DNA of 64,000 bases. Origin: Cenarchaeum sp. (GTDB lineage: Archaea > Thermoproteota > Nitrososphaeria > Nitrososphaerales > Nitrosopumilaceae). Under the pieces are notes generated by a model. It ran no database searches and was not told the DNA's origin. It was given only the letters and a program-made list of their open reading frames with translations. Where the stretch lies: assembly GCA_965242695.1 (NCBI GenBank), contig CBDESU010000002.1:320001-384000 (forward strand). The letters run 5' to 3'. Positions within the stretch are counted from its first letter, which is position 1, and every line of letters begins with the position of its first letter. The position numbers were made by a program, and so were the translations under genes. Of the stretch, positions 1 to 64,000 are shown piece by piece.

Positions 1-5
1 ACCTC

Positions 6-692
6 GTGGCGGCGCTGTTTGCAAGGTTCTACTGGGACATGGCCGCCGGACTGGGATCGAGGCACATGCCGCCGCGCATGGCCGATCCCGACGATCCCGA
101 CAAGGACGTGGTCATCGCAAGGCTGATCAAGGAAGAGCTGGAAAAGGAGAAGAGGAGGGATGCGTACAGAGACATGGCCGACGCCGACGGGGACCTTGCG
201 GGTGGAGGGGCCGAGGAGTACCACAGCCGCGGCAGGCGCTCCCACGCCGGCGGCAGGCCGCCGACGCTGAAGGAGCTCGCCTCGGACGAGAAGGCGGGGT
301 TCAGGAAAAAGGTCATCGACGATGCGATCAAGCCCGAGGCCCTCAAGCACCTGCTTACCGACATGGGGGACCTCTATACGATATGCCCCGACGAGGACGC
401 CATATTGCTTGACGCGGGGGCCGCCGCACACATGGAGCGCAACGCCGCGACGATCAGGGCGGCGCTGGGCCACATGATCGTCAAGCGCCTAGAGGCGACC
501 AACCCGTCGGCCCGGCACCAGGCCACCATGGCTGACCTGAGCGCCGAGTACGCCGCCAAGATTGTAAGGGTAAGGAAGCAGGAGGCCAGTGTTGCGCCGC
601 AGGCGCCGCAGCGGGACGACATCAGCCCGCTCTACACGATGTCGCTCGACCTCGCCGCCGGCCTGGCTAGGCTGTCCAAGCCGAGGGAATAG
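6..692 (+). CDS. hypothetical protein (possibly 5'-truncated by window edge)
   Basis: 228-aa ORF with ordinary charged helical composition and GC3-biased codons; no recognisable motif. Confidence 0.6.
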   Translation: MAALFARFYWDMAAGLGSRHMPPRMADPDDPDKDVVIARLIKEELEKEKRRDAYRDMADADGDLAGGGAEEYHSRGRRSHAGGRPPTLKELASDEKAGFRKKVIDDAIKPEALKHLLTDMGDLYTICPDEDAILLDAGAAAHMERNAATIRAALGHMIVKRLEATNPSARHQATMADLSAEYAAKIVRVRKQEASVAPQAPQRDDISPLYTMSLDLAAGLARLSKPRE

Positions 693-788
693 GAGCCGCG
701 GTAGCGGGGGCCCGAAGAGGCGGCCAGCGACGCCAATGGCGGGGCAGGGTGGCCGACTGTGGATCCGGAACGATCGGCGCAGGTGCGC

Positions 789-1097
789 CTATATTTTTAC
801 TATTCGAAAGATGGTGTTCTTGTGCCTGTCGGCGTAGCCCCTGAACACCGTGTGCTGTGCGCGATCTGCATCGTACGAGTCCTCCGTCTCCACCTCGATT
901 ATCTTCGTTGACCCTCCCTTTTTGGCTATGATGTCGGGGCGCCTACGGTTGCCGCCGTTGCGATCGCAGAGGGTGTCAGGGCTGGGATAGCCCGGCACGT
1001 CGGCGCTTACGCTGTAGCCGTCGCCGGCCAGCCTGTCGGCGATGCGCTTTACCTCCCTGTCGTGCCTAGACTGGCCTGACGCGGTACGGCTGGCCAT
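789..1097 (-). CDS. small PD-(D/E)xK-superfamily nuclease-like protein
   Basis: RRPDIIAKKGGSTKIIEVET motif; its start overlaps the upstream gene stop (TGATG). Confidence 0.7.
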   Translation of the reverse strand: MASRTASGQSRHDREVKRIADRLAGDGYSVSADVPGYPSPDTLCDRNGGNRRRPDIIAKKGGSTKIIEVETEDSYDADRAQHTVFRGYADRHKNTIFRIVKI

Positions 1098-1402
1098 CAG
1101 GATTCACCACACGGCGGGGATGTTGAGCCTCTTACATCCTGCTCTATGCTCCTTCTGTAGTCGGCGCCATGGTTGCCCGTGTACAGGACTGCGAATGCTC
1201 GCCGGCCCTCGGTGTTCCGCGTCCAGCACCGCTCGCGGTTGTGGTTGGCTATCCTCGTGGCGACCTCGCTGGACTCGCCGACATCGATGCAGCTGTACGA
1301 TCCATCGTTCTTCGCATCCAAGACGACGTAAATGCCCGGCCGGTCGTCAAGCGCACTCTCGTTGTACGGGCCCTCAAACTCCCAGCTGCCTATTCTCAAC
1401 AT
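1097..1402 (-). CDS. minimal GIY-YIG nuclease-family protein
   Basis: PGIYVVL...IDVGES...RIANH...IEQ motifs; ATG at 1402 lies about 22 nt below TTAAATA. Confidence 0.75.
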   Translation of the reverse strand: MLRIGSWEFEGPYNESALDDRPGIYVVLDAKNDGSYSCIDVGESSEVATRIANHNRERCWTRNTEGRRAFAVLYTGNHGADYRRSIEQDVRGSTSPPCGES

Positions 1403-1423
1403 AAGGGGCGGGCGCCAGGAAGT

Positions 1424-1432
1424 ATATTTAAG
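1424..1432 (-). promoter_or_regulatory. archaeal TATA box (CTTAAATAT) for the GIY-YIG/PD-(D/E)xK operon
   Basis: isolated AT-rich box in GC-rich DNA at leaderless-transcript distance from ATG 1402. Confidence 0.6.
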
Positions 1433-1520
1433 TCTACTGATCGACGATATGACGCCTGCGATCGTGCATAGCATGCCCAAAAGCAGGGCGCCCCAACGCC
1501 CGCGCAGGCCGCCACGCCCC

Positions 1521-2759
1521 CTACCCCTCCGCGCTCCCCGCCGCCCCGGCCCTGACGATCCCGGCCAGGTCCTCGTCGCTCACGTCGTGCGACGAGGACA
1601 GGCACGTCATGGCGACCGCCGCCATGGCCCTGTCGTGCACCCTCTCGTACTCCTCGCCGCCCCCGATGCTCCTGTGCAGCGCGACGGACGCAAGGTACAC
1701 GCACAGCCCGAACCTGGCGTCTATCAGCTCCGCCTCGGCCCCCTTCCTGCCCCCCTTGAACTCCTCCAGGTACGAGCAGTTGCGGTTGACGCGCACCGTA
1801 CTGCCGGCGACGGCCGACACGGTCCTTCCGTTCCACCCCCACTCGCCCCACATCTCCCTCACGACCCACTCAAAGCGCGGCGCCTCCACGCCCCCTCCTC
1901 CCCCCCTGCGGCGGCCGCGGCCGTCCCTCTTGTCGCCGGCGCCCTCCTTCCCGGTGTCGAGGCGCAGCTGTACTGCGCACGCGCGCGGCCCGGCGGCCGG
2001 ACGAGCGGGCGGTGCGTCCAAGCCGCCGGACATCCCGCAACCGCCTCCCCTGGAGGCCACCTTGGACTTGGCTACGCCGCCGAAGGGGCCGCGCGGCGCG
2101 CCCTTGACCGCCCCGGAGCTCGGCGCGCCGATCGAGCCGGCGGTGCGGGCGGCGAACAGAACGCCCCGGCCCAAGCCCGCCTGCCCGCCGCCTCCCGCGG
2201 CCGCATTGATCCCGGCCATCCTGCGCGTCGCCGGCGAGCACTCCCGCCTTATGATGCGGGCAAGATCTTCCTCGTTGCGGCGCGACAGCACGGTGCCGGC
2301 CCAGCCAACGCACTCCTCCGGCTCGGCGCCCGGCGGCAGGTTTGCCGGCCACAGCCAGACCCACCATGCATGGCCGTCCGTGACCGCGCCGATCCACTCG
2401 CGCCGGCCCATGCCGCCGTCCGAGTAGAACCTCCACTGGCGCCTCTCGCCCTCCACGTACCGGCCAACCTGCTCGTACGCCGACTCGCAGCGGCCCGATC
2501 CCGTGCCCCTTTCGTACGGCCCCTTGGAGAGCCTCCCCTGGCGCTTGACCTCTATTATGACGCGCTTGTCGAGGAGGTAGAGGTCCATCCGGCCGGGCGG
2601 GCGGATCGCGCCGCCGGCCGGCCGCTCCTCCGCCCTGATGTGGGCGTCCGGTATGCCGATCTCGCGGAGTCGGGAGCGCACGTGGTAAACTGAATCCGCC
2701 TCTTTGTGCAGGAAAGCCGGCGGCAGGGGAGCCGCGGCGCGCCGGCCCCGGGCGCTCAT
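1521..2759 (-). CDS. HsdR_N/type IIG-like restriction endonuclease domain fused by a low-complexity linker to an unknown C-terminal domain
   Basis: MDL...IIEVKR...EQVGRY...AVTDG.AW motifs; ATG 2759 overlaps the upstream stop (ATGA). Confidence 0.55.
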   Translation of the reverse strand: MSARGRRAAAPLPPAFLHKEADSVYHVRSRLREIGIPDAHIRAEERPAGGAIRPPGRMDLYLLDKRVIIEVKRQGRLSKGPYERGTGSGRCESAYEQVGRYVEGERRQWRFYSDGGMGRREWIGAVTDGHAWWVWLWPANLPPGAEPEECVGWAGTVLSRRNEEDLARIIRRECSPATRRMAGINAAAGGGGQAGLGRGVLFAARTAGSIGAPSSGAVKGAPRGPFGGVAKSKVASRGGGCGMSGGLDAPPARPAAGPRACAVQLRLDTGKEGAGDKRDGRGRRRGGGGGVEAPRFEWVVREMWGEWGWNGRTVSAVAGSTVRVNRNCSYLEEFKGGRKGAEAELIDARFGLCVYLASVALHRSIGGGEEYERVHDRAMAAVAMTCLSSSHDVSDEDLAGIVRAGAAGSAEG

Positions 2760-3499
2760 GCCGCCGCGCACGGCCCGATCCACCCCCTGCATGCCCCGGT
2801 AGCGTCGTCTGTACGGACATGCAGGGTCTCCACACGCATGCGGTCCGCGGGGACAAAGCGAAAGCCCGGCAGGGGAGTCGTCTCCGCCAGGACGGCGGCC
2901 GAGCCGCACGCATAGGAGAGCGGCGGCGCCGGCCCCGCCTGCAGCGCGTTGACAACGTGCCCGTCGTCCGTCTCGAACACGAGGGATGCCATCCTGCCGA
3001 ACATTGCGGCGGCCCCCGGCGCCGCGCCGCATTCGTAGGGCAGGGGATGCCCGCCCACGACGCGGGCGATCCTAGAGCCGTTCCGCATGCGGCGCCGCAG
3101 CCATTCCTGCTCAAGGAATCGAACAAGGCATGCGAAGGGGCGGCCGGGCGGCGCCCGCATCAGCATCCAGCCACTGCCGGGCGCCATCTCCCGCCAGCCC
3201 GGCGAGACGAGGATCAGCACCGCCTCGCCCGCGCTGTAGCGGCCGGCAGCGGCGGCGGCCTGCCGGCAGCGCCAGACATGGCGGATCATGCCGGCCGGCC
3301 CCTCCCATTGCCCGCAAGAGCAGCACCTTGCCCGCCGTGGCGCGCAGGAACCGCCCCACGCGGTGGCCCCTGCGCCGCAGCCGAGTCCCCCTGCGCCGCC
3401 CCTGCCCACTGCGTTCTGCTCCGCTCCCGCCGCGCCGGCGCCCTGCCCGGCATGCTCCTCGCCGCTGCGCGGTGCGAACCGGGGTGCGTCTCTTGCCAT
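2756..3499 (-). CDS. hypothetical protein with putative Zn-binding CSC...H..RC segment
   Basis: protein-like segment CSCGQ...MIRHVWRC...LVRFLEQEWL; 4-nt overlap with downstream gene; start uncertain. Confidence 0.35.
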   Translation of the reverse strand: MARDAPRFAPRSGEEHAGQGAGAAGAEQNAVGRGGAGGLGCGAGATAWGGSCAPRRARCCSCGQWEGPAGMIRHVWRCRQAAAAAGRYSAGEAVLILVSPGWREMAPGSGWMLMRAPPGRPFACLVRFLEQEWLRRRMRNGSRIARVVGGHPLPYECGAAPGAAAMFGRMASLVFETDDGHVVNALQAGPAPPLSYACGSAAVLAETTPLPGFRFVPADRMRVETLHVRTDDATGACRGWIGPCAAA

Positions 3500-3700
3500 G
3501 CAGCCGCGGGCGGGCCGGCTGCATATGACGTGTTCTTGGATCTGTGGTGTCAGCTTGGGCACGGCGTTGCCTGCAACGTCGGGACAGGGTGCCTCCCATG
3601 TCGACCTGAGGCGGCGATCGCGGCCGGTGGCAGGCCCCGGGCACGCATCCACTGCATGTCCGCCAGACGGCTGTAGTGCGGCGGCCGGCGACCAGACCGT

Positions 3701-4192
3701 CTACGATCCCGCTCGTCCACCCCCGCGCACGTAGCAGCCGCGACGGTCGTCAAGATGGCGGCCCGCCAGGCGTCCCTGTAGCCGATCGATGCGGCCGTCA
3801 AGCTCCCCGACCATCTTGTCGCGCTTGTCCTGCGGGACGGCGTCGAACGTATGGGCGCTGGGGCTGCCCCCGGCCCGTGACACCCACTTCTCGACAAGGT
3901 GGGGATTGCATTCAATGGCTGCGTACAGGTGCGTGTACGAGCTGAGGTACTGCTTGTTGTACATTTCCTGGTGGTCCACAAACACGACGTTGTTCTGGGC
4001 GGCGGCCCTAAGCACAAGGGACGCCTCCCTGCCCCTTGAAGACAGGCCCGCATCCTCCAAGAGCTGCCCCAGCGGGATGCTGTCTACGCCTTTGACGGCG
4101 CACCGCACGGCGGCGAGCTCCAGCAGCGTCCTGCGAAGGACGAGGGGGGAGGCATCCTCAAGCCCGTCCATGTCGGAAAATATCGTTCCCAT
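3701..4192 (-). CDS. hypothetical protein
   Basis: protein-like composition from MGTIFSD (ATG 4192). Confidence 0.55.
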   Translation of the reverse strand: MGTIFSDMDGLEDASPLVLRRTLLELAAVRCAVKGVDSIPLGQLLEDAGLSSRGREASLVLRAAAQNNVVFVDHQEMYNKQYLSSYTHLYAAIECNPHLVEKWVSRAGGSPSAHTFDAVPQDKRDKMVGELDGRIDRLQGRLAGRHLDDRRGCYVRGGGRAGS

Positions 4193-4798
4193 GAGGGGCG
4201 CGGCGCAAGGCGGCCATATAGGCCGTTCGCCTGCCGCCTGGGCGCAGGTCCGGCGGGCGGCGCGACACTCCGCCTTCTCACGGCCCCCGCAGCGGCAGGC
4301 AGTCCGCAGCGCGCCGAGCCTGCCGCCCCGTCCGCACATGCGGCAGACGGCGGGCGCGGGCAGTCCGGCGGCGGCTAGCCTTGGCCGCCGCTGTCGTCGG
4401 ACTCTTGCGCAGCCTTCGTGACCTCGCCGCCAAGCGAACGGCGGCGGCGGCGCCGGGGCGCCTCTTCCTCTGGCATTCGGGCAGGCCCCGCATTGCCGGC
4501 GATATACGGGTTGCGGCCGGCCCGGTGGCGGGCTTCTGTCGATCTTCGGCTTGACGCGGTTGCGGTGCAGAGTCCGCCGTCCTGCTGTTTGCATGGCTGT
4601 ACACTTGCGTTCAGGGGCCGAGATGGGCCGCCGCCGCCCGCCAAGGCGCCAAGCACAATGCCGCTACAGGACGGGGCGATCGCCTCGCATCCAAGGCCGT
4701 AACCAGGCAAGCCGCGCCGCATGCTGCTTGGCGGGGCAGGGGCGCGATCGGTGCGGTCGCCGCGGCGGCCCCATGATGACAGGACATCGTGGTCCGGG

Positions 4799-4894
4799 CA
4801 CGCGCGGGTGGTCGTATGCTGGCAGCTGCCGGTCCCGGGCTTGCCGTACGCGGGGAGGTTCGGCCGACACGCGCGGGTGGTCGTATGCTGGCAG
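4799..4894. repeat. 27-bp direct repeat pair separated by 42 bp
   Basis: CACGCGCGGGTGGTCGTATGCTGGCAG at 4799-4825 and 4868-4894. Confidence 0.85.
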
Positions 4895-5065
4895 TGTCAT
4901 CTATCGCAGCCGGGAAGCGGCGGGCCCCGCAGCATGATGCGCCATCCCGCGCCGCGCGCCGCGCGCCGCGCGCCGCGCGCGCACATATGCTGCAAGAGCG
5001 CTGGCGGCGCTGGCGCCGAACCTGCACGCCCCAAGGCCGCATATGTTGGGCCGTGGGGGAATCAC

Positions 5066-5380
5066 GGCGCCGCTGTGCCGTGTGCGGACGCCCGGCCGCG
5101 GCTAGTCCCGGCGCTCGCCTGAGCCAGCTACCACGTGTATGATTTCGCCGCCAATCCGAGTGCGGCGGCGCCGCTGTGCCGTGTGCGGACGCCCGGCCGC
5201 GGCTAGTCCCGGCGCTCGCCTGAGCCAGCTACCACGTGTATGATTTCGCCGCCAATCCGAGTGCGGCGGCGCCGCTGTGCCGTGTGCAGACGCCCGGCCG
5301 CGGCTAGTCCCGGCGCTCGCCTGAGCCAGCTACCACGTGTATGATTTCGCCGCCAATCCGAGTGCGGCGGCGCCGCTGTG
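5066..5380. repeat. 101-bp tandem repeat x3 (+12 bp)
   Basis: units start at 5066, 5167, 5268 and 5369; one mismatch in unit 3. Confidence 0.95.
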
Positions 5381-5455
5381 GACGCTTGTCCTTTTTCTCG
5401 CCGCTCAACGGGCTAGCGCGCAACGTTCATAATATAGGCATTGCGGTTCGGGCGC

Positions 5456-6046
5456 GTGGCCGAGGCAGACGACAATGCAGGGGAGTCCGGGGAGCCGGCA
5501 AAGCCGCCTTGCCGCGATCGCACAAAAATTCCAAGAGAGCTTTATGATGAGGTGCGACGCGGGTTCCACTTCCACGACGATGCAAACACGAGCCTGGATA
5601 AAAAGGCGCAAAACCTGATGCTTGCAACTGCGCTAGTGGCTGCGCTGTTCGCAACTATAACCATAGGCGGCGTATCGAGCCGCCCGGACCAGGATCCTGC
5701 ATGGTTGGCCGCGGCGATCGCCTTCATGGCCGGCATGGTCGCGACCATCGGGTTGTGCGTATGGGTCAACTTTCCGCAACCCCAGCCCGTGTTGATTGTC
5801 GGGGGCAAGCTGCTGCGCAGCGACAGGCTTGACGACGAGGTGTATGAAGAGGTGGTCGGAGGCGGGGAGGAAGAGTACTACAAGGCGCGGATCGAAGAGT
5901 GCGCGCAGGCCTTGACCAAGCAGGAGCGCATAAACAGGAAAAAGGCCAGAGTGCTGCGCGCGGCATATGTTGCGTTTGCCGTGTCTGTTGTCGGGGTCGT
6001 CGTGGGGCTATTTTTTGCGATCGCATCGGTCGTCGGGTACGGCTAG
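5456..6046 (+). CDS. 3-TM membrane protein, Pycsar-effector (PycTM/DUF5706)-like
   Basis: ...LDKKAQNLML + two TM helices, acidic loop, then INRKKARVL + C-terminal TM; TAATATA upstream; paralog at 7664-8239. Confidence 0.6.
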   Translation: MAEADDNAGESGEPAKPPCRDRTKIPRELYDEVRRGFHFHDDANTSLDKKAQNLMLATALVAALFATITIGGVSSRPDQDPAWLAAAIAFMAGMVATIGLCVWVNFPQPQPVLIVGGKLLRSDRLDDEVYEEVVGGGEEEYYKARIEECAQALTKQERINRKKARVLRAAYVAFAVSVVGVVVGLFFAIASVVGYG

Positions 6047-6099
6047 GCGCCCCAAGCGCGCGGCGCAGGCGGCGCAGGCGGCTCCGGCCCCTCCATCTT

Positions 6100-6400
6100 C
6101 CCCCCCTCCCCGCCCGGCCTGCGCCGCGCCGACCCCGTGATCCCGCCCAAGCCCTCGCCGCCCGCGCCGCGCGAGGAGGACGGGCGCGTCGTGGCGACCG
6201 CCGCCGCGGCCCTGTCGCGGATACACTCACGCCCTTCACCGTCCCCGGTCCCCCGTGCAACGCGACGGATGGAAGGTACGCGCACAGCCCGAGCCTAGCG
6301 CCTCCCGCTCCGCCCCGGCCCCCCTTGGACTCAAGGCACGCGCAACGGCGGTCGACGCGGGCGGCGGCGGCTGATACGTCCTCTTGTTCTGGCCCGCCCG
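6100..6400 (-). pseudogene. frameshifted copy of the C-terminal domain of the 1521-2759 gene
   Basis: RVDRRCACLE..GG...ARLGLCAYLPSVALH / RDRAAAAVATT vs RVNRNCSYLE..GG...ARFGLCVYLASVALH / HDRAMAAVAMT, split over two frames. Confidence 0.7.
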
Positions 6401-6771
6401 CCCTGCCTGTCCCCCGCGGCCGCCCGAAGCGCGGCTCTTCACCCCGGCCGCTGTCCGCCACCTCCGCACCCGCCGCGCCTACTGCATCGCGCGCCAATCG
6501 CTCGATCGACAAGTATCGATTCTGCCGCTCCCTCACCCCCTCCCCCCACGACGCTGTCTGCCTGCCCGCCGTCGCCTGCTGGAGGCGGCCCCGCCGCGGA
6601 TGCCGTCAGACATCTGAGCATGCCGGCGGGGGCCCCGTCTGTGTCCATTCCCTCATTTCTTGACCCATTTGCCGCGCGGGCCTTGTCGCGCGGCATGCCA
6701 AGGCCCAACAGTCGATGCGGTCAAGCCCCGTGTCATACGACGCGCCATCTTCGGTCGGGGCGGCGGGCGCA

Positions 6772-7062
6772 TCACTCGTCGCCATGCCGGCCGCGGCTGC
6801 CGTTGCCGTCGTCTAGTCCAGAGCGGTCGTACAGGGCCTTTACCATGCGCTCAATGTTTGCGATGCGCCTGTCCCTCATTGTGCTCCAAATGGCAACCAC
6901 CAGTACGATCAAGGCCCCCATGATGCTAGCCGCTCCAAAGTCTGCAATCTCTGGATCCAGCGTGGGCCAAATGACGAGCAGTCCGATAAAATGGATGCCC
7001 ACTATTGCGGAGCCCAGCAGTATAAAATGCAGCACGGCCGTGCTGTCGTCGCTGAGGCGCAT
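6772..7062 (-). CDS. small 2-TM membrane protein
   Basis: two hydrophobic helices followed by a short amphipathic helix; TAAATA upstream of ATG 7062. Confidence 0.65.
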   Translation of the reverse strand: MRLSDDSTAVLHFILLGSAIVGIHFIGLLVIWPTLDPEIADFGAASIMGALIVLVVAIWSTMRDRRIANIERMVKALYDRSGLDDGNGSRGRHGDE

Positions 7063-7663
7063 GCACCGGATAGCGCAGTGAGCCGTATTTAGGTTCGACG
7101 GCCGGCGCGGCGGGAGTGCGGTGGGGGCAGGACGGAGGCCTTGCAGCTGCGTCCGGCCGGGGCAGTGGAAGGATCGCCTCGGGGATGGAGGCGGGCTCGA
7201 TCGTGTCAACCGGGATCAGGGCCGAACCGAAGAAGACGCGGGCAACAGGGGGCCGCGCATGGCGCGCCCGTCGCCACGGGGCGCGGCCCGCCAACCGGCT
7301 GCATTGGCGGTTCGGTCAGGCGAGTGCAAGGGCAGGCTTGCCTGCGCTGCCGAATATGCAGGGGGAACCGGCGATGGACGCCGCTTCCCGATCTTCGGCA
7401 TGGCGACGAGGAGGCGCCAGGAAGGGCAAGTGGCGTTGCCAGCGGCAGGTACGATTCGCGCCCGCTGCGCCTGCACGAGCACACTGAAAAGTTCTCGGAG
7501 TTCGGCTGAATTATGCTCACGCTCGCCGGGGGTGGCCGATACCTAAACGTCGACAAGGGCTGGCATCGGTCACCGAGCCCAGCGTGCCGTAGGGCACGGC
7601 CACCAACTTTCCACACCGCATCGACTACTCCTGCAACTCCACCGCCAACACAGCCATCGTGTG

Positions 7664-8239
7664 TCACGGCTGAACTGCAAATGTATTTATAACCACGACA
7701 ATGGCAGCAAAACCTGTCATTGCAAACATAGTATACGCAATTGTCAAGAGCCACCCCTTACGCTCGTTTGTTTTTACTAACTTCTCAAGTGCACGAGCGT
7801 ATTCTACGATAAGCGACTTGTAAAAGGCCTCTTCATTTTTGAGCGAATTTGCATACGTCTCCTCGTCAAGCTTGCCGGAACGCAGCAACCGCCCCTCCAT
7901 AATCTGTACACGATAAAATGATGGACTGTTGATAGCTATAGAAAGCCCGATCGTTATAATGGCACCCGTTCCAAAAAGGCAGATCATGAGTTCGATCAGT
8001 TGCCAATTTAGTCGATCTGTTGGGCTCGTCGTGATCACGGTAACGAATAGGGTTGCTATGACCGCCAACGCAATCATGAGGTTTTGCGCCTTCTTTCCCA
8101 TGTTCACACCCGCATTGTCATGAATCCGGAACAGGTCTTTTACTTCTTCGCAGACCCGTCTCGATGGTGATTGTGGATCCTGCCCAGCTTGTCCTGCCGG
8201 CGCCGCCGCATCTGCCGGCCTGCGATCATCCCTGTCCAC
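7664..8239 (-). CDS. 3-TM membrane protein, Pycsar-effector-like (paralog of 5456-6046)
   Basis: KKAQNLMI, LLRSGKLDEE, EYARAL...NERK shared with paralog; lower GC; TAATATA upstream. Confidence 0.6.
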   Translation of the reverse strand: MDRDDRRPADAAAPAGQAGQDPQSPSRRVCEEVKDLFRIHDNAGVNMGKKAQNLMIALAVIATLFVTVITTSPTDRLNWQLIELMICLFGTGAIITIGLSIAINSPSFYRVQIMEGRLLRSGKLDEETYANSLKNEEAFYKSLIVEYARALEKLVKTNERKGWLLTIAYTMFAMTGFAAIVVVINTFAVQP

Positions 8240-8419
8240 AAAGCCGAGCCGCAACCAGCTCTATATTAATGCCTGGAGGCCCGGCCGTGAAGGCTCAAGC
8301 CTCAAGGTGCGTCGGGGCGGTCGCCTTGGCGGCGACGCCGCATCCGGTGCCGGAGCGATCTACTCCGTGCCGCCTCGTTGGGCCGCCATGTCGGTGGCTA
8401 CAGCACGGGGGAAGAAGGC

Positions 8420-9339
8420 GCGGGATGCGGAGGAGGTTGGGCCGTCTGCAAGCCCGCTGCGCACGACTGTAGGATGCATCAACCTGCCGTCAACCTGCGG
8501 CGCCGGCAGGGAGGCGGGGTGCGGAGACGGAGGCCTAGCGCAGTGTGTCGGTGCCGTCGACCTCTACGATCTCAAAGTCAAAGCAGGCCCTGTGCTCGGC
8601 CCGACGTACTCTGCCACCACGTTCGCCATCCACGCCAGCATTCCGTCCCGTTCCTTGCGCGGCAGCCTCCCGCCCCCGGGCGCGAGCCCCTCCGCCCCGC
8701 CGTCGTCGCCGACGCCGATCAGCAGGTCGCCTCCCCTAGAGTTCGCAAAGCTGCACAGCTCTCGCGCTATCTTTTCTTCCATCTTGCCCGCCTTCAAGTC
8801 GACTCCGGGGCGCGAGCCGGGCCACGACTTGAACTCTGGCACGTCCGACTCGTCCCTGGACAGGAGCGACCCGTCCAGGCGCCCGGGCTCCCCTCCCGGC
8901 GCCCCCGCGCCCCCCGCTATCCGCGCGATCTCGTCCAGGAGCAAATCGGGGTCGCGGTAGTCCCACCGCCTCATGAGGGCGCCGTCCAGTGCAGGGATCC
9001 TGTACGCAGCGTAGGAGGGGCGGGTCCTGTGGAGCACGGGAAGTATCCCCATGCGGGCCCTCCCGGCGCCCCGGCCGGAGTCCAGACATCGCGGGGCGGC
9101 CTCCTCGCGCACACCGGGGTGACGACGGCGACCACGTACGCAGAGTCCGCCAGCGCCTCTTTGATCCCGGCCGACACGTCGTCGCCCACCGACAGGCGGG
9201 CGTCGTAGCGCCACACGTTCAGGCCCCTTTGCTCAAGCCCCTCCTCGATCCTCTCCGCAACGCGCCAGCCGTCCCGGTGGACGTAGGACAGGAACACGTC
9301 CCATTGGGGCGCATCGCGCTGCCGCTCCGGATACGTCAT
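8420..9339 (-). pseudogene. frameshifted TIR + Schlafen AlbA_2 fusion
   Basis: WDVFLSY...LNVW..D..LSVGD (TIR), frameshift near 9100, then ILPV..., ESDVPEFKSW...[15 protein letters not shown] (AlbA_2), further frameshift and stop near 8590-8535. Confidence 0.8.
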
Positions 9340-9531
9340 GCCAAGCGCCGGGGCGCGCCTGTGCCTGGCGTTCGCTGTCCTGCGCCGGCCGCACCGCCGG
9401 CAGGTTGATGCGCAAGGGGTATCCGCCGCTAGTCGGCAGGCGGCCAGCCCCAGCGGCCGCCGGCGGCGCCCTGCCACCTTGATGCATCCGGTCGCCGAAG
9501 GTCTCCAGTGGAAGGCCCCCTCCCCCGTTCG

Positions 9532-12500
9532 TCATTTTCTGCCTCGCCGCTTCCTGCGCCCCCGGCGCGAAGTGGCGCCCGACCGGCCGGTGCGCCCGCC
9601 GGTGCGGGTCGCGCGGCCGGTGCCGGCTCGGGGGCCGCCCGGCAGGCCCAGTGCCCTGCTGATCGACTTGGCGGTGCTGGCGCCCGACCGGCCGGTGCGC
9701 CCGCCGGTGCGGGTCGCGCGGCCGGTGCCGGCTCGGGGGCCGCCCGGCAGGCCCAGTGCCCTGCTGATCGACTTGGCGGTGCTGGCGCCCGACCGGCCGG
9801 TGCGCCCGCCGGTGCGGGTCGCGCGGCCGGTGCCGGCTCGGGGGCCGCCCGGCAGGCCCAGTGCCCTGCTGATCGACTTGGCGGTGCTGGCGCCCGACCG
9901 GCCGGTGCGCCCGCCGGTGCGGGTCGCGCGGCCGGTGCCGGCTCGGGGGGCCGTGCGGGCCGTGCGGTCTCGGGGGGCCGTGCGGGCCGTGCGGTCTCGG
10001 GGGGCCGTGCGGGCCGTGCGGTCTCGGGGGGCCGTGCGGGCCGTGCGGTCTCGGGGGGCCGTGCGGGCCGTGCGGTCTCGGGGGGCCGTGCGGGCCGTGC
10101 GGTCTCGGGGGGCCGTGCGGGCCGTGCGGTCTCGGGGGGCCGTGCGGGCCGTGCGGTCTCGGGGGGCCGTGCGGGCCGTGCGGTCTCGGGGGGCCGTGCG
10201 GGCCGTGCGGTCTCGGGGGGCCGTGCGGGCTCCAGCGCGAGGGTTACCAGGCCTCGCCGCGTGTCCCCTCCCACGCCCCGAGCCTCTTACGATCTTCGCG
10301 ATCTTGTCCAAGAACCGCTCCGGGTTGCCATCGTCCCATGCCTCCATGAGGGTGTCGGACAGCATTGGAAGCTTGGATGCAACCCCGGAGTAGTTGGTCT
10401 TGTAGAGCACCGGAAGTATCCTGTTCCTGTGTTTTCCTCGCAGCATGCCGCCAACCTCGATCATCGTGTAGATACTTTTGACGTACTCGGGGCTGACTAC
10501 GGCCACCACGTATGCAGATCTTTCCATTGCATCCATGATCGCGGCCGACACCTTGTCACCCATCGACAGGCCGGTGTCGTCGCGCCACACATGCAGTCCC
10601 CTGCGCTCAAGCCCCTCTTCAAGCTTTTCCGCAACGCGCCTGCCGTCCTTGCGGGCATAGGATACGAAGACGTCCCATCGGACGGCGCCGCGCCGCCGCT
10701 TCGTATCCATCGTGCGGCTCGCTGAGGCCTGCGACTTAAGCCTAGCGCCAGCTCGGGCCGCGCTGGTGCCGGTCGTGCGGGCGCGTGTGCGGGTTGTGCG
10801 GAGGGCGGCCCGGGCCGTGCCGGATCGGGCCGTTCTGGAGGCGGGCTTGCGGGCCGATCCGGCTCGGGTTGCGCGGGATCCCGATTGGGGCTTGCGGGCG
10901 GCGGGCTTGCGGGCGGCGGGCTTGCGGGCGGCGGGCTTGCGGGCGGCGGGCTTGCGGGCGGCGGGCTTGCGGGCGGGCGACCGGGTTGCGCGGGTGCCGG
11001 CGCGGGCCGTTCCGGCGCGGGGCTTGCGGGCGGCGGGCTTGCGGGCGGGCGACCGGGTTGCGCGGGTGCCGGCGCGGGCCGTTCCGGCGCGGGGCTTGCG
11101 GGCGGCGGGCTTGCGGGCGGGCGACCGGGTTGCGCGGGTGCCGGCGCGGGGCTTGCGGGCGGCGGGCTTGCGGGCGGGCGACCGGGTTGCGCGGGTGCCG
11201 GCGCGGGCCGTTCCGGCGCGGGGCTTGCGGGCGGCGGGCTTGCGGGCGGGCGACCGGGTTGCGCGGGTGCCGGCGCGGGGCTTGCGGGCGGCGGGCTTGC
11301 GGGCGGGCGACCGGGTTGCGCGGGTGCCGGCGCGGGCCGTTCCGGCGCGGGGCTTGCGGGCGGCGGGCTTGCGGGCGGGCGACCGGGTTGCGCGGGTGCC
11401 GGCGCGGGGCTTGCGGGCGGCGGGCTTGCGGGCGGGCGACCGGGTTGCGCGGGTGCCGGCGCGGGGCTTGCGGGCGGCGGGCTTGCGGGCGGGCGACCGG
11501 GTTGCGCGGGTGCCGGCGCGGGGCTTGCGGGCGGCGGGCTTGCGGGCGGGCGACCGGGTTGCGCGGGTGCCGGCGCGGGCCGTTCCGGCGCGGGGCTTGC
11601 GGGCGGCGGGCTTGCGGGCGGGCGACCGGGTTGCGCGGGTGCCGGCGCGGGGCTTGCGGGCGGCGGGCTTGCGGGCGGGCGACCGGGTTGCGCGGGTGCC
11701 GGCGCGGGCCGTTCCGGCGCGGGGCTTGCGGGCGGCGGGCTTGCGGGCGGGCGACCGGGTTGCGCGGGTGCCGGCGCGGGCCGTTCCGGCGCGGGGCTTG
11801 CGGGCGGCGGGCTTGCGGGCGGGCGACCGGGTTGCGCGGGTGCCGGCGCGGGCCGTTCCGGCGCGGGGCTTGCGGGCGGCGGGCTTGCGGGCGGCGGGCT
11901 TGCGGGCGGCGGGCTTGCGGGCGGCGGGCTTGCGGGCGGGCGACCGGGTTGCGCGGGTGCCGGCGCGGGCCGTTCCGGCGCGGGGCTTGCGGGCGGCGGG
12001 CTTGCGGGCGGCGGGCTTGCGGGCGGGCAACCGGGTTGCGCGGGTGCCGGCGCGGCTCATACGGCCACCCGTCCGCGCCCTGCTGCCGGCACGGCGATCG
12101 GCGGCAATCCTCCTCGCCCTCTGCAGGTGCACCAGTTCAACAACAGGAAAGGCGATGCCCTGTCCTCTTACGGCGCCCACCATTTCACTCCCCTGATCTG
12201 GCGCAGGCTGTTTCACATGCTGCGGGCGGGAGGCCCATTCGGGCCACTTTGCCTTTATGTACTCGAGCATCTCCTTTGAGCCGAGTGGCCTGCACGTGCT
12301 CCCGGCCCTCTTGAAAAAGTCGTACTTTCCTTCAGGGCGCTTTTTGAGTATTATGGGCCCATCCTTGGATGCAGTGACGGCGCAGTGCAGTACGTCGCGG
12401 CCGTCGGCCTCTACAATCTTGCTGTTAAAATACCCGCTGTGCTCGACTCCGAGATAATCCACTATTACGTTTGCCACCCATGCCAGCATCTCGTCCCTCT

Positions 12501-14721
12501 CCTTGCGCGACAGCCGTCCGCCATCGCGCGCAAGGCCTTCCGCCCTGCCGTCGTCGTCCACGCCGATCAGCAGATCGCCGCCCCTCGTGTTCACAAGGCC
12601 GCACAGCTCCTTGGCTATTTTTTCCTCCATTTTGGCCGGCTTCGAGGGGCCCTTCGGGCGCGAGCCCGGCCACGACTTGAACTCTAGCACCTCGGACTCG
12701 TCCCTGGACAGGAGCGACTTGTCTAGCTGCTCTGTGCCGTCGTCGGGCGCGGCCGCAGGCGGCGGCGGCGTGCGGCGCCGCATGGCGCTAGGAGCTGCCC
12801 CTATAAGCGATGACGTGGCCGGACCGAGCGACTCTCCCGCGTACCGGCCAATCGCCTTGTCCGGCAGTCCAAGATCTGCCAGGCAGGATATCCTCCCTAT
12901 GTGCGCGTCGGCGTTGCCGGGGTACAGTTCGAGTGCCCGGTCAAAGTGCACTAGGGCCTCCCTGTACAAGTTCAGGTCCTGGAGGGACAGCGCCTTGTTG
13001 TGGTGCGCCGCGGCGTTGCCGGGATCGAGCTTGAGCGCACGGTCAAAGTGCACTAGGGCCTCGCCTTCTCTGTCCAGGGCAGCTAGCGCGGTGCCCATGT
13101 TGTTGTACGCCGCGGCGTTGCCGGGGTCCAGCTTGACGACCTCCCTGTACTCCGTGAGCGCCTTGGAGAGGCGCCCCAGCGCCTGCAGGGACAGCGCGCG
13201 GCTGTAGCGCGGGGCGGGCTGCTGCGGGTCGATTTGAATCGCCCTGTCAAAGCAGGCAAGCGCCTCCCCATGGCGTCCCATGTCGGCGAGTATGCCGCCC
13301 ATGTTCGAGAGAGCTCGCGGGTCGCCAGGCTTGGCCGAGACGATCGCCTTGCAGCGCGGCAGCGCCTCGTCAAGGCGGCCCAGATCCCGCAGCAGATAGG
13401 ACAAGAGTATGTGGAAGTCCATGTTGCCGGGATCATGATCGACCGCCTGGCGGCAGTGTGCCAGCGCCTCCTCTTGCCGCCCCAGGGCGCGCAGGGAGAG
13501 CGCCATGATAAAGTGGGGCCTAGGATCCGATCGCTTCGCCTCAATGGCCCGGGCGCACAGTTGCAGGACCTCTTCGTGGCGGTCGAGTCGTTGCAGCAGA
13601 GCCATTATCGGCATGTACGAGTCGATGCGGCTGGGCGCGGCCTCGATCGCCCTGAGGCCGGGCCGTATGGCCTCTTCGTGGCGGCCCATCTTTGACAGGC
13701 ATGCGGACACCCTCTCGTGGGCCAGCGGATCTTCTGGCGCAATCTCGGCGGCCCTTTCCGCATGCCGCAGTGCCTCTTCATACCTCTCAAGGTGAAACAG
13801 GGTAAATGACGCGTTTTGGTGCGCCAGTGCGCTGCCGGGATCGAGTCTTGCGGCCCTCAGGTGGTGCGGCAGGGCCTCGGCGTGTCGTCCTAGCGCAGAC
13901 AGCAGGCGGCCCATGGCGGTGTGCCTGGTAGTGTTCGCCGGATCTGCCTCGGTTGCCGCCCTGCAGTGCTCTAGCACTTTTTCGTACAGGCCCATTCCCG
14001 CCATGGCCTGGGCCATCTTGAGGTGCAGGCTGGCATCGGGCGCGCCCGGCTCTGCAGCCATCTTGTAGGAGGCGTACGCTTCGTCGTATCTCTTTTCCTT
14101 GAAGAAGCGGTCGCCGCGGACCACGTACCCTTGGTGCTTTGACTTCCCCGCCATGCCACCGGCAGGCGGCCGTTCCACGGCCCGGCGCCCGTCCAGGCCG
14201 TCCGTCACGGCGTCAAGGAGGGCGTCCTTGAGCAGGGCCGCGTTGTGCACGTACTCGGGGTCCATCACCATGGGATCCGCCGCGTGCCACTCGGCCCTCT
14301 TTTGCGAGAGCATCCGCCGCGTGCCGACCGGGAGCGCGTCCCACTTTTCCTTGATGCGAGCGCGGCCCCGTGGCGCTATTTCGAACCGCATGGCGCTTGG
14401 ATCCCCGCTCCTCCCCGCTATCCTCACGCAGTTTGAGGAGGACAGGCTGTCAAGGGCGCGCTCGACGTCCTCGCTGCGCGTCCCGCCAGGCCCCGTCTCG
14501 AACATGACCAGATCTATGTCCAGCCCGGCGATCACGTCTCTCAGTGCCATGAGGACCTCGCCGGTCAGGCGGGCGAGGCCCTTGACGGGGCGCGGATCGG
14601 CGCGCAGGACCAGCAGGATGGCATCCTCGATCGCAAGCGATGTGTCGCCCATGCGCCCAATGAACCCGTCGATATCCAGCGGCGGGCGAGGCCCCGGGCG
14701 GCCCGCACCTGACTTCGTCAT
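9532..14721 (-). CDS. giant multidomain protein: SocA/DUF4065-like wHTH - 12-13 TPR - Schlafen AlbA_2 - histone H1-like basic repeats - TIR - Arg-rich repeats
   Basis: [12 protein letters not shown]...DV...LD wHTH; 34-aa TPRs ending DPGN; ESEVLEFKS...[15 protein letters not shown]; ARKPA repeats; WDVFVSY...[19 protein letters not shown]; likely start ATG 14721. Confidence 0.8.
9574..9950 (-). repeat. 105-bp coding tandem repeat x3.5 ([35 protein letters not shown])
   Basis: units at 9574, 9679, 9784, 9889. Confidence 0.95.
9946..10229 (-). repeat. 27-bp coding tandem repeat x10.5 (ARTAPRDRT)
   Basis: perfect GGGGGCCGTGCGGGCCGTGCGGTCTCG units. Confidence 0.95.
10888..12056 (-). repeat. compound coding repeat of 15/57/72-bp units (ARKPA, RAGTA, RATRSP)
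   Basis: near-perfect DNA repeats, all multiples of 3. Confidence 0.95.
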
Positions 14722-15191
14722 GCCCGGCTCAGCCTCCAGAGTACGCAGTGGGTCGTGCCGCCAGGTCCAGTGCGCCGCCTGACTAACGAGCCGGGCGTCA
14801 GCGCGCCACCGTGCGGGAGGCATGCGATCGCCTCGCCCCTGTCGACGGACATCGAGGGGATCGATTGGCGGCGGGCGGCTCCCTTCGCGATGGCAGAGGC
14901 GTGTCGGGCCGGCGGCCTGCGGGCCGTCATGCCAATTCTGCGGCAGCATCGCGTGTAAAACGCCGCAAGGCGCTCTACGTGCAGGCCGCGGGGCAGGACC
15001 TTGGCATCTCCCCTTGTGTCGATGCGCTCGATCATGAACACGCGACGCCGTTTGGACGCCTCGCGGGGGCCTGCCGGCAGCAGGTAGGCTCCTGTGCCGC
15101 CCGCGCTGGCGCCTGTTTCGGCTCCCGCAAGCCGCGGCCCCCCTTTGACGGGACGGGCGGGGCAGAACGGGCACGGGGCAGGGTAGTCCAA
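14718..15191 (-). pseudogene. degenerate ORF, possibly a PIN-domain remnant
   Basis: SVDRGEAIA and ADARLVSQA segments in different frames; stop overlaps ATG 14721; duplicated TTTATTA upstream. Confidence 0.25.
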
Positions 15192-15213
15192 TGCAAGGAG
15201 GCTGGAGTCAGGT

Positions 15214-15240
15214 GTAATAAAGTAGGCGTAATAAAGTAGG
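15214..15240 (-). promoter_or_regulatory. duplicated TATA-like element (CCTACTTTATTAC x2)
   Basis: GTAATAAAGTAGG twice at 14-bp period, upstream of the giant-protein locus. Confidence 0.45.
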
Positions 15241-15734
15241 GTCGTGGCGGGCCGTTTTGCCCGCTAGATTGCCAGGGAGTGGGAGGGGGCAGAGGGCGGA
15301 TGGCAGAGGGCGGCTCGGAGGAGTGCGTGGGCGGGAGGGGGGGACGCCGTTGTAAAAGCGGTGCAGGGCGGCAGGTCGCGCGTTAGGTGCGTTAGCCAGG
15401 GGCGCGGCAGCGGCGCGCGGGGGGAGGATCAGACTGCGTGCCGGCTCCCGATATCGCCGGCGGCCGGCCCGCGAACAGGCGGGCGGCAAACCTTGCCGCC
15501 ACCCCGGCCCGCCTGCCGGGCGGGACAAGGGCTGGCCGTGCACGTCGAGGCATCTCGGGCAAGCCGCCGCCGCTCCGCTCCGCCGTGATCACTTCAAAAG
15601 CCTGGATAGTTGCCTAGTCTCTAATTCTCAAGTAGGGCTGATCAACAACAACTTGCCGCAATTGACTCTGGCCGAGCCGGATCCGAGGGCTTGCGCCCAC
15701 TGTCCCCAGAGAACACACCGCTTACTGCAGACAG

Positions 15735-18700
15735 CTATCGCCGCAGTGCCGGCGACGCCGCCGCCGGCTGGCCGGCGACGCCGGACAGCCGCCTCCAAAC
15801 CGTCTTGCACTCCTCGCCCGTGATCGAGCCGCCCTCCGGCTTCCATGCGCTGCCGGGAAGGTCAGAGAGCCACCCTAGCACCCTGCCGCTCTCGGCGGCA
15901 TAGATGTTGTCGGCATCGTGCTCGTGGGCATACTCCGCGCCTATGCGCTTTGAGATGCTTCTCGGTACGCCGTTGATGCGCATGAGCACCGCCGCATCGG
16001 TGTCGACCCCGTGGTACACCATGGCCGGCAGGTTCGCCGCTTGGCTGCCCCGCCGCCCCCGGGCTTCTGGTTCCCCGTCCCCGCCAAAGTCGTGTATCTT
16101 TTGTATGCCTGCCAGTCCCCACGATGCCGAATTGACGACCTTCTGGTAGAGCGCCCTGACGCAGGCGGTGATCTCGGACTCGGCGGTGCCCCCGAAGTGG
16201 TCCGCGGAGATGTCCACTATGCTCTTGCCCGACACCCAGTCGGAGATGAGGGCCCCTATGGCGTCGGGGGTTGAGCGCGGGCCCGACATTGCATCCGAGA
16301 GGTTCTTGACCTCGGGGATGTTGCCGAGCATCACGCCGACCAGTCTTGATATCTTGCCCGATCCGCGGGAGAACATGTCCTGCGGATTCCAGTCGCCCGA
16401 TTCGATCCCCGAGCGCGGGATGGCGCGGATCGCGCCCTCTACGGTCTCGGGCGAAAACCCCGTGATGTCGGACAGGTGCGACAGGCCGGGCCGCTCGTCG
16501 AGCGACTCGCCGTACCTGCGGACTGCATCGAGCAGCAGGCTCTGCGCCGCCGGCTCTAGCCTGTCGTATCCGTACGTCTGGCGCAGCGCGATCTCGGACT
16601 CGGCGGTAAACTGCCTCAGGGTCTCCGCCTGGTTTTTCATGTGCGCCACGTACTGCGCAAGGCTCGACCAGCGCGGGTCGCCCGCAAGCTGCCTCAGGTC
16701 CAGGCCTTGCGCCCCCGCGCCCCCGGCCACCGCGCCGACCATCCTGCCAAGCTCCGACGCAAGGTCCTCGGCCGACTTCATGACGTACTCGGCCGCCTTT
16801 TTTACGTCCGCCCCGTTCCTCCTGTCCACGGCTATGCCGACCATGCCGAGGGACGGCTGGTTGATGCGCCCCGCCCTGCCGATCAGGTTCCAAAAGTCCT
16901 CGCGCGGCATCACCTTGCGGGGATAGTGGTACGACGAGACCAGAATTCCGGAGACCGGAAAGTTGATGCCCTGCGCGATCGTGGTGGTGGCCACCAGCGT
17001 GCGCAGGTCGCCGTTTTCCATCAGCAGCTCCATGAGGTATCTGACATCGTCGGGCAGGCCGGTATGGTGTACGCCGATTCCCTTGCCCAGGTACTTCACG
17101 AGGGGAAAGTTTTCGCCGAGCTCGCTCGCGACGAACCTCCTGGCCACGTCCAGGTCGCTGCTCGCACTGAACTCGCTGCGTTGGTTGTCGTAGATGATCC
17201 TTGCGGTGCTCCAGGCATCGTGCACGGTTCTTGCAAGCACAAGGAAGTTGTGCTCTGCATTGACTTGGGTCGCCAAGAGGGCCGCCGTCTTGTGCTTGTT
17301 CGGCATGACCTTGGATGCCGTGATGGAAAAATTCGTGGTTGTGCCGACCTTGATCTTGCTGTCCACGACGACGGTTTCGTTGCTTGTGGCCAGTGGCTCG
17401 AACATTCCCTCGATTTCTCTTCCCCTTCCGCTCGCATAGCACACTCCGACTACCCTGTCGTTGGGCCTCCAGTCGAGCCCGATGCGCACGGATCTCGGCG
17501 ACCGGGGGTCGAGCCACCTTGCAATGTCGTCTGCATTTTGTACAAACGGCGTCATTAGCAGCAGGCCCGCCTTTTGGCAGTCCCGCTTGATGGTGGCCAG
17601 CAGGAGCTCTAGGTTCCAGCCGCGGGACGGGCCTTCCGCCCTTGCGCTGCCGCCGCCGCCGCCCTCTTTCTCGCCGGCCGCCTCGGCCCCCATGTTGTGG
17701 GCCTCGTCGATTATGCACAGCGCAAGCGACTTGGCGATGGAGCCGCCCGGATCGCGGACCATAAGCAGGAGCTTTTCCGGGGTGGTCACCAGCACGTCGT
17801 ACGGCTTGTCCCCCGACAGCATGGCCCGTTCGAATTCGTCTATCTCCACGGCTCCGGTCGCCTTTTCGACCTTTATTCCGAGGGGGTCTGCCCCGATGTC
17901 CCGCCGCAGCCTTGAGGCGATCTGGTTGACCAGCGCCCGCGTGGGCACGACGTACGCGATCCTGGCGCTGCCGTCCGAGTTGCCGATCGCCTGGAGTATC
18001 TTGAACTCGGCCAGCAGCGTTTTGCCCGACGACGTGGGAAGGCTGATCACCATTGCGCGGCTTGCCGGATCGAGCAGCCCCTCGCGGTATAGCGCCTTTT
18101 GCTGCGGGTACAGCAGCTCAAGTATGGGGCGGTCCGACCCCGCCATGGCGCTGACAAACTGGCCTACCTTTGAGTTTACCCTCCTGGCCACCTCCCATAT
18201 CGAGTTGCTTACCATCTTTGAGAACATGGGCCGCACGATTCGAAGAAGGGTGTCTAGCTCGGCCGATCCCGCGCCGCCGCTGTGCCGCAGTGCCTTGTCA
18301 AAGTGGTAGTCTAGGCGCGCCTCTATGTCCGCCGGCGAGCCCTTTTGCATGTACTCGCATACCATGTCGGTGCACTTGGCAAGGTGGTACAGCGAGGCGA
18401 GCCTGTGCGCAGCCGCGGCCCGGAACGCCGGCTCAAGCGACTCGAAGTAGGGCCTTTCGTGCCCCGCCTGGTCGCGCCTGAGGCTTGCGATGGTCTCCGA
18501 TGCCCTTGCAAGATCCCCCGGGCCCTCTTTTGCAATCGCGAGTCTGATGGCTCCGTAGATGCCGAACAGGATGCGGCGCTCCCATCCCCCTGGCAAGTCT
18601 ACGCCGTCGGCCGGGGGCGGCGGCGCCGTCTCCCTTGCATACCGCCTCGCATCTTCCCACTTTTCCCCCATGTACGCATACGAGACCGCCCGCAGTACGT

Positions 18701-19052
18701 GGCTGATCATTTGGACCGGATCGTCGGGGAGGGGGCACTCTTCCATCAGGGCAAAGCACTCGGCGCATGTTCGCTGGAAGTTTTTGATCCCGTCGTCGGG
18801 GGAGGGGCCGGACCACTGGTCTATTGCGGCCAGCTCGTATGCCTCGGAAACACGCTCTAGGATGCGGACAGCGTCGTCTCCGGGCGGGCTCGGCGCGCTG
18901 ATCACCCTGTTGATCTTTATCATGTTGCGGGTGTCACGGGCAGACGAGCGGTCGGACTCCGGCAGCGCATCGATCAGGAAATGGCTGGCCGTTGTAGCGC
19001 CATTCCCGCCGCGGTCCTTCCTGTCGCCGCCCGCGGCTTCTCCGTCCGTCAC
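15735..19052 (-). CDS. hamB: Ski2-like SF2 DEAD/DEAH helicase, Hachiman HamB-like
   Basis: LPTSSGKT, VPTRAL, TTPEK, IIDEAH, GIGVHHTGL, ATTTIAQGINFP, NLIGRAGR; long helical N-terminus; GTGA overlap with upstream nuclease. Confidence 0.8.
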   Translation of the reverse strand: MTDGEAAGGDRKDRGGNGATTASHFLIDALPESDRSSARDTRNMIKINRVISAPSPPGDDAVRILERVSEAYELAAIDQWSGPSPDDGIKNFQRTCAECFALMEECPLPDDPVQMISHVLRAVSYAYMGEKWEDARRYARETAPPPPADGVDLPGGWERRILFGIYGAIRLAIAKEGPGDLARASETIASLRRDQAGHERPYFESLEPAFRAAAAHRLASLYHLAKCTDMVCEYMQKGSPADIEARLDYHFDKALRHSGGAGSAELDTLLRIVRPMFSKMVSNSIWEVARRVNSKVGQFVSAMAGSDRPILELLYPQQKALYREGLLDPASRAMVISLPTSSGKTLLAEFKILQAIGNSDGSARIAYVVPTRALVNQIASRLRRDIGADPLGIKVEKATGAVEIDEFERAMLSGDKPYDVLVTTPEKLLLMVRDPGGSIAKSLALCIIDEAHNMGAEAAGEKEGGGGGSARAEGPSRGWNLELLLATIKRDCQKAGLLLMTPFVQNADDIARWLDPRSPRSVRIGLDWRPNDRVVGVCYASGRGREIEGMFEPLATSNETVVVDSKIKVGTTTNFSITASKVMPNKHKTAALLATQVNAEHNFLVLARTVHDAWSTARIIYDNQRSEFSASSDLDVARRFVASELGENFPLVKYLGKGIGVHHTGLPDDVRYLMELLMENGDLRTLVATTTIAQGINFPVSGILVSSYHYPRKVMPREDFWNLIGRAGRINQPSLGMVGIAVDRRNGADVKKAAEYVMKSAEDLASELGRMVGAVAGGAGAQGLDLRQLAGDPRWSSLAQYVAHMKNQAETLRQFTAESEIALRQTYGYDRLEPAAQSLLLDAVRRYGESLDERPGLSHLSDITGFSPETVEGAIRAIPRSGIESGDWNPQDMFSRGSGKISRLVGVMLGNIPEVKNLSDAMSGPRSTPDAIGALISDWVSGKSIVDISADHFGGTAESEITACVRALYQKVVNSASWGLAGIQKIHDFGGDGEPEARGRRGSQAANLPAMVYHGVDTDAAVLMRINGVPRSISKRIGAEYAHEHDADNIYAAESGRVLGWLSDLPGSAWKPEGGSITGEECKTVWRRLSGVAGQPAAASPALRR

Positions 19053-19843
19053 GAAGAGTCCCCCCGGACGAGTCCCGGCAGGTCGCTGATGCGGGCCGGG
19101 ACGTAAAGCGCAAAAAGATCCGTTTGGAGGTGGGCGCTCTGCCCCCGTTTGCCCGCCAGGCTGTCGCAGGTGTCGAGAAGATCATCTTCGTCTGGCGTCT
19201 CCTCTGTGATCAGCACGCCGACCAGCAAAAGCCGACCATGACGTACGTACGACTCGATCGCATCGCGGTACCTCGAGGGATCCACGGCCCCTGCGCCGCC
19301 CTCTTTGCGCCTTATTTGCAGCCACCTGATAAGGTGTAACTGATCTGCCCTGCGTTCCAGCTTTCCAAGCTGCTGGCGCAGTCGTCGCATCACCTCCGGG
19401 GGCCTCTTGCCAGGTCCCTTGGGCGTCTTTACCTCGCCAAAAAGGAAGACGGTCCTGCCGTTCAGGCTCGAATAGCCGACCAGATCGGCTCCCGCGCTTA
19501 TCGCCCGCGGGTTCCTCAGGTCTAGGTTTGGTCGGTAGATCTCTGCTTTATGGTCGTCTTCTAGGTAGCATGCGGCAAGATCCTCCCCTATACGCCACGG
19601 TTCTGCCGGCATGCCCACTTTCATCTGCTTGAAGACCTCGTCATAGTCAAAGTCAAGGCCATCGGCCGCGCCGGCCTGCCTCAGATCGTCTAGCACCGCG
19701 CCCGTTTCGTGGGCAAGAACGTGCGCATCTCCTACTCTTCCTCTCATGTAGTCCTCAAAGTCGTTCGGCTCGATTCGGACTCCGATGCCGCGCACGCCGT
19801 GCCGCAGCATTTGGTACGCTATGGTGGTCGCTAGCATTCGCAT
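19049..19843 (-). CDS. hamA: Hachiman HamA-like (DUF1837-type) nuclease
   Basis: IGEDLAACYL...GADLVG...FLFGEVK motif, directly upstream of and coupled to the helicase; start uncertain. Confidence 0.65.
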   Translation of the reverse strand: MRMLATTIAYQMLRHGVRGIGVRIEPNDFEDYMRGRVGDAHVLAHETGAVLDDLRQAGAADGLDFDYDEVFKQMKVGMPAEPWRIGEDLAACYLEDDHKAEIYRPNLDLRNPRAISAGADLVGYSSLNGRTVFLFGEVKTPKGPGKRPPEVMRRLRQQLGKLERRADQLHLIRWLQIRRKEGGAGAVDPSRYRDAIESYVRHGRLLLVGVLITEETPDEDDLLDTCDSLAGKRGQSAHLQTDLFALYVPARISDLPGLVRGDSS

Positions 19844-20278
19844 GCCCAACTCCCGTCCTGCCGCCCCCTGCGCGGCGATCCGAACGCGTACGATGCCCCG
19901 TGTGGCGCCATGTGGCCCGGCCGCCCTGCTCCTGCCGCGACGGGAACCGCCGCCGCCTCCTGTCCCTGGCGCGGCCCGCCCGCCCGCCCTGCCCACTCCT
20001 CCCCGCGCAGGGCGTCTGCCCTCCGGCACCAGGCCCGCCCTCCTGCGCAGGCAAGCCCCTGCCAAGCCGTGCGCCGCGCCACGGGCCGTGCGCCATATGT
20101 CCTGTTAAAATTTCTGCCGCCATGGGCCGTGCGCTACGGCGCCTGGGCGGCCCTGAGCCGCCATTGATGGGCATGTCTCGGATCATGCAGCGCACCTTGA
20201 TCGTTCCGGTGCTTTGTGTCGTGACCGGGCGGTTTGATGCGTAGCGGCCCGCAACGGCATCCCGCGCTTCCTGCCGCG

Positions 20279-21271
20279 CTAGCCGGACGAGGCGTCAAAC
20301 CCTGTCCCCCGCCGCGGCCAGTCCATCAGGTCGCGAACCTGCCGCGGCTCGTGGTACGTGCTCCACTCGGCGTACCCTAGCCCGCCGACGATCCGGACCT
20401 GCTCGGATTCGGGGTTGGCCCTCGCCCAGTTGTACCCCTTGAGGCTGTACGGGTGGGAGTTTAGCGCGGCGTGCTTTAGGATGCCCAGTGCGCCGGCGAG
20501 CCGCGAGAGCGGCCCGCCCGCGCGCCGGCGAGCGTACAGCCACAGGCCGTACCCGAACTGCCTCCGCTCCAGGTCGCCCGTCTCGCAGTCCATCGCCTCG
20601 ACCCCTACGGTCCTGACGGCGACGGCCGTCGTGCCGGGCCCCGCCGCAAGGCTCTCGAATATGTACGTGTCAAAGCCGTTGGCCACCCTTGCGTACCCGG
20701 CCGCATCGACGCGCGCATGGTAGTCGGGAAGGTGCAGCCAGAACATGCCAGAGTTTGACGCCCCCCGTACGAGCGCCCGCAGGCGGTACGTCAAGTACCG
20801 CAGGTGCGAGCCCGGCCCGTCCGTGTGCAGGCGCAGCGAGAATGAGACGAGCGAGACGCCTCCCGTTCCGACTATGCCAAGGCCCTTCAGGGCGTCCCTG
20901 CGCAGTATCGTGTCGATGTTGTACAGGAGGGCCGTGTCGGTGCGGCACTCTTCCAGGCACCTATGGACGACGCGGGCCGGGTGGAGCCTCCACTCTGGCG
21001 AGCGCTCCACCTCTATAGCGCGCAGGACGGGCGGCTTGATGCCTGGGGCCGATGCCGCAGCGGCCGCGCCGGCAAGAAAGCCTGCCAGGTCGGGCGCGGC
21101 AGGCGCGTCGACGCCGACTATGATCTCGTCGGGGCCGAGGGACGCGGCAGACGGCAGCGACCTTGCGGCAAAGGCGCGGCCCCGGGGGGTGTCAAGGAAG
21201 GGGACGACGATCGTAAAGGGCCTCTTCTTTCCGCCCTGCTCCCCACCGCCGTTCCCGTATTGTTTGCCCAT
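20279..21271 (-). CDS. GT-A fold (GT2-like) glycosyltransferase
   Basis: FTIVVPF...PDEIIVGVD...NIDT; CTTAAA upstream; paralog of 49722-50702. Confidence 0.65.
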   Translation of the reverse strand: MGKQYGNGGGEQGGKKRPFTIVVPFLDTPRGRAFAARSLPSAASLGPDEIIVGVDAPAAPDLAGFLAGAAAAASAPGIKPPVLRAIEVERSPEWRLHPARVVHRCLEECRTDTALLYNIDTILRRDALKGLGIVGTGGVSLVSFSLRLHTDGPGSHLRYLTYRLRALVRGASNSGMFWLHLPDYHARVDAAGYARVANGFDTYIFESLAAGPGTTAVAVRTVGVEAMDCETGDLERRQFGYGLWLYARRRAGGPLSRLAGALGILKHAALNSHPYSLKGYNWARANPESEQVRIVGGLGYAEWSTYHEPRQVRDLMDWPRRGTGFDASSG

Positions 21272-21412
21272 GCCCGGCCCGGCAAGCGGCGCGGTTTAAG
21301 GCCTTTGGCTCTCCGGCATGCGCGGCGTGCCGCCGGCGCGCCGCGGCCCCCCCCCCTCCCCACCACCTCGGCCCGAGTGCCGCATCCGGCGGCGGAGGCC
21401 CCCGCCGCCCCC

Positions 21413-21763
21413 TCAGCCGCCAGTGAAGGCCCGCACGGCGCTCTGCGTCGAGGGATCGCCGCGCACCCCGACGCGTATCTCGTACTCCGAGTAGGGATCG
21501 AGGCCGTCGATCCTGTGGCTTGTGCCGCCTACGGTTTGCACCGCCCAGTCGGCCCCGACCCCAGGGGATCCCGCGGCCGGCACGACGGCGACCGCCACGT
21601 CGTACGCGCGGGCGCCGCCGTGCCCGTCCCACCCCAGCGAGACCGACGTGCCGTCTATGATCTTTTCTGTGATCACCACCCTCGTGCCGTTCGAGAACGC
21701 CATCGCGAACATCTCGCCTGCCGACAGCGAGCTGCGCGGCGGCTCGGTGCCGTGGCCGCCCAT
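21413..21763 (-). CDS. fibronectin type III domain protein or fragment
   Basis: TSVSLGWD...YDV...IDGLDPYSEYEIRV FN3 signature; no signal peptide, probably a truncated remnant. Confidence 0.55.
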   Translation of the reverse strand: MGGHGTEPPRSSLSAGEMFAMAFSNGTRVVITEKIIDGTSVSLGWDGHGGARAYDVAVAVVPAAGSPGVGADWAVQTVGGTSHRIDGLDPYSEYEIRVGVRGDPSTQSAVRAFTGG

Positions 21764-22029
21764 GCCCGAGGCCGCCCCCAAGGGCGGCGGTGTGGGCGCA
21801 GAGGGAGGGTTGGTGAAGCGCGCGATTGCGGGACACCAGCGCAGCCCGCTGTGCCGGCGAGGGCCTTGCGGGTCGTCGTGCCGCCCCCCCCCCCTCCCAA
21901 CGCCGCCCTCGCCGGGCGGTGCGCCCCTCATGGCCCACCCGAGTGCCCCGGTGCCGCCTCTGACACAAGCGATCAGGCGAACTGCCGTAGGCGTGCTTTG
22001 CTTGCCCCTCCCTGTAGCACAGCCCGGCG

Positions 22030-22230
22030 ACGTGCATGTCGTACGCAGGCGGACAGGCCCCCATCCTGTCCATCGTCTCGGCTGCCCGACGGCCCCAGCA
22101 TCCTCCTGTGCACGACGATCTCGCACAGCCCGCGCTCGGCGGTGTTGTTCGTCGTAAGGGGACGGCGGGGAAGGCGTCAGCAAGTCGGAGGGCGGCGGGC
22201 GGCAAGGCGGCTCCCGGGCACGCGCGCCCC
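22030..22230 (-). mobile_element. IS66-family transposase remnant
   Basis: DLLT/FPAVP then frameshift to TTNNTAERGLCEIVVHRRM, matching the IS66 PxTNNxAERxLRxxVxxRK motif. Confidence 0.65.
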
Positions 22231-22299
22231 GCGCTCGGCGGCGGGGCGCGCAGATTCGCCTAGCGAAGCCTTTTCATAACCCCCAGCGGGGGCGCGGCC

Positions 22300-22764
22300 G
22301 TGAAAAAGACGGATCTGCTCCTCCTGCTCCTGTACGTCCACGACCGCCGCCCCGTCGTCGGGCTGACGCGGCTCGTCAAGCTCCTGTTTCTGGCGCAGAT
22401 GGAGGCGCTGCCCGACGATCCGCTGCGCGCCCACGGGTGCGCCCCGTTTGACTTTGTGGCACACCGCTTCGGCCCGTTCACCTTCGACATATACGACGAA
22501 ATCGAGTTCCTAAAGTCCGTGGAGATGATGACGGATGACGACGGCGATGATGACGGGCAGTTTTGCATCACGGACAAGGGATGCAGGTTCGCCGAGCAGC
22601 GCCTGCTGCAGAGGATTCCCGCCGACCAGATCGAGGGCGTCGAGAAGGTCAAGAAAAGGCACTGCGAGGAAGAGCTCGACGATCTCCTCTACTACGTCTA
22701 TACCAAGTATCCCGCGTACACCGTCAGGTCCGAGATACTCGACAGGGTGCTGAGGCGCAAGTGA
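22300..22764 (+). CDS. SocA/Panacea (DUF4065)-like winged-helix protein
   Basis: GLTRLVKLLFL...FVAHRFGPF...IYDEIEFL...ITDKG...LLYYVYTKYP. Confidence 0.75.
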   Translation: MKKTDLLLLLLYVHDRRPVVGLTRLVKLLFLAQMEALPDDPLRAHGCAPFDFVAHRFGPFTFDIYDEIEFLKSVEMMTDDDGDDDGQFCITDKGCRFAEQRLLQRIPADQIEGVEKVKKRHCEEELDDLLYYVYTKYPAYTVRSEILDRVLRRK

Positions 22765-23309
22765 TCCCGGTCGACATAGCGCTGCTTGTGGGGCTGGCAA
22801 GCGCGATGATGGTGCTTGGTGCCACGCTGTTCAGACTGTCGGACGACAGGAAAAGGGCCACGGACGACGACGTCGATTCGACATACGGAATTATTCAAAA
22901 AAAGGTGCTGGAGCCGGCACTCCTGTCCATAATCGAGAGCAAGAAGGGGAGGTCCAAGATCAAGGACATCGTCAGGGATCCCGATGTGTTCACGAAGCTA
23001 GATGCGTACAAAAGGACACTGTTTGACTACAATGAGTCGAGCGGCAAGCGCGGCGCCGCTTCGGCGCATATCGAGCATGCGTACATGGCATCCTTCATCA
23101 CTGCCGGCATCGTCTATCTTGCACTGGCCCTAGACGCGCTGGCCGCATCTTTGGCCCTGTTCGATGACCTGACCCCAGTCGCCCCGGCGGTTGGCGGGTC
23201 GGCCGCAGTGCTCGGCGCAATTGCAGTCGGCTACGCACTGGCCAAGTACCGCGCTGAGGACGGGGCGTTCCGGCTCGAAATGAGAAAGATCAGGAGCAGG
23301 CTGTCATGA
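22761..23309 (+). CDS. 3-TM membrane protein
   Basis: GTG 22761 overlaps the upstream stop (GTGA); N-terminal TM, soluble loop, two C-terminal TMs. Confidence 0.7.
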   Translation: MIPVDIALLVGLASAMMVLGATLFRLSDDRKRATDDDVDSTYGIIQKKVLEPALLSIIESKKGRSKIKDIVRDPDVFTKLDAYKRTLFDYNESSGKRGAASAHIEHAYMASFITAGIVYLALALDALAASLALFDDLTPVAPAVGGSAAVLGAIAVGYALAKYRAEDGAFRLEMRKIRSRLS

Positions 23310-23707
23310 CCGTTCTTGAAAGATCGCTGTACGGCCCGGTCACGACCACCGGCCCGTTTGCCGGCCAGCCCTTTGCATACGAAGCGCGCATTGCAGACTG
23401 GGCGCTCTCCACCAAGAGAATAGATCTGGTGTGCATCAAGAACCGGAGAATGCATGCGATAGAACTCAAGGTCTACGACTGGAAAGGGGCCGTGAGGCAG
23501 GCGTACGCGAACCTCTACGTTGCCGACTATTCGTACGTGGGCCTGTGGCACGAGACCGCCGCCCGGGTGGATCGGGAGGCGTTTAAAAGGTCGGGCATCG
23601 GGCTGCTCGAGGTGAACAAGACGGAGTGCAGGCTGGCGGTCAGGCCAAAGAGGTCGACGCGGGTGATCCCCGAGCGCCATGCCTACGTGAGGCAGCACTG
23701 CAGGTGA
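23306..23707 (+). CDS. PD-(D/E)xK nuclease-like protein
   Basis: RIDLV...AIELK.YDWK.A.RQA...ADYSYV; ATGA overlap. Confidence 0.75.
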   Translation: MTVLERSLYGPVTTTGPFAGQPFAYEARIADWALSTKRIDLVCIKNRRMHAIELKVYDWKGAVRQAYANLYVADYSYVGLWHETAARVDREAFKRSGIGLLEVNKTECRLAVRPKRSTRVIPERHAYVRQHCR

Positions 23708-23713
23708 CATGAG

Positions 23714-24931
23714 ATGACCGAGCTTGCCATACGCGTCAACATGCCACGGGAAATGGGGTGGCTTGAAAGGTTCGGGTGGGACGGGACGGTCATCCTGCCC
23801 GCGCACGTCCTAGAGGGGGTCAAGAAGCGCGCCGCGTCGATGGTGAAGAGGCTTGGCTGCCCGTACGTGATCGATCCGCACACATACGTCTTCGGGGGCG
23901 ATGCGGACGAGGTTGCCGGCAAGCGATGGTTCGACAGGCTGGTGGCCGAGTACGGAATAGGTGCGACGACAGCACCCCGCCAACCACGCCTTTCCCCCAA
24001 CATGCTGGTGAAAGACGACGAGGCGACGGACGCCCTGCGCGATTTTGTGCAAAACGTGACAAGGTACCAGAACAGCGCGGTCGTGGACGCGAGCGGCGAG
24101 GCAAACGAGTACGAGGAGTTTGAATCCGACCACAAGGTCAGGGCCGCCTCGCCCAGGTGGGTCGTGCCGCCCTACTTTTACATGGAGGGCGGCGGATCGG
24201 AGTGGCTTGCCGTCAACGTCAGGTCGATCGAGCTGGCGGCCAGGCTCGCGCCCGGCAAAAACAACCTGCTCTCCATGATAATGGTTGATCAGGAGGCATT
24301 GTCCGACATCGATGCAGTCGACGAGATAGTGTCGGCCTACCGCGAACTTCCGGTTGCGGGGCACATGGTATGGGTGGCGCGCATGGACGAGGCCAGGGCC
24401 AGGGAGTCCGAGCTGATGGACTTTCAGGAGTTCACAGGCAAGCTTTCCCAGGACGGCAAGCCTGTGTACAACGCGTACGGGGGACTTTTTTCCCTTGCCG
24501 ACGACAAGATCAGCGGCGCGTCCCACGCAATATGCTACGGCGAGCATCGGAACCCGTTCGAGACAGGGGGCGCCGTGCGTTCGGCGCGCCTCTACCTGCC
24601 CGCGCTCCACTCGAAGGTGCCCTACGCCCGCCATCCCGAGGTGACACAGGCCCTTGGGCTCGAGGAATGCCGGTGCAGATGGTGCAAGGTACCGGGAGAG
24701 GGCAAGGGCATGGGGGAGCTGGAGCATGCCGCCCTCCACTTTCTGGAGCACCGCGTCAAAGAACTGGAGCAGGTTGAAAAAGAGGGCGGGGCCGCCTTTC
24801 TTGACAGGCTAAAGTCCGCCCGCGAGCGCGCCCGAGGCAACGATGCGGAGAAGGCATATACGGCATACTATGACCACTTTGAGACATGGCACCGGGCCGC
24901 CGCATCGTACAACAAGCGGGCGAAGGGGTGA
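23714..24931 (+). CDS. putative TIM-barrel protein with C-terminal CxCxxC...H Zn site (TGT-like or beta-protein/sce7725-like)
   Basis: IDPHTY, VVPPYF, YGGLFSL, YGEHR, LYLPALH, CRCRWC...HFL. Confidence 0.6.
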   Translation: MTELAIRVNMPREMGWLERFGWDGTVILPAHVLEGVKKRAASMVKRLGCPYVIDPHTYVFGGDADEVAGKRWFDRLVAEYGIGATTAPRQPRLSPNMLVKDDEATDALRDFVQNVTRYQNSAVVDASGEANEYEEFESDHKVRAASPRWVVPPYFYMEGGGSEWLAVNVRSIELAARLAPGKNNLLSMIMVDQEALSDIDAVDEIVSAYRELPVAGHMVWVARMDEARARESELMDFQEFTGKLSQDGKPVYNAYGGLFSLADDKISGASHAICYGEHRNPFETGGAVRSARLYLPALHSKVPYARHPEVTQALGLEECRCRWCKVPGEGKGMGELEHAALHFLEHRVKELEQVEKEGGAAFLDRLKSARERARGNDAEKAYTAYYDHFETWHRAAASYNKRAKG

Positions 24932-25127
24932 GACCGGCGGCGGCCGCGCGCACGCTCGAGTGGGCGCGCCTTGAAGGCGATTCCCAGGCCGCCGGCATGT
25001 TTTGGCACGGCCTCTTCGACACGCCCGGCCAGGTATTGCTCCAGAGATCCCTCCCGCTGCTATCAATGGCCATCATGGGATCCCTGCCAGATTGCGGCGC
25101 GTTCGGCACCCTGAATGTCACAGTGGG

Positions 25128-26783
25128 TCAATTCTGTGATCCCCTCGTCCTTGCACCCGCAATCCATTTACCCACGTCGTCTAGGAACTCTTTGACTCCG
25201 TCCGATTTTTCGCCCTGCGGGTTTTCGGCTAGGAATTCAAGGGATCTCTCGAACCAGTCGTTACTAGGGATGTCTGGGAGCCATGTTTCAAGCGTGCCAC
25301 CCTTTACCATGAAGAGGCCGTGCATTTTAAGCTTTTCAATCAAGTCCAACGCTTGATCCTTATTTTCGACAAGCGCATGTAGGCCTTTTGTGTGGATAAG
25401 CTTCTTTCCGTTGGCGTCCTTACGGTCACCGAGTTCGGATGTAATGGCGGGGCAGTTGGAATGCAAGGGGGGATCGAGAGGGGCACCGACCGCGCTCAAC
25501 AGCAAGTTCCATTCGTTCTCGCGAAGGTTGACTATGTCAAAATCGGCCACTACCGCTGTAGGCATGCCTATCTTGCGCAGTGGCTCGGCAATTTTATATA
25601 GCGACTGCTTGTTTTGTGCATTGATAAAAAGGCATTGGTCGATCCCCCGGTCGTTATCGTTAAGCTGTGCGTTGACTGTCTCGTAGAACATTCTGTCCGT
25701 GTCACCCTCCACTACTACGGCCGCACTGAAAAAGAGCGCGTCAAGCACCCTTGTCGCCATAAGCAGGGGAGATTTAGTCACTTGCGAGAGTTGGTTCGGC
25801 TCCAGCACCTTTGTTGTCGCGTTTTTTCCGTCGTATGTAAGTCGGATTATCGTCACGTCTGTCGACGAGTCTATGGCGCCCAGCAGGAAGGAGGAGCTGT
25901 GCGTGGAAACCAGCAGGGTCGCGCCCCGGTCCTTGGCTATTCTGGTCAAGTTTCTGGCCAGGAGCCGAGCCAAGCCGGGGTGCAGGAACGCCTCGGGCTC
26001 GTCAATCAGCATGATGCGGTGATCTAGGCTCATGACGGATGCGAGCAGCCCCACAAAGGCGTTGACGCCGTCGCTAAAGTCGGAAATGGGCCGCGCGTTG
26101 GAGTGAAACCTCCTTGAGGTCGTGTCAAGGCTCTGCTCTTCCCTGCTGTCGCTGGGTGGGCGCTCGCTTAGCCGTATAACGAATTCGCGCATGTTGGTAG
26201 GGTCGATCGTGAAATAGAGGTCAAACGCTTCTTTTGTAAGACTTCTCACGCGTTCGCGTTCGGATTCGTTCTGAAAGAGGGACATGAGGTGGTTCGTGGG
26301 CGCAACCTGCAGGTCGCCGGTGGGCTGGTTACTAGCCAAAGCCAGACGAGTCTTTCCGTCTAGGCGGATTGTGTAGTGGCGCACTATGTTCGGTATTAGA
26401 TAGCTTTTGTCGTTATGCTTAATGCCATTTTTAATGGATGTAATGTGTAGTAGTGACTGCTGTGGCTCGGACACCCCTGGTGTGTAGTAGTTTGCATAGA
26501 TTTGGTCATTCTGTAATATCGTTCCCTCGGGAGGCTTCGTCTTGAACTTGTTGATTAGCTCCAACGCCTCATTGAAATTTTTTGGGTAGACAAGCGTTAC
26601 GTCAGATATCACAAGTGCTTTCGGGTCGGGTACGGAGCAAAATGCCTCTACCTCGCGCAGAGCCAAGCTCTTCCCTGAGTTGTTGGGACCCACCAGAATC
26701 ACAACGGAGGCAGGCGTGACGGACAGGGGCGTCTTGCCGTCGGGCCCACTTGCAAACGTAAGCTCTTTTATCCCTATTGGCAC
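25128..26783 (-). CDS. OLD-family ATP-dependent nuclease (ABC ATPase + TOPRIM)
   Basis: VGPNNSGKS, SDG, LIDEPEAFLHP, STHS, VEGDTD, ADFD; lower GC. Confidence 0.8.
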   Translation of the reverse strand: MPIGIKELTFASGPDGKTPLSVTPASVVILVGPNNSGKSLALREVEAFCSVPDPKALVISDVTLVYPKNFNEALELINKFKTKPPEGTILQNDQIYANYYTPGVSEPQQSLLHITSIKNGIKHNDKSYLIPNIVRHYTIRLDGKTRLALASNQPTGDLQVAPTNHLMSLFQNESERERVRSLTKEAFDLYFTIDPTNMREFVIRLSERPPSDSREEQSLDTTSRRFHSNARPISDFSDGVNAFVGLLASVMSLDHRIMLIDEPEAFLHPGLARLLARNLTRIAKDRGATLLVSTHSSSFLLGAIDSSTDVTIIRLTYDGKNATTKVLEPNQLSQVTKSPLLMATRVLDALFFSAAVVVEGDTDRMFYETVNAQLNDNDRGIDQCLFINAQNKQSLYKIAEPLRKIGMPTAVVADFDIVNLRENEWNLLLSAVGAPLDPPLHSNCPAITSELGDRKDANGKKLIHTKGLHALVENKDQALDLIEKLKMHGLFMVKGGTLETWLPDIPSNDWFERSLEFLAENPQGEKSDGVKEFLDDVGKWIAGARTRGSQN

Positions 26784-27189
26784 GGGCGCCAAGACCCATC
26801 GGTGGAATAATAGTGTGGTGTGCCGCGCTGCGGCTTTGCAACAAGCACTAAGCCGTCTTGGTGGCTGAGGGCGGTCCATGAAGCCAAGCCGTCGTCGATC
26901 CGCACAAGGAACATCCGCGACCCTACGGAAGCAGGGCGATCGGACGCGGCTGTTGAGCCTTGCCATGGCCTCGGCCAGGACGGGATCGTTGCGACACGCA
27001 TCGGCGATCGCCCTGGTGCCCCTACCAAACCCGCAACGCCTGTCAATGCGGTTGGCATGCCCCCTGTACGCCTTACGTTGTGGAGCATCCTACGATCAAC
27101 CCAACTCTGGCCTTACGGGGTGGATTAGACTCGCGAATTTCCAGCATTCGGACGCTCATGGTGAACACGGTTGCTAGCGGTATTCGTGG

Positions 27190-27670
27190 AATAGTCCGAC
27201 AGGTGCACTGCCAGAATATGGAACTGATCGCTGTTCATACGTTGCTGGCGGGTAGGGAGTAGTTAAAGCAAAGAAGGCTGGCGTTCGGCAGGGTAGCCGG
27301 TGTCTTGTTCTATCTGTTCAATATCATTTTGAACCGTGTCTCGATCTCCCCCTCCCCCCCGCGCGCTTCTTTTTGTAGTGGCGAGGTTTTGCCGATCGAT
27401 GGCGGACCGCGAACCGGATGATTTTCTCGTCTGGCTTGAGGTTACCCTTCCTCGAGCCGGCACCTCCGTTCTCCGCGTTCTCCCCGCCCTTTTTGCACGA
27501 CTCGATGCGCATCCGGTACCGGGTCTGCTTGCCGTCCTTACCCGTGATGGTCATGGCACGGCGCTTGTCTTCTTTACGGTCTCGGCAAACTTGGCAGGTG
27601 GCTTCTTGACTGCCTCGGTGTTGCAGCACAAGGCCATCAGCTGGCCTCCACCCCACACAACCGCAACCAC
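27190..27670 (-). mobile_element. degenerate ISH3/IS4-like DDE transposase remnant
   Basis: HYKK..EIETRFKM/IEQI...LLCFNYSL...N fragments across frames resemble the Y..R..IET..K and N.W region. Confidence 0.5.
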
Positions 27671-27685
27671 GTCCCCTCAGTGACC

Positions 27686-30600
27686 TCACTCCGCTACGCC
27701 GCCGGTCGCATTCAACCAGAACCTGGCCCAGGCGATGTTGCCGGGCGAGTCTAGCGCGACACAGACGACCTGCGTCAGCCCCCACTGCACGGGCGATCCC
27801 GGCGGCGGCTGGCAGCTTACGCGCACGTCCGCTCCATCGACCGCATCGAGCGCGGCCGGGACGGTGTAGTTTGCCCACGGCTGGGACACCCCCGAAAATG
27901 CCAGCGTAAGATTGGCCACGCCTGCGAACACGGGCGGCGTCGTGTCGCGCACGGTCAGCCGCATCCAGGCCGATACCGTATTGTTCGACGCGTCCGTCGC
28001 GGTCCACAGCACGTCGTGGCCGCCTACGGGGAGGGGGCCGGGCGGGCTGCGCGACAGCACGGGCGACGGGTCGGCCTCGTCGGCGGCCCACACGCCGACC
28101 GTGCTTGCGTTTATTCCCGTGAGATTGCCGGCCGCCTCCAGCACCGCACGGGACGGCACATGCAGGAGCGGCGGCACCCCGTCGGTGATGTTGACCAGCA
28201 GCACCTCATGGGCGGGGGGAGCGCCGCCGGCCCAGCGCGCGGTCACGTTTATCGCGTACGAGCCGACGTCGGTGGCGTTCGGCGAGAGTGCGATCAGGGC
28301 CTCCGTGGCGTTGCCGTCCGGGCGCACGTACTCTACCCTGGCGAACGCCGGGGCCGGCGCTGCTCCCCCGCCAAATGGATCGACAAGGGACAGCTCGATT
28401 GTAGGCTGCCCCTCCGCGCTCGCCCGCACCTCCGCCGTGCCGTTGTACGGCAGTGCGACGCTAGAGTTCGAGAGGGCCAGGCGCGGCGGCATATCGCCGA
28501 CGCCGCCAGGGGAGCCGCCCTCCTCGCGCGTCGCATTGACCCAGAACCACACGCGGGCCGAGTTACCCGACCGGTCGGACGCGTCGCACTCGACCAGGAT
28601 CAGGCCGTCGTACGCGGGCGGGCTGTGCGAAGGCGGCGGCGAGCAGCCTACGGGCACCGCGCCGTCGACAAGATCGGTCGCGTTCGGGAGCGCGTACAGC
28701 CCCGCAGAACCGCCGCCGTAGGGGGGCAGCGTGGCGTTGACGGCCACTCCCAAGAACGACGGCGGCGTCGTGTCCACTACGAACAGGCGCATTGTAGCCG
28801 AGGCAGAGTTGTTTGACGCATCCGTCGCGGTCCACCGTACGCGGTGGTCGCCGAGCGGGAGCGGCCCAGAGGGGCTGCTCGAGAGGACGGGCGACGGGTC
28901 GGCCTCGTCGTATGCGGCCACGCCGAGCGCCGTCGCGTTGAGCGCCGTCAGGTTGCCGGTGGCCTCTATCGCAACGTCCCACGGGACGGACGCAAAGTAC
29001 GGCGGGACCATATCGGTGACGTTGACCGTGATTGTCGCATGGCTGGACAGCCCGTATGGCGTGCGCGCCGTCACGTTGAGCGCGTGCGAGCCGATGTCCG
29101 AGGCGTTCGGGGCGAGCGTGATCATGGCGGTCGTGGTGCCGTTTCCGTCGTACCGGTACGTCATGTTGGCAAAGGCGGGAGGCGGGGCCATAGAGTTTCC
29201 GAGCCCGTTGCGCGCTGCTGCAAGCGACATGTTGACGGGGCCCGCCCCCGTCGCGTCGACCTCGATGCGGGCCGTACGGTTGTATTCTACGGCGACGCTC
29301 GAATTCGGGACGGCCAGCGCGGGCGGGGCAAGTGTGCCGTTGCCGGTCGCCGTAATGTTGAACCGCACCCACGCGTAGTTTCCCGACCGGTCTATGGCAT
29401 CGCATGCGACCGTCGTCGTCCCCCACGGTACGGGCGATCCCTGGCGGGGCCAGCACGACGCCTGCACGGGGCCGTCGACCAGGTCGGTCGCGTTCGGGAC
29501 GGGGTATGCGGCGACGGGCTGGACGCCCGGCGCGAACGCTAGCGTGAGGTTTTCCGTTGCCGCGAACTTGGGAGGAGTCGTGTCCCTGACGAACAGGTAC
29601 ATCGTGGCAGAGGCAGTGTTGCCCGACGCGTCCGTCGCGGTCCACCGCACATGGTGGCCGCCCAGGGTCAGGGGGCCGGCCGGGCGGTGCGAGAGGACGG
29701 GACGGGGATCGGCCTCGTCGTATGCGACCACGCCGAGCCGCGTGGCGTTGACGGCCGTGAGCCTGCCGGTCGCCTCTACTGCGATGTCCCACGGCACGGA
29801 CGCAAAGTACGGCGGTACAGTGTCGGTGACGTTGACCCTGATGACGGTGTGGTTGGACAGCCCGTATGGCGTGCGCGCCGTCACGTTGAGCAGGTGCAGC
29901 CCGACGTCCGTGGCGTTCGGGGCGAGCACGATCAAGGCCGTCGTGGTGCCGTTTCCGTCGTACCGGTACGTGAGGTTTGCAAAGGCCGGAACGGGATAGG
30001 TGCGGTTGCCGCTCCCGCCGTCCACAATGGCGGCGGCAAGCTCGACAGAGACGGGCCCCTCTCCCGCCGCGTCGACCTCGATGCGGGCCGTACGGCTGTA
30101 CTCGACGGCGACGCTAGAGTTGGAGGTTTCCAGTGCGGGGGGAGGGGCAAGCGTGCCGTTGCGGGTGGCGTTGATCCCGAACTGCGCCCATGCGTAGTTT
30201 CCAGACCTGTCGGCGGCATCGCATACGACCGTCGTCAGGCCGTACGGGATGTGCGCGTAGGGGGCCGGCCGGCAGGTTGCGTCCACGGGGCCGTCGACCA
30301 GGTCGGTCGCGTTCGGGACGTCGTAAAAGGCGACCGGCTGCGCGCCCGGCGCGAACGCGAGCGTGAGGTTCTCGGTTCTTTCGAGCCGGGGCGGCGTCGT
30401 GTCCCGGACGATCAGGTACATCGTGGCAGAGGCAGAGTTGTTTGACGCGTCCGTTGCGGTCCACCGCACGTAGTGATCTCCGAGGGGGAGCGGGCCCGCC
30501 GGACGGTGCGAGAGGGACGGGTACGGGTCGATCTCGTCGTATGCTACTACGCCGAGCGCGGTCGCGTTGATCGCCGTGAGGCTGCCGGTGGCCTCTACGT

Positions 30601-33600
30601 GCACGTCCCACGGCACGGACGCAAAGTAGGGAGGGGTCGTGTCGGTGACGTTGACCGCGATTATCGTGTGGTTCGACAGCCCGTACGCCGTGCGCGCCGT
30701 CACGTTGAGCAGGTACGAGCCGATGTCAGAGGCGTTCGGGGCGAGCACGATCAGGGCCGTCGTAATGCCGCTGCTGCCGTTGTAGTGGTACGTCATGTTT
30801 GCAAAGGCCGGGGGCGGGACGGTATGGTTCCCAGGCCCGTCGCGCGCTGCGGCAAGCGACATGACGGAGGGCCCCGCCCCCGTCGCGTCCACCTCGATGC
30901 GGGCGGTACGGTCGTACCCCAGCGCGACCGTGGAATTGGACGCGGACATTGCGGGGCCGCCTAGCGAGTCGTCGCGGGTCGCGTTGACGGTGAACTGGGC
31001 CCACGCGTAGTTTCCAGACCTGTCGCCGGCATCGCATGCGACCGTCGTCGTCCCCCACGGTACGGGCGAGCCCTGGCGGGGCCAGCACGACACGTGCACC
31101 TGGCCGTCGACCAGGTCGGTCGCGTTCGGAATGCGGTACGATGCGACCGGCTGCGCGCCCGGCGCGAACGCGAGCGTGAGGCTTGCCGCCGCCTCGAACT
31201 CGGGCGGCGTCGTGTCTTGGACGATCAGGTACATGGTGGCCACAGCCGAGTTGTTTGACGCGTCCGTCGCCGTCCACCGCACGTAGTGGTTGCCAAGTGG
31301 AAGGGGGCCGGCGGGGGTGTGGGAGAGGACGGGACGAGGATCGGCCTCGTCGTATGCTACTACGCCGAGCTGCGTGGCGTTGATGGCTGTGAGGCGGCCG
31401 GTGGCCTCTACGCGCACGTCCCACGGCACGGACGCAAAGTACGGCGGCACGGTATCGGTGACGTTGACCGCGATTATCGTATGGTTTGACAGCCCGTATG
31501 CCGTGCGCGCCGTCACGTTGAGCAGGTGCAGCCCGACGTCAGACGCGTTCGGGGCGAGTGTGATCAAGGCCGTTGTAATGCCGCTGCCCGCGTCGTACCG
31601 GTACGTGAGGTTTGCAAAGGCGGGGGGCTGTACAGCGATGCCGGTTCCGTTGGCGGCAGAGGGTGCAAGCTCGAATACGGAGGGGCCCGCGGCGGCGACG
31701 GCGGCGACCGTCGTGTTCGCCGTTCCCCCGTACGGGACGGCCAGGCTCGCGTTGGACACGGACAGCGAGGGGGGTGCGTCGGGAGGGACGTCGATGGCGT
31801 TGAGCCCCAGCACGCTGCGAAGAGGAGGGTTTCCGGCGATGCCGATCCAGGCCTGCCTAAAGTCCAGTATCGAAGGGCCGTCCGGATCGTGCCGCATCGA
31901 TACGGTCGCGTTCCACACCGCAATTCCGGCGCCGCTCACCGAGTCGCCCGGCTCGTCGGCCGCATCGTACAGGTCCCACAGCGCGCCGGCGACGTTTCCG
32001 GGCACGTCCGCGCCGGCGACGAACCCGTAGACGTGCCGCCCGCCGACGTCGTACGCCGGCACCTCCAAGTCGACGGCGACGGGCAGGTGGTGGTATTGCA
32101 GAGACGGCGACTCCTGCACGACGGCGGCCATAAAGTGCGCCCATCCCGACCGCCACGCGCAGCCGCCCTGTGCAACCGGCAGGTCGATGCGAAGGTGCGC
32201 CGGGCAGGCGGCCTCGCTCCCGGCATTGCCGCCGCCTCCCCCCGGCAGGCCCGCAAGCACGTGGTGCATGTACACGTGCGCTATGGAGGCCGGCGAGGCC
32301 TCGGCTCCGTGCCGCGCCCCCTGCCCGTGCACCGAGCTGACCGTCATTACGCCGGACGTGCGGTTGTACGACGAGGCCGCCGGCGATGCGGGGTCCCACC
32401 TTGCGTCGGCCGCGGGGGCATCGTGTCCGAACTCGACGGCGATGCGGGCATGCGCCTCCCCGATCGCGCCGAGCACCCACAGGGCCCGCCTAAACTCGTG
32501 GCCGTCCGGAACGGTGACGTTGAACCCCCTGATCGGATCCGAGAGGTCGCCCGCCGTCGCTGCGTGCAGCGCGTACGTCGCGTTGCGGGCGTCTGCCACG
32601 CGGGAGTGGGGCGCGTCGGCCTCGAAGACTATGCGCAGGTCCACGGGGGAGGATGGATCGGTCGGGTCGAGCGTGAGCACGCTCATCTCGAAGAACCCCG
32701 TGCGGTCCGTCGCGGTGCAGGCGCCGCGCGGGTCGGACGGGTCTGCAAGGTTGTCCAGCAGCGTCAGCGTGCGGTTGTCGTCCCCCACGTCGTACATGCA
32801 GGCCGAGACGCCTGCCTGGCCGCGCACGATGCCGTCGGCATCGCGCGCGAGCAGTGTCCCGTACACGTACGAAGATATGGTCGGGAACTGGAACGCGCCC
32901 GAGGCGCCCGAGGCGCCCGAGGCGCCCGAGGCGCCCGAGGCGCCCGAGGCGCCGGCAAGCCGGCGGTGCTCGGCGGCGACCGCATCGCGGTAGACTGCGG
33001 GGAGGTCGCCTGCATTATCGGCAAGCCACGCGGCGGCATCGGCGCCTGGAGGGAGCGCCCTTGCAAGGTGGGCGGCCAGGGCGTCGGGGGGAGGGAGCGA
33101 GGATGCGGAGCTTGAATCGCGGGGCATGTCCATGGCGGGGGCCGATTCCGCGGCGGTCGAGCTTGCGGCTGCCGCGTGTGCAGACCGAACGTCAAAGCGG
33201 ACGGCATCGCCGCTTGTCTCAAGCACTGCCAAGGCGCCGGCTACTGCCCCGCCGGCTCCGACCACGCGCACGTCGACAAAGTTCCGCGGAGGCGCAGGCT
33301 GCTCGGAGACCGTAATCGCGATCTCTGCGGTGCGGATGCCCTCGTCCTCGCCAGCGGCGGCTGCAGGCAGGGCCTTTTTGGCGTGGAATACCGCAAACTC
33401 GCCAGGCAGGCCACCCATCTCGACCGTTCCCGGATAGACCGTGTAGCCGGGCGAGGCCACCTCTATGCCGGCCGGAAAGCGCAGCAGTATGAACCCGCCA
33501 CCCGCGGCGGCGGTGTCCTGTGATGCGGCCAGGAAGGGGGCGGCCGTGTAGTTGACCGCGATCAGGCCCGTGCCGCCGACGGGCACGCTCGCCGGAAATG

Positions 33601-33769
33601 CGATCGAAGGAGGCGCGGTTGCCGCCTGCAGGCCGGAGAGCAGCTCGGCGGCATCAGCAACAGGGACGCCCTGCACAAGAAGGGCCGCGGCGGAGGCGAT
33701 CGCAACGGCGACTGTCACCATAGCGGCGGACCTAGCATGCGACCGATCTGCGCGTCTCCTTCCCAACAC
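27686..33769 (-). CDS. large secreted HYR-repeat surface protein with N-terminal zincin-like region
   Basis: signal peptide (...VAVAIASAAALLVQGVPVADA); 5 modules of Ig-like + 2 HYR (DTTPP, ATDLVDG.V...C...G.T.V.C.A.D.SGN); many NxS/T; TTATTAA upstream. Confidence 0.85.
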   Translation of the reverse strand: MLGRRRADRSHARSAAMVTVAVAIASAAALLVQGVPVADAAELLSGLQAATAPPSIAFPASVPVGGTGLIAVNYTAAPFLAASQDTAAAGGGFILLRFPAGIEVASPGYTVYPGTVEMGGLPGEFAVFHAKKALPAAAAGEDEGIRTAEIAITVSEQPAPPRNFVDVRVVGAGGAVAGALAVLETSGDAVRFDVRSAHAAAASSTAAESAPAMDMPRDSSSASSLPPPDALAAHLARALPPGADAAAWLADNAGDLPAVYRDAVAAEHRRLAGASGASGASGASGASGASGAFQFPTISSYVYGTLLARDADGIVRGQAGVSACMYDVGDDNRTLTLLDNLADPSDPRGACTATDRTGFFEMSVLTLDPTDPSSPVDLRIVFEADAPHSRVADARNATYALHAATAGDLSDPIRGFNVTVPDGHEFRRALWVLGAIGEAHARIAVEFGHDAPAADARWDPASPAASSYNRTSGVMTVSSVHGQGARHGAEASPASIAHVYMHHVLAGLPGGGGGNAGSEAACPAHLRIDLPVAQGGCAWRSGWAHFMAAVVQESPSLQYHHLPVAVDLEVPAYDVGGRHVYGFVAGADVPGNVAGALWDLYDAADEPGDSVSGAGIAVWNATVSMRHDPDGPSILDFRQAWIGIAGNPPLRSVLGLNAIDVPPDAPPSLSVSNASLAVPYGGTANTTVAAVAAAGPSVFELAPSAANGTGIAVQPPAFANLTYRYDAGSGITTALITLAPNASDVGLHLLNVTARTAYGLSNHTIIAVNVTDTVPPYFASVPWDVRVEATGRLTAINATQLGVVAYDEADPRPVLSHTPAGPLPLGNHYVRWTATDASNNSAVATMYLIVQDTTPPEFEAAASLTLAFAPGAQPVASYRIPNATDLVDGQVHVSCWPRQGSPVPWGTTTVACDAGDRSGNYAWAQFTVNATRDDSLGGPAMSASNSTVALGYDRTARIEVDATGAGPSVMSLAAARDGPGNHTVPPPAFANMTYHYNGSSGITTALIVLAPNASDIGSYLLNVTARTAYGLSNHTIIAVNVTDTTPPYFASVPWDVHVEATGSLTAINATALGVVAYDEIDPYPSLSHRPAGPLPLGDHYVRWTATDASNNSASATMYLIVRDTTPPRLERTENLTLAFAPGAQPVAFYDVPNATDLVDGPVDATCRPAPYAHIPYGLTTVVCDAADRSGNYAWAQFGINATRNGTLAPPPALETSNSSVAVEYSRTARIEVDAAGEGPVSVELAAAIVDGGSGNRTYPVPAFANLTYRYDGNGTTTALIVLAPNATDVGLHLLNVTARTPYGLSNHTVIRVNVTDTVPPYFASVPWDIAVEATGRLTAVNATRLGVVAYDEADPRPVLSHRPAGPLTLGGHHVRWTATDASGNTASATMYLFVRDTTPPKFAATENLTLAFAPGVQPVAAYPVPNATDLVDGPVQASCWPRQGSPVPWGTTTVACDAIDRSGNYAWVRFNITATGNGTLAPPALAVPNSSVAVEYNRTARIEVDATGAGPVNMSLAAARNGLGNSMAPPPAFANMTYRYDGNGTTTAMITLAPNASDIGSHALNVTARTPYGLSSHATITVNVTDMVPPYFASVPWDVAIEATGNLTALNATALGVAAYDEADPSPVLSSSPSGPLPLGDHRVRWTATDASNNSASATMRLFVVDTTPPSFLGVAVNATLPPYGGGSAGLYALPNATDLVDGAVPVGCSPPPSHSPPAYDGLILVECDASDRSGNSARVWFWVNATREEGGSPGGVGDMPPRLALSNSSVALPYNGTAEVRASAEGQPTIELSLVDPFGGGAAPAPAFARVEYVRPDGNATEALIALSPNATDVGSYAINVTARWAGGAPPAHEVLLVNITDGVPPLLHVPSRAVLEAAGNLTGINASTVGVWAADEADPSPVLSRSPPGPLPVGGHDVLWTATDASNNTVSAWMRLTVRDTTPPVFAGVANLTLAFSGVSQPWANYTVPAALDAVDGADVRVSCQPPPGSPVQWGLTQVVCVALDSPGNIAWARFWLNATGGVAE
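32895..32953 (-). repeat. 9-bp coding repeat (GAS)x6 linker
   Basis: GCGCCCGAG tandem. Confidence 0.9.
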
Positions 33770-33968
33770 AGCGCCGCTAGGCGGCACATTAATAACCATT
33801 TAGCCGATCGGCCAAGCCTCACGCCTGCCCGGGAGTCGATTTCCGATCCGGGGGACGGTCAGAAGATCTTCGCCTCGTCTCCATTGTCTCGGGACCAGCA
33901 TCTCAGGCCGAGATCTGGTCTATCTGCATGCTTGCACACATATTAGGTCGTGGAAGTGGCGCCATGCA

Positions 33969-34613
33969 TTGGAATGGCTAGAAGGAGCATGGGAGTGGGC
34001 AAAAGTAGCATGGGAGTGGCCCTACTTTGATCAAGGTGTCGCCACCGTCACCGCATTCGCTGTCATAGGCGCACCCGCAGTGTGGGCGATCAAGCGGAGG
34101 TGGAACGGCCACCAGACCAGAAAAACGGTGGCGACGGGACTTTGCGCTGAACTCAAGGACGCGATGAGGGCGCTGGATGGTACAGATGGCCGCAAACGAA
34201 GGGAGGTAAGAATAGTAGATTCAGAGTCGTCGCGTCAGACTCCATCATATAAGAAAGTCAACTACACTCTGGCATTTCTAAATCATGATGCCTATGATAG
34301 CTTTTTGTACTCGGGGCACCTTGTAATGCTTAATTCAGAGCTAGTGCAGGATGTGCAAAACGTCTATCAGCGCATAAAGCACCATAACAAGTGGCTAGAG
34401 TACCTGATGCCTTTACTCGACAAGGAGTCTGAAACGGGTAAGAGCAATTTGGCCGTCACGAGCACATATTATGATATCCTTAGCAAATACGAGTCTGAGT
34501 TGTTGGATATGATACCGGCCCTGAAAAAAAGGCTAGAGGTGCTAGCTTCACTTCAGTCTCGACTTGGTAGGCTGGCCTGCCGGTTTCGGGTCGTCAAGCC
34601 CGCCCGGTGCTAG
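33969..34613 (+). CDS. hypothetical membrane-anchored helical protein
   Basis: N-terminal TM segment; lower GC than flanks. Confidence 0.65.
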   Translation: MEWLEGAWEWAKVAWEWPYFDQGVATVTAFAVIGAPAVWAIKRRWNGHQTRKTVATGLCAELKDAMRALDGTDGRKRREVRIVDSESSRQTPSYKKVNYTLAFLNHDAYDSFLYSGHLVMLNSELVQDVQNVYQRIKHHNKWLEYLMPLLDKESETGKSNLAVTSTYYDILSKYESELLDMIPALKKRLEVLASLQSRLGRLACRFRVVKPARC

Positions 34614-35282
34614 CATCCTGTGCATGGGCGCATCAACGCTTTCAGTGGCGCGGGCCGCGGCATATCCCCGTACCGAGCGCTTGCTGTTTGTGTCTGCCAC
34701 AGCGCCTCCCCACAGGACGGCTATAAAAAGGCAGCCCGGGACAAAAACGGCAGGGGCAAGCGGCGGGCAACCGTAGACGCTCGGGCGGACACTCAGATTA
34801 TTGTCGCCAGAAATGACACTTGTCTGGATGGCCCAGCTGACGGGAGCTGGCCCAGGCAGTATGTCCGGGCGCCATCGGCCGCTACTGCTTGCCGCGGCTA
34901 CCGGACTTTGGAGCGGGACGCTCTGCCGGACCCGGGTTCAGGGACACATCGGTGCCCCTAGCCGGATGCAACGGCGCATCCACACTTGCGGAGCGCATCT
35001 CAGAGCCGTCGCCGCCCTTCTGCGCCTTTGATTTAGTCATGCCTAGGCGCCGCGATCCAGGCTTTATTAGCGTTGCCCATGAAGTGCACCCGGAGACATG
35101 CAATTGTCGATAAATCACGCTCCCGCCGCGTCCCGATCTGGAACCGCGGGCCAGAACGTCAGGTGCTGTCTTTAGCATCAGTGCGATCACCGGCAACGCC
35201 GCCGGTCCTTCGGCATGCCTGCCGCTCATCCGAGGGTCGCAGGAATTCGCCTGACGCCATCCCCCGTCCCCCGGCGATGCAT

Positions 35283-36389
35283 CTACGACTTAGCGACTGG
35301 TAGCGACGCGGCGACGGGGTACCCGCGCCTCCTAGCGATCGCGTAGTGCCGACCGAGATCCCGCTCAAGGCCGCCCATCCTGCCCAGCTGCACGACGGGC
35401 GCCGCGCCCTTCCTCCTTTCGGCGTTCCTGCGCGCTAGCGCGTCGACGTACTCGGGAGGCGGGAGCATGCGCACCTTTTCGCGGCCGCATCCCTGGCATG
35501 CGAGGACGAGGTTCCACGCCCTGGCCCCGCCCACGTAGTCGGCCGGCAGGAAGTGGTCGATGCACATGCGCTCGTCGGGCCGTGGGCGCGCGTCGCAATA
35601 GAAGCAGTGTCGCCCCCCGATCTCCAGGCCGGGCAGGAACCCGCACACGCTCTCGCATCCGTCGTAGGCCGCGAGGAACCTGCCGGCCAGGTTGGGGGAG
35701 CCGGGGTTGAGCGAGTCGGTGGCCCGTAGCCATTCGAGTGCGACGGCCCTGCTCAGCGCCCCGTAGTTCTCGCGTAAGAACCGCGATGCGGCTCGGTTCA
35801 CCAGTATCCCGCCCCTCAGGTCGACCCGGCGACTGCCCTCCTTGTCCGCCGGCCCCGCCGCGTACTGGTAGAACATGCGCGGCTCCCTGCCGCCGACCTT
35901 TTGGAACCTGTAGACGACCTGCCTTGGCATGACCCTTGCGATCTCCTTTATGCACCGCCCGGTCCTCTCGGGCTCGTCGCGGATTGCCTGGCAGACCGAC
36001 TGCCCGTACTCGCCTTCTCCAAACTCCTTCTCGATCGCCGTCATGACCAGGGGCGTCTCGGTGGCGGGCCCCTGCCGGAGCCCCGCATTGCATGCAAGGG
36101 GCCAGTAGTATGCGAAAAAGTACCGCGCAATCTCGGCGTACCTCACCCTTATGCCGCCTGCGGTGTCGACCGCCCCCGGCGCTTCCTTGTCCCTCGGCCG
36201 CCCGTACATCCGCAGCACCATGCACGGATCGCAGCAGAGGTCGAGCAGGAACCGGGCCATTGCGAACTTGTACGTGTTGTTCCTCCTGCCCTCACTTGCG
36301 ATCGCGACGAACCAGTCGCGGAACTCCCCGTTGGACCATTTGGCAAAGCCGAACCGCTCGCGGCCGCCGCCCTCCTTTCCCCCAGCCAT
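35283..36389 (-). CDS. HNH endonuclease-family protein
   Basis: NNTYKFA N-domain; CFYC...IDHFLP...WNLVLACQGC. Confidence 0.75.
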   Translation of the reverse strand: MAGGKEGGGRERFGFAKWSNGEFRDWFVAIASEGRRNNTYKFAMARFLLDLCCDPCMVLRMYGRPRDKEAPGAVDTAGGIRVRYAEIARYFFAYYWPLACNAGLRQGPATETPLVMTAIEKEFGEGEYGQSVCQAIRDEPERTGRCIKEIARVMPRQVVYRFQKVGGREPRMFYQYAAGPADKEGSRRVDLRGGILVNRAASRFLRENYGALSRAVALEWLRATDSLNPGSPNLAGRFLAAYDGCESVCGFLPGLEIGGRHCFYCDARPRPDERMCIDHFLPADYVGGARAWNLVLACQGCGREKVRMLPPPEYVDALARRNAERRKGAAPVVQLGRMGGLERDLGRHYAIARRRGYPVAASLPVAKS

Positions 36390-36692
36390 CGAGCCGGCCG
36401 CTGGACGGCCCCAAAATAACCCTTGCGGCGCCCGTCCGGCCGGCGGCCCACGCGGCCCCATGCGGTCCCTCCCGGCTCGGCGGTGAAGAGGCCCCTGTCG
36501 GGGGCCGTGCCGGCCGGCGCGGCCCCGCTCGCCTCCGCCCCTCCCTGCGCGCCAGGGCGCCCCCGCGGCGGCGGCGAGGCGTATCGTCTCCTCCTGCCGT
36601 CCTTAGCCCACGTTTTACGCACTTATGTAGGGCATTCTGGCGCCCCCGCTCGTTGGCCCGCAGAAGTGGTGGCTCGACCCGTCTCGCCGCGG

Positions 36693-37379
36693 ATGCTCGG
36701 CAGCCAGTGGGCCTTTGTGTTCAGCCTGTTCCACGACCTTGAAGAGGTCGGCGCCAGCCTGGACCCGCTCATCCAAAGGTACCTCCCGATCGCCATCGCA
36801 ACGTGCCTAGAGCTGTTCTACCGCCAGGTCGGGCAGCGCCTGTTCAATGCCAGCGCCCACATGCACACCCCCGTCAACATCAGCATCACGCTCGCCCGCT
36901 TGGACGAGTTCCGGCGCGTCCTGGGCCTCTTTACGCAGGCCGACCTGTTCCGGCACAACCGCAGGGTCCAGGGCGTCGACGACATTAGGTCGATCCAGGA
37001 AGAGCTCGGCATGGAGAGCGTGTTCAAGGGAGACCCAAGGCTGCTCGATGTGTCGCACCAGATGTTCGGGGTGCGCAACAACAACGCACACGGGGCCGGC
37101 GCCGGGCGGTACGACGTGCGCCTGTTCCTGTGGGCGCTGCGCAGGCACCTTGAAAAGGTCCTCGGGCAGCTGCCTCCCATGCGCGCCGTCTTTTGGCTGA
37201 TCGGCGCGGGCAGGGCCGACCGGCGCGGCGACCGGGATGCCGCCCTCGGGCTCTGCCGCAGGGCGGCCGAGGAGGCAGACGCCGCGGCCGCGGCCGGCGC
37301 TGCGCGGGACACGGCGGTCGGCCTCGACTGCCTTTTGTCTGGGATGCGGCCGCAGGCGACCGCAGGCGACCGCTTCTGA
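36693..37379 (+). CDS. HEPN-like domain protein
   Basis: helical protein with early LE.F and RNNNAH (Rx4H) motif; start uncertain. Confidence 0.55.
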   Translation: MLGSQWAFVFSLFHDLEEVGASLDPLIQRYLPIAIATCLELFYRQVGQRLFNASAHMHTPVNISITLARLDEFRRVLGLFTQADLFRHNRRVQGVDDIRSIQEELGMESVFKGDPRLLDVSHQMFGVRNNNAHGAGAGRYDVRLFLWALRRHLEKVLGQLPPMRAVFWLIGAGRADRRGDRDAALGLCRRAAEEADAAAAAGAARDTAVGLDCLLSGMRPQATAGDRF

Positions 37380-37474
37380 TCGACATAGCCCATGTGGTCG
37401 CACCATACCTGAGGCACAAAACTGGTACAGTGCAAAGGGCTCTCTTCCGCTCTAGGAAGCTAGGACGGTCACAT

Positions 37475-40399
37475 TCACGGCTTGGCCGAGCCGCAGGCCA
37501 GCCCGCCGTCTTTTTTGCTGCGGGTTCTGGGCCGGGATCGCTTCATCACGCTCGGCTCTGCGCACCACAGCCGGGTGAGCTCCCTGTAGTCATACCCGGG
37601 CGCGCCGAGCATGCTGGTCACGGCCGCGCTTATTCTGTCACGCGCCTTGTCCCCATCCGACTGGTAAGCGGGGCGTAGTGATATGGGCCTTGGGCGGGCG
37701 TGCCCTTTTTGGCTTGTCCCCACGCGGTGTCGGGATTGCCGCACCAGCGGCCCCGCCATTTCGTCGAACTGGGCCGCCGCCGCGTCCAGCGCGTCGTCAC
37801 CAAGCTTGGCAAAGTCGGGGCACTGCACCTTTGCGACCGCGCCGACCTGCATCCTAGAGCGGGCGTCCTGCTGCGATCTCTGCCCGTTGGCCCAGTGTGC
37901 CACCATGCCGAACACGGAGTTTGCCCACAGCGCAAACGCCTTCATGACGCGCCTGTCGCCGTGCCGGAGCCCGACCCAGGCGCTCCCGCCCATCACCCTG
38001 CGCCTTGTCATTACGGCGACCATGGCCTGCGATGACCACGTCATGTTCTTCTGGAAGAACAGCGTGGTCCGCCTGCCCCACATGTCGCCGGCTCTCTGTC
38101 CGCCGTCGCCCCCGCCGTCGACATGCACTGTCCCCTTGTGGGTCGGCGTGGCCAGGAGATGCCTCTGCCTTTTTCCGTCCGACTTCCACATGGAGCGGTG
38201 CAGCCCGACCGCATCGGGCTTGCCAGTGACGGGCGTGAATGTGAATGCGCCGCGGGCGTCCCTTTTTTCCAGATGCCCTATGAGGTCGTGCGTGGGGCCC
38301 ACCTCGAACAGGTCCCCGATGGTGGTCATGTCGAACGTTGAGGCCAGATCGCCCTCCATGTCCAGCAGGCGGCCGCCAAGCAGTCCGTTCTTGATCATCT
38401 CTAGGACATCGCTGACCGACCCGACCGCGCTCCACGGCTCTCCCTCACGAGCCTCAAACGTGTGGGATACGCCGATCTCGTCGCCCCCCAGCGTTATGGT
38501 CCCCGCGTCCGGCCCCGCCATTACGGCCTTTGCCACCTCCGCCGCCTCGCCGACGCGCAGCACGGGCTCGTGGAGGGTCACGCAGCGAACGGGGGACGAG
38601 TCCTTGGACCTCTCGCCCCTTTTCGTGCCGACCAGCATTATTTCCTCCAGCATCGTGTCGGCCGATAGCGCATCCTTGCCCAGCGCCTTTCCCGGCGACA
38701 CTGCCACAACTGTAATGTCGGTAAACCACGCCTCGACCATCCTGCGCGTGGTCGCCCACACGTCGGAAAACGCCGCCGTCCTGGGAAGGACGAACCCTAT
38801 GCGCCCGCCAGGCCTTGCTTTTTTGCGCGCAATGCACAGGAACGTGGCGGCCATTCCCGCCCTCTTGTCGCAGTCCTCGCCCTTGATCAAATCGCCCCAC
38901 CTCTTTTTGCACGCCTTCTTCTCGTCGTCGGACAGGCCGTCCAGATCAAACGCACTCTGCCCGCCCCTCGTGCGCGAGTATGGCGGATTCATAAGCACTG
39001 CGGCTATTTCACCGTCCCTTACCACCACCGACTCGCCCGCGCCGCTGCGCCCCGTCGACAGGCCGAATCCCTCGGAAAAGAGGTCCTGTATGGAGTTGTG
39101 CCCGATGTACTCGATCGATCCCGTCCTGTTCTGGTTGCCGACCCCAACCCAGCCCACGTTTGTCTTTCCGTACGGCTGCCTTGACACCACGGCGAGGCTG
39201 GTCGATGTCAGGTGCGCCGCTATGGGCGATATGTCCGCGCCGTACAGACCCGCCTCCATCGCCCGCCGATGCAGGAGCTCTAGAGTTTTTGTCGTGCCGC
39301 CGCCTTGTTCATGATATAACCTCACTTGCCGGTATCCAAACCGCAGAAGTGTCCCGGTCCCGCACGACATGTCCGCAATTTTGAATGTTTCGAACAGATC
39401 GGGGCTGACCCAATCAGCCATGTCCTTTCTGATCGTGGCGTAGGCGAGGAACTCCGCCGTGGGCGGCTGGGTGTAGAATGCGGCAGACTCCTTTCGATCC
39501 TTGCTGAGCTTTGGGAACAGCTCGGCGCCTATGTTTATCTCGCTTCCGATCTTTGCCGCGTCTATTGTTGCGGCGGCCCTGTGGAGGCGGTCAAACGACC
39601 TGGCGACTGCGCCTGGCGCGATCAGCAGTAGATCATCCAGTATGCGGACGGCCGGCTCGAATATCGCCCTCCAGTTTATCTCGTATATTTTTTTCCACGC
39701 ATCGGCGCACTCGAGCGGGTTTTGCGACGGCTTTGGTATGTCGTAGAGTCCGCCATACAGCGCCTTTTGGACCAGGATCGCGTTGAGCCATAGTATGCAC
39801 GTGGTTTGCAGCCCGTTGAGCGCTGATCTCTGGTACAGGATTTGGGACAGGTTGCGCAGGTACTCGTCGTCTACTGCGCCATCCAGTATGTTGGCCGCCT
39901 CCTTGACGCACGTGGCCACATCCTGCGCCGCCCGTTCTACGTCCTCCCTTGGTACAGATGCGGACGAGACGAGCCGTGCGATGTCTTCGTACGATCCTTC
40001 TATGAAGCCGCGCGCGGGAAACCGGCGGTAGCCGTCTGTCGACGTCTTCTGATGCACGGCGTACCTAAGGACGTGCCGCTGGCTGAGGCGCGCTGTGTTG
40101 CGGTGGGACTTTTGAAGCTCGACCGCTATCGCGGTCTTGATTTCGTCCCCGTTCTTTGCGTAGTGCTTGCCAAGTCGCGCCTTGGCATCCTCGTCTGCAT
40201 CGCGGCGGACGTAGGACGTCTCGATCGCCACCGGAGGCATGTCTTGCCCGGCGACCAGTATGTCGACGCGCAGTGACTTTGACTCGCGGAGCAGGCGGGT
40301 CTCTTCGACGAATATGGACTTTTTCCACGCGGGCTTGGAGCCTGCGAGTGCATCACCGAGCGCGCGGTTGAATGCCTGCTCGCCCCTCAAGGCATGCAC
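37475..40399 (-). CDS. type IIG-like restriction-modification enzyme (endonuclease + N6-adenine MTase + TRD)
   Basis: VDIL...AIETS nuclease-like N-terminus; FYTQP, DMSCGTGTL (motif I), NPPY (motif IV). Confidence 0.85.
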   Translation of the reverse strand: MHALRGEQAFNRALGDALAGSKPAWKKSIFVEETRLLRESKSLRVDILVAGQDMPPVAIETSYVRRDADEDAKARLGKHYAKNGDEIKTAIAVELQKSHRNTARLSQRHVLRYAVHQKTSTDGYRRFPARGFIEGSYEDIARLVSSASVPREDVERAAQDVATCVKEAANILDGAVDDEYLRNLSQILYQRSALNGLQTTCILWLNAILVQKALYGGLYDIPKPSQNPLECADAWKKIYEINWRAIFEPAVRILDDLLLIAPGAVARSFDRLHRAAATIDAAKIGSEINIGAELFPKLSKDRKESAAFYTQPPTAEFLAYATIRKDMADWVSPDLFETFKIADMSCGTGTLLRFGYRQVRLYHEQGGGTTKTLELLHRRAMEAGLYGADISPIAAHLTSTSLAVVSRQPYGKTNVGWVGVGNQNRTGSIEYIGHNSIQDLFSEGFGLSTGRSGAGESVVVRDGEIAAVLMNPPYSRTRGGQSAFDLDGLSDDEKKACKKRWGDLIKGEDCDKRAGMAATFLCIARKKARPGGRIGFVLPRTAAFSDVWATTRRMVEAWFTDITVVAVSPGKALGKDALSADTMLEEIMLVGTKRGERSKDSSPVRCVTLHEPVLRVGEAAEVAKAVMAGPDAGTITLGGDEIGVSHTFEAREGEPWSAVGSVSDVLEMIKNGLLGGRLLDMEGDLASTFDMTTIGDLFEVGPTHDLIGHLEKRDARGAFTFTPVTGKPDAVGLHRSMWKSDGKRQRHLLATPTHKGTVHVDGGGDGGQRAGDMWGRRTTLFFQKNMTWSSQAMVAVMTRRRVMGGSAWVGLRHGDRRVMKAFALWANSVFGMVAHWANGQRSQQDARSRMQVGAVAKVQCPDFAKLGDDALDAAAAQFDEMAGPLVRQSRHRVGTSQKGHARPRPISLRPAYQSDGDKARDRISAAVTSMLGAPGYDYRELTRLWCAEPSVMKRSRPRTRSKKDGGLACGSAKP

Positions 40400-40504
40400 C
40401 CCCTGCAGGGATGCGCCCGCGTCCGTATGGGGCGGCCTGCCAGACGATCGCAGATCGCCCCTGAAACATCAGGGCGGCGCCTGCCGGGGGACTTGGAGCC
40501 TGTT

Positions 40505-40842
40505 AGCGGAGCGGAGCGGAGCGGAGCGGAGCGGAGCGGAGCGGAGCGGAGCGGAGCGGAGCGGAGCGGAGCGGAGCGGAGCGGAGCGGAGCGGAGCGGA
40601 GCGGAGCGGAGCGGAGCGGAGCGGAGCGGAGCGGAGCGGAGCGGAGCGGAGCGGAGCGGAGCGGAGCGGAGCGGAGCGGAGCGGAGCGGAGCGGAGCGGA
40701 GCGGAGCGGAGCGGAGCGGAGCGGAGCGGAGCGGAGCGGAGCGGAGCGGAGCGGAGCGGAGCGGAGCGGAGCGGAGCGGAGCGGAGCGGAGCGGAGCGGA
40801 GCGGAGCGGAGCGGAGCGGAGCGGAGCGGAGCGGAGCGGAGC
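40505..40842. repeat. (AGCGG)67 perfect pentanucleotide microsatellite
   Basis: 338 bp of uninterrupted AGCGG. Confidence 0.98.
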
Positions 40843-41053
40843 ATGACTAGCATCGTACAATCGGGCGTACGCTGCGGCTTATTTATGACATGTCGTCCGC
40901 GCCTCGCCTTGCCTCCCCGTGAGCGTCTAGGCGCCTTCCCCACACGCGGGGCGACGCCACGCAGTCTGCGGCGACACGGACGCTAGATCGGGGCAAGTCG
41001 CGGGATTGAAGCGTCTGCCGGCATCCAGCCGCAACGCCACTGCATGGATTCAA

Positions 41054-41235
41054 GGCTGCAAGGGTCCGCGGCACCTCCACGGCATCGTGATAGCAGATAT
41101 GCTCCGGCCCGCAGGTTGAGCTAGGGGCTGCAAGGGTCCGCGGCACCTCCACGGCATCGTGATAGCAGATATGCTCCGGCCCGCAGGTTGAGCTAGGGGC
41201 TGCAAGGGTCCGCGGCACCTCCACGGCATCGTGAT
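41054..41235. repeat. 72-bp tandem repeat x2.5 (38-bp unit x3 with identical 34-bp spacers)
   Basis: GGCTGCAAGGGTCCGCGGCACCTCCACGGCATCGTGAT at 41054, 41126, 41198. Confidence 0.95.
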
Positions 41236-41639
41236 CAAAGAAACATCCGCAAGGGGCTTGCCTCCGCTGTCGCAAGGAGCCTCCGCCTTCGCACCGCCTT
41301 CAATGGGATGGACGCACGGTTGCCAAAGGATTGGGATGATTGCGTTGCTAAAATCCAGGCGGTGGGCTAGCGCGCCGCTCATGCGGCCGAGATCAGTAGG
41401 CAGATCGTCGCTCGCATCAACGGGAAGATGGGAACCTTGCCGACGCCGGCGTGGCTCTCAGGTGTAGAACACGGGCAAGTTTTGCGATGCCATGCTGCCT
41501 CCATGACCCGCGCGGGGCAGACCCAACAAGGGATCGCAGGGGGGGCCGCTCCCCGCGCCCCGCTACGTCCAGAATTTGGCGTGGGGTGCACCCCTGCCGC
41601 CCTGCCGATAACATGGGCGCCTAGCCCGCCGTCATTCAT

Positions 41640-42785
41640 CTACCCCCCCCCCCCCTCGATTATCCCGAGCATCGCCTCTTGGAAGGCCTCCTCCGAGAAC
41701 CCCTGGACGTGCTCGCGCAGCGCCGGCAAGAGATGGTCGTACCGCCCGTCGAGCGCCTCCCTCACGATCCCTGCCGCCTCCTCCTCGGTCCCGTACCGCA
41801 GCTCGGCAAACGGCACCGTCTCGGGGTGCGCCGAGTTGTCTGGCACGACGGGCACACACCCCGCCGCGATTGCCTCTGCCACCGCGATCCCGAACGTCTC
41901 CTTTGACGCGTGCAGGTACACGCGGGCGCGGCCGAGCGCCTCGTCGACGGCCCCGGGCCCCTCGTTGAGGCGGAGGCGGGCGCCGATGCCGGCCGCCGTA
42001 CCGGCGACCATGCGGTGGTACTCTAGCTGGTACGAGTGGGCCGCGCCGCCGACGACCTCCCACCGCCCCGCTCCGGCCCTGGACATTATCCGGGCCGCGC
42101 CGACCAGGTTCTTTTCTGGGGCGTAGCGGGCGACCGTGGCCACAACGTCCTCCTTGGCGCGATGCCGCAGCGCCGAGTACCGCCGCAGGTCGACCGGGGG
42201 GTGCACCACCGGGCCGGGCTCCCTGCCGACCGCCCGCCCGACCACCTCCCTGGTGTCGGCAGAGTTTGGCACGAGCAGCACCCTCTCGCCGCGCGCTAGC
42301 CGCAGCACCCTCCTGTCGGCCCTCCTGGCCAGGTAGTACCGCAGGCGGGCCCTCGGCGACCGGCTCTTTCGGAGGTGGTCGATCCTTCCCTCCTCGCGCA
42401 GGGCCGCGTTGCAGTAGAGTATGACGCGCGGCGCGTCCGTCCTCTCGAGTGCGAATCCGCCGTCGGTCACGACGAGCGCGTCGGTCCCGGGGCCGGCATC
42501 GAAGAGGCCGCCGCGGCCTGGCGATGCGGTCCCGCCCTGCCCTGAGGCCAGGTCCAGCCGCACCCTGCGCAGCGTAATGTGGGAGGCGCGGCAGGCGGCA
42601 TCGCACGGGGACCACGGGAGGGCGGGGAACCGCTCGCCGCCGGCGAACCGCACCCCGTGCGGGGGATCGACGCACCGCAGCGCGACGTCGTGGCCCGTGC
42701 GGTCAAGCGCCTTGAGGAGCGACAGGCAGACGCGCTCGCCGCCGCCCGTGACGCCCAGGCTGCGGTGGACGACGGCGATCCTCAC
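41640..42785 (-). CDS. GT4-family (GT-B) glycosyltransferase
   Basis: GGGERV, PNS, HPPVD, RYAPEKN, ETFGIAVAEAIAAG. Confidence 0.85.
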   Translation of the reverse strand: MRIAVVHRSLGVTGGGERVCLSLLKALDRTGHDVALRCVDPPHGVRFAGGERFPALPWSPCDAACRASHITLRRVRLDLASGQGGTASPGRGGLFDAGPGTDALVVTDGGFALERTDAPRVILYCNAALREEGRIDHLRKSRSPRARLRYYLARRADRRVLRLARGERVLLVPNSADTREVVGRAVGREPGPVVHPPVDLRRYSALRHRAKEDVVATVARYAPEKNLVGAARIMSRAGAGRWEVVGGAAHSYQLEYHRMVAGTAAGIGARLRLNEGPGAVDEALGRARVYLHASKETFGIAVAEAIAAGCVPVVPDNSAHPETVPFAELRYGTEEEAAGIVREALDGRYDHLLPALREHVQGFSEEAFQEAMLGIIEGGGG

Positions 42786-42806
42786 GGCGCCCCCCTCGGG
42801 AGGAGG

Positions 42807-42815
42807 GTTTATAAG
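42807..42815. promoter_or_regulatory. putative bidirectional TATA box (TTTATAA)
   Basis: centred between divergent starts 42785 and 42837, each about 22 nt away. Confidence 0.55.
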
Positions 42816-42836
42816 GCCGCCCAGTCACGTCCCTGC

Positions 42837-42980
42837 ATGCCAAACATCGACATGGCAAGGTGCCCGCACTGCGGCAAGGCTGCAAGCGGGCACGACGAGG
42901 TCGCAAAGGAATTCGGCCTGCGAAACAGCAGGGGATACATCTGCGTCCAGTCATGGTGCAGGGCGTGCAGGTTCAGGTAG
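42837..42980 (+). CDS. small Zn-finger protein
   Basis: CPHCG...FGLR...QSWCRAC. Confidence 0.7.
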   Translation: MPNIDMARCPHCGKAASGHDEVAKEFGLRNSRGYICVQSWCRACRFR

Positions 42981-43556
42981 AACTGCGGCCCAATATCCCT
43001 ATTTTTTGCCGTTCGCCCTGAAGGGCGGCGCGGCGGCATCGACACTGCGGCCCCGCCTTGCCGGCCTGCTTGACGACCGTGCAGAGCGGCACCCGCGTCG
43101 ATCCCGCGGGGCATGCGGTTGGTAGTTGTGAAAAGTGTCTGCCGCGCCGTGCCAGCGCCCACTGAGTCGGCATTCGTCCCGTAATCTCGGAGGCCGCCAG
43201 CGCCAGCCCCGACTCGTGTTCCCGCGCGGGATGTCCTCTAGGCCCGCAGGCATCTCAAAGGCCCCCTACCTTTGAAAACATCGGTGCATTCGACGACAAG
43301 TACGGAATAGGCAAAATTATGAAGATCATTTGTGGCCGATGTGCGCGGCGGGCATCGGTTGCCGCATGCGTCTGGGCGTTGTACAGGTGCAGGCGGTGCA
43401 AGAGCAGCGAGGATGCCGGCCGAAACGTAGACATACGGCCATGGACGATCTCCTTCCGGCGGCAGGCCAGCAGCCATCCGCGCTAGACGCCGTGGAACGT
43501 GTCAACGGATGTTAGAAGTCCTTAAGGTCATATAGCGTCCAGTGCGGGCCGGCGGC

Positions 43557-44009
43557 ATGACCTGGCCGGATCTGCTGTTACCCATAGCCGTAAGTGTATC
43601 AACGATCCTTGCCAGCTTCTTTTCCGCCCAAGCTCTCCGGCATGCACGCCGCGAGTCGGCAAGGCTGGCCGACGTAGCATCGGCCAACCTTATTGTAACC
43701 CTGCGCAAACCTTGGTCAAAAAAACATTTCAAAGCTTTTTTGCATAATGCGGGAGAAGGCAGTTCGTTTGAAGGAAGGGAGGCGGAGATCGAAGGCTTTC
43801 TTAACCGCATGGAAATAATAGCCATATTCCTAGAACAAAAAACCCTAAAGGAAGTTCATGTTAAAGAGATCTTTGGATCACACTTTAAGCTAATTAAGGA
43901 CAACAAAGCCATAGAGTCATACTACAATAGACAAAGAGAAGAAAAGAAAAACTACAGGTTCACAAACATTGAAAAAGCATTAGTAAAGATGGAGGGATGG
44001 GGCGTCTAG
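43557..44009 (+). CDS. DUF4760-like membrane-anchored protein
   Basis: N-terminal TM, FLNRMEIIA...FTNIE; markedly AT-rich. Confidence 0.6.
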   Translation: MTWPDLLLPIAVSVSTILASFFSAQALRHARRESARLADVASANLIVTLRKPWSKKHFKAFLHNAGEGSSFEGREAEIEGFLNRMEIIAIFLEQKTLKEVHVKEIFGSHFKLIKDNKAIESYYNRQREEKKNYRFTNIEKALVKMEGWGV

Positions 44010-44405
44010 AGATCGCCGCCCCCGGTAGTCCCCTCAACGGCCGCCTTACGGACTTCCGGGTCGTAACCGCACCAAGAGCACGGCCAACGGGGCGTGTCCT
44101 TTCCGCAATTCGGACATCTCACGAGAGGAGGCACCTAGCAAGCCTATATCAACCTAGGCTGCCGCTTTTGCGAGGTCAAAAGTCCGAAGGATGGAGCACC
44201 GCGACGGCAAGGCGCTGTTGCGATCTGACGCGGGGCGGTCTGGCCGACCATTGGGCCGTTGCATCGGCCGCGAAGGGGTACACAAGATGCCGCCGCCTCT
44301 CCCCGCTGCACACGGCCGTTGCGCCCGGTGACCGGTCACCGAGCGGCACGGAAACACCCAAGGACGGCAGCCAAACCCTATAACCACCAGGGGGCGCGCA
44401 GGGGC

Positions 44406-45560
44406 GTGAGGATATCCGTAGTCCACCACAGCTTCCATGTCGCCGGCGGCGGCGAGAGGGTCACGCTATCCCTGCTGGGGGCGCTGGACCGGACGGGCCA
44501 CGACACGGAGCTGCGGTGCGTCCGGCCGCCGGCCGGCGTGCTGTTCAGCGGGCAACCCGAGCGGGAGCCAAGGGAGCGGGACGTGGTTGCACATCCGCAA
44601 TCCAAGTTCAGGAAGGTGCGGCTGACGCGGGTGCCCGAGGGAGGGATCGGCGGCGGCGCACCCGACTTTGGCGCCGAGGTGCGGGCGCTGTTCGGGGACA
44701 CGGGGAGCGACCTGCTCATCGTGACGGACGGCGGATTCGTCTGGGGCAGGACGGATGCGCCGCGCATACTGGTGTACGGCAACTCCGATCTGAGGGCAGA
44801 GTCGGAGGTGCTGCGCCGCCGCTGCCCCCGCTCGCTGCTGCGCTCGCCGCTGCGCGCCCTCAGGCTGCGCCTGGAGCAGGCGGCGTTTCGGAAGACGATG
44901 GCGGCGTTTCGCGACGGCCTGGCGGTGGCCATCCCAAACACGGAGAGCACCGCTCGGTCGTATGCCAGCCTGTTCGGGAGTGCCAGCATGGAGAGGGTAG
45001 TCTACCCGCCGGTCGACCTGGAGCGGTTCAAGGCCCTGCGCAGTGTCCCGAAGGAGGGCAGGGTGGCCACTACGGGCAGGTTCGCACCCGAGAAGAACTA
45101 CGAGTTTGCAGCCAGGGTGATGCGCAGGGTCGGGGCAAGGTGGGACGCCGTCGGCAACGCAAGGGGCCCGCTGCAGGAGGAGCACCTGGCGGCGCTACGG
45201 GCGGGGGCGGGGCCGGACATGCACCTTCACGTCAACGCAGGCGAGGGCGAGCTGGACCGGGCGCTAGGCGGGGCGAGGGCCTACCTGCATGCGCGGCCCG
45301 AGTCGTTCGGCATCGCCGTGGTGGAGGCGGCGGCGGCCGGCTGCGTGCCCGTCGTGCCCGACAACACGGCGCATCCCGAGACCGTACCGTTCAGGGAGCT
45401 GCGGTACTCGACGGAGGACGAGGCGGTCGCCAAGGTAGGGGATGCCCTCGGGGGCGGCTACGACCGCCTCCTGCCAGGCCTCGCAAGGCACACCGAGAGG
45501 TTCTCCGTGCAGGCGTTTCAGGCGGCCATGCTCGACATCATCGAGCGGCAGGGACCCTGA
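44406..45560 (+). CDS. GT4-family glycosyltransferase (paralog of 41640-42785)
   Basis: GGGERV, YPPVD, RFAPEKN, ESFGIAVVEAAAAG. Confidence 0.85.
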   Translation: MRISVVHHSFHVAGGGERVTLSLLGALDRTGHDTELRCVRPPAGVLFSGQPEREPRERDVVAHPQSKFRKVRLTRVPEGGIGGGAPDFGAEVRALFGDTGSDLLIVTDGGFVWGRTDAPRILVYGNSDLRAESEVLRRRCPRSLLRSPLRALRLRLEQAAFRKTMAAFRDGLAVAIPNTESTARSYASLFGSASMERVVYPPVDLERFKALRSVPKEGRVATTGRFAPEKNYEFAARVMRRVGARWDAVGNARGPLQEEHLAALRAGAGPDMHLHVNAGEGELDRALGGARAYLHARPESFGIAVVEAAAAGCVPVVPDNTAHPETVPFRELRYSTEDEAVAKVGDALGGGYDRLLPGLARHTERFSVQAFQAAMLDIIERQGP

Positions 45561-45784
45561 CGAGGCGACGCAGCTGGCAGGGGAAGCCGCCGTTGCATGT
45601 AGCGCGTGCGCACAGGCCCGCAGGGGCGCCCGCGACAGGTGCGCGGCCCGGCAACACGGTGCCGATTGATCTTGCATCAGGTGCCGCTGCACCGGGGCGC
45701 CCGGCGGAGATGTCCTAGTATCCAAGATCTTGAGCATCCGCCGATTTCTCATTTATATACACTCGGCGGCGGGCGGAAAGCGCA

Positions 45785-46459
45785 ATGGGAATCGTAGGCA
45801 GGGCCTGCGCGTACGTCGGGCGGCTCCGCGATCGGTCCCCTACAGGAGAGGGGCCCCGCGACAGGTCCCTCACCAAGGAATACTGGGAAGAGAAAGCGGG
45901 CGGAAGCGTGGAGGCCGCGGTCGACGCAATCTGCGACGGGTTCGACATGAAGCAGTTCGAGTCGCTCGGGGGAGTCCACTTTGACCCATCGGAGCTTGGG
46001 CCCGATATGGCCGTTCTGGACCTTGCCTGCGGAATGGGCCGCACATGCAAACAGGTCGCAGGGTTGGTCGGCGAGTACCACGGCGTAGACTTTGTCCCCG
46101 ACATGATAGCCAAGGCTCGCAGGTACAACGAAGGGGTCCGCAACGCAACGTTCCATGTCAACGACGGCACGACGCTCAAGGAGTTTGCAGACGGCACGTT
46201 CGATATAGTCTACTCGGAGCTGGCGTTCCAGCACATGCCCAGGGCCACTCAGAGGTCGTACGCGTCCGAGGCGGCCAGGGTGCTAAAGGACGGTGGAAAG
46301 TTCTTCGCGCAGCTTCCCAAGGAGGACTTTTACCCGGGCGCCGAGTATGCGCTGGCCGAGGACGAGGCGCGATCGCTCCTGTCCGCCTTTCGCGAGGTCG
46401 AACTCGAGGGGCACCAAGCCTACTGGCTGGCCAGGGCCGTGGCCGGCCGGAAGCGCTAG
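45785..46459 (+). CDS. class I SAM-dependent methyltransferase
   Basis: VLDLACGMGR, GVD, FDIVYS..FQH, RVLKDGG; TTTATATA upstream. Confidence 0.85.
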   Translation: MGIVGRACAYVGRLRDRSPTGEGPRDRSLTKEYWEEKAGGSVEAAVDAICDGFDMKQFESLGGVHFDPSELGPDMAVLDLACGMGRTCKQVAGLVGEYHGVDFVPDMIAKARRYNEGVRNATFHVNDGTTLKEFADGTFDIVYSELAFQHMPRATQRSYASEAARVLKDGGKFFAQLPKEDFYPGAEYALAEDEARSLLSAFREVELEGHQAYWLARAVAGRKR

Positions 46460-46480
46460 GGGAGGAGGGCGTGGGCAGGC

Positions 46481-47419
46481 ATGGCTCGGATACTGCTGAT
46501 CGGCGGCATGGGGTACATCGGCTCGACCCTTGTCGAGACGCTCCTCGGATCGCCGGCGGGGAACCACGCGGTCACGATCCTCGACCCCCTCCTGCACGAC
46601 ATAGACCCGGGGTACCTGCACCGAATGGTCTCGTCCGACCGCGTCCGGTTCGTGAGGGGCGACGTCTCGGACATGCGGCACACGTGGGGCATGGTGAAGC
46701 GGCACGACGCTACGGTGTACATGGCGGCCCTGACGCTGCCAAACACCGCCAAGGATCCCGAAGAGGCCATGCTGGTCAACCAGTACATGGCCGAGGTCGC
46801 CGGCGACTGCTGCGCCAAGTTTGGCCGGCGCATGATATTCATGAGCACGTGCAGCAACTACGGCAAGGCCGAAAAGCCGGTCGACGAGGACGGCGAGCTC
46901 TTCCCGGTCTCGATGTACGCCCTGACGAAGGTCAATGCCGAAAGGTACCTGCTGAGGACGGTGCCCGAGGCGGCCGTCCTGAGGTGCGCCACCGCGTACG
47001 GCGTCGGCGCCGGCCGAACCAGGTGGGACGTGCTGCTCAACGACCTGACCGGCGCCGCCCTTGCGACCGGAGAGATCGACGTGTTCCAGCCCGATGCCTG
47101 CAGGCCCGTCTGCCACGTAGAGGACATATCGCGGGCGATCGCCGGCGTGGTAGACGAGCCGTCCGCCAGGGGAGTGTACAACGTGGGATCCGACGCGCAA
47201 AACTACACCAAGGGAGAGCTTGCGGGGTTTGTCGCCGAGGCGACCGGCGCCTCCGTCAGGATCACGCACAGCGAGGACAACCGGGACTACCGCGTCAGCT
47301 TTGCAAGGATCAGGGACGCGATCGGGTTCGAGGCCAAGCACACGCCCCGCACCGAGATTCCGCGCCTGGCGGCCGAGTGGAAGAGGGCGCACGGCGACGG
47401 GGGGCAGAGGGCGCCATGA
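46481..47419 (+). CDS. NAD-dependent nucleotide-sugar epimerase/dehydratase
   Basis: GGMGYIG, STCSNYG, YALTK. Confidence 0.85.
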   Translation: MARILLIGGMGYIGSTLVETLLGSPAGNHAVTILDPLLHDIDPGYLHRMVSSDRVRFVRGDVSDMRHTWGMVKRHDATVYMAALTLPNTAKDPEEAMLVNQYMAEVAGDCCAKFGRRMIFMSTCSNYGKAEKPVDEDGELFPVSMYALTKVNAERYLLRTVPEAAVLRCATAYGVGAGRTRWDVLLNDLTGAALATGEIDVFQPDACRPVCHVEDISRAIAGVVDEPSARGVYNVGSDAQNYTKGELAGFVAEATGASVRITHSEDNRDYRVSFARIRDAIGFEAKHTPRTEIPRLAAEWKRAHGDGGQRAP

Positions 47420-48468
47420 CCGGCATGCCGCAGTTTGTCCCGTACTGGGGCAGGGAAGAGGCCGATGCGGTCTCAAGGGTGCTCGGCTCGGGCTACCTCA
47501 ACGAGCACGAGACGGTTCGCGAGTTCGAGCGCGAGTTTGCCGCGTTCGTCGGAGCCAGGCGCTGCGTCGCCGTGACGAGCGGGACGGCCGCCCTGTACTG
47601 CGCAGTGTGCGCCGCACTTGCCGGCAAGGGCGGGAGGGGCGGCATCCTCGTGCCGGCGCACGACGGCATATTCGCGTTCAACGCGGCCAAGGCGGCCGGC
47701 GAGCGGCCTGTGGTGTGCGACGTCGACGGGCGCGGCCTGCTCTCCGAGCCGGAAGCCGGAGGCGGCGCGGGGGAGGAGAGGCAGTCGATTGTAGTCCACG
47801 CCAACGGGCGCATATCGGATGCGGTGCGCCTCGTCGAGGACTGCGCGCAGGCCATCGACCACCACACCCCGGGCAAGATCAGCACGTACAGCTTTGCGTC
47901 GACAAAGCACCTGACGACGGGCGGGCAGGGCGGCGCCGTGTGCTGCGATGACGACGAGACGTTCGACCTCTTGGCGCGCCTCAAGGACCACGGCCGCAGC
48001 GACCGCCAGCACCTCAGGCCAATGTCGGACAACTACGACAGGTGGGGCATGAACTTCAAGATGACCGAGATGCAGGCGGCGTTCGGGCTTGCGCAGCTGC
48101 GAACGCTGCGGAGCCGGACGCGCCGCTTCGGCGAGATGTGCCGCATGTACAGGGACCTGCTCGGCGGCCTGGTCGGGTTCGACGGCGCAGAGCCGCGCTG
48201 GTACGCCGACGTGTTTACGCCGCATGCCCTGCATGTCAGGGAGTCGCTGCGCGCGGAGGGCATCCACTGCAGGCCCTACCCGAGGCCGCTGCACCTGCAG
48301 GGGGTGGCCAGGGGCTGCGCCTATTCTGAGCACGCGGGGGCGTTTGCCAATGCGGAAGAGAGGCATGCCGAGGGGCTGTACCTGCCGTCGACGACAAACC
48401 TGTCCGACGAGGACGTGCATCGGGTCGCAGCCGGGGTCAAGAGGGCCGTGGAGTCGGCCTCCGCATGA
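47416..48468 (+). CDS. DegT/DnrJ/EryC1/StrS PLP-dependent sugar aminotransferase
   Basis: SGTAAL, EDCAQA, SFASTKHLTTGGQGG, G.NFKMTEMQAA; ATGA overlap. Confidence 0.85.
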   Translation: MTGMPQFVPYWGREEADAVSRVLGSGYLNEHETVREFEREFAAFVGARRCVAVTSGTAALYCAVCAALAGKGGRGGILVPAHDGIFAFNAAKAAGERPVVCDVDGRGLLSEPEAGGGAGEERQSIVVHANGRISDAVRLVEDCAQAIDHHTPGKISTYSFASTKHLTTGGQGGAVCCDDDETFDLLARLKDHGRSDRQHLRPMSDNYDRWGMNFKMTEMQAAFGLAQLRTLRSRTRRFGEMCRMYRDLLGGLVGFDGAEPRWYADVFTPHALHVRESLRAEGIHCRPYPRPLHLQGVARGCAYSEHAGAFANAEERHAEGLYLPSTTNLSDEDVHRVAAGVKRAVESASA

Positions 48469-48502
48469 CGCCGGTACAATCGGCGCGCGCGGCAATGCCG
48501 GA

Positions 48503-49000
48503 TCAGATCGCCATCTCTTCGTCGGTCATCATGCGCAGGAACCGCGCCGGGCTGCCGACCCACACCTGCCTAGCCGGTATTCGCGGCTCGAGGACGAGGG
48601 AGCCTGCGCCGATCGAGACGTGGTCCTCAAGCTCGGTGCATACGAGCATCGATCCCTGCCCTATGCGGCAGTCGTCGCCTATGCGGCAGGGCCTCTTTGC
48701 TATGTTCGACGTCCTGGCAGTCATGTGCTTTTCGTCGGCCGTCATCACGCCGGCCCCGAATATGCAGCCCCTGCCGACGACGGTGTCGCTGTTGAGCACG
48801 CAGTAGGGATTGAGCAGCGTGCCGTCGCCCACGGAGGCGCCCGAGTTTATCTCGCAAAAGTTGCCGACGACGGCATTCTCGCCGATTTCGACGCCGGGGC
48901 CGATGTAGCACCAGCCGCATATGCGGGCCGTCTCGGCGATCCTTGCCGACGGATGTATGTCGTTGTAGCGGCCGACCTCTTTCATGGCCGCTGCCCCCAT
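48503..49000 (-). CDS. hexapeptide-repeat (LbH) N-acetyltransferase
   Basis: IG..V.IG hexapeptides, IGAGSLV, WVGSPAR. Confidence 0.8.
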   Translation of the reverse strand: MGAAAMKEVGRYNDIHPSARIAETARICGWCYIGPGVEIGENAVVGNFCEINSGASVGDGTLLNPYCVLNSDTVVGRGCIFGAGVMTADEKHMTARTSNIAKRPCRIGDDCRIGQGSMLVCTELEDHVSIGAGSLVLEPRIPARQVWVGSPARFLRMMTDEEMAI

Positions 49001-49721
49001 CCTTTCACGCGGCGCGGGGGGAAGGCGCCCTTTTACATGTTTGCGAGCAGGCGCGGGCCCCGTCCGGCGCACTCTTGGCAACATGTCGTCCCGACATGCT
49101 CCCTGCCTCCTCAGCGCCCGCATTCGGGTGCGATCGTGCCGTGCCGGTGCAGCAGTGCCGCACCTGCGGCAGGCAGAGCCGTCAGACGCGGATGCGGGAG
49201 GATGGCGCCGGGGGGCCCTGCGCGGTGCGGGCGACGCATGCGCACGCCATACCCCGCTGCAAGCCATGCACTGTAGCGGCGGCTCTAGGCGGTTTCAGTT
49301 AGTCTGTGCGAGCTCTGGTGGGGTTTGATCGTCAAGGGGCACGCGCGGCCCTCACGTGCCCCCACAAACGCTGTCGCCCGTGTCCTAAAGAAAACGCAGT
49401 ATGAACACAGCAAAGTCCGTCGCCACAGTACGCGCGCCGGGCACGTGGAACGAAAGGTGCGGTGGACGGGAATGGCATGCGGAGGCAGGCTGCAACCTGC
49501 CCATATTGGGCAATACGCAGTTACTGGAATTCCATGGGGAAGGTAGCAGTGCGGCAAGATAGCCCGAGGCGACGCCGCGGTGCCGCCCGTTCACAGGACG
49601 CCGGCGCGTTGGGCATTGCCCTGCCAAAGCTTGCGAGGCGCCGGCGCCGCCGGCGTGGCGGCGCGCAGGGTCGGCGAAGGCCGGCAGGCGCCGCGGTGCG
49701 GCAACACCCCGAAGATCCCGG

Positions 49722-50702
49722 TCAAAAGCCCGTCCCCGTTCGGCTCCATTCCTTCAGCGCCTTGACCTGGCTTCCGCCGTATTTCAGGTTGTACTCGTCC
49801 CACGTGACGCCCGTCATGGATCGGACAAGCGCCGACTCGGGGTTCCTGACGGCATACCAGTATCCCCTCCACATGCCGTAGTACTGCGTCGTCCACATCT
49901 CGGGCAGCATCCCCAGCGCGGCCCTCAGCCAGAACGCCCTCCTAAAGGCGGCCTCGCCGAGCGCCTTCCTGATGCGCCTGAGCGGGCGGCTCTGGGCGTA
50001 CAGCGGCTCGCAGTTGGCGGCATAGTGCGCGCCGCGGCAAAACTGGCGCCACGGCAGGTCGTTGTTCTCGTAGTCCATGCACTTTGCGCCGACGGTGTGG
50101 CTGAAGACGCACTTGTAGCCACTCCTGAGAAACTGGAAGTATATGAGGGAGTCGAACCCGTTTGCAACGGCCTTGTACTCGTCGTAGTCTACAGCCTTGT
50201 AGAGGAACGGGAGGTATATCCAGTACGTCCCGGACGTGCCCTTTAGCGTCGCCTCCCTGCGCGTCTGCCGCTGAAAGTAGACGCGGCGTATGTAGTCCTG
50301 GATCGTCCGGACCTTGTGCCACAGGCTAAAGCTCATCATGGCCAGGTCGCCCTTGCCGACCAGGTCCCGGCCTACCAGCACGTCCTGCTGTATGATCGTG
50401 TCTATGTTGCATGCAAAGACTGCGTCGTGGCTGGCCGCCTTGAAGCAGTCCCACAGCACATGCGCTGTGTGCAGCCGCCAGGAGGGGTCGCGCACGACGG
50501 GAACCAGCGTATAGCTTCCGTAGCCGAGCTCCCTGAAGGCCTTTTCGACAAACCGATCAAAGTCTTTACCCCTGTCGTCGTCGATGCCGACGACGATCTC
50601 GTCGGGGTCTAGCGCCACCAGCGACGGGATTGACTTTAGCGCGTACTTGCGTTCCTTGGGCGTGTCCCTGAACAGCACGACTGCGGTGAATTTGCGAGCC
50701 AT
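49722..50702 (-). CDS. GT-A fold (GT2-like) glycosyltransferase
   Basis: PDEIVVGID...NIDT...ANGFD; TTTTATATA upstream. Confidence 0.65.
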   Translation of the reverse strand: MARKFTAVVLFRDTPKERKYALKSIPSLVALDPDEIVVGIDDDRGKDFDRFVEKAFRELGYGSYTLVPVVRDPSWRLHTAHVLWDCFKAASHDAVFACNIDTIIQQDVLVGRDLVGKGDLAMMSFSLWHKVRTIQDYIRRVYFQRQTRREATLKGTSGTYWIYLPFLYKAVDYDEYKAVANGFDSLIYFQFLRSGYKCVFSHTVGAKCMDYENNDLPWRQFCRGAHYAANCEPLYAQSRPLRRIRKALGEAAFRRAFWLRAALGMLPEMWTTQYYGMWRGYWYAVRNPESALVRSMTGVTWDEYNLKYGGSQVKALKEWSRTGTGF

Positions 50703-50877
50703 GCACCGCAGGGGGCCAGGCACGGTATATAAAATACAGGGGAGGGCGCGATTCGGTTAGCTGGATGCAGACACTAGGCGAATGCAGGCCCCGCGCGGCA
50801 GATTCCGGGAGCGTTCGGCGATCGATGCTCCCTGCAGGGCGGCCTAGCCGCAGAAAAGATGCGGAGGCCGAAGGGTC

Positions 50878-51771
50878 ATGAGGGGAGAGGGGGCCGAAGG
50901 GCCGCACGGCGCGAGCCGCGGCCTGAGGCGGCGGCTTTCCAACCCGACCACGCGCAGGGCAATGGCCGCTTGGAGGGGGGCGTCGGCCTGGGCGGTGGCC
51001 AACGCATGGCGGCGGCCGGCCGCGGCCATCGCATACCGCAGAAGGTTCGTCACGGGATACACCGCAGACTACTATACGGCCAGGCGCGAGATGCCCGAGA
51101 CCGCATCCTGGTACAGGGGCATCTTCGGGCCGGCGAACATGGGCGCGGCCCTGTGCTACGCTTTGGGCGCGACATCGTACGGCAGGGTGCAAAAGATACT
51201 GGACATTGACGACAACGAGTGCAGGGCCATGCCCGACAACACGTCCGCAAAGGAGCAGGCCGAGGCGATACGCACGTCGGCTACGCGGAGTCCAATGCTT
51301 GCGTTCGACATAGGGTGCGGCCGCGGCGAGATCGCCGCCACCCTGACGCACCTCGGAATCCGCGCCGTGGCGGTGGATCCGTCGGCGGCGGCAGGGGGGC
51401 TGGTCGAGCAGACGGCGGGCAGGTTCTACGGGATACCTCCAGGCGGGGTCGAGTTTGTACAGGCCACGGGACTGGCCGCGCTGCGCGGGAGCCAAGAGGT
51501 GCCGGACACTGTAATATTCTGCGAGAGCGTGGAGCACATACCAATGGGCGAGCTGCACGAGACGTTCGAGTGGATGAGGGACAGGGACAGCACCGCGGAC
51601 TGGGGGATCCGCGCGGTGATCACAAACTGGCCCGACTTCCATCCCATACGCGCAGAGCCTGGCGACTGGGATCACGTGCACGACGTCGACGACGAGCTGT
51701 ACGACCGCCTAGCATCGACGGCGAGGAGGACCGTAGTCAGGCACGGATCCCACCTCGTCCTGGACTTTTAG
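50878..51771 (+). CDS. class I SAM-dependent methyltransferase
   Basis: FDIGCGRG, AVDPS, DTVIFCESVEHI; start uncertain. Confidence 0.75.
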   Translation: MRGEGAEGPHGASRGLRRRLSNPTTRRAMAAWRGASAWAVANAWRRPAAAIAYRRRFVTGYTADYYTARREMPETASWYRGIFGPANMGAALCYALGATSYGRVQKILDIDDNECRAMPDNTSAKEQAEAIRTSATRSPMLAFDIGCGRGEIAATLTHLGIRAVAVDPSAAAGGLVEQTAGRFYGIPPGGVEFVQATGLAALRGSQEVPDTVIFCESVEHIPMGELHETFEWMRDRDSTADWGIRAVITNWPDFHPIRAEPGDWDHVHDVDDELYDRLASTARRTVVRHGSHLVLDF

Positions 51772-51846
51772 TAGCTTCAAGACTCCCGCACGGTGTACAT
51801 CTGGCGCCGGCCTGCCGGCAAGGGCGCAAATTGCCTGCAGTGGGCT

Positions 51847-52497
51847 TTAGCGAGTGTCCTGCGCGGCACTCCCGTCTCGCCCGGGTTCGCCCGGCGCGGC
51901 GGCGCCGGAGGTCTCCTTGCCGGGTTCGCCCGGCGCGGCGGCGCCGGAGGTCTCCTTGCCGGGGGCGCCCGGCGCTGCGGGCCCGTCCCACCTCCGGCCG
52001 CCGCCCGGCGTACCGGCGCCGGGCACCGTATGGCTGTCGGGGCTCCGCACCCCCTCCCTGTCGAGCGCGTCAGTGGCCGCCTCGCCCCCCCTGTACCTTA
52101 CAAGGGCCGCCTTGATCTTCACCAGCTCGTCCTTCATCTCGGGATGCCGGGTCGACAGGATCATCAGGTCCACCCACATGTGCAGGTACAGCTCGTGGAA
52201 GACCTCCTTCGAGTTGGGCACGATGGTGTTGATGTACGGATTGAGGTGCGTGAGGTTGCGCGCCTCGATCTTTTGCTGCGTGCGGTTGTGGCGGTGCCCG
52301 ACAAGGATGGACACGGGCACTATGACGGCCATCATGCCCACCGCGAACCAGATCACGGGATAGTCCTTGAACCAGTCGGTCAGGCCGTGGAGCAGCAGCA
52401 CGAAGTTGGCAAAGCCGAATATGAACGCCATGTACGTGCCGTATCCGATGCGCATCTCGAACCAGCGGCGGCCGACCCAGTCGGTGGTGACCCTCAT
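51847..52497 (-). CDS. 2-TM membrane protein with repetitive C-tail
   Basis: WFEMRIGYGTY...HNRTQQKIE...NPY; 39-bp repeats in the tail. Confidence 0.7.
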   Translation of the reverse strand: MRVTTDWVGRRWFEMRIGYGTYMAFIFGFANFVLLLHGLTDWFKDYPVIWFAVGMMAVIVPVSILVGHRHNRTQQKIEARNLTHLNPYINTIVPNSKEVFHELYLHMWVDLMILSTRHPEMKDELVKIKAALVRYRGGEAATDALDREGVRSPDSHTVPGAGTPGGGRRWDGPAAPGAPGKETSGAAAPGEPGKETSGAAAPGEPGRDGSAAQDTR

Positions 52498-52559
52498 GCC
52501 CCGGTAGCCTCCGCGCACTGGCAACGCCGTGCCGTCTTGTCGCTTACCAATGGTATCAC

Positions 52560-53024
52560 CTACAGTCCCTCCTTTTGGAGCGACTCCATGGCCCCCTCGC
52601 CGTCCAGAATCCTGCGGCATGCCCTTCCGATGGCCCTGATGCGCGCTGCCAGGTCGGGGTCGCCGAACTTTTCGGCCATCTCGGCCATCCAGGCCGCCTC
52701 GGTCAGCATTATGCGGATGGCAAACTCCTCCTTCGAGCCGGGTATGAGGTGGTTGATGTACGGGTTGAGGTGCGTGAGGTTGCGCGCCTCGATCTTTTGC
52801 TGCGTGCGGTTGTGGCGGTATCCAACTATGACGGCGATGGGAATGATGGAGGCCACGGCTGCAAGTGCAAACCAGTGTAGGGGGTAGTCCTTGAACCAGT
52901 CGGTCAGGCCGTGGAGGATGAGGATGAAGTTGCCGAACCCGAATACGAACCCCAGGTACGTCCCGTAGCCCATGCGCATCTCGAACCACCTCCGGCCGAT
53001 CCACTGCGAGTCCGGGCGGTTCAT
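52560..53024 (-). CDS. 2-TM membrane protein (tandem paralog of 51847-52497)
   Basis: WFEMRMGYGTY...HNRTQQKIEARNLTHLNPY. Confidence 0.7.
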   Translation of the reverse strand: MNRPDSQWIGRRWFEMRMGYGTYLGFVFGFGNFILILHGLTDWFKDYPLHWFALAAVASIIPIAVIVGYRHNRTQQKIEARNLTHLNPYINHLIPGSKEEFAIRIMLTEAAWMAEMAEKFGDPDLAARIRAIGRACRRILDGEGAMESLQKEGL

Positions 53025-53529
53025 CGCGGGATCCCTCCCGGTATAGCGCGGCTGCACCTCATTGCAGCTTGCCGGCCGCGTGGGCCGGCCGGATATACCT
53101 TGCGTGGGCCGGCGGGCCCGGGGTCCCCGCCCCACGGGACGGGCGCGGAGGGCGGGCCGCGGATGCGCCCGCGGCCCTCCCGGAGCGGGGCGGACGGCTG
53201 GGCCGCGCAGGCGATCGCCGGCGTTCGGGCCGCGTGCAGGTAGATCATGCGCCCGCCCTCCCATGCGCCTGCGGGCGCAGCCCGCGGCTCGGGCCGCATC
53301 GCGCCGCCGCGCAGCGCCGTGCGGGGCGCCGCGCCTGATGCGATCGCCCTCCCGGGGGCGGTGGCCCCGGGCGGATGCGATCGCCGGATGCGATCGCCCT
53401 CCCGGGGGCGGTGGCCCGACAGGGCGGGGCGCCGCCAGCGCCGGCGGCCGGCCCGCAGGGGCCGGATGCGGCAGCGGCGGACCGCCGCCCCGCACTGCCG
53501 GGATTAATGCCCGTCCAGCCGCCGCCCGG

Positions 53530-53760
53530 GGGCCCGCGGCGGGAACCTGCGCAGTGCCGGCAGCGGACAGGGGCGCCCCCCGGTGGCCGGCCGCCGCCTC
53601 CAACCCCACAGCCGGCAGGACTGCCGCGCCCGGGGCCTCTTTCCGGCCCGGCATCCGCCCGTTCAGGCGGCGCTACCACCGGGCGGAGCGATCGTGCCGG
53701 GCGGAGCGATCGTGCCGGGCGGAGCGATCGTGCCGGGCCCACGGGACGGCGCGCCGCGGC
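53530..53760. repeat. imperfect ~230-bp direct repeat, copy 1 (includes 18-bp x3 tandem at about 53681-53738)
   Basis: GCCGGCAGCGGACAGGGGCGCCCCC...CCGGCCCGGCATCCGCCCG...GCGATCGTGCCGGGC shared with 56585-56780. Confidence 0.75.
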
Positions 53761-54017
53761 GGCGCAGGCTGTGCGCAGGGCGGCCCGCCTGGCGGGGCGG
53801 CGACGGCCGGCTTCTTGGGCGGCATGCTGCCCAAAGCTGAGGAGAGCCGTGCCGGCCGCCGGCTCCGGCAGGTCGGGCAGCGCTACAGGAGGCCAAGAGC
53901 GCCCCCGGTGAGGGGCAGGGTGCAGGGGCCTCAGGTTGAGCCCCGGCGGAGCGGCGGCGGCCGCCACACGCCCGCGCAGGAGCGCCCGTAGCGGGTCAGT
54001 GAGAGAGGCGCGACGGG

Positions 54018-56276
54018 TCATGCCCCGCTCGCCTCCCCGACAAGTTCCCGCACAGACCTGTAGAGGTCGGACAGATGGCGGCTGGGCATGTCGAGTATCG
54101 GCTCGTACATGAACGAGTTGATGTGGATCGCCTCGGGAGTCATCAGGGCCACGTCGTCGAGCGTCTTCAGCTCCCTGTCCTCTTGCTCGTTCAGGGAACG
54201 CCCCTCGGCCCTCGCCTTTTCTTTCAGCGCCTTCTTGTGCTCGTCTATCCAGTCGCGGATGTTGATCTCGTCGTGCACCGGAGGGGCGCGCCCTTCCAGC
54301 AGCCGGCCCGCAAGGAGGCGCGCGGCAAGGAGGCGCGCGGCTATGGAGAGGACGATCTTTTCCTTGAGCACGCCCTCTGTGCGCGCCCGCGAGCACCTTT
54401 CGGCCTCGCAGATGATCGTGTCAAAGACCGTATCGCCCCTGGGAATCCCCTTGTCGTGCACCTTGGCCTTGGGAAACGTCTTGTCAAGTACGTCCAAGAG
54501 CGCGCCGACGGTGGCCCGGTCCGTCCCCTCCCGCCAGTGCAGGAGGCGGGTAAGCTCTGTGTAACGACAGTCTTTTGCGCCGCGGGTGTACTCTACGATG
54601 TTTCTTGCGAATGCAATGGATGCGACCAGGTTGGCAGGCTTTGCCAGGTCGCCTATGAGCGCGTCCAGCGGGCTGTCGGGGATTTTGGCCGGCGCCAGGG
54701 TCGTCTTCCTCGCTTTCTTGTCGACAAGGAATATCTGCTTGCCGTCTACGATGTCACGGCTTTTGATCGTCCTTAGAAAGTCGAAGTTGTGCGTGAGTAG
54801 TACCATGTAAAAGTTTTGGTCGCTGAGAACCTCCTTGAGGTAGTGCACTATGGCGTACTTGTTCTTGTAGTCGAACGAGTCGACGAGGTCGTCGAGCACC
54901 ACGACTGTTTCCCTTCCCGTGCCGATCTGCCTTTTGACCTCAAAGAGCATGTTCAGTATGTACAGGGCGCGCCTCTCGCCGTCGCTGAGCACGACTTTTA
55001 GCTGCTCGCGCTTGACCTCCTTTCTCCGGGCTTTTTCCCCGTCTCCCGGGGCCTCGTCCCTGTACGTGAACTGGAGCGCTGGGATTTCCGTCCCGAGCAC
55101 CGCCTCGGCCTGGTTGGTCACGTCGAGCTCGAACGGGGCGTGGAAGCGGCGCCGGAACTCTGCTACGATCGACCTCCACTCGGTCTCCTGCGACCTGGCC
55201 TCATCGGCAATCTCGCCGAGCCTCTGCTTGACTTGGCGGTACTGCCCGCAGAGGGCTGCAACGGCGTTGTTTTCGGCCGCAAAGTACGATATCCACAGGT
55301 CCCTCTTTAGCGATCCGGGGTGGGCCAGCCTCGGAATAAGCCAGCGGTTTGCCGCCAGCAGCCGGCGAAAGTCGGTCAGCTTCGTGGTGCGCGCCAGCAG
55401 CTTGTCCATCTCGGCCCAGTCGTCGTCGAGCTCCTTTTCAATGGTGTCCAGCTCGCTCTTTATGAGGCCTTCGAGCTCTTTCGGACCTCGGATCTCCTCC
55501 GCCTTGTCGTCGCGTCCCTCTTTGGGGTTCATTACGATCATGTGCTTTGCGTCAAAGAACCCCGCATTTTTCAGGCTTTTCTGGATGCCCGTTGCCGCGT
55601 GGTGGTCGAACTGCCCGCTCAGGAACCGGGACGACTCCACCAGCATGTCGTGGCGCTCTACGTACCTGTCAAGGAGCCTCTGAAAGTCCGCGGTGCCGAA
55701 CACCCTCTTTGTGTCGTCGTTGAACACCTCCACGTACTTTATGGCCCTGATCTGCTCGGACTCTGACGGATCGTGGCCGTCGTGTCCTAGCAGCAGCTCG
55801 TAGATCTCCCCCTTGTGGTAGTCGATGCGGCAAAAGTCCTCTAGTATGGTGTCCGGCATGCTGGTCTTGACGACGCCGGACAGGGCGTTGAGTTGCACCA
55901 CAAGGTGGCCCAGGCCCTTCTTCAGGCCCGCCAGGATGTCGCCGTATTCCTCGCTCAGGGCCTTGTCGACCAGGATGCCCGCCGAGGCCTGCACCTCGTC
56001 TAGCGCGTCGGCCGGATCGAACACCATTATGGCATCGGGGTCGATCGCCACGCCGTCGCACTGAATTTCGTGGCTGGATATCTCGTCGGTGAATATCCTG
56101 TCCCTGTGCTTGTCGTTGTTTTTGTCCCTTGCGTCCTTGAAGACGTGCGCTAGCGACGACTTCATGGTCCCGTTCGATGCGTATATCGCCGCGTTGTTGC
56201 CGCTGTCGAAGTGGAGCGTGGCCTTCATGCTGCGTATGCCGTAGCAGTTTTTGATGTCCAGACTTAGTTTCTTCAT
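54018..56276 (-). CDS. RloC/AAA_13-like ABC-ATPase (putative anticodon-nuclease-type defence protein)
   Basis: IYASNGTMKSS, coiled coil, LSDGERRA, VLDDLVDSFD, LTHNFDF. Confidence 0.7.
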   Translation of the reverse strand: MKKLSLDIKNCYGIRSMKATLHFDSGNNAAIYASNGTMKSSLAHVFKDARDKNNDKHRDRIFTDEISSHEIQCDGVAIDPDAIMVFDPADALDEVQASAGILVDKALSEEYGDILAGLKKGLGHLVVQLNALSGVVKTSMPDTILEDFCRIDYHKGEIYELLLGHDGHDPSESEQIRAIKYVEVFNDDTKRVFGTADFQRLLDRYVERHDMLVESSRFLSGQFDHHAATGIQKSLKNAGFFDAKHMIVMNPKEGRDDKAEEIRGPKELEGLIKSELDTIEKELDDDWAEMDKLLARTTKLTDFRRLLAANRWLIPRLAHPGSLKRDLWISYFAAENNAVAALCGQYRQVKQRLGEIADEARSQETEWRSIVAEFRRRFHAPFELDVTNQAEAVLGTEIPALQFTYRDEAPGDGEKARRKEVKREQLKVVLSDGERRALYILNMLFEVKRQIGTGRETVVVLDDLVDSFDYKNKYAIVHYLKEVLSDQNFYMVLLTHNFDFLRTIKSRDIVDGKQIFLVDKKARKTTLAPAKIPDSPLDALIGDLAKPANLVASIAFARNIVEYTRGAKDCRYTELTRLLHWREGTDRATVGALLDVLDKTFPKAKVHDKGIPRGDTVFDTIICEAERCSRARTEGVLKEKIVLSIAARLLAARLLAGRLLEGRAPPVHDEINIRDWIDEHKKALKEKARAEGRSLNEQEDRELKTLDDVALMTPEAIHINSFMYEPILDMPSRHLSDLYRSVRELVGEASGA

Positions 56277-56584
56277 GCAGGGTCACTCCTGTAGCGGCCC
56301 TGCGGCGGGGGGAGGGGGCGACCAGCTTGAGAACGCTGCCCCTGCGGCAGGGGGGCGGCCGCGCGGGCGGGAGATCGGGCAGGCCCGTCCGGTCCATAGA
56401 TCGGCCGGGCGGGCGGGCGATCGCAAGCGCCCGGCCCGCCGCCCGGTGCCGCGCCGCCATGCAGGGAGCGCGGGGCGCGGGCAGAACGGGCGGCGCGGGC
56501 GGGCGGCGCCCCTGAAAGGCAACCGCCGGGAGGAGCCGCGGCCGCGCGGGCGGGCCGCTCCTCCCGCCCCCGCCCCGCCCCCAA

Positions 56585-56780
56585 TGGCCCGCGGCGCGGG
56601 TGCGCGCAACGCCGGCAGCGGACAGGGGCGCCCCCTGCCGTGCGCCGCCTCCGGCCCCCCTGCGGCCGGCCTGCCGCACACGAGGCATCCCCCGGCCCGG
56701 CATCCGCCCGCATCCGTCCGTCCCGGCTGCTCTACCGGGCGGGGCGATCGTGCCGGGCACACCGGACGGCGCGCTACGGT
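56585..56780. repeat. imperfect direct repeat, copy 2
   Basis: same conserved blocks as 53530-53760, same orientation. Confidence 0.75.
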
Positions 56781-57475
56781 GCGGGCTGGACGGGGCGCGG
56801 GCGCGGGCGCTATTGCCGGCAGGAATGCCGCCGGAACTTGGATGTTGAGCGCGGGACGATCGCCTTGTGCCGCGGCGTGGAGGTAGGCGTCCCGGGCGGC
56901 ATGCAGCTCCAAGCTGAAGAGGGTCGCACCCCTAGCCGGCGCCGGCAGGCTTGACAGCGCGGCGTGATGGCAAAGGGGAACGGCGGCGCCCCGGACTGTC
57001 CAATTCGCGCGGGCCCGCCGGCACGTGGAACCTGCAAGGACTAACCTCTTCGCGGCCTGCACGGCGACGCGGAAGGCGGGGTCGTCGGACACACCAATCA
57101 CTGCCCTCCCACCTCTTTCCTGTTCGGCATGGCGGCGGCGCTGGTTGGCGCGCGGGCCCGCGAGGCCGCCTCGGGCGCATGCGCGCATGCGCGCTTGGCT
57201 CCGCCCGGGCCGTAGTACCGATACACGCGCTTGGCGGCATCGACGGCGCAGGCCGAGCGCGGCAACACTCCTGCTTGATGCCTCGATTCACACGTGGCGG
57301 CAGTGTAGCCGTAGCAGGATCCTGCGGGGGAGGCGATCATGAAATGCAGCCATGACGTGTGCACCCGCGCCGGTGCACTACCATACTTCCGCGCGTAGCA
57401 CCGCCCTCGCCCGTTGCCCAATGGCATTTTTACACCGCGAGGTGCGACCCAGCTGGTGTTTGCAACGCCGTCCAT

Positions 57476-58642
57476 CTAGATCATCCCCGAACCGGCCCCC
57501 GTGCCCGCATCCGTCTCATGGTAGGAGGGATCGTCGTTGATTGCTGATCTTATCCTGTCAATTATGCCATCCATGTCATCCCCGTCAAGCTTCCTATTGA
57601 TTATGTGAACGTCCCTCCGCTTGCCGCTGGATTCAAGCGTAATTTGACGCGGAAATTTTCCACTCCATCCGCCTTTGTCTTGGTATGTAGACTTCTCGTT
57701 CAAGGCGTTGCCCCTGAAATCGGCTGCGGCAGTGGGACTTAGCACGACTAGGGTCTTGCCGGCTTTTGCAAATTTAATCAGCCTTTCGCATATGTGCGGG
57801 TCTCTAAAGGAATATCCTATTACAATGCAGGCATCAAATGCCGGGAGGATATGTTCGAATCGGCGCAGGATTGTTGCGTACGGCTCTCTCTGGGTTGCTT
57901 CACCCTTGGTGTCCAGCGAGGGGCGTATGTATATGTCACGGGCGCGGTCGTCCGACGCGGTTGTGTCAGGCTTGTGGAGTATGGATCCTTGGTCGCCGGA
58001 GTCGTCTGCTAGCCAGCTCATAGATCCGTGTAGCTTGTAGAGAAACACTTTTGTGCTGAAATCATCGTTTTGGGGGGAAAACTTACCGTCCCAGATAAGA
58101 GTGCGTCTCGCAGCGTGGAGCTTGAAGCCGTCGACGCATTCAATGTCATGGTCGGGTTGTGCACAATATTCCTCTATGACTGTGTCGTAGTTTGTGGTAA
58201 AAACAGTAATGTGCCCCTTCCTTGATTTTGCAAGATCGAAAAGCGGCCGCAAAATTTTTTCGGCGCTCTCGTTGTTGGACACATTCCACTTGTAGTTCTG
58301 GGTTATCAGTCGCTCGATGATCTCTTTGGAGGCTTGGGAATCCTCTACGTACGTACGAAACCTTTCTACGGCAAGCATGTACGAATGTTTGTCGCGTGTT
58401 TCCTCACTAGGTGCGGTTTTTATGAACTTTTCGTAGAGCTGCCCTGCGGGGGAATGCATGAAGCCGAGTAGTTGATCAAGTGTGGATAGGACATGTTCAA
58501 TGTCTGGGAACCGGTCGGAGTCCAAGAGGTCCTCGCGAGGAAAGTCCGAATCGCCGCGCCTTATCTTGTCCCGCAGATCCTTCGTGGTCGGCATGCCGTA
58601 CGGGACGGACGCCCCTGCGCCCAGGAAGAGTGCGATTCTCAT
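57476..58642 (-). CDS. SIR2-like (SIR2_2) NADase-family protein
   Basis: FLGAGAS...PT, TTNYD, KLHGS, IGYSFRD. Confidence 0.85.
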   Translation of the reverse strand: MRIALFLGAGASVPYGMPTTKDLRDKIRRGDSDFPREDLLDSDRFPDIEHVLSTLDQLLGFMHSPAGQLYEKFIKTAPSEETRDKHSYMLAVERFRTYVEDSQASKEIIERLITQNYKWNVSNNESAEKILRPLFDLAKSRKGHITVFTTNYDTVIEEYCAQPDHDIECVDGFKLHAARRTLIWDGKFSPQNDDFSTKVFLYKLHGSMSWLADDSGDQGSILHKPDTTASDDRARDIYIRPSLDTKGEATQREPYATILRRFEHILPAFDACIVIGYSFRDPHICERLIKFAKAGKTLVVLSPTAAADFRGNALNEKSTYQDKGGWSGKFPRQITLESSGKRRDVHIINRKLDGDDMDGIIDRIRSAINDDPSYHETDAGTGAGSGMI

Positions 58643-58824
58643 AGTGTTTCGGGCCTCCGTGCACGGCGCCGTGCATGCGTGCGGAGCGTGGCGATCCCCA
58701 CAATCGTCGTCTCAGGATCTCGGAACCGGCCCATCCTGCCGGGCGCAACCCGGTGGCACGGGACCGTGTCGCCGGCCTGCATGAGCAGTATCCTGCAAAG
58801 ATGACAAAGGGCCATGGGCATCAC

Positions 58825-61800
58825 CTACAGCACGTAGTGGTGGAGGGAGTAGTCCCCCTCCTCGCCCTTCACCGCGCCCCCGCGTATGTCCTCTATGAGG
58901 GACCTTACATTTGCCTCAAAGTCGGGCGAGGTCCCCTCGGTCGTCGTGACAAGGTCGGCTTCTAGGCCCAGCTGCCGGTACTCCAGCCTCTTTTGGCCCC
59001 ATCTGGCCATGTAGACGCTGCTGTGGGCAAGGCCTAGGTGCTCCAAGTAGTATCTGCCGTCGATCCTAAAGTCGGGCCTCATCCGGGACTCCTTGTACAG
59101 ATCGTCGGGCTCGTACTCGAAGTCGATGCCCGACTCGTCCAAGAGCTTGGCTATGATGTACTCGGCCTTTGACCGCACCTCGATGGAGCCGCCGCTACTG
59201 GTGGCAAGGCGGTACGACCTGAACGGCGAGCCCTTGGGGCCGAACATCAGCGTCCTCCTGCTGACGGTCGCAGAGTTCGCAAACGCCCGGCTGAACAGCA
59301 ACGGGAGCCTCTCGCGGAGGTCGCTCTTTACCAGCAGGCGCAGATCTTGCCTCGCGCGCGTCAGCGCGGTGTAGAGCAGCTCGCGGGACATGAACCTGCC
59401 CATGTCAGAGAGTACGAGAAAGACGTGGTCAAAGCCGCTGCCCTGCGCCCTGTGGACGGTTATGGTGTATCCCAGGTCCAAGTTTCTTTCTGCCCGCTCG
59501 TCCTGCGCCCTGTCCCCGCCGTCGATCTCCCTCTTCAGGACCCGGTCGTCTATGCTGTCGTAGTCTTTGCGGAGATCCTCGAGGTTGGCAAAGTGGGGCG
59601 TCCCGTTGCTCCTGACGTACCCCATTGAGCCGTTGGCCAGCCCAAGAACGCGGGTCCTGCGCGACTGCCGCACGGCGTACATGTACATGTTCTTTTCGCA
59701 GATAATCTTCGCACCGGGCCCGAGCGCGGGCCACCTCTCGTCGATGCGCTGGTTGGTGGCCGCCGTCCCAAACGGGCCGACGCGACGAGGCGAGAGTATC
59801 TGGATCTTGTCAAGATCCTCGCCCGCCGCCCCGGTTCCGGCGATAATTTCCCGGATCAGGTCGCGAACCGGCGCGGTGCCGGCCTGCCCGCCGCGGCCAG
59901 CTATCGTCGACAGGCCCCCCGACATGGCCCTCTCCAGCCCGTCAGCGTCGTCAAAGTACGCGATGGCCAGCGACGCGTCGGGGCTGGCGCTTTCGCCATC
60001 CTCCGCGCGCGCTATGGCGTGCTTGATCTCGGGCAGGGACGGCTCCTTGTCGTCCTCGAACAGCGCGGCCAGGCCGCCTAGCGCCGTGTCAGTGCTGAAC
60101 CTGAGGTTGCCCTCGAGCCGCAGGTGGCGCTCGTCGCGGTCCGTCTTCTTCAGGTGGTGTATGATGTCGGTAAACGGCGAGCCGTATCCGATGGGCGGAA
60201 GCTGCCGCTCGTCGCCTGCAATCATCAGGTGCTTCAGCTTCTGGCGCGACACGACAGACAAGAGTGCCGCCATGTGCTTTTGATCCACCATCGAGGCCTC
60301 GTCGATGATCAGGGCGCGCGGCGTAATCTGCACCTTGGATGCATACTCCCGAAACTCGTCAAAGTGTGACGGCCCCAGGTCTAGAAATGCCTTCAGCGAC
60401 TCTTTGTAGTTTTTGTACAGGCCCGGAGTAGGGCTGTGCTTTCCTACCGACACGTACAGGAGGCGGTCTATGGTAGTGACTTCGACGGAACCGCCCTCGC
60501 CGAGCTGCCCGTCCTTTTTGAGCCTGGCGGCTATGACAAGGGCCGCCTTGCCGGTCGGGGTCACTACGTAGATGGGCCCGACACCGTCCCTCCTAAGCCT
60601 CTTTATGATCGCGGCGATCGCATCTGTCTTTCCGCTGCCCGCCTTGCCGGATAGCACAAACAGCCCGCCGGAGAGCGCCGCAGAGTAAGCGTCTTTGCGG
60701 CGCTGCACCTCCTCCGCGGACAGAGATTTGAGGGCATGCGCCGACAGGTCGTCGTTCTGCCAAGGACTATCCAGATCGTGGTTTTTTGCCAGCATTCCGC
60801 CGACGAACTTCTCGATAGACTCTTCCATGCGCCTCATGCCCCCGAGCTGGTAGTGCGCACTCTCCTTTGAGCCGGGGTCGTCGGACACCGCAAAAGCCGA
60901 CGTAAATGTGGGGTCCTGTTCAAGGGTCTTGAGGCGGTTGCGCCCGACGCTCAGCTTTTTCCGTATGTAGTAGAGGGGGTAGTCCTCAAGCCCCTTTGCA
61001 ACTCCGCCTCGGTCCATGTACGTGGAGCCGGTTTCGTCGGCGTTGCAAACCAAAATATCCGCAACTGCAGCTCCAAGACGCTCTGGCGATTTTGCATCAA
61101 ACCCGTAGTCCCACGATGCGTAGTCGGGGTCGGGCAGCATGGCCATGTCGATCTGGTACAGCGAGAGGCCGCAGTCGAGCTCGTTGGCGTCCCAGTGGTT
61201 TTTGTTGCAGGCGCGGCGCTCCGCCAGCAGGTATGGGTTGCCCATCAGATCGTCAGATCCCTCGTCGTCAATCCGTTCCACTATGTAGATGGCCTGTGGC
61301 GCTGAAAGATCCAGGCGCGCACAAAACTCGAGATCGCCCCGCCGCCGTTGCAGCACCCTGTGCGCCTGCTTAAAGACGCCCTGTCTGGAATTGGCTCCCT
61401 GCTGCGGGTCGGGGGCAAGCGCACCGATGATGGCATCCATGTCGTTGTGCGATCTACCAGCTTCCACAATGTGGGGGATGACAGCCCCGAGTGCATCCTC
61501 GCCGAGAGTGTCCTTCAATATGGCGGTGGCCACGTTTCCAAGGCCCGGGTAGCGCCCGCGCTCCCGCCACGCAGACTCTAGCATGCGGTTCAACTTTTTC
61601 TCCATATCGTCTAGCCGGGCCGTCTCCACCACGCCGTCATTCTTCATCTGCATGACTGAGCGTTTCATCGTATAGAGGATGTAGAGGGCCTTGTCGGCCG
61701 GAATGTGCATCGAGGTGTACTTGAAGTGGGGCACGAGGTTGGGATCGGCCACGGGTATGGACACGTCCTTTAGACTGTCTTGTCTTTTTGTTTGCTCTTC

Positions 61801-62538
61801 AAAGTCGCGTGCGGATTCGCACCAGCGGAGGTACTCGTGGTAGGGAAGTACTACGGTGCATCCGGGATCAAGGTTGACTTTAAACTGCCAGGCGGACTCA
61901 GGAAAGTTCTCCATCCCCGGCTGGGCGCGCATGTGGCTGACGAGCTCTGGGCTCATCTTGTAGTCTTTTGGCATTGATGCCCGGGTTATCAGTCCGGCGC
62001 CGACTAGAAGGGAGCGCCGGTCATCCCCGGTGACCGGGTTGTTAGGCGTGCAGTAGATGAACGCTACTGAGGAGCCGCCCTGCAGGCTACCGACAAAGGA
62101 CGTTATTCGCTTCTGCACTTCGTCAGGCTCTACGTACCGCGATCCTAGCTTAGAATGCGGCCATACCATGGCGAACGGCCATGTAAAGGCCGAAAACGGA
62201 TCCAGATCGTACTCGAGGGGCGGCACGCTGTTGAACAGCCCTTCCTCGCTGTGCACGTCAGTAAACGGATGCGTGTCGGTAATCTTGGAAGAGTCCATGC
62301 CGGCCGCGTTGATCGACCAGTAGCATGGCGGCAGATACCCCGCCCGGACAATCTCCGAGACGGGCCTTCCCCTGAACTTTGTCTCAAGATCGAGGTCGAT
62401 GCGGCGTCGGATCCGGTCTGCAAGAAGCGATCCCGGCGCGGTGCAGTACTTTGTGTTGGCACGCGGATCGGCGCAAACCATGCCGCTCCAGCCTAGGTCG
62501 TGCCACGCAAGGCGCACGGCCAGGTGCCTAGTCTCCAC
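58825..62538 (-). CDS. RecD-like SF1B helicase with N-terminal domain and C-terminal PD-(D/E)xK-like nuclease
   Basis: RLAWHD N-terminus; GKAGSGKT, PTGKAA, IIDEASM, GDERQLPPIG, TITVHRAQGSGF, LLYTALTRA; RSKAE...YEP...PDF...LEHLG. Confidence 0.85.
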   Translation of the reverse strand: METRHLAVRLAWHDLGWSGMVCADPRANTKYCTAPGSLLADRIRRRIDLDLETKFRGRPVSEIVRAGYLPPCYWSINAAGMDSSKITDTHPFTDVHSEEGLFNSVPPLEYDLDPFSAFTWPFAMVWPHSKLGSRYVEPDEVQKRITSFVGSLQGGSSVAFIYCTPNNPVTGDDRRSLLVGAGLITRASMPKDYKMSPELVSHMRAQPGMENFPESAWQFKVNLDPGCTVVLPYHEYLRWCESARDFEEQTKRQDSLKDVSIPVADPNLVPHFKYTSMHIPADKALYILYTMKRSVMQMKNDGVVETARLDDMEKKLNRMLESAWRERGRYPGLGNVATAILKDTLGEDALGAVIPHIVEAGRSHNDMDAIIGALAPDPQQGANSRQGVFKQAHRVLQRRRGDLEFCARLDLSAPQAIYIVERIDDEGSDDLMGNPYLLAERRACNKNHWDANELDCGLSLYQIDMAMLPDPDYASWDYGFDAKSPERLGAAVADILVCNADETGSTYMDRGGVAKGLEDYPLYYIRKKLSVGRNRLKTLEQDPTFTSAFAVSDDPGSKESAHYQLGGMRRMEESIEKFVGGMLAKNHDLDSPWQNDDLSAHALKSLSAEEVQRRKDAYSAALSGGLFVLSGKAGSGKTDAIAAIIKRLRRDGVGPIYVVTPTGKAALVIAARLKKDGQLGEGGSVEVTTIDRLLYVSVGKHSPTPGLYKNYKESLKAFLDLGPSHFDEFREYASKVQITPRALIIDEASMVDQKHMAALLSVVSRQKLKHLMIAGDERQLPPIGYGSPFTDIIHHLKKTDRDERHLRLEGNLRFSTDTALGGLAALFEDDKEPSLPEIKHAIARAEDGESASPDASLAIAYFDDADGLERAMSGGLSTIAGRGGQAGTAPVRDLIREIIAGTGAAGEDLDKIQILSPRRVGPFGTAATNQRIDERWPALGPGAKIICEKNMYMYAVRQSRRTRVLGLANGSMGYVRSNGTPHFANLEDLRKDYDSIDDRVLKREIDGGDRAQDERAERNLDLGYTITVHRAQGSGFDHVFLVLSDMGRFMSRELLYTALTRARQDLRLLVKSDLRERLPLLFSRAFANSATVSRRTLMFGPKGSPFRSYRLATSSGGSIEVRSKAEYIIAKLLDESGIDFEYEPDDLYKESRMRPDFRIDGRYYLEHLGLAHSSVYMARWGQKRLEYRQLGLEADLVTTTEGTSPDFEANVRSLIEDIRGGAVKGEEGDYSLHHYVL

Positions 62539-62641
62539 GGCCCGCGTCGTGAATAGGGCAATATAACGTTTCAAATGTCATCTAGCCCGTGGGCGGCAGG
62601 TACCCTAGTCGGACTCCAATCTAGGTGTGAACAAGCACGGG

Positions 62642-62751
62642 GAGGCAACGCCGTGGAGGCGCCGAGGGTCATGGTGCTTGTGGTCTTGCCGGTGATCGCC
62701 AGCGCGCTCTCGTAGAGGCAACGCCGTGGAGGCGCCGAGGGTCATGGTGCT
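62642..62751. repeat. 37-bp repeat - 36-bp spacer - 37-bp repeat (CRISPR-like dimensions)
   Basis: GAGGCAACGCCGTGGAGGCGCCGAGGGTCATGGTGCT at 62642-62678 and 62715-62751. Confidence 0.85.
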
Positions 62752-62999
62752 ATAGGCAGAGCCGCGGCAATGAAGCCAACGTGACAGGTAAATCGTGTCG
62801 CGGCAACTTGGCAGAGGGTGTGCAGGAGCATGCGCGGTGAGTCGACATGGGCGACGACATGGGACGGAGGAGTCCAGAAGGGGTCGGTGCCCTGTGCATG
62901 TGGTCGACAGAGTGTCGCCTGACCATGCGGCAAGGCAGTACGGCGATGCGGTGCACGTACTCCAGATGTTCCGCGCGGGCACATCCAGCCGCGGCTCGT

Positions 63000-63998
63000 C
63001 TAGCCACTATGCAAACCCGCCTGCCGGACTAGCCCCAGCAACTTCTCAAAGCTCCGCGCTTGGACGATTACGACCTGCCACTTCGTCAGGGAACGTACGT
63101 GTTGTCGCCTGTCAAGATGGGTCAGCTGGTGCGGGAAGGCCGTGGTGATCGGTGCGGGGCACTCGTAGATCAAAAACTCTTCCTTTCTTAGATTTCCCTT
63201 TGAAACCAGCCCGGTCGACATTTCAAAGTCGTCTGGGTCGTACCTGCACGAGTGGAGATTTGCCGTGGTCACGACGATCGGAATGTAGCACTGTGAAGTG
63301 TTGTAGCCAATACCAGTGGAAACCTGGTGAATTAGCTTATTCGTTATCAGTCCAAACGTGCCTTCGACAACCTGTGTTGCCGCCTCGTTTAAGGATCTAT
63401 TTTTAAAGTCGTATTTGGATGATTTGTTTAACATCAGCGGCACGGCGCCGTCGTAAATGTTTGTCGATATTGACGGGATACTTATCCTGGCTTTCTCCAC
63501 GCGTAGTGGGCGAGAATCCAAGTCGGATCCCGGAATCCCAAAGAGCAGCAGTCCATCCAAGTCATGGGTCGATATCAGCGTAGCGATCATACTGGTCTTA
63601 CTTGTGTTGTAGTTCATGAATACCCAGTCGGCATATCCGGGATCGGCCTTTTTGACTTCGATGGGAAGGATCAGCTCGAGTGGAGGCACTATTGGAGTGG
63701 CAGCCACTATATCAACTACCCGTTCCTTGGCGAGTCCGGTTTGTTGGCTTTCGGCTAGCGCGCGCTGGAACTCGGCGGTGACGGTGACGGGGTGCACAGA
63801 GTGTTCCTCATTTTTTAGGGCCCGTGGGCGCTTCAAGGGGTCCTGCACAAACGGCGCGACCTGGACGGGATGCTCGGCGGTTGCGCGGTATCCGGAACTT
63901 CTCAATATCCGGTAGACTTCGGCATGCAGGAACGTGCCGCTCTTGTTGAGTGCGCTCATCTTGTCGTCTAGGCCGGGGTCGCACTCGGGGCAAGGCAA
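63000..63998 (-). CDS. PD-(D/E)xK-superfamily nuclease-like protein
   Basis: SGTFL..EV...VDIVA...IEVKK...WVF...IPIVVTTANL; lower GC; start near window edge. Confidence 0.65.
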   Translation of the reverse strand: MPCPECDPGLDDKMSALNKSGTFLHAEVYRILRSSGYRATAEHPVQVAPFVQDPLKRPRALKNEEHSVHPVTVTAEFQRALAESQQTGLAKERVVDIVAATPIVPPLELILPIEVKKADPGYADWVFMNYNTSKTSMIATLISTHDLDGLLLFGIPGSDLDSRPLRVEKARISIPSISTNIYDGAVPLMLNKSSKYDFKNRSLNEAATQVVEGTFGLITNKLIHQVSTGIGYNTSQCYIPIVVTTANLHSCRYDPDDFEMSTGLVSKGNLRKEEFLIYECPAPITTAFPHQLTHLDRRQHVRSLTKWQVVIVQARSFEKLLGLVRQAGLHSG

Positions 63999-64000
63999 GA

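Follow-up and report, generated by a model that had tools for sequence, protein, structure and literature searches.

Gene organization of the cassette and its first gene

ORF listing and sequence reading revealed four intact, closely spaced genes (O1 to O4) on the + strand of the window, i.e., the whole stretch of 64,000 nucleotides of Cenarchaeum sp. DNA that was analysed, where they span positions 22300–24931. O1 (22300–22764, + strand) starts with GTG and codes for a Panacea/SocA-like protein of 154 aa with a winged-helix-like insert. O2 (22761–23309, + strand), likewise with a GTG start, codes for a membrane protein of 182 aa with three transmembrane segments (TMs). O3 (23306–23707, + strand; 133 aa) encodes a minimal PD-(D/E)xK nuclease, and O4 (23714–24931, + strand; 405 aa) a Zn-binding (beta/alpha)8 barrel with the fold of tRNA-guanine transglycosylases (TGTs). 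O1 and O2 share a GTGA overlap (22761–22764), O2 and O3 an ATGA overlap (23306–23309), and a gap of 6 bases (23708–23713) separates O3 from O4. An earlier note on this DNA had reported the four intact, tightly coupled ORFs with these junctions and had called the four domains (SocA-like winged helix, three-TM, PD-(D/E)xK and Zn TIM barrel); both were confirmed.

Since chance makes long ORFs common in DNA of 63–65% G+C (67 ORFs were listed in 9.5 kb), gene status was judged by homologues and conserved gene order rather than by openness of the frames. All four genes fit the lengths of their homologues, which are 147–170 aa for O1, 175–184 aa for O2, 133–142 aa for O3 and 403–421 aa for O4. O2 is contained in a longer ORF (22563–23309). 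Translation of O2 most likely begins with the GTG at 22761, giving 182 aa, because the O2 genes of related loci begin no more than 3 bases from the O1 stop and encode 175–184 aa. An A+T-rich patch (CTTTTCATAA / CTTTTCATAAC; about 22271–22283, + strand), unique within the G+C-rich spacer, lies about 17–30 bases 5' of the GTG start of O1. This distance fits a leaderless or short-leader mRNA, and the patch is plausibly its archaeal promoter and a candidate TATA-like element for the operon. In six related loci of archaea, the upstream sequences gave no alignment.

The likeness of O1 to Panacea proteins appears at the family level only. The window's O1 scored 16.1 bits (E 0.022) against Pfam SocA_Panacea, under the Pfam cut-off of 25.7 bits, and this model matched 19 of 47 O1 homologues at E ≤ 0.01 (best 2.1e-7); HTH_45 was matched by five of the 47. 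The Panacea survey in PMC8832971 is described there as applying gathering thresholds and, with most O1 copies below the Pfam cut-off, would miss most of them. The PADLOC model PDC-M19A matched O1 with an E of 2.5e-13, confined to profile positions 8–133 of 294, and likewise matched 12 of 12 tested O1 homologues. The match to phrog_14939 (E 7.2e-14) covered the N-terminal half of that profile, so that O1 shares only an N-terminal-half domain with either family. Assignment of the locus to a PDC-M19 system was ruled out by the partial profile cover and the absence of partners, as neither O2, O3, O4 nor any of 100 O4 relatives matched PDC-M19 or another PADLOC component. PDC-M19 was not found mentioned in the literature searched. 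Panacea antitoxins neutralise many toxin folds, membrane disruptors included, according to PMC8832971, and O1 is proposed to be an antitoxin or regulator, which may place the operon "under antitoxin control" as the earlier note had put it.

The TGT-fold barrel O4 and the nuclease O3

The structure model of O4 (pLDDT 81.5, pTM 0.84) was compared with solved structures. Each of the 50 best PDB matches that Foldseek listed was a TGT (top match E 3.2e-4; TM near 0.5). With VIA-align, O4 matched ArcTGT (1iq8; Z 21.0), TGT (3unt; Z 18.5), QTRT2 (6fv5; Z 17.2), Cap10 (9ntn; Z 16.0) and DpdA (7ui4; Z 15.5), whereas other barrels reached at most 12.7. Thus, the structure search against TGT and DpdA that the earlier note had suggested identified O4 as a TGT-type rather than a generic barrel.

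At the sequence level, the sole link was to the Zn subdomain of ArcTGTs: alignment of the O4 family by hhalign gave an E of 9e-6 and a probability of 83%, for the Zn region only. The family profile also caught the Zn region of ORFs of 455–571 aa in relatives, of which the eight that were checked carry ArcTGT motifs. The Zn motif of O4 (C319-x-C321-x-x-C324 ... H342) is invariant in 25 close homologues; among 100 O4 representatives, C319 was kept in 99 and C321, C324 and H342 in all. Where the ArcTGTs of relatives carry MTDSGG, O4 has the invariant motif PY-x-IDP, and the previously noted combination of a TGT-like CxCxxC...H site with a missing DSGG therefore holds.

Besides the three fully kept Zn residues, D54, P55 and P153 were invariant in the 100 representatives, D54 being the only invariant Asp. 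Other conserved acidic positions are E226 (87/100) and E277 (75/100). As described in PMC10164549, TGTs and DpdA possess three invariant active-site Asp residues, serving as general acid/base, in guanine recognition and as nucleophile. Such a three-Asp active site was not present across the 100 O4 representatives. By strand order in the model, D54, located where the third strand ends, would take the position of the general acid/base Asp; the profile alignment, for which no confidence is given outside the Zn region, places D54 elsewhere in its N-terminal part. E277 would suit the nucleophile position best, yet it is Glu in only 75 of the 100 representatives. O4 could also be catalytically inert. 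Base exchange of the DpdA kind, which the earlier note had considered, is unlikely because the family keeps one invariant Asp instead of three.

Unlike archaeosine and queuine TGTs, no O4 protein is detected by the Pfam TGT model (PF01702; 0/100 representatives at E ≤ 0.01). None of the representatives matched any family model of Pfam, NCBIfam or PADLOC, except for one weak match to NCBIfam TgtA (1/100; E 0.0034). The models of Beta_protein (T4 beta-protein) and sce7725, two families that the earlier note had suggested for comparison, matched 0/100 at E ≤ 0.01 in Pfam or NCBIfam; as the fold searches returned no solved structure of either family, O4 may still be related to them in fold. When the window's own genome was searched with PF01702, two other genes were found and not O4; its own ArcTGT gene lies elsewhere (G000:C2:1079759-1080739). 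O4 belongs to a large unnamed branch of the TGT fold, for which clustering at 50% identity gave 730 clusters with E ≤ 1e-10 (359 with E ≤ 1e-30), and it serves a cassette of its own as signature protein.

O3 combines the PD-(D/E)xK core fold with the E...D...(D/E)xK motif (E5, D40, E53-x-K55 and Q65). E5, E53, K55, Q65 and G99 are invariant in 54 homologues, and D40 is conserved in at least 90%. The structure model (pLDDT 96.2) was most similar in VIA-align to SPO1766 (3dnx; Z 13.1, rmsd 2.7, 120 residues aligned), which has no assigned function, followed by NucS/EndoMS (2vld; Z 9.8), an XisH-like protein (2okf; Z 9.6), PaqCI (8em1; Z 9.6) and Can2 (7bdv; Z 7.9). The O3 profile matched NucS weakly (E 0.39), and the Pfam models MTES_1575 REase and Hjc matched six and two of the 54 homologues, respectively. 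SPO1766 and NucS share fold and motif with O3, but NucS has an N-terminal DNA-binding domain and O3 is a bare catalytic domain of 133 aa. In 77 of the 88 loci, O3 directly precedes O4, and nine of the 11 exceptions have fewer than 600 bases upstream; the two reading frames overlap or almost touch. In two loci (L020 and L022), O1 and O4 are present and O3 is absent. A single natural O3-O4 fusion was seen (P0158, 557 aa), in which the O3 HMM matched residues 4–119 (E 2.4e-27) and O4 corresponds to residues 167–556.

O3 and O4 could be directed against tRNA: O4 would remove or exchange a tRNA base, O3 would cut the damaged tRNA, translation would come to a halt in infected cells, and O1 would be the antitoxin. 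The two top folds of O4, ArcTGT and bacterial TGT, are tRNA enzymes that score above DpdA, and the ArcTGT Zn subdomain is its only relative in sequence. Although this alternative survives better than the others, it is unlikely. The lower Z score of DpdA may merely reflect insertions in DpdA. O4 shares with archaeosine and queuine TGTs (1iq8, 3unt; PF01702) the fold and the homologous Zn subdomain, but it lacks DSGG, PUA and the C-terminal tRNA-binding domains, and has 405 aa as compared to 503–665 aa for ArcTGT ORFs. In addition, the guanine-reading Asp is lost, and O3 resembles in fold mainly DNA nucleases, such as NucS, PaqCI and further restriction enzymes.

Conservation, effector exchange and genomic context

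The neighbourhood search covered 88 loci with an O4 relative, i.e., the window, seven genome loci and 80 metagenome contigs; the latter were kept from 129 confirmed hits and are partly redundant, with several near-identical contigs. ORFs in the loci were called by an in-house script. The earlier note had staked its proposal of a four-gene unit on co-conservation, and O1, O3 and O4 were found together in 63 of the 88 loci. The genes are co-conserved, but the core consists of O1, O3 and O4 only, with the membrane protein as an accessory effector that alternates with one other, the two excluding each other. O1 was found in 67 of the 88 loci and always leads its unit.

Three hydrophobic stretches were found in O2 (about residues 1–25, 106–135 and 137–162; Kyte-Doolittle, 19-residue window), giving an N-terminal TM, some 80 soluble residues and two C-terminal TMs. 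At the O2 position, 38 of the 63 loci with O1, O3 and O4 have a gene of 169–245 aa, and most of these share the O2 layout, with one to four hydrophobic segments by Kyte-Doolittle analysis; beyond close relatives, O2-like genes were identified solely by position and hydropathy. Among 28 O2-like proteins, no residue was conserved (mean column identity 16%), and O2 had no family match in Pfam, NCBIfam, PADLOC or PHROG.

In 14 of the 63 loci, not including the window, a SIR2-like gene directly follows O4, and none of the 63 has both this gene and a membrane gene. Thus, the membrane protein and the SIR2-like protein are swappable. Neither was present in 11 loci, three of which stop directly behind O4 and cannot be judged; a second effector is therefore optional. 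In total, 17 homologous SIR2-like genes sit directly after O4. Pfam SIR2_2 matched three proteins at E ≤ 1e-5, and the PADLOC SIR2 or Aga_SIR2 models matched seven of seven tested SIR2-like proteins (best E 3.8e-14), the Argonaute-associated SIR2 model being the best match for five.

The operon might also be two independent modules that travel together, a PanA-PanT pair of O1 and the membrane toxin O2, and an O3-O4 nuclease module. PMC8832971 describes two-gene loci that combine a Panacea antitoxin with a small membrane toxin, and in four loci (L090, L092 and two IMG/VR contigs) O1-O3 and O4-SIR2 form separate convergent units. Nevertheless, this explanation is quite unlikely. In all 25 loci that have O1, O3 and O4 without a membrane gene, O1 persists and abuts or overlaps O3, and O1 is absent from no locus with at least 1800 bases of upstream sequence. 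In Thermococcus (L006), O1 is divergent and O1, O3 and O4 are linked with no O2 between them. The varied layouts show that the linkage of O1, O3 and O4 is independent of gene order. PanAT (Panacea/DUF4065 antitoxins; SocA) resembles the cassette in that the Panacea-like O1 comes first, and Panacea antitoxins have membrane-disrupting toxins among their partners (PMC8832971), but PanAT is a pair, in contrast to this cassette of three to five genes.

The distribution of the cassette is sporadic, with full-length O4 in two of 61 related genomes. In one relative (L005), the copy is interrupted by a transposase-like gene, and two copies are on viral or proviral contigs. Archaeal records with the cassette belong to Nitrosopumilus, Nitrososphaerales, Thermococcus and Freyarchaeota; other contigs have bacterial neighbours (ECF sigma factors, SLH proteins, BREX).

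The cassette is located in defence islands. In the window, it is flanked on one side by a Hachiman-like pair, PDC-M23A/B (E 1.3e-39 and E 0, respectively), and on the other by an OLD-family ATPase-TOPRIM nuclease (E 5.2e-26). A survey of the flanks of 45 loci covered 101 proteins (Pfam, E ≤ 1e-5); counted without a background control, 22 proteins in 17 loci carried RM, BREX, HEPN, RES, Schlafen, HerA, Mrr, NERD, HNH or Fic domains, and another 12 were transposases, integrases or recombinases. At one locus (L001), the cassette adjoins a gene for an OGG-type glycosylase and lies 3.5 kb from a housekeeping TGT gene.

Proposed defence role and relation to known systems

Patchy distribution, defence islands, order-independent linkage, a swappable SIR2 or membrane effector and a Panacea-type first gene are common features of defence systems, and the cassette shows each of them. 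We infer, with a probability of roughly 0.55, that it is an undescribed, horizontally scattered cassette of defence type (abortive-infection or toxin-antitoxin-like) of archaea and bacteria with O1, O3 and O4 as its core. First, the pocket of O4 would have been remodelled, with D54 kept and the other two catalytic/recognition Asp residues of TGT and DpdA lost. O4 would most likely hold a base or nucleotide flipped out of a nucleic acid, more probably of DNA than of tRNA. It would serve as the subunit for specificity or sensing, and it may also be an N-glycosidase with a single Asp. Second, O3 would partner O4, probably in a complex, and cleave nucleic acid. Third, O1 would hold back the toxic parts, repress the operon, or both, until infection. 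Fourth, the interchangeable second effector would be a cell-suicide arm, namely O2 in the window, which may damage the membrane, and a SIR2-like NADase in other loci.

As the earlier note had held, the cassette matches no recognised system, since O2, O3 and O4 were without match in PADLOC 2.0.0, Pfam and NCBIfam, and annotation pipelines would consequently label all four genes hypothetical. Short prokaryotic Argonaute/SPARSA, Thoeris, CBASS and SIR2-HerA exchange SIR2, membrane or nuclease effectors. Like them, the cassette joins a constant sensor core to membrane or SIR2 effectors that exclude each other, but its core is unrelated to Argonaute, TIR, CD-NTase and HerA. To our knowledge, few defence systems have been tested in archaea. 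If validated, the cassette would be a new system and would raise the question of what a one-Asp TGT barrel does to nucleic acid.

Immune roles of the TGT fold are known only for DpdA, which inserts deazaguanine into DNA, and for Cap10, which acts in the deazaguanylation of protein. Tentatively, O4 might be a third independent immune recruitment of the fold with a new mode of action: a base-flipping reader or single-Asp N-glycosidase that senses an unusual base in invader DNA and licenses O3, attached to it, and a suicide effector that acts at the membrane or depletes NAD, with the Panacea-like protein as safety catch. Many phages install 7-deazaguanines, and these bases in phage DNA would be an example of such a target. 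If this possibility proved true, a modification-dependent innate sensor would have been derived from a tRNA-modification enzyme and would be common to Asgard, thaumarchaeal and euryarchaeal archaea and to bacteria.

The same fold might instead serve Dpd-like restriction-modification, with O4 putting 7-deazaguanine or another base into host DNA and O3 restricting unmodified DNA. The present genome encodes an archaeosine TGT, and such archaea would be expected to make preQ0. DpdA, the DNA preQ0 insertase of Dpd restriction-modification, resembles O4 in its TGT-type barrel with C-terminal Zn site (Z 15.5, rmsd 4.1, 271 residues aligned), its defence setting and the nuclease genes alongside. According to PMC10164549, DpdA is an example of the TGT fold in immunity and shares three invariant active-site Asp residues with TGTs. 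The O4 family has only one invariant Asp. Together with the partner genes, this renders a Dpd-like role very unlikely. Neither the ParB-like ATPase DpdB, DUF328 DpdC nor the deazaguanine-synthesis genes QueC/D/E were found among the 101 flanking proteins of the 45 loci or the window neighbours. The cassette has instead a Panacea-like protein, a minimal PD-(D/E)xK nuclease without a DNA-recognition domain, and a membrane or SIR2 effector, partners that indicate abortive infection rather than self-marking.

Cap10-like protein handling, in which O4 would bind or transfer a nucleobase carried by O1, O3 or the effector instead of working on nucleic acid, is highly improbable. One of the five specific structural hits of O4 is Cap10 (Z 16.0, rmsd 3.9, 269 residues aligned), likewise a TGT fold remodelled for an immune role; as described for type IV CBASS, such a pocket can hold a protein N-terminus bearing deazaguanine, and the partners of Cap10 there are Cap9, a QueC-like protein, and the CD-NTase that carries this modification at its N-terminus (bioRxiv 10.1101/2025.04.06.647259). 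However, neither Cap9 nor a CD-NTase was found in the operon or among the 101 flanking proteins, and the catalytic Asp/His pair and conserved base-binding residues of Cap10 have no identifiable equivalent in O4.

Finally, a niche housekeeping function in repair or RNA modification, near defence genes by chance, would agree with the glycosylase and TGT neighbours at L001, but it is the least credible explanation, given the sporadic occurrence of O4 and its copy decayed by an insertion sequence, the SIR2 or membrane partners, the RM, BREX or HEPN flanks in 17 of 45 loci, and the two viral or proviral contigs that carry the cassette.

Layout and conservation of the four-gene cassette

The operon lies on the forward strand of the window and consists of O1, a Panacea/SocA-like protein (22300-22764; 154 aa with a GTG start in the ORF listing), O2, a membrane protein with three hydrophobic segments (22761-23309, inside the ORF 22563-23309), O3, a PD-(D/E)xK nuclease (23306-23707; 133 aa, ATG start), and O4, a zinc-binding barrel protein (23714-24931; 405 aa). 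The tight coupling claimed in the earlier note was seen in full when the junctions were read from the sequence: the GTG of O2 at 22761 overlaps the stop codon of O1 (GTGA), the ATG of O3 overlaps the stop codon of O2 (ATGA), and O3 and O4 are separated by 6 bases. The start at 22761 gives O2 a length of 182 aa, in line with the 175-184 aa of its homologues. The G+C-rich spacer 5' of O1 contains a single A+T-rich patch, CTTTTCATAA (about 22271-22280), and judging by its composition and position a promoter role is plausible. The upstream regions of seven cassette loci could not be aligned. At the base composition of this DNA, long chance ORFs are frequent (67 ORFs were listed in 9.5 kb); therefore, the reality of the four genes rests on homology.

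Homologues were found for O3 (17) and O4 (27) in the word-indexed database, and those of O4 lacked Pfam domains and informative names. Species-representative genomes encoded O4 relatives at six loci. The order O1-O2-O3-O4 and the tight junctions were the same in four MAGs, three of Nitrosopumilus and one of Nitrososphaerales, and in a Thermococcus MAG O1 was divergent from O3-O4. Within the window's family and order, full-length O4 was present in two of 61 genomes, the window's own and G010. Another 31 matches to the O4 profile, in 31 genomes including G010, covered profile positions 298-376 only, within ORFs of 455-571 aa; all eight ORFs extracted from this set showed the motifs of archaeosine tRNA-guanine transglycosylase (ArcTGT). 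A profile search against 1.84 billion representatives yielded 898 O4 clusters at E<=1e-3, 730 at E<=1e-10 and 359 at E<=1e-30, and the weakest of the 898 may be zinc regions of tRNA-guanine transglycosylases (TGTs). Only unnamed clusters, mostly bacterial, were matched in the ESM Atlas. No match was obtained on viral contigs with alignment A1, or in 50,697 phage records by tblastn of O4.

Since the O4 alignment A2 was too divergent, a narrower alignment (A4) was built and used for locus searches. From 129 confirmed A4 matches, 80 metagenome loci entered the survey, in which genes were called with a custom ORF script and then assigned by jackhmmer with the four window proteins across all loci. 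O3 adjoined O4 in 77 of the 88 loci with O4, which are not 88 independent observations because several contigs are near-identical. Nine of the 11 loci lacking a detected O3 had less than 600 bases upstream, and two (L020 and L022) were genuinely without it. O1 was found in 67 of the 88 loci and was absent from none with at least 1800 bases upstream. O1, O3 and O4 occurred together in 63 of the 88 loci. Two convergent units, O1->O3 and O4->SIR2, were present in loci L090 and L092 and in two IMG/VR contigs, and therefore the linkage outlasts rearrangement. A natural fusion of 557 aa in the representative library (P0158) joins an O3 nuclease domain (4-119) to an O4 barrel (167-556). A decayed cassette was observed in a fourth Nitrosopumilus sp. 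record, OZ245003.1 (L005:2972-6402), with O3 split across two frames and O4 reduced to N- and C-terminal pieces separated by an opposite-strand, transposase-like ORF of 393 aa.

The TGT-fold protein O4 and its partners O3 and O1

The AlphaFold model of O4 was confident (pLDDT 81.5, pTM 0.84). In Foldseek against the PDB, the 50 best listed matches were TGTs throughout (top E 3.2e-4). A structure search independent of Foldseek placed ArcTGT closest (Z 21.0, rmsd 3.6, 294 aligned residues), followed by bacterial TGT (Z 18.5), QTRT2 (17.2), Cap10 of type IV CBASS (16.0) and DpdA, the DNA preQ0 insertase of Dpd (15.5). The first unrelated barrel, with Z 12.7, ranked below all TGT-type matches. In profile-profile comparison the link between O4 and TGT was confined to the zinc subdomain (E 9e-6). 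The zinc barrel suspected from the sequence was upheld, with a TGT-type fold. Searches of PDB-chain sequences with O4, as a single sequence or as a profile of 25, found no TGT. A Pfam TGT search of the window's genome matched two genes other than O4: the ArcTGT gene and, weakly, a second one outside the window (G000:C2:468204-468668, L018; E 3.6e-6, profile positions 170-343, within a 557-aa ORF).

Across 100 diverse O4 representatives, D54, P55, P153, C321, C324 and H342 were invariant, and C319, Y154, Y294, W392, E350, G256, G286, W220 and Q119 were near-invariant in the family. The acidic positions E226 and E277 were kept in 87 and 75 of the 100, respectively. According to PMC10164549, three active-site Asp residues are invariant across TGTs and DpdA, whereas the O4 family has one. 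From strand order and aligned ranges, D54, at the end of the third strand, would correspond to the general acid/base Asp, and Y154 would take the position of the guanine-reading Asp. A 312-column hhalign alignment of O4 with 14 ArcTGTs and E. coli TGT (low mact; E 2e-5) was rejected for residue mapping, because its confidence was about nil beyond the zinc region and it placed D54 against the strand order.

The assignment of O3 as a PD-(D/E)xK nuclease was likewise confirmed. The motif E5, D40, E53-x-K55, Q65 is conserved in 54 homologues, and the best folds for the O3 model (pLDDT 96.2) were 3dnx (Z 13.1), NucS (9.8), an XisH-like protein (9.6), PaqCI (9.6) and Can2 (7.9). The O1 family is Panacea-like, with matches for 19 of 47 homologues, and carries a winged-helix signal (HTH_45, matched by 5 of 47); its domain is common to the N-terminal halves of PADLOC PDC-M19A and phrog_14939.

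An exchangeable fourth gene and the proposed function

O2 was detectable by sequence search in nine close loci only. An ORF of 169-245 aa lay between O1 and O3 in 38 of the 63 loci with O1, O3 and O4, and most of these were laid out alike, with one transmembrane segment at the N-terminus, then a soluble part, and between one and three hydrophobic segments at the C-terminus. No conserved residue was found among 28 proteins at the O2 position, which prevented the building of a family profile for O2-like proteins. Loci in which O1 abuts O3 have another gene directly after O4; these genes make up one family of 17 members, of which three match Pfam SIR2_2 and all seven tested against PADLOC match SIR2 or Argonaute-associated SIR2 models. 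The SIR2 gene was present in 14 of the 63 loci and never together with the membrane gene (0 of 63). Neither was found in 11 loci, three of which stop at O4. In six of these 11 (four near-identical), O1 is extended N-terminally by about 100 aa, as in L030:1415-2977, L038:1759-3182 and L046:4670-5482, all without membrane gene and SIR2. The extension may be anti-sigma-like, and an ECF sigma-70 gene precedes the extended O1 in L030 and L038, which suggests a sigma/anti-sigma-type control. The median profile end of O4 was 334 in 17 SIR2-type loci and 376 in 36 membrane-type loci. The idea that the divergent, helical C-terminus of O4 differs cleanly with the type of effector was dropped, as ends near 332 are also common among the membrane-type copies.

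Defence systems typically show a conserved core, mutually exclusive effectors such as membrane or SIR2 proteins, patchy distribution, a setting in genomic islands and a Panacea-type first gene. The cassette shows this pattern, with its core, exclusive effector, patchy spread, island setting and Panacea-type gene. We infer its substrate, trigger and O1 mechanism as follows. O4 and O3 would form a nucleic-acid-directed unit, in which O4 would inspect a flipped base, and may cleave the glycosidic bond via its single Asp, while O3 would perform the cutting step. The target is more likely DNA than tRNA, because the structural neighbours of O3 are mostly DNases. O1 would act as a check on the O3/O4 unit, on the promoter, or on both, and the infected cell would be killed or arrested by O2 here and by SIR2 elsewhere. 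A Dpd-like role, in which the cassette would mark the cell's own DNA, is unlikely in view of the catalytic residues of O4 and the partner genes.

Among known systems, Dpd (through DpdA) and type IV CBASS (through Cap10) are nearest with respect to O4, and PanAT with respect to O1; in its overall logic the proposed defence cassette is nearest to effector-swapping systems. However, O4 departs from TGT and DpdA in its catalytic triad and by sequence model, and the cassette differs from both Dpd and CBASS in its partner genes. PMC12839542 describes a BREX-related system, 'BRC', that recruits a TGT homologue; its partners, HerA, GNAT, PglZ and STAND, differ from those of the cassette. In the literature searched, which covered main texts and few subscription journals, no description of this gene combination was found. 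PADLOC, Pfam and NCBIfam named no family for the 100 O4 representatives, save one weak TgtA match, in agreement with the earlier note, which had recognised no matching system. We regard the cassette as a new one of defence type, centred on a TGT-fold branch that has had no name so far.

Genomic surroundings and hosts

In the window, two defence loci, known or candidate, flank the cassette. On one side, PADLOC assigned a helicase system resembling Hachiman, the PDC-M23A/B pair (15735-20065, reverse strand). Its 1105-aa DEAD/DEAH helicase matched PDC-M23B over the full length (E 0) and Hachiman HamB more weakly (E 1e-58), and the 338-aa protein of the gene upstream matched PDC-M23A (E 1.3e-39). 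A 330-aa ORF between this pair and the operon (20279-21271, reverse strand), a putative gene, matched nothing in Pfam, NCBIfam, PADLOC or PHROG. On the other side, convergent with the operon, lies a gene for a 612-aa OLD-family ATPase-TOPRIM nuclease (25128-26966, reverse strand; AAA_21, AAA_15, OLD-like_TOPRIM; PADLOC Old, E 5.2e-26), and between 25 and 27 kb the G+C content is lowered to about 0.55.

At the other loci, 166 ORFs of at least 180 aa lying no more than 5 kb from the cassettes were selected, of which 101, mostly longer ones from 45 loci, were scanned. By raw counts, 22 of these 101 proteins, in 17 loci, had RM, BREX, HEPN, RES, Schlafen, HerA, Mrr, NERD, HNH or Fic domains, and 12 were transposases, integrases or recombinases. 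Many contigs are bacterial, since their neighbouring genes encode sigma-70 ECF factors, SLH proteins, SelA/SelB and BREX. Archaeal cassette records are, by name, Nitrosopumilus, Nitrososphaerales, Thermococcus and Freyarchaeota. In Nitrosopumilus sp. LS_AOA (L001:1-4378), the cassette directly follows a gene for an OGG-type 8-oxoguanine glycosylase, and the housekeeping TGT gene is some 3.5 kb away; this proximity, a single case, is probably a coincidence.

The stretch, whole or in part, was contained in 12 sequencing runs, among which no RNA run was listed; the four with an uncoded label comprised three sponge metagenomes and one metagenome. Beyond the OLD-family gene, a 2037-aa ORF (27686-33799, reverse strand) with about five internal repeats of about 280 aa and many N-x-T/S sites resembles, judging by its translation, repeat proteins that are secreted or lie on the cell surface. 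A perfect 27-base unit is repeated 8.6 times in a tandem array at 10000-10230. At 10888-12055, a second array, rich in G and about 1.1 kb long, consists of about 79 copies of the 15-base unit GGGCTTGCGGGCGGC (64% matches); it gives rise to both the 0.86 peak in G+C and the strong skews between 11 and 12 kb.
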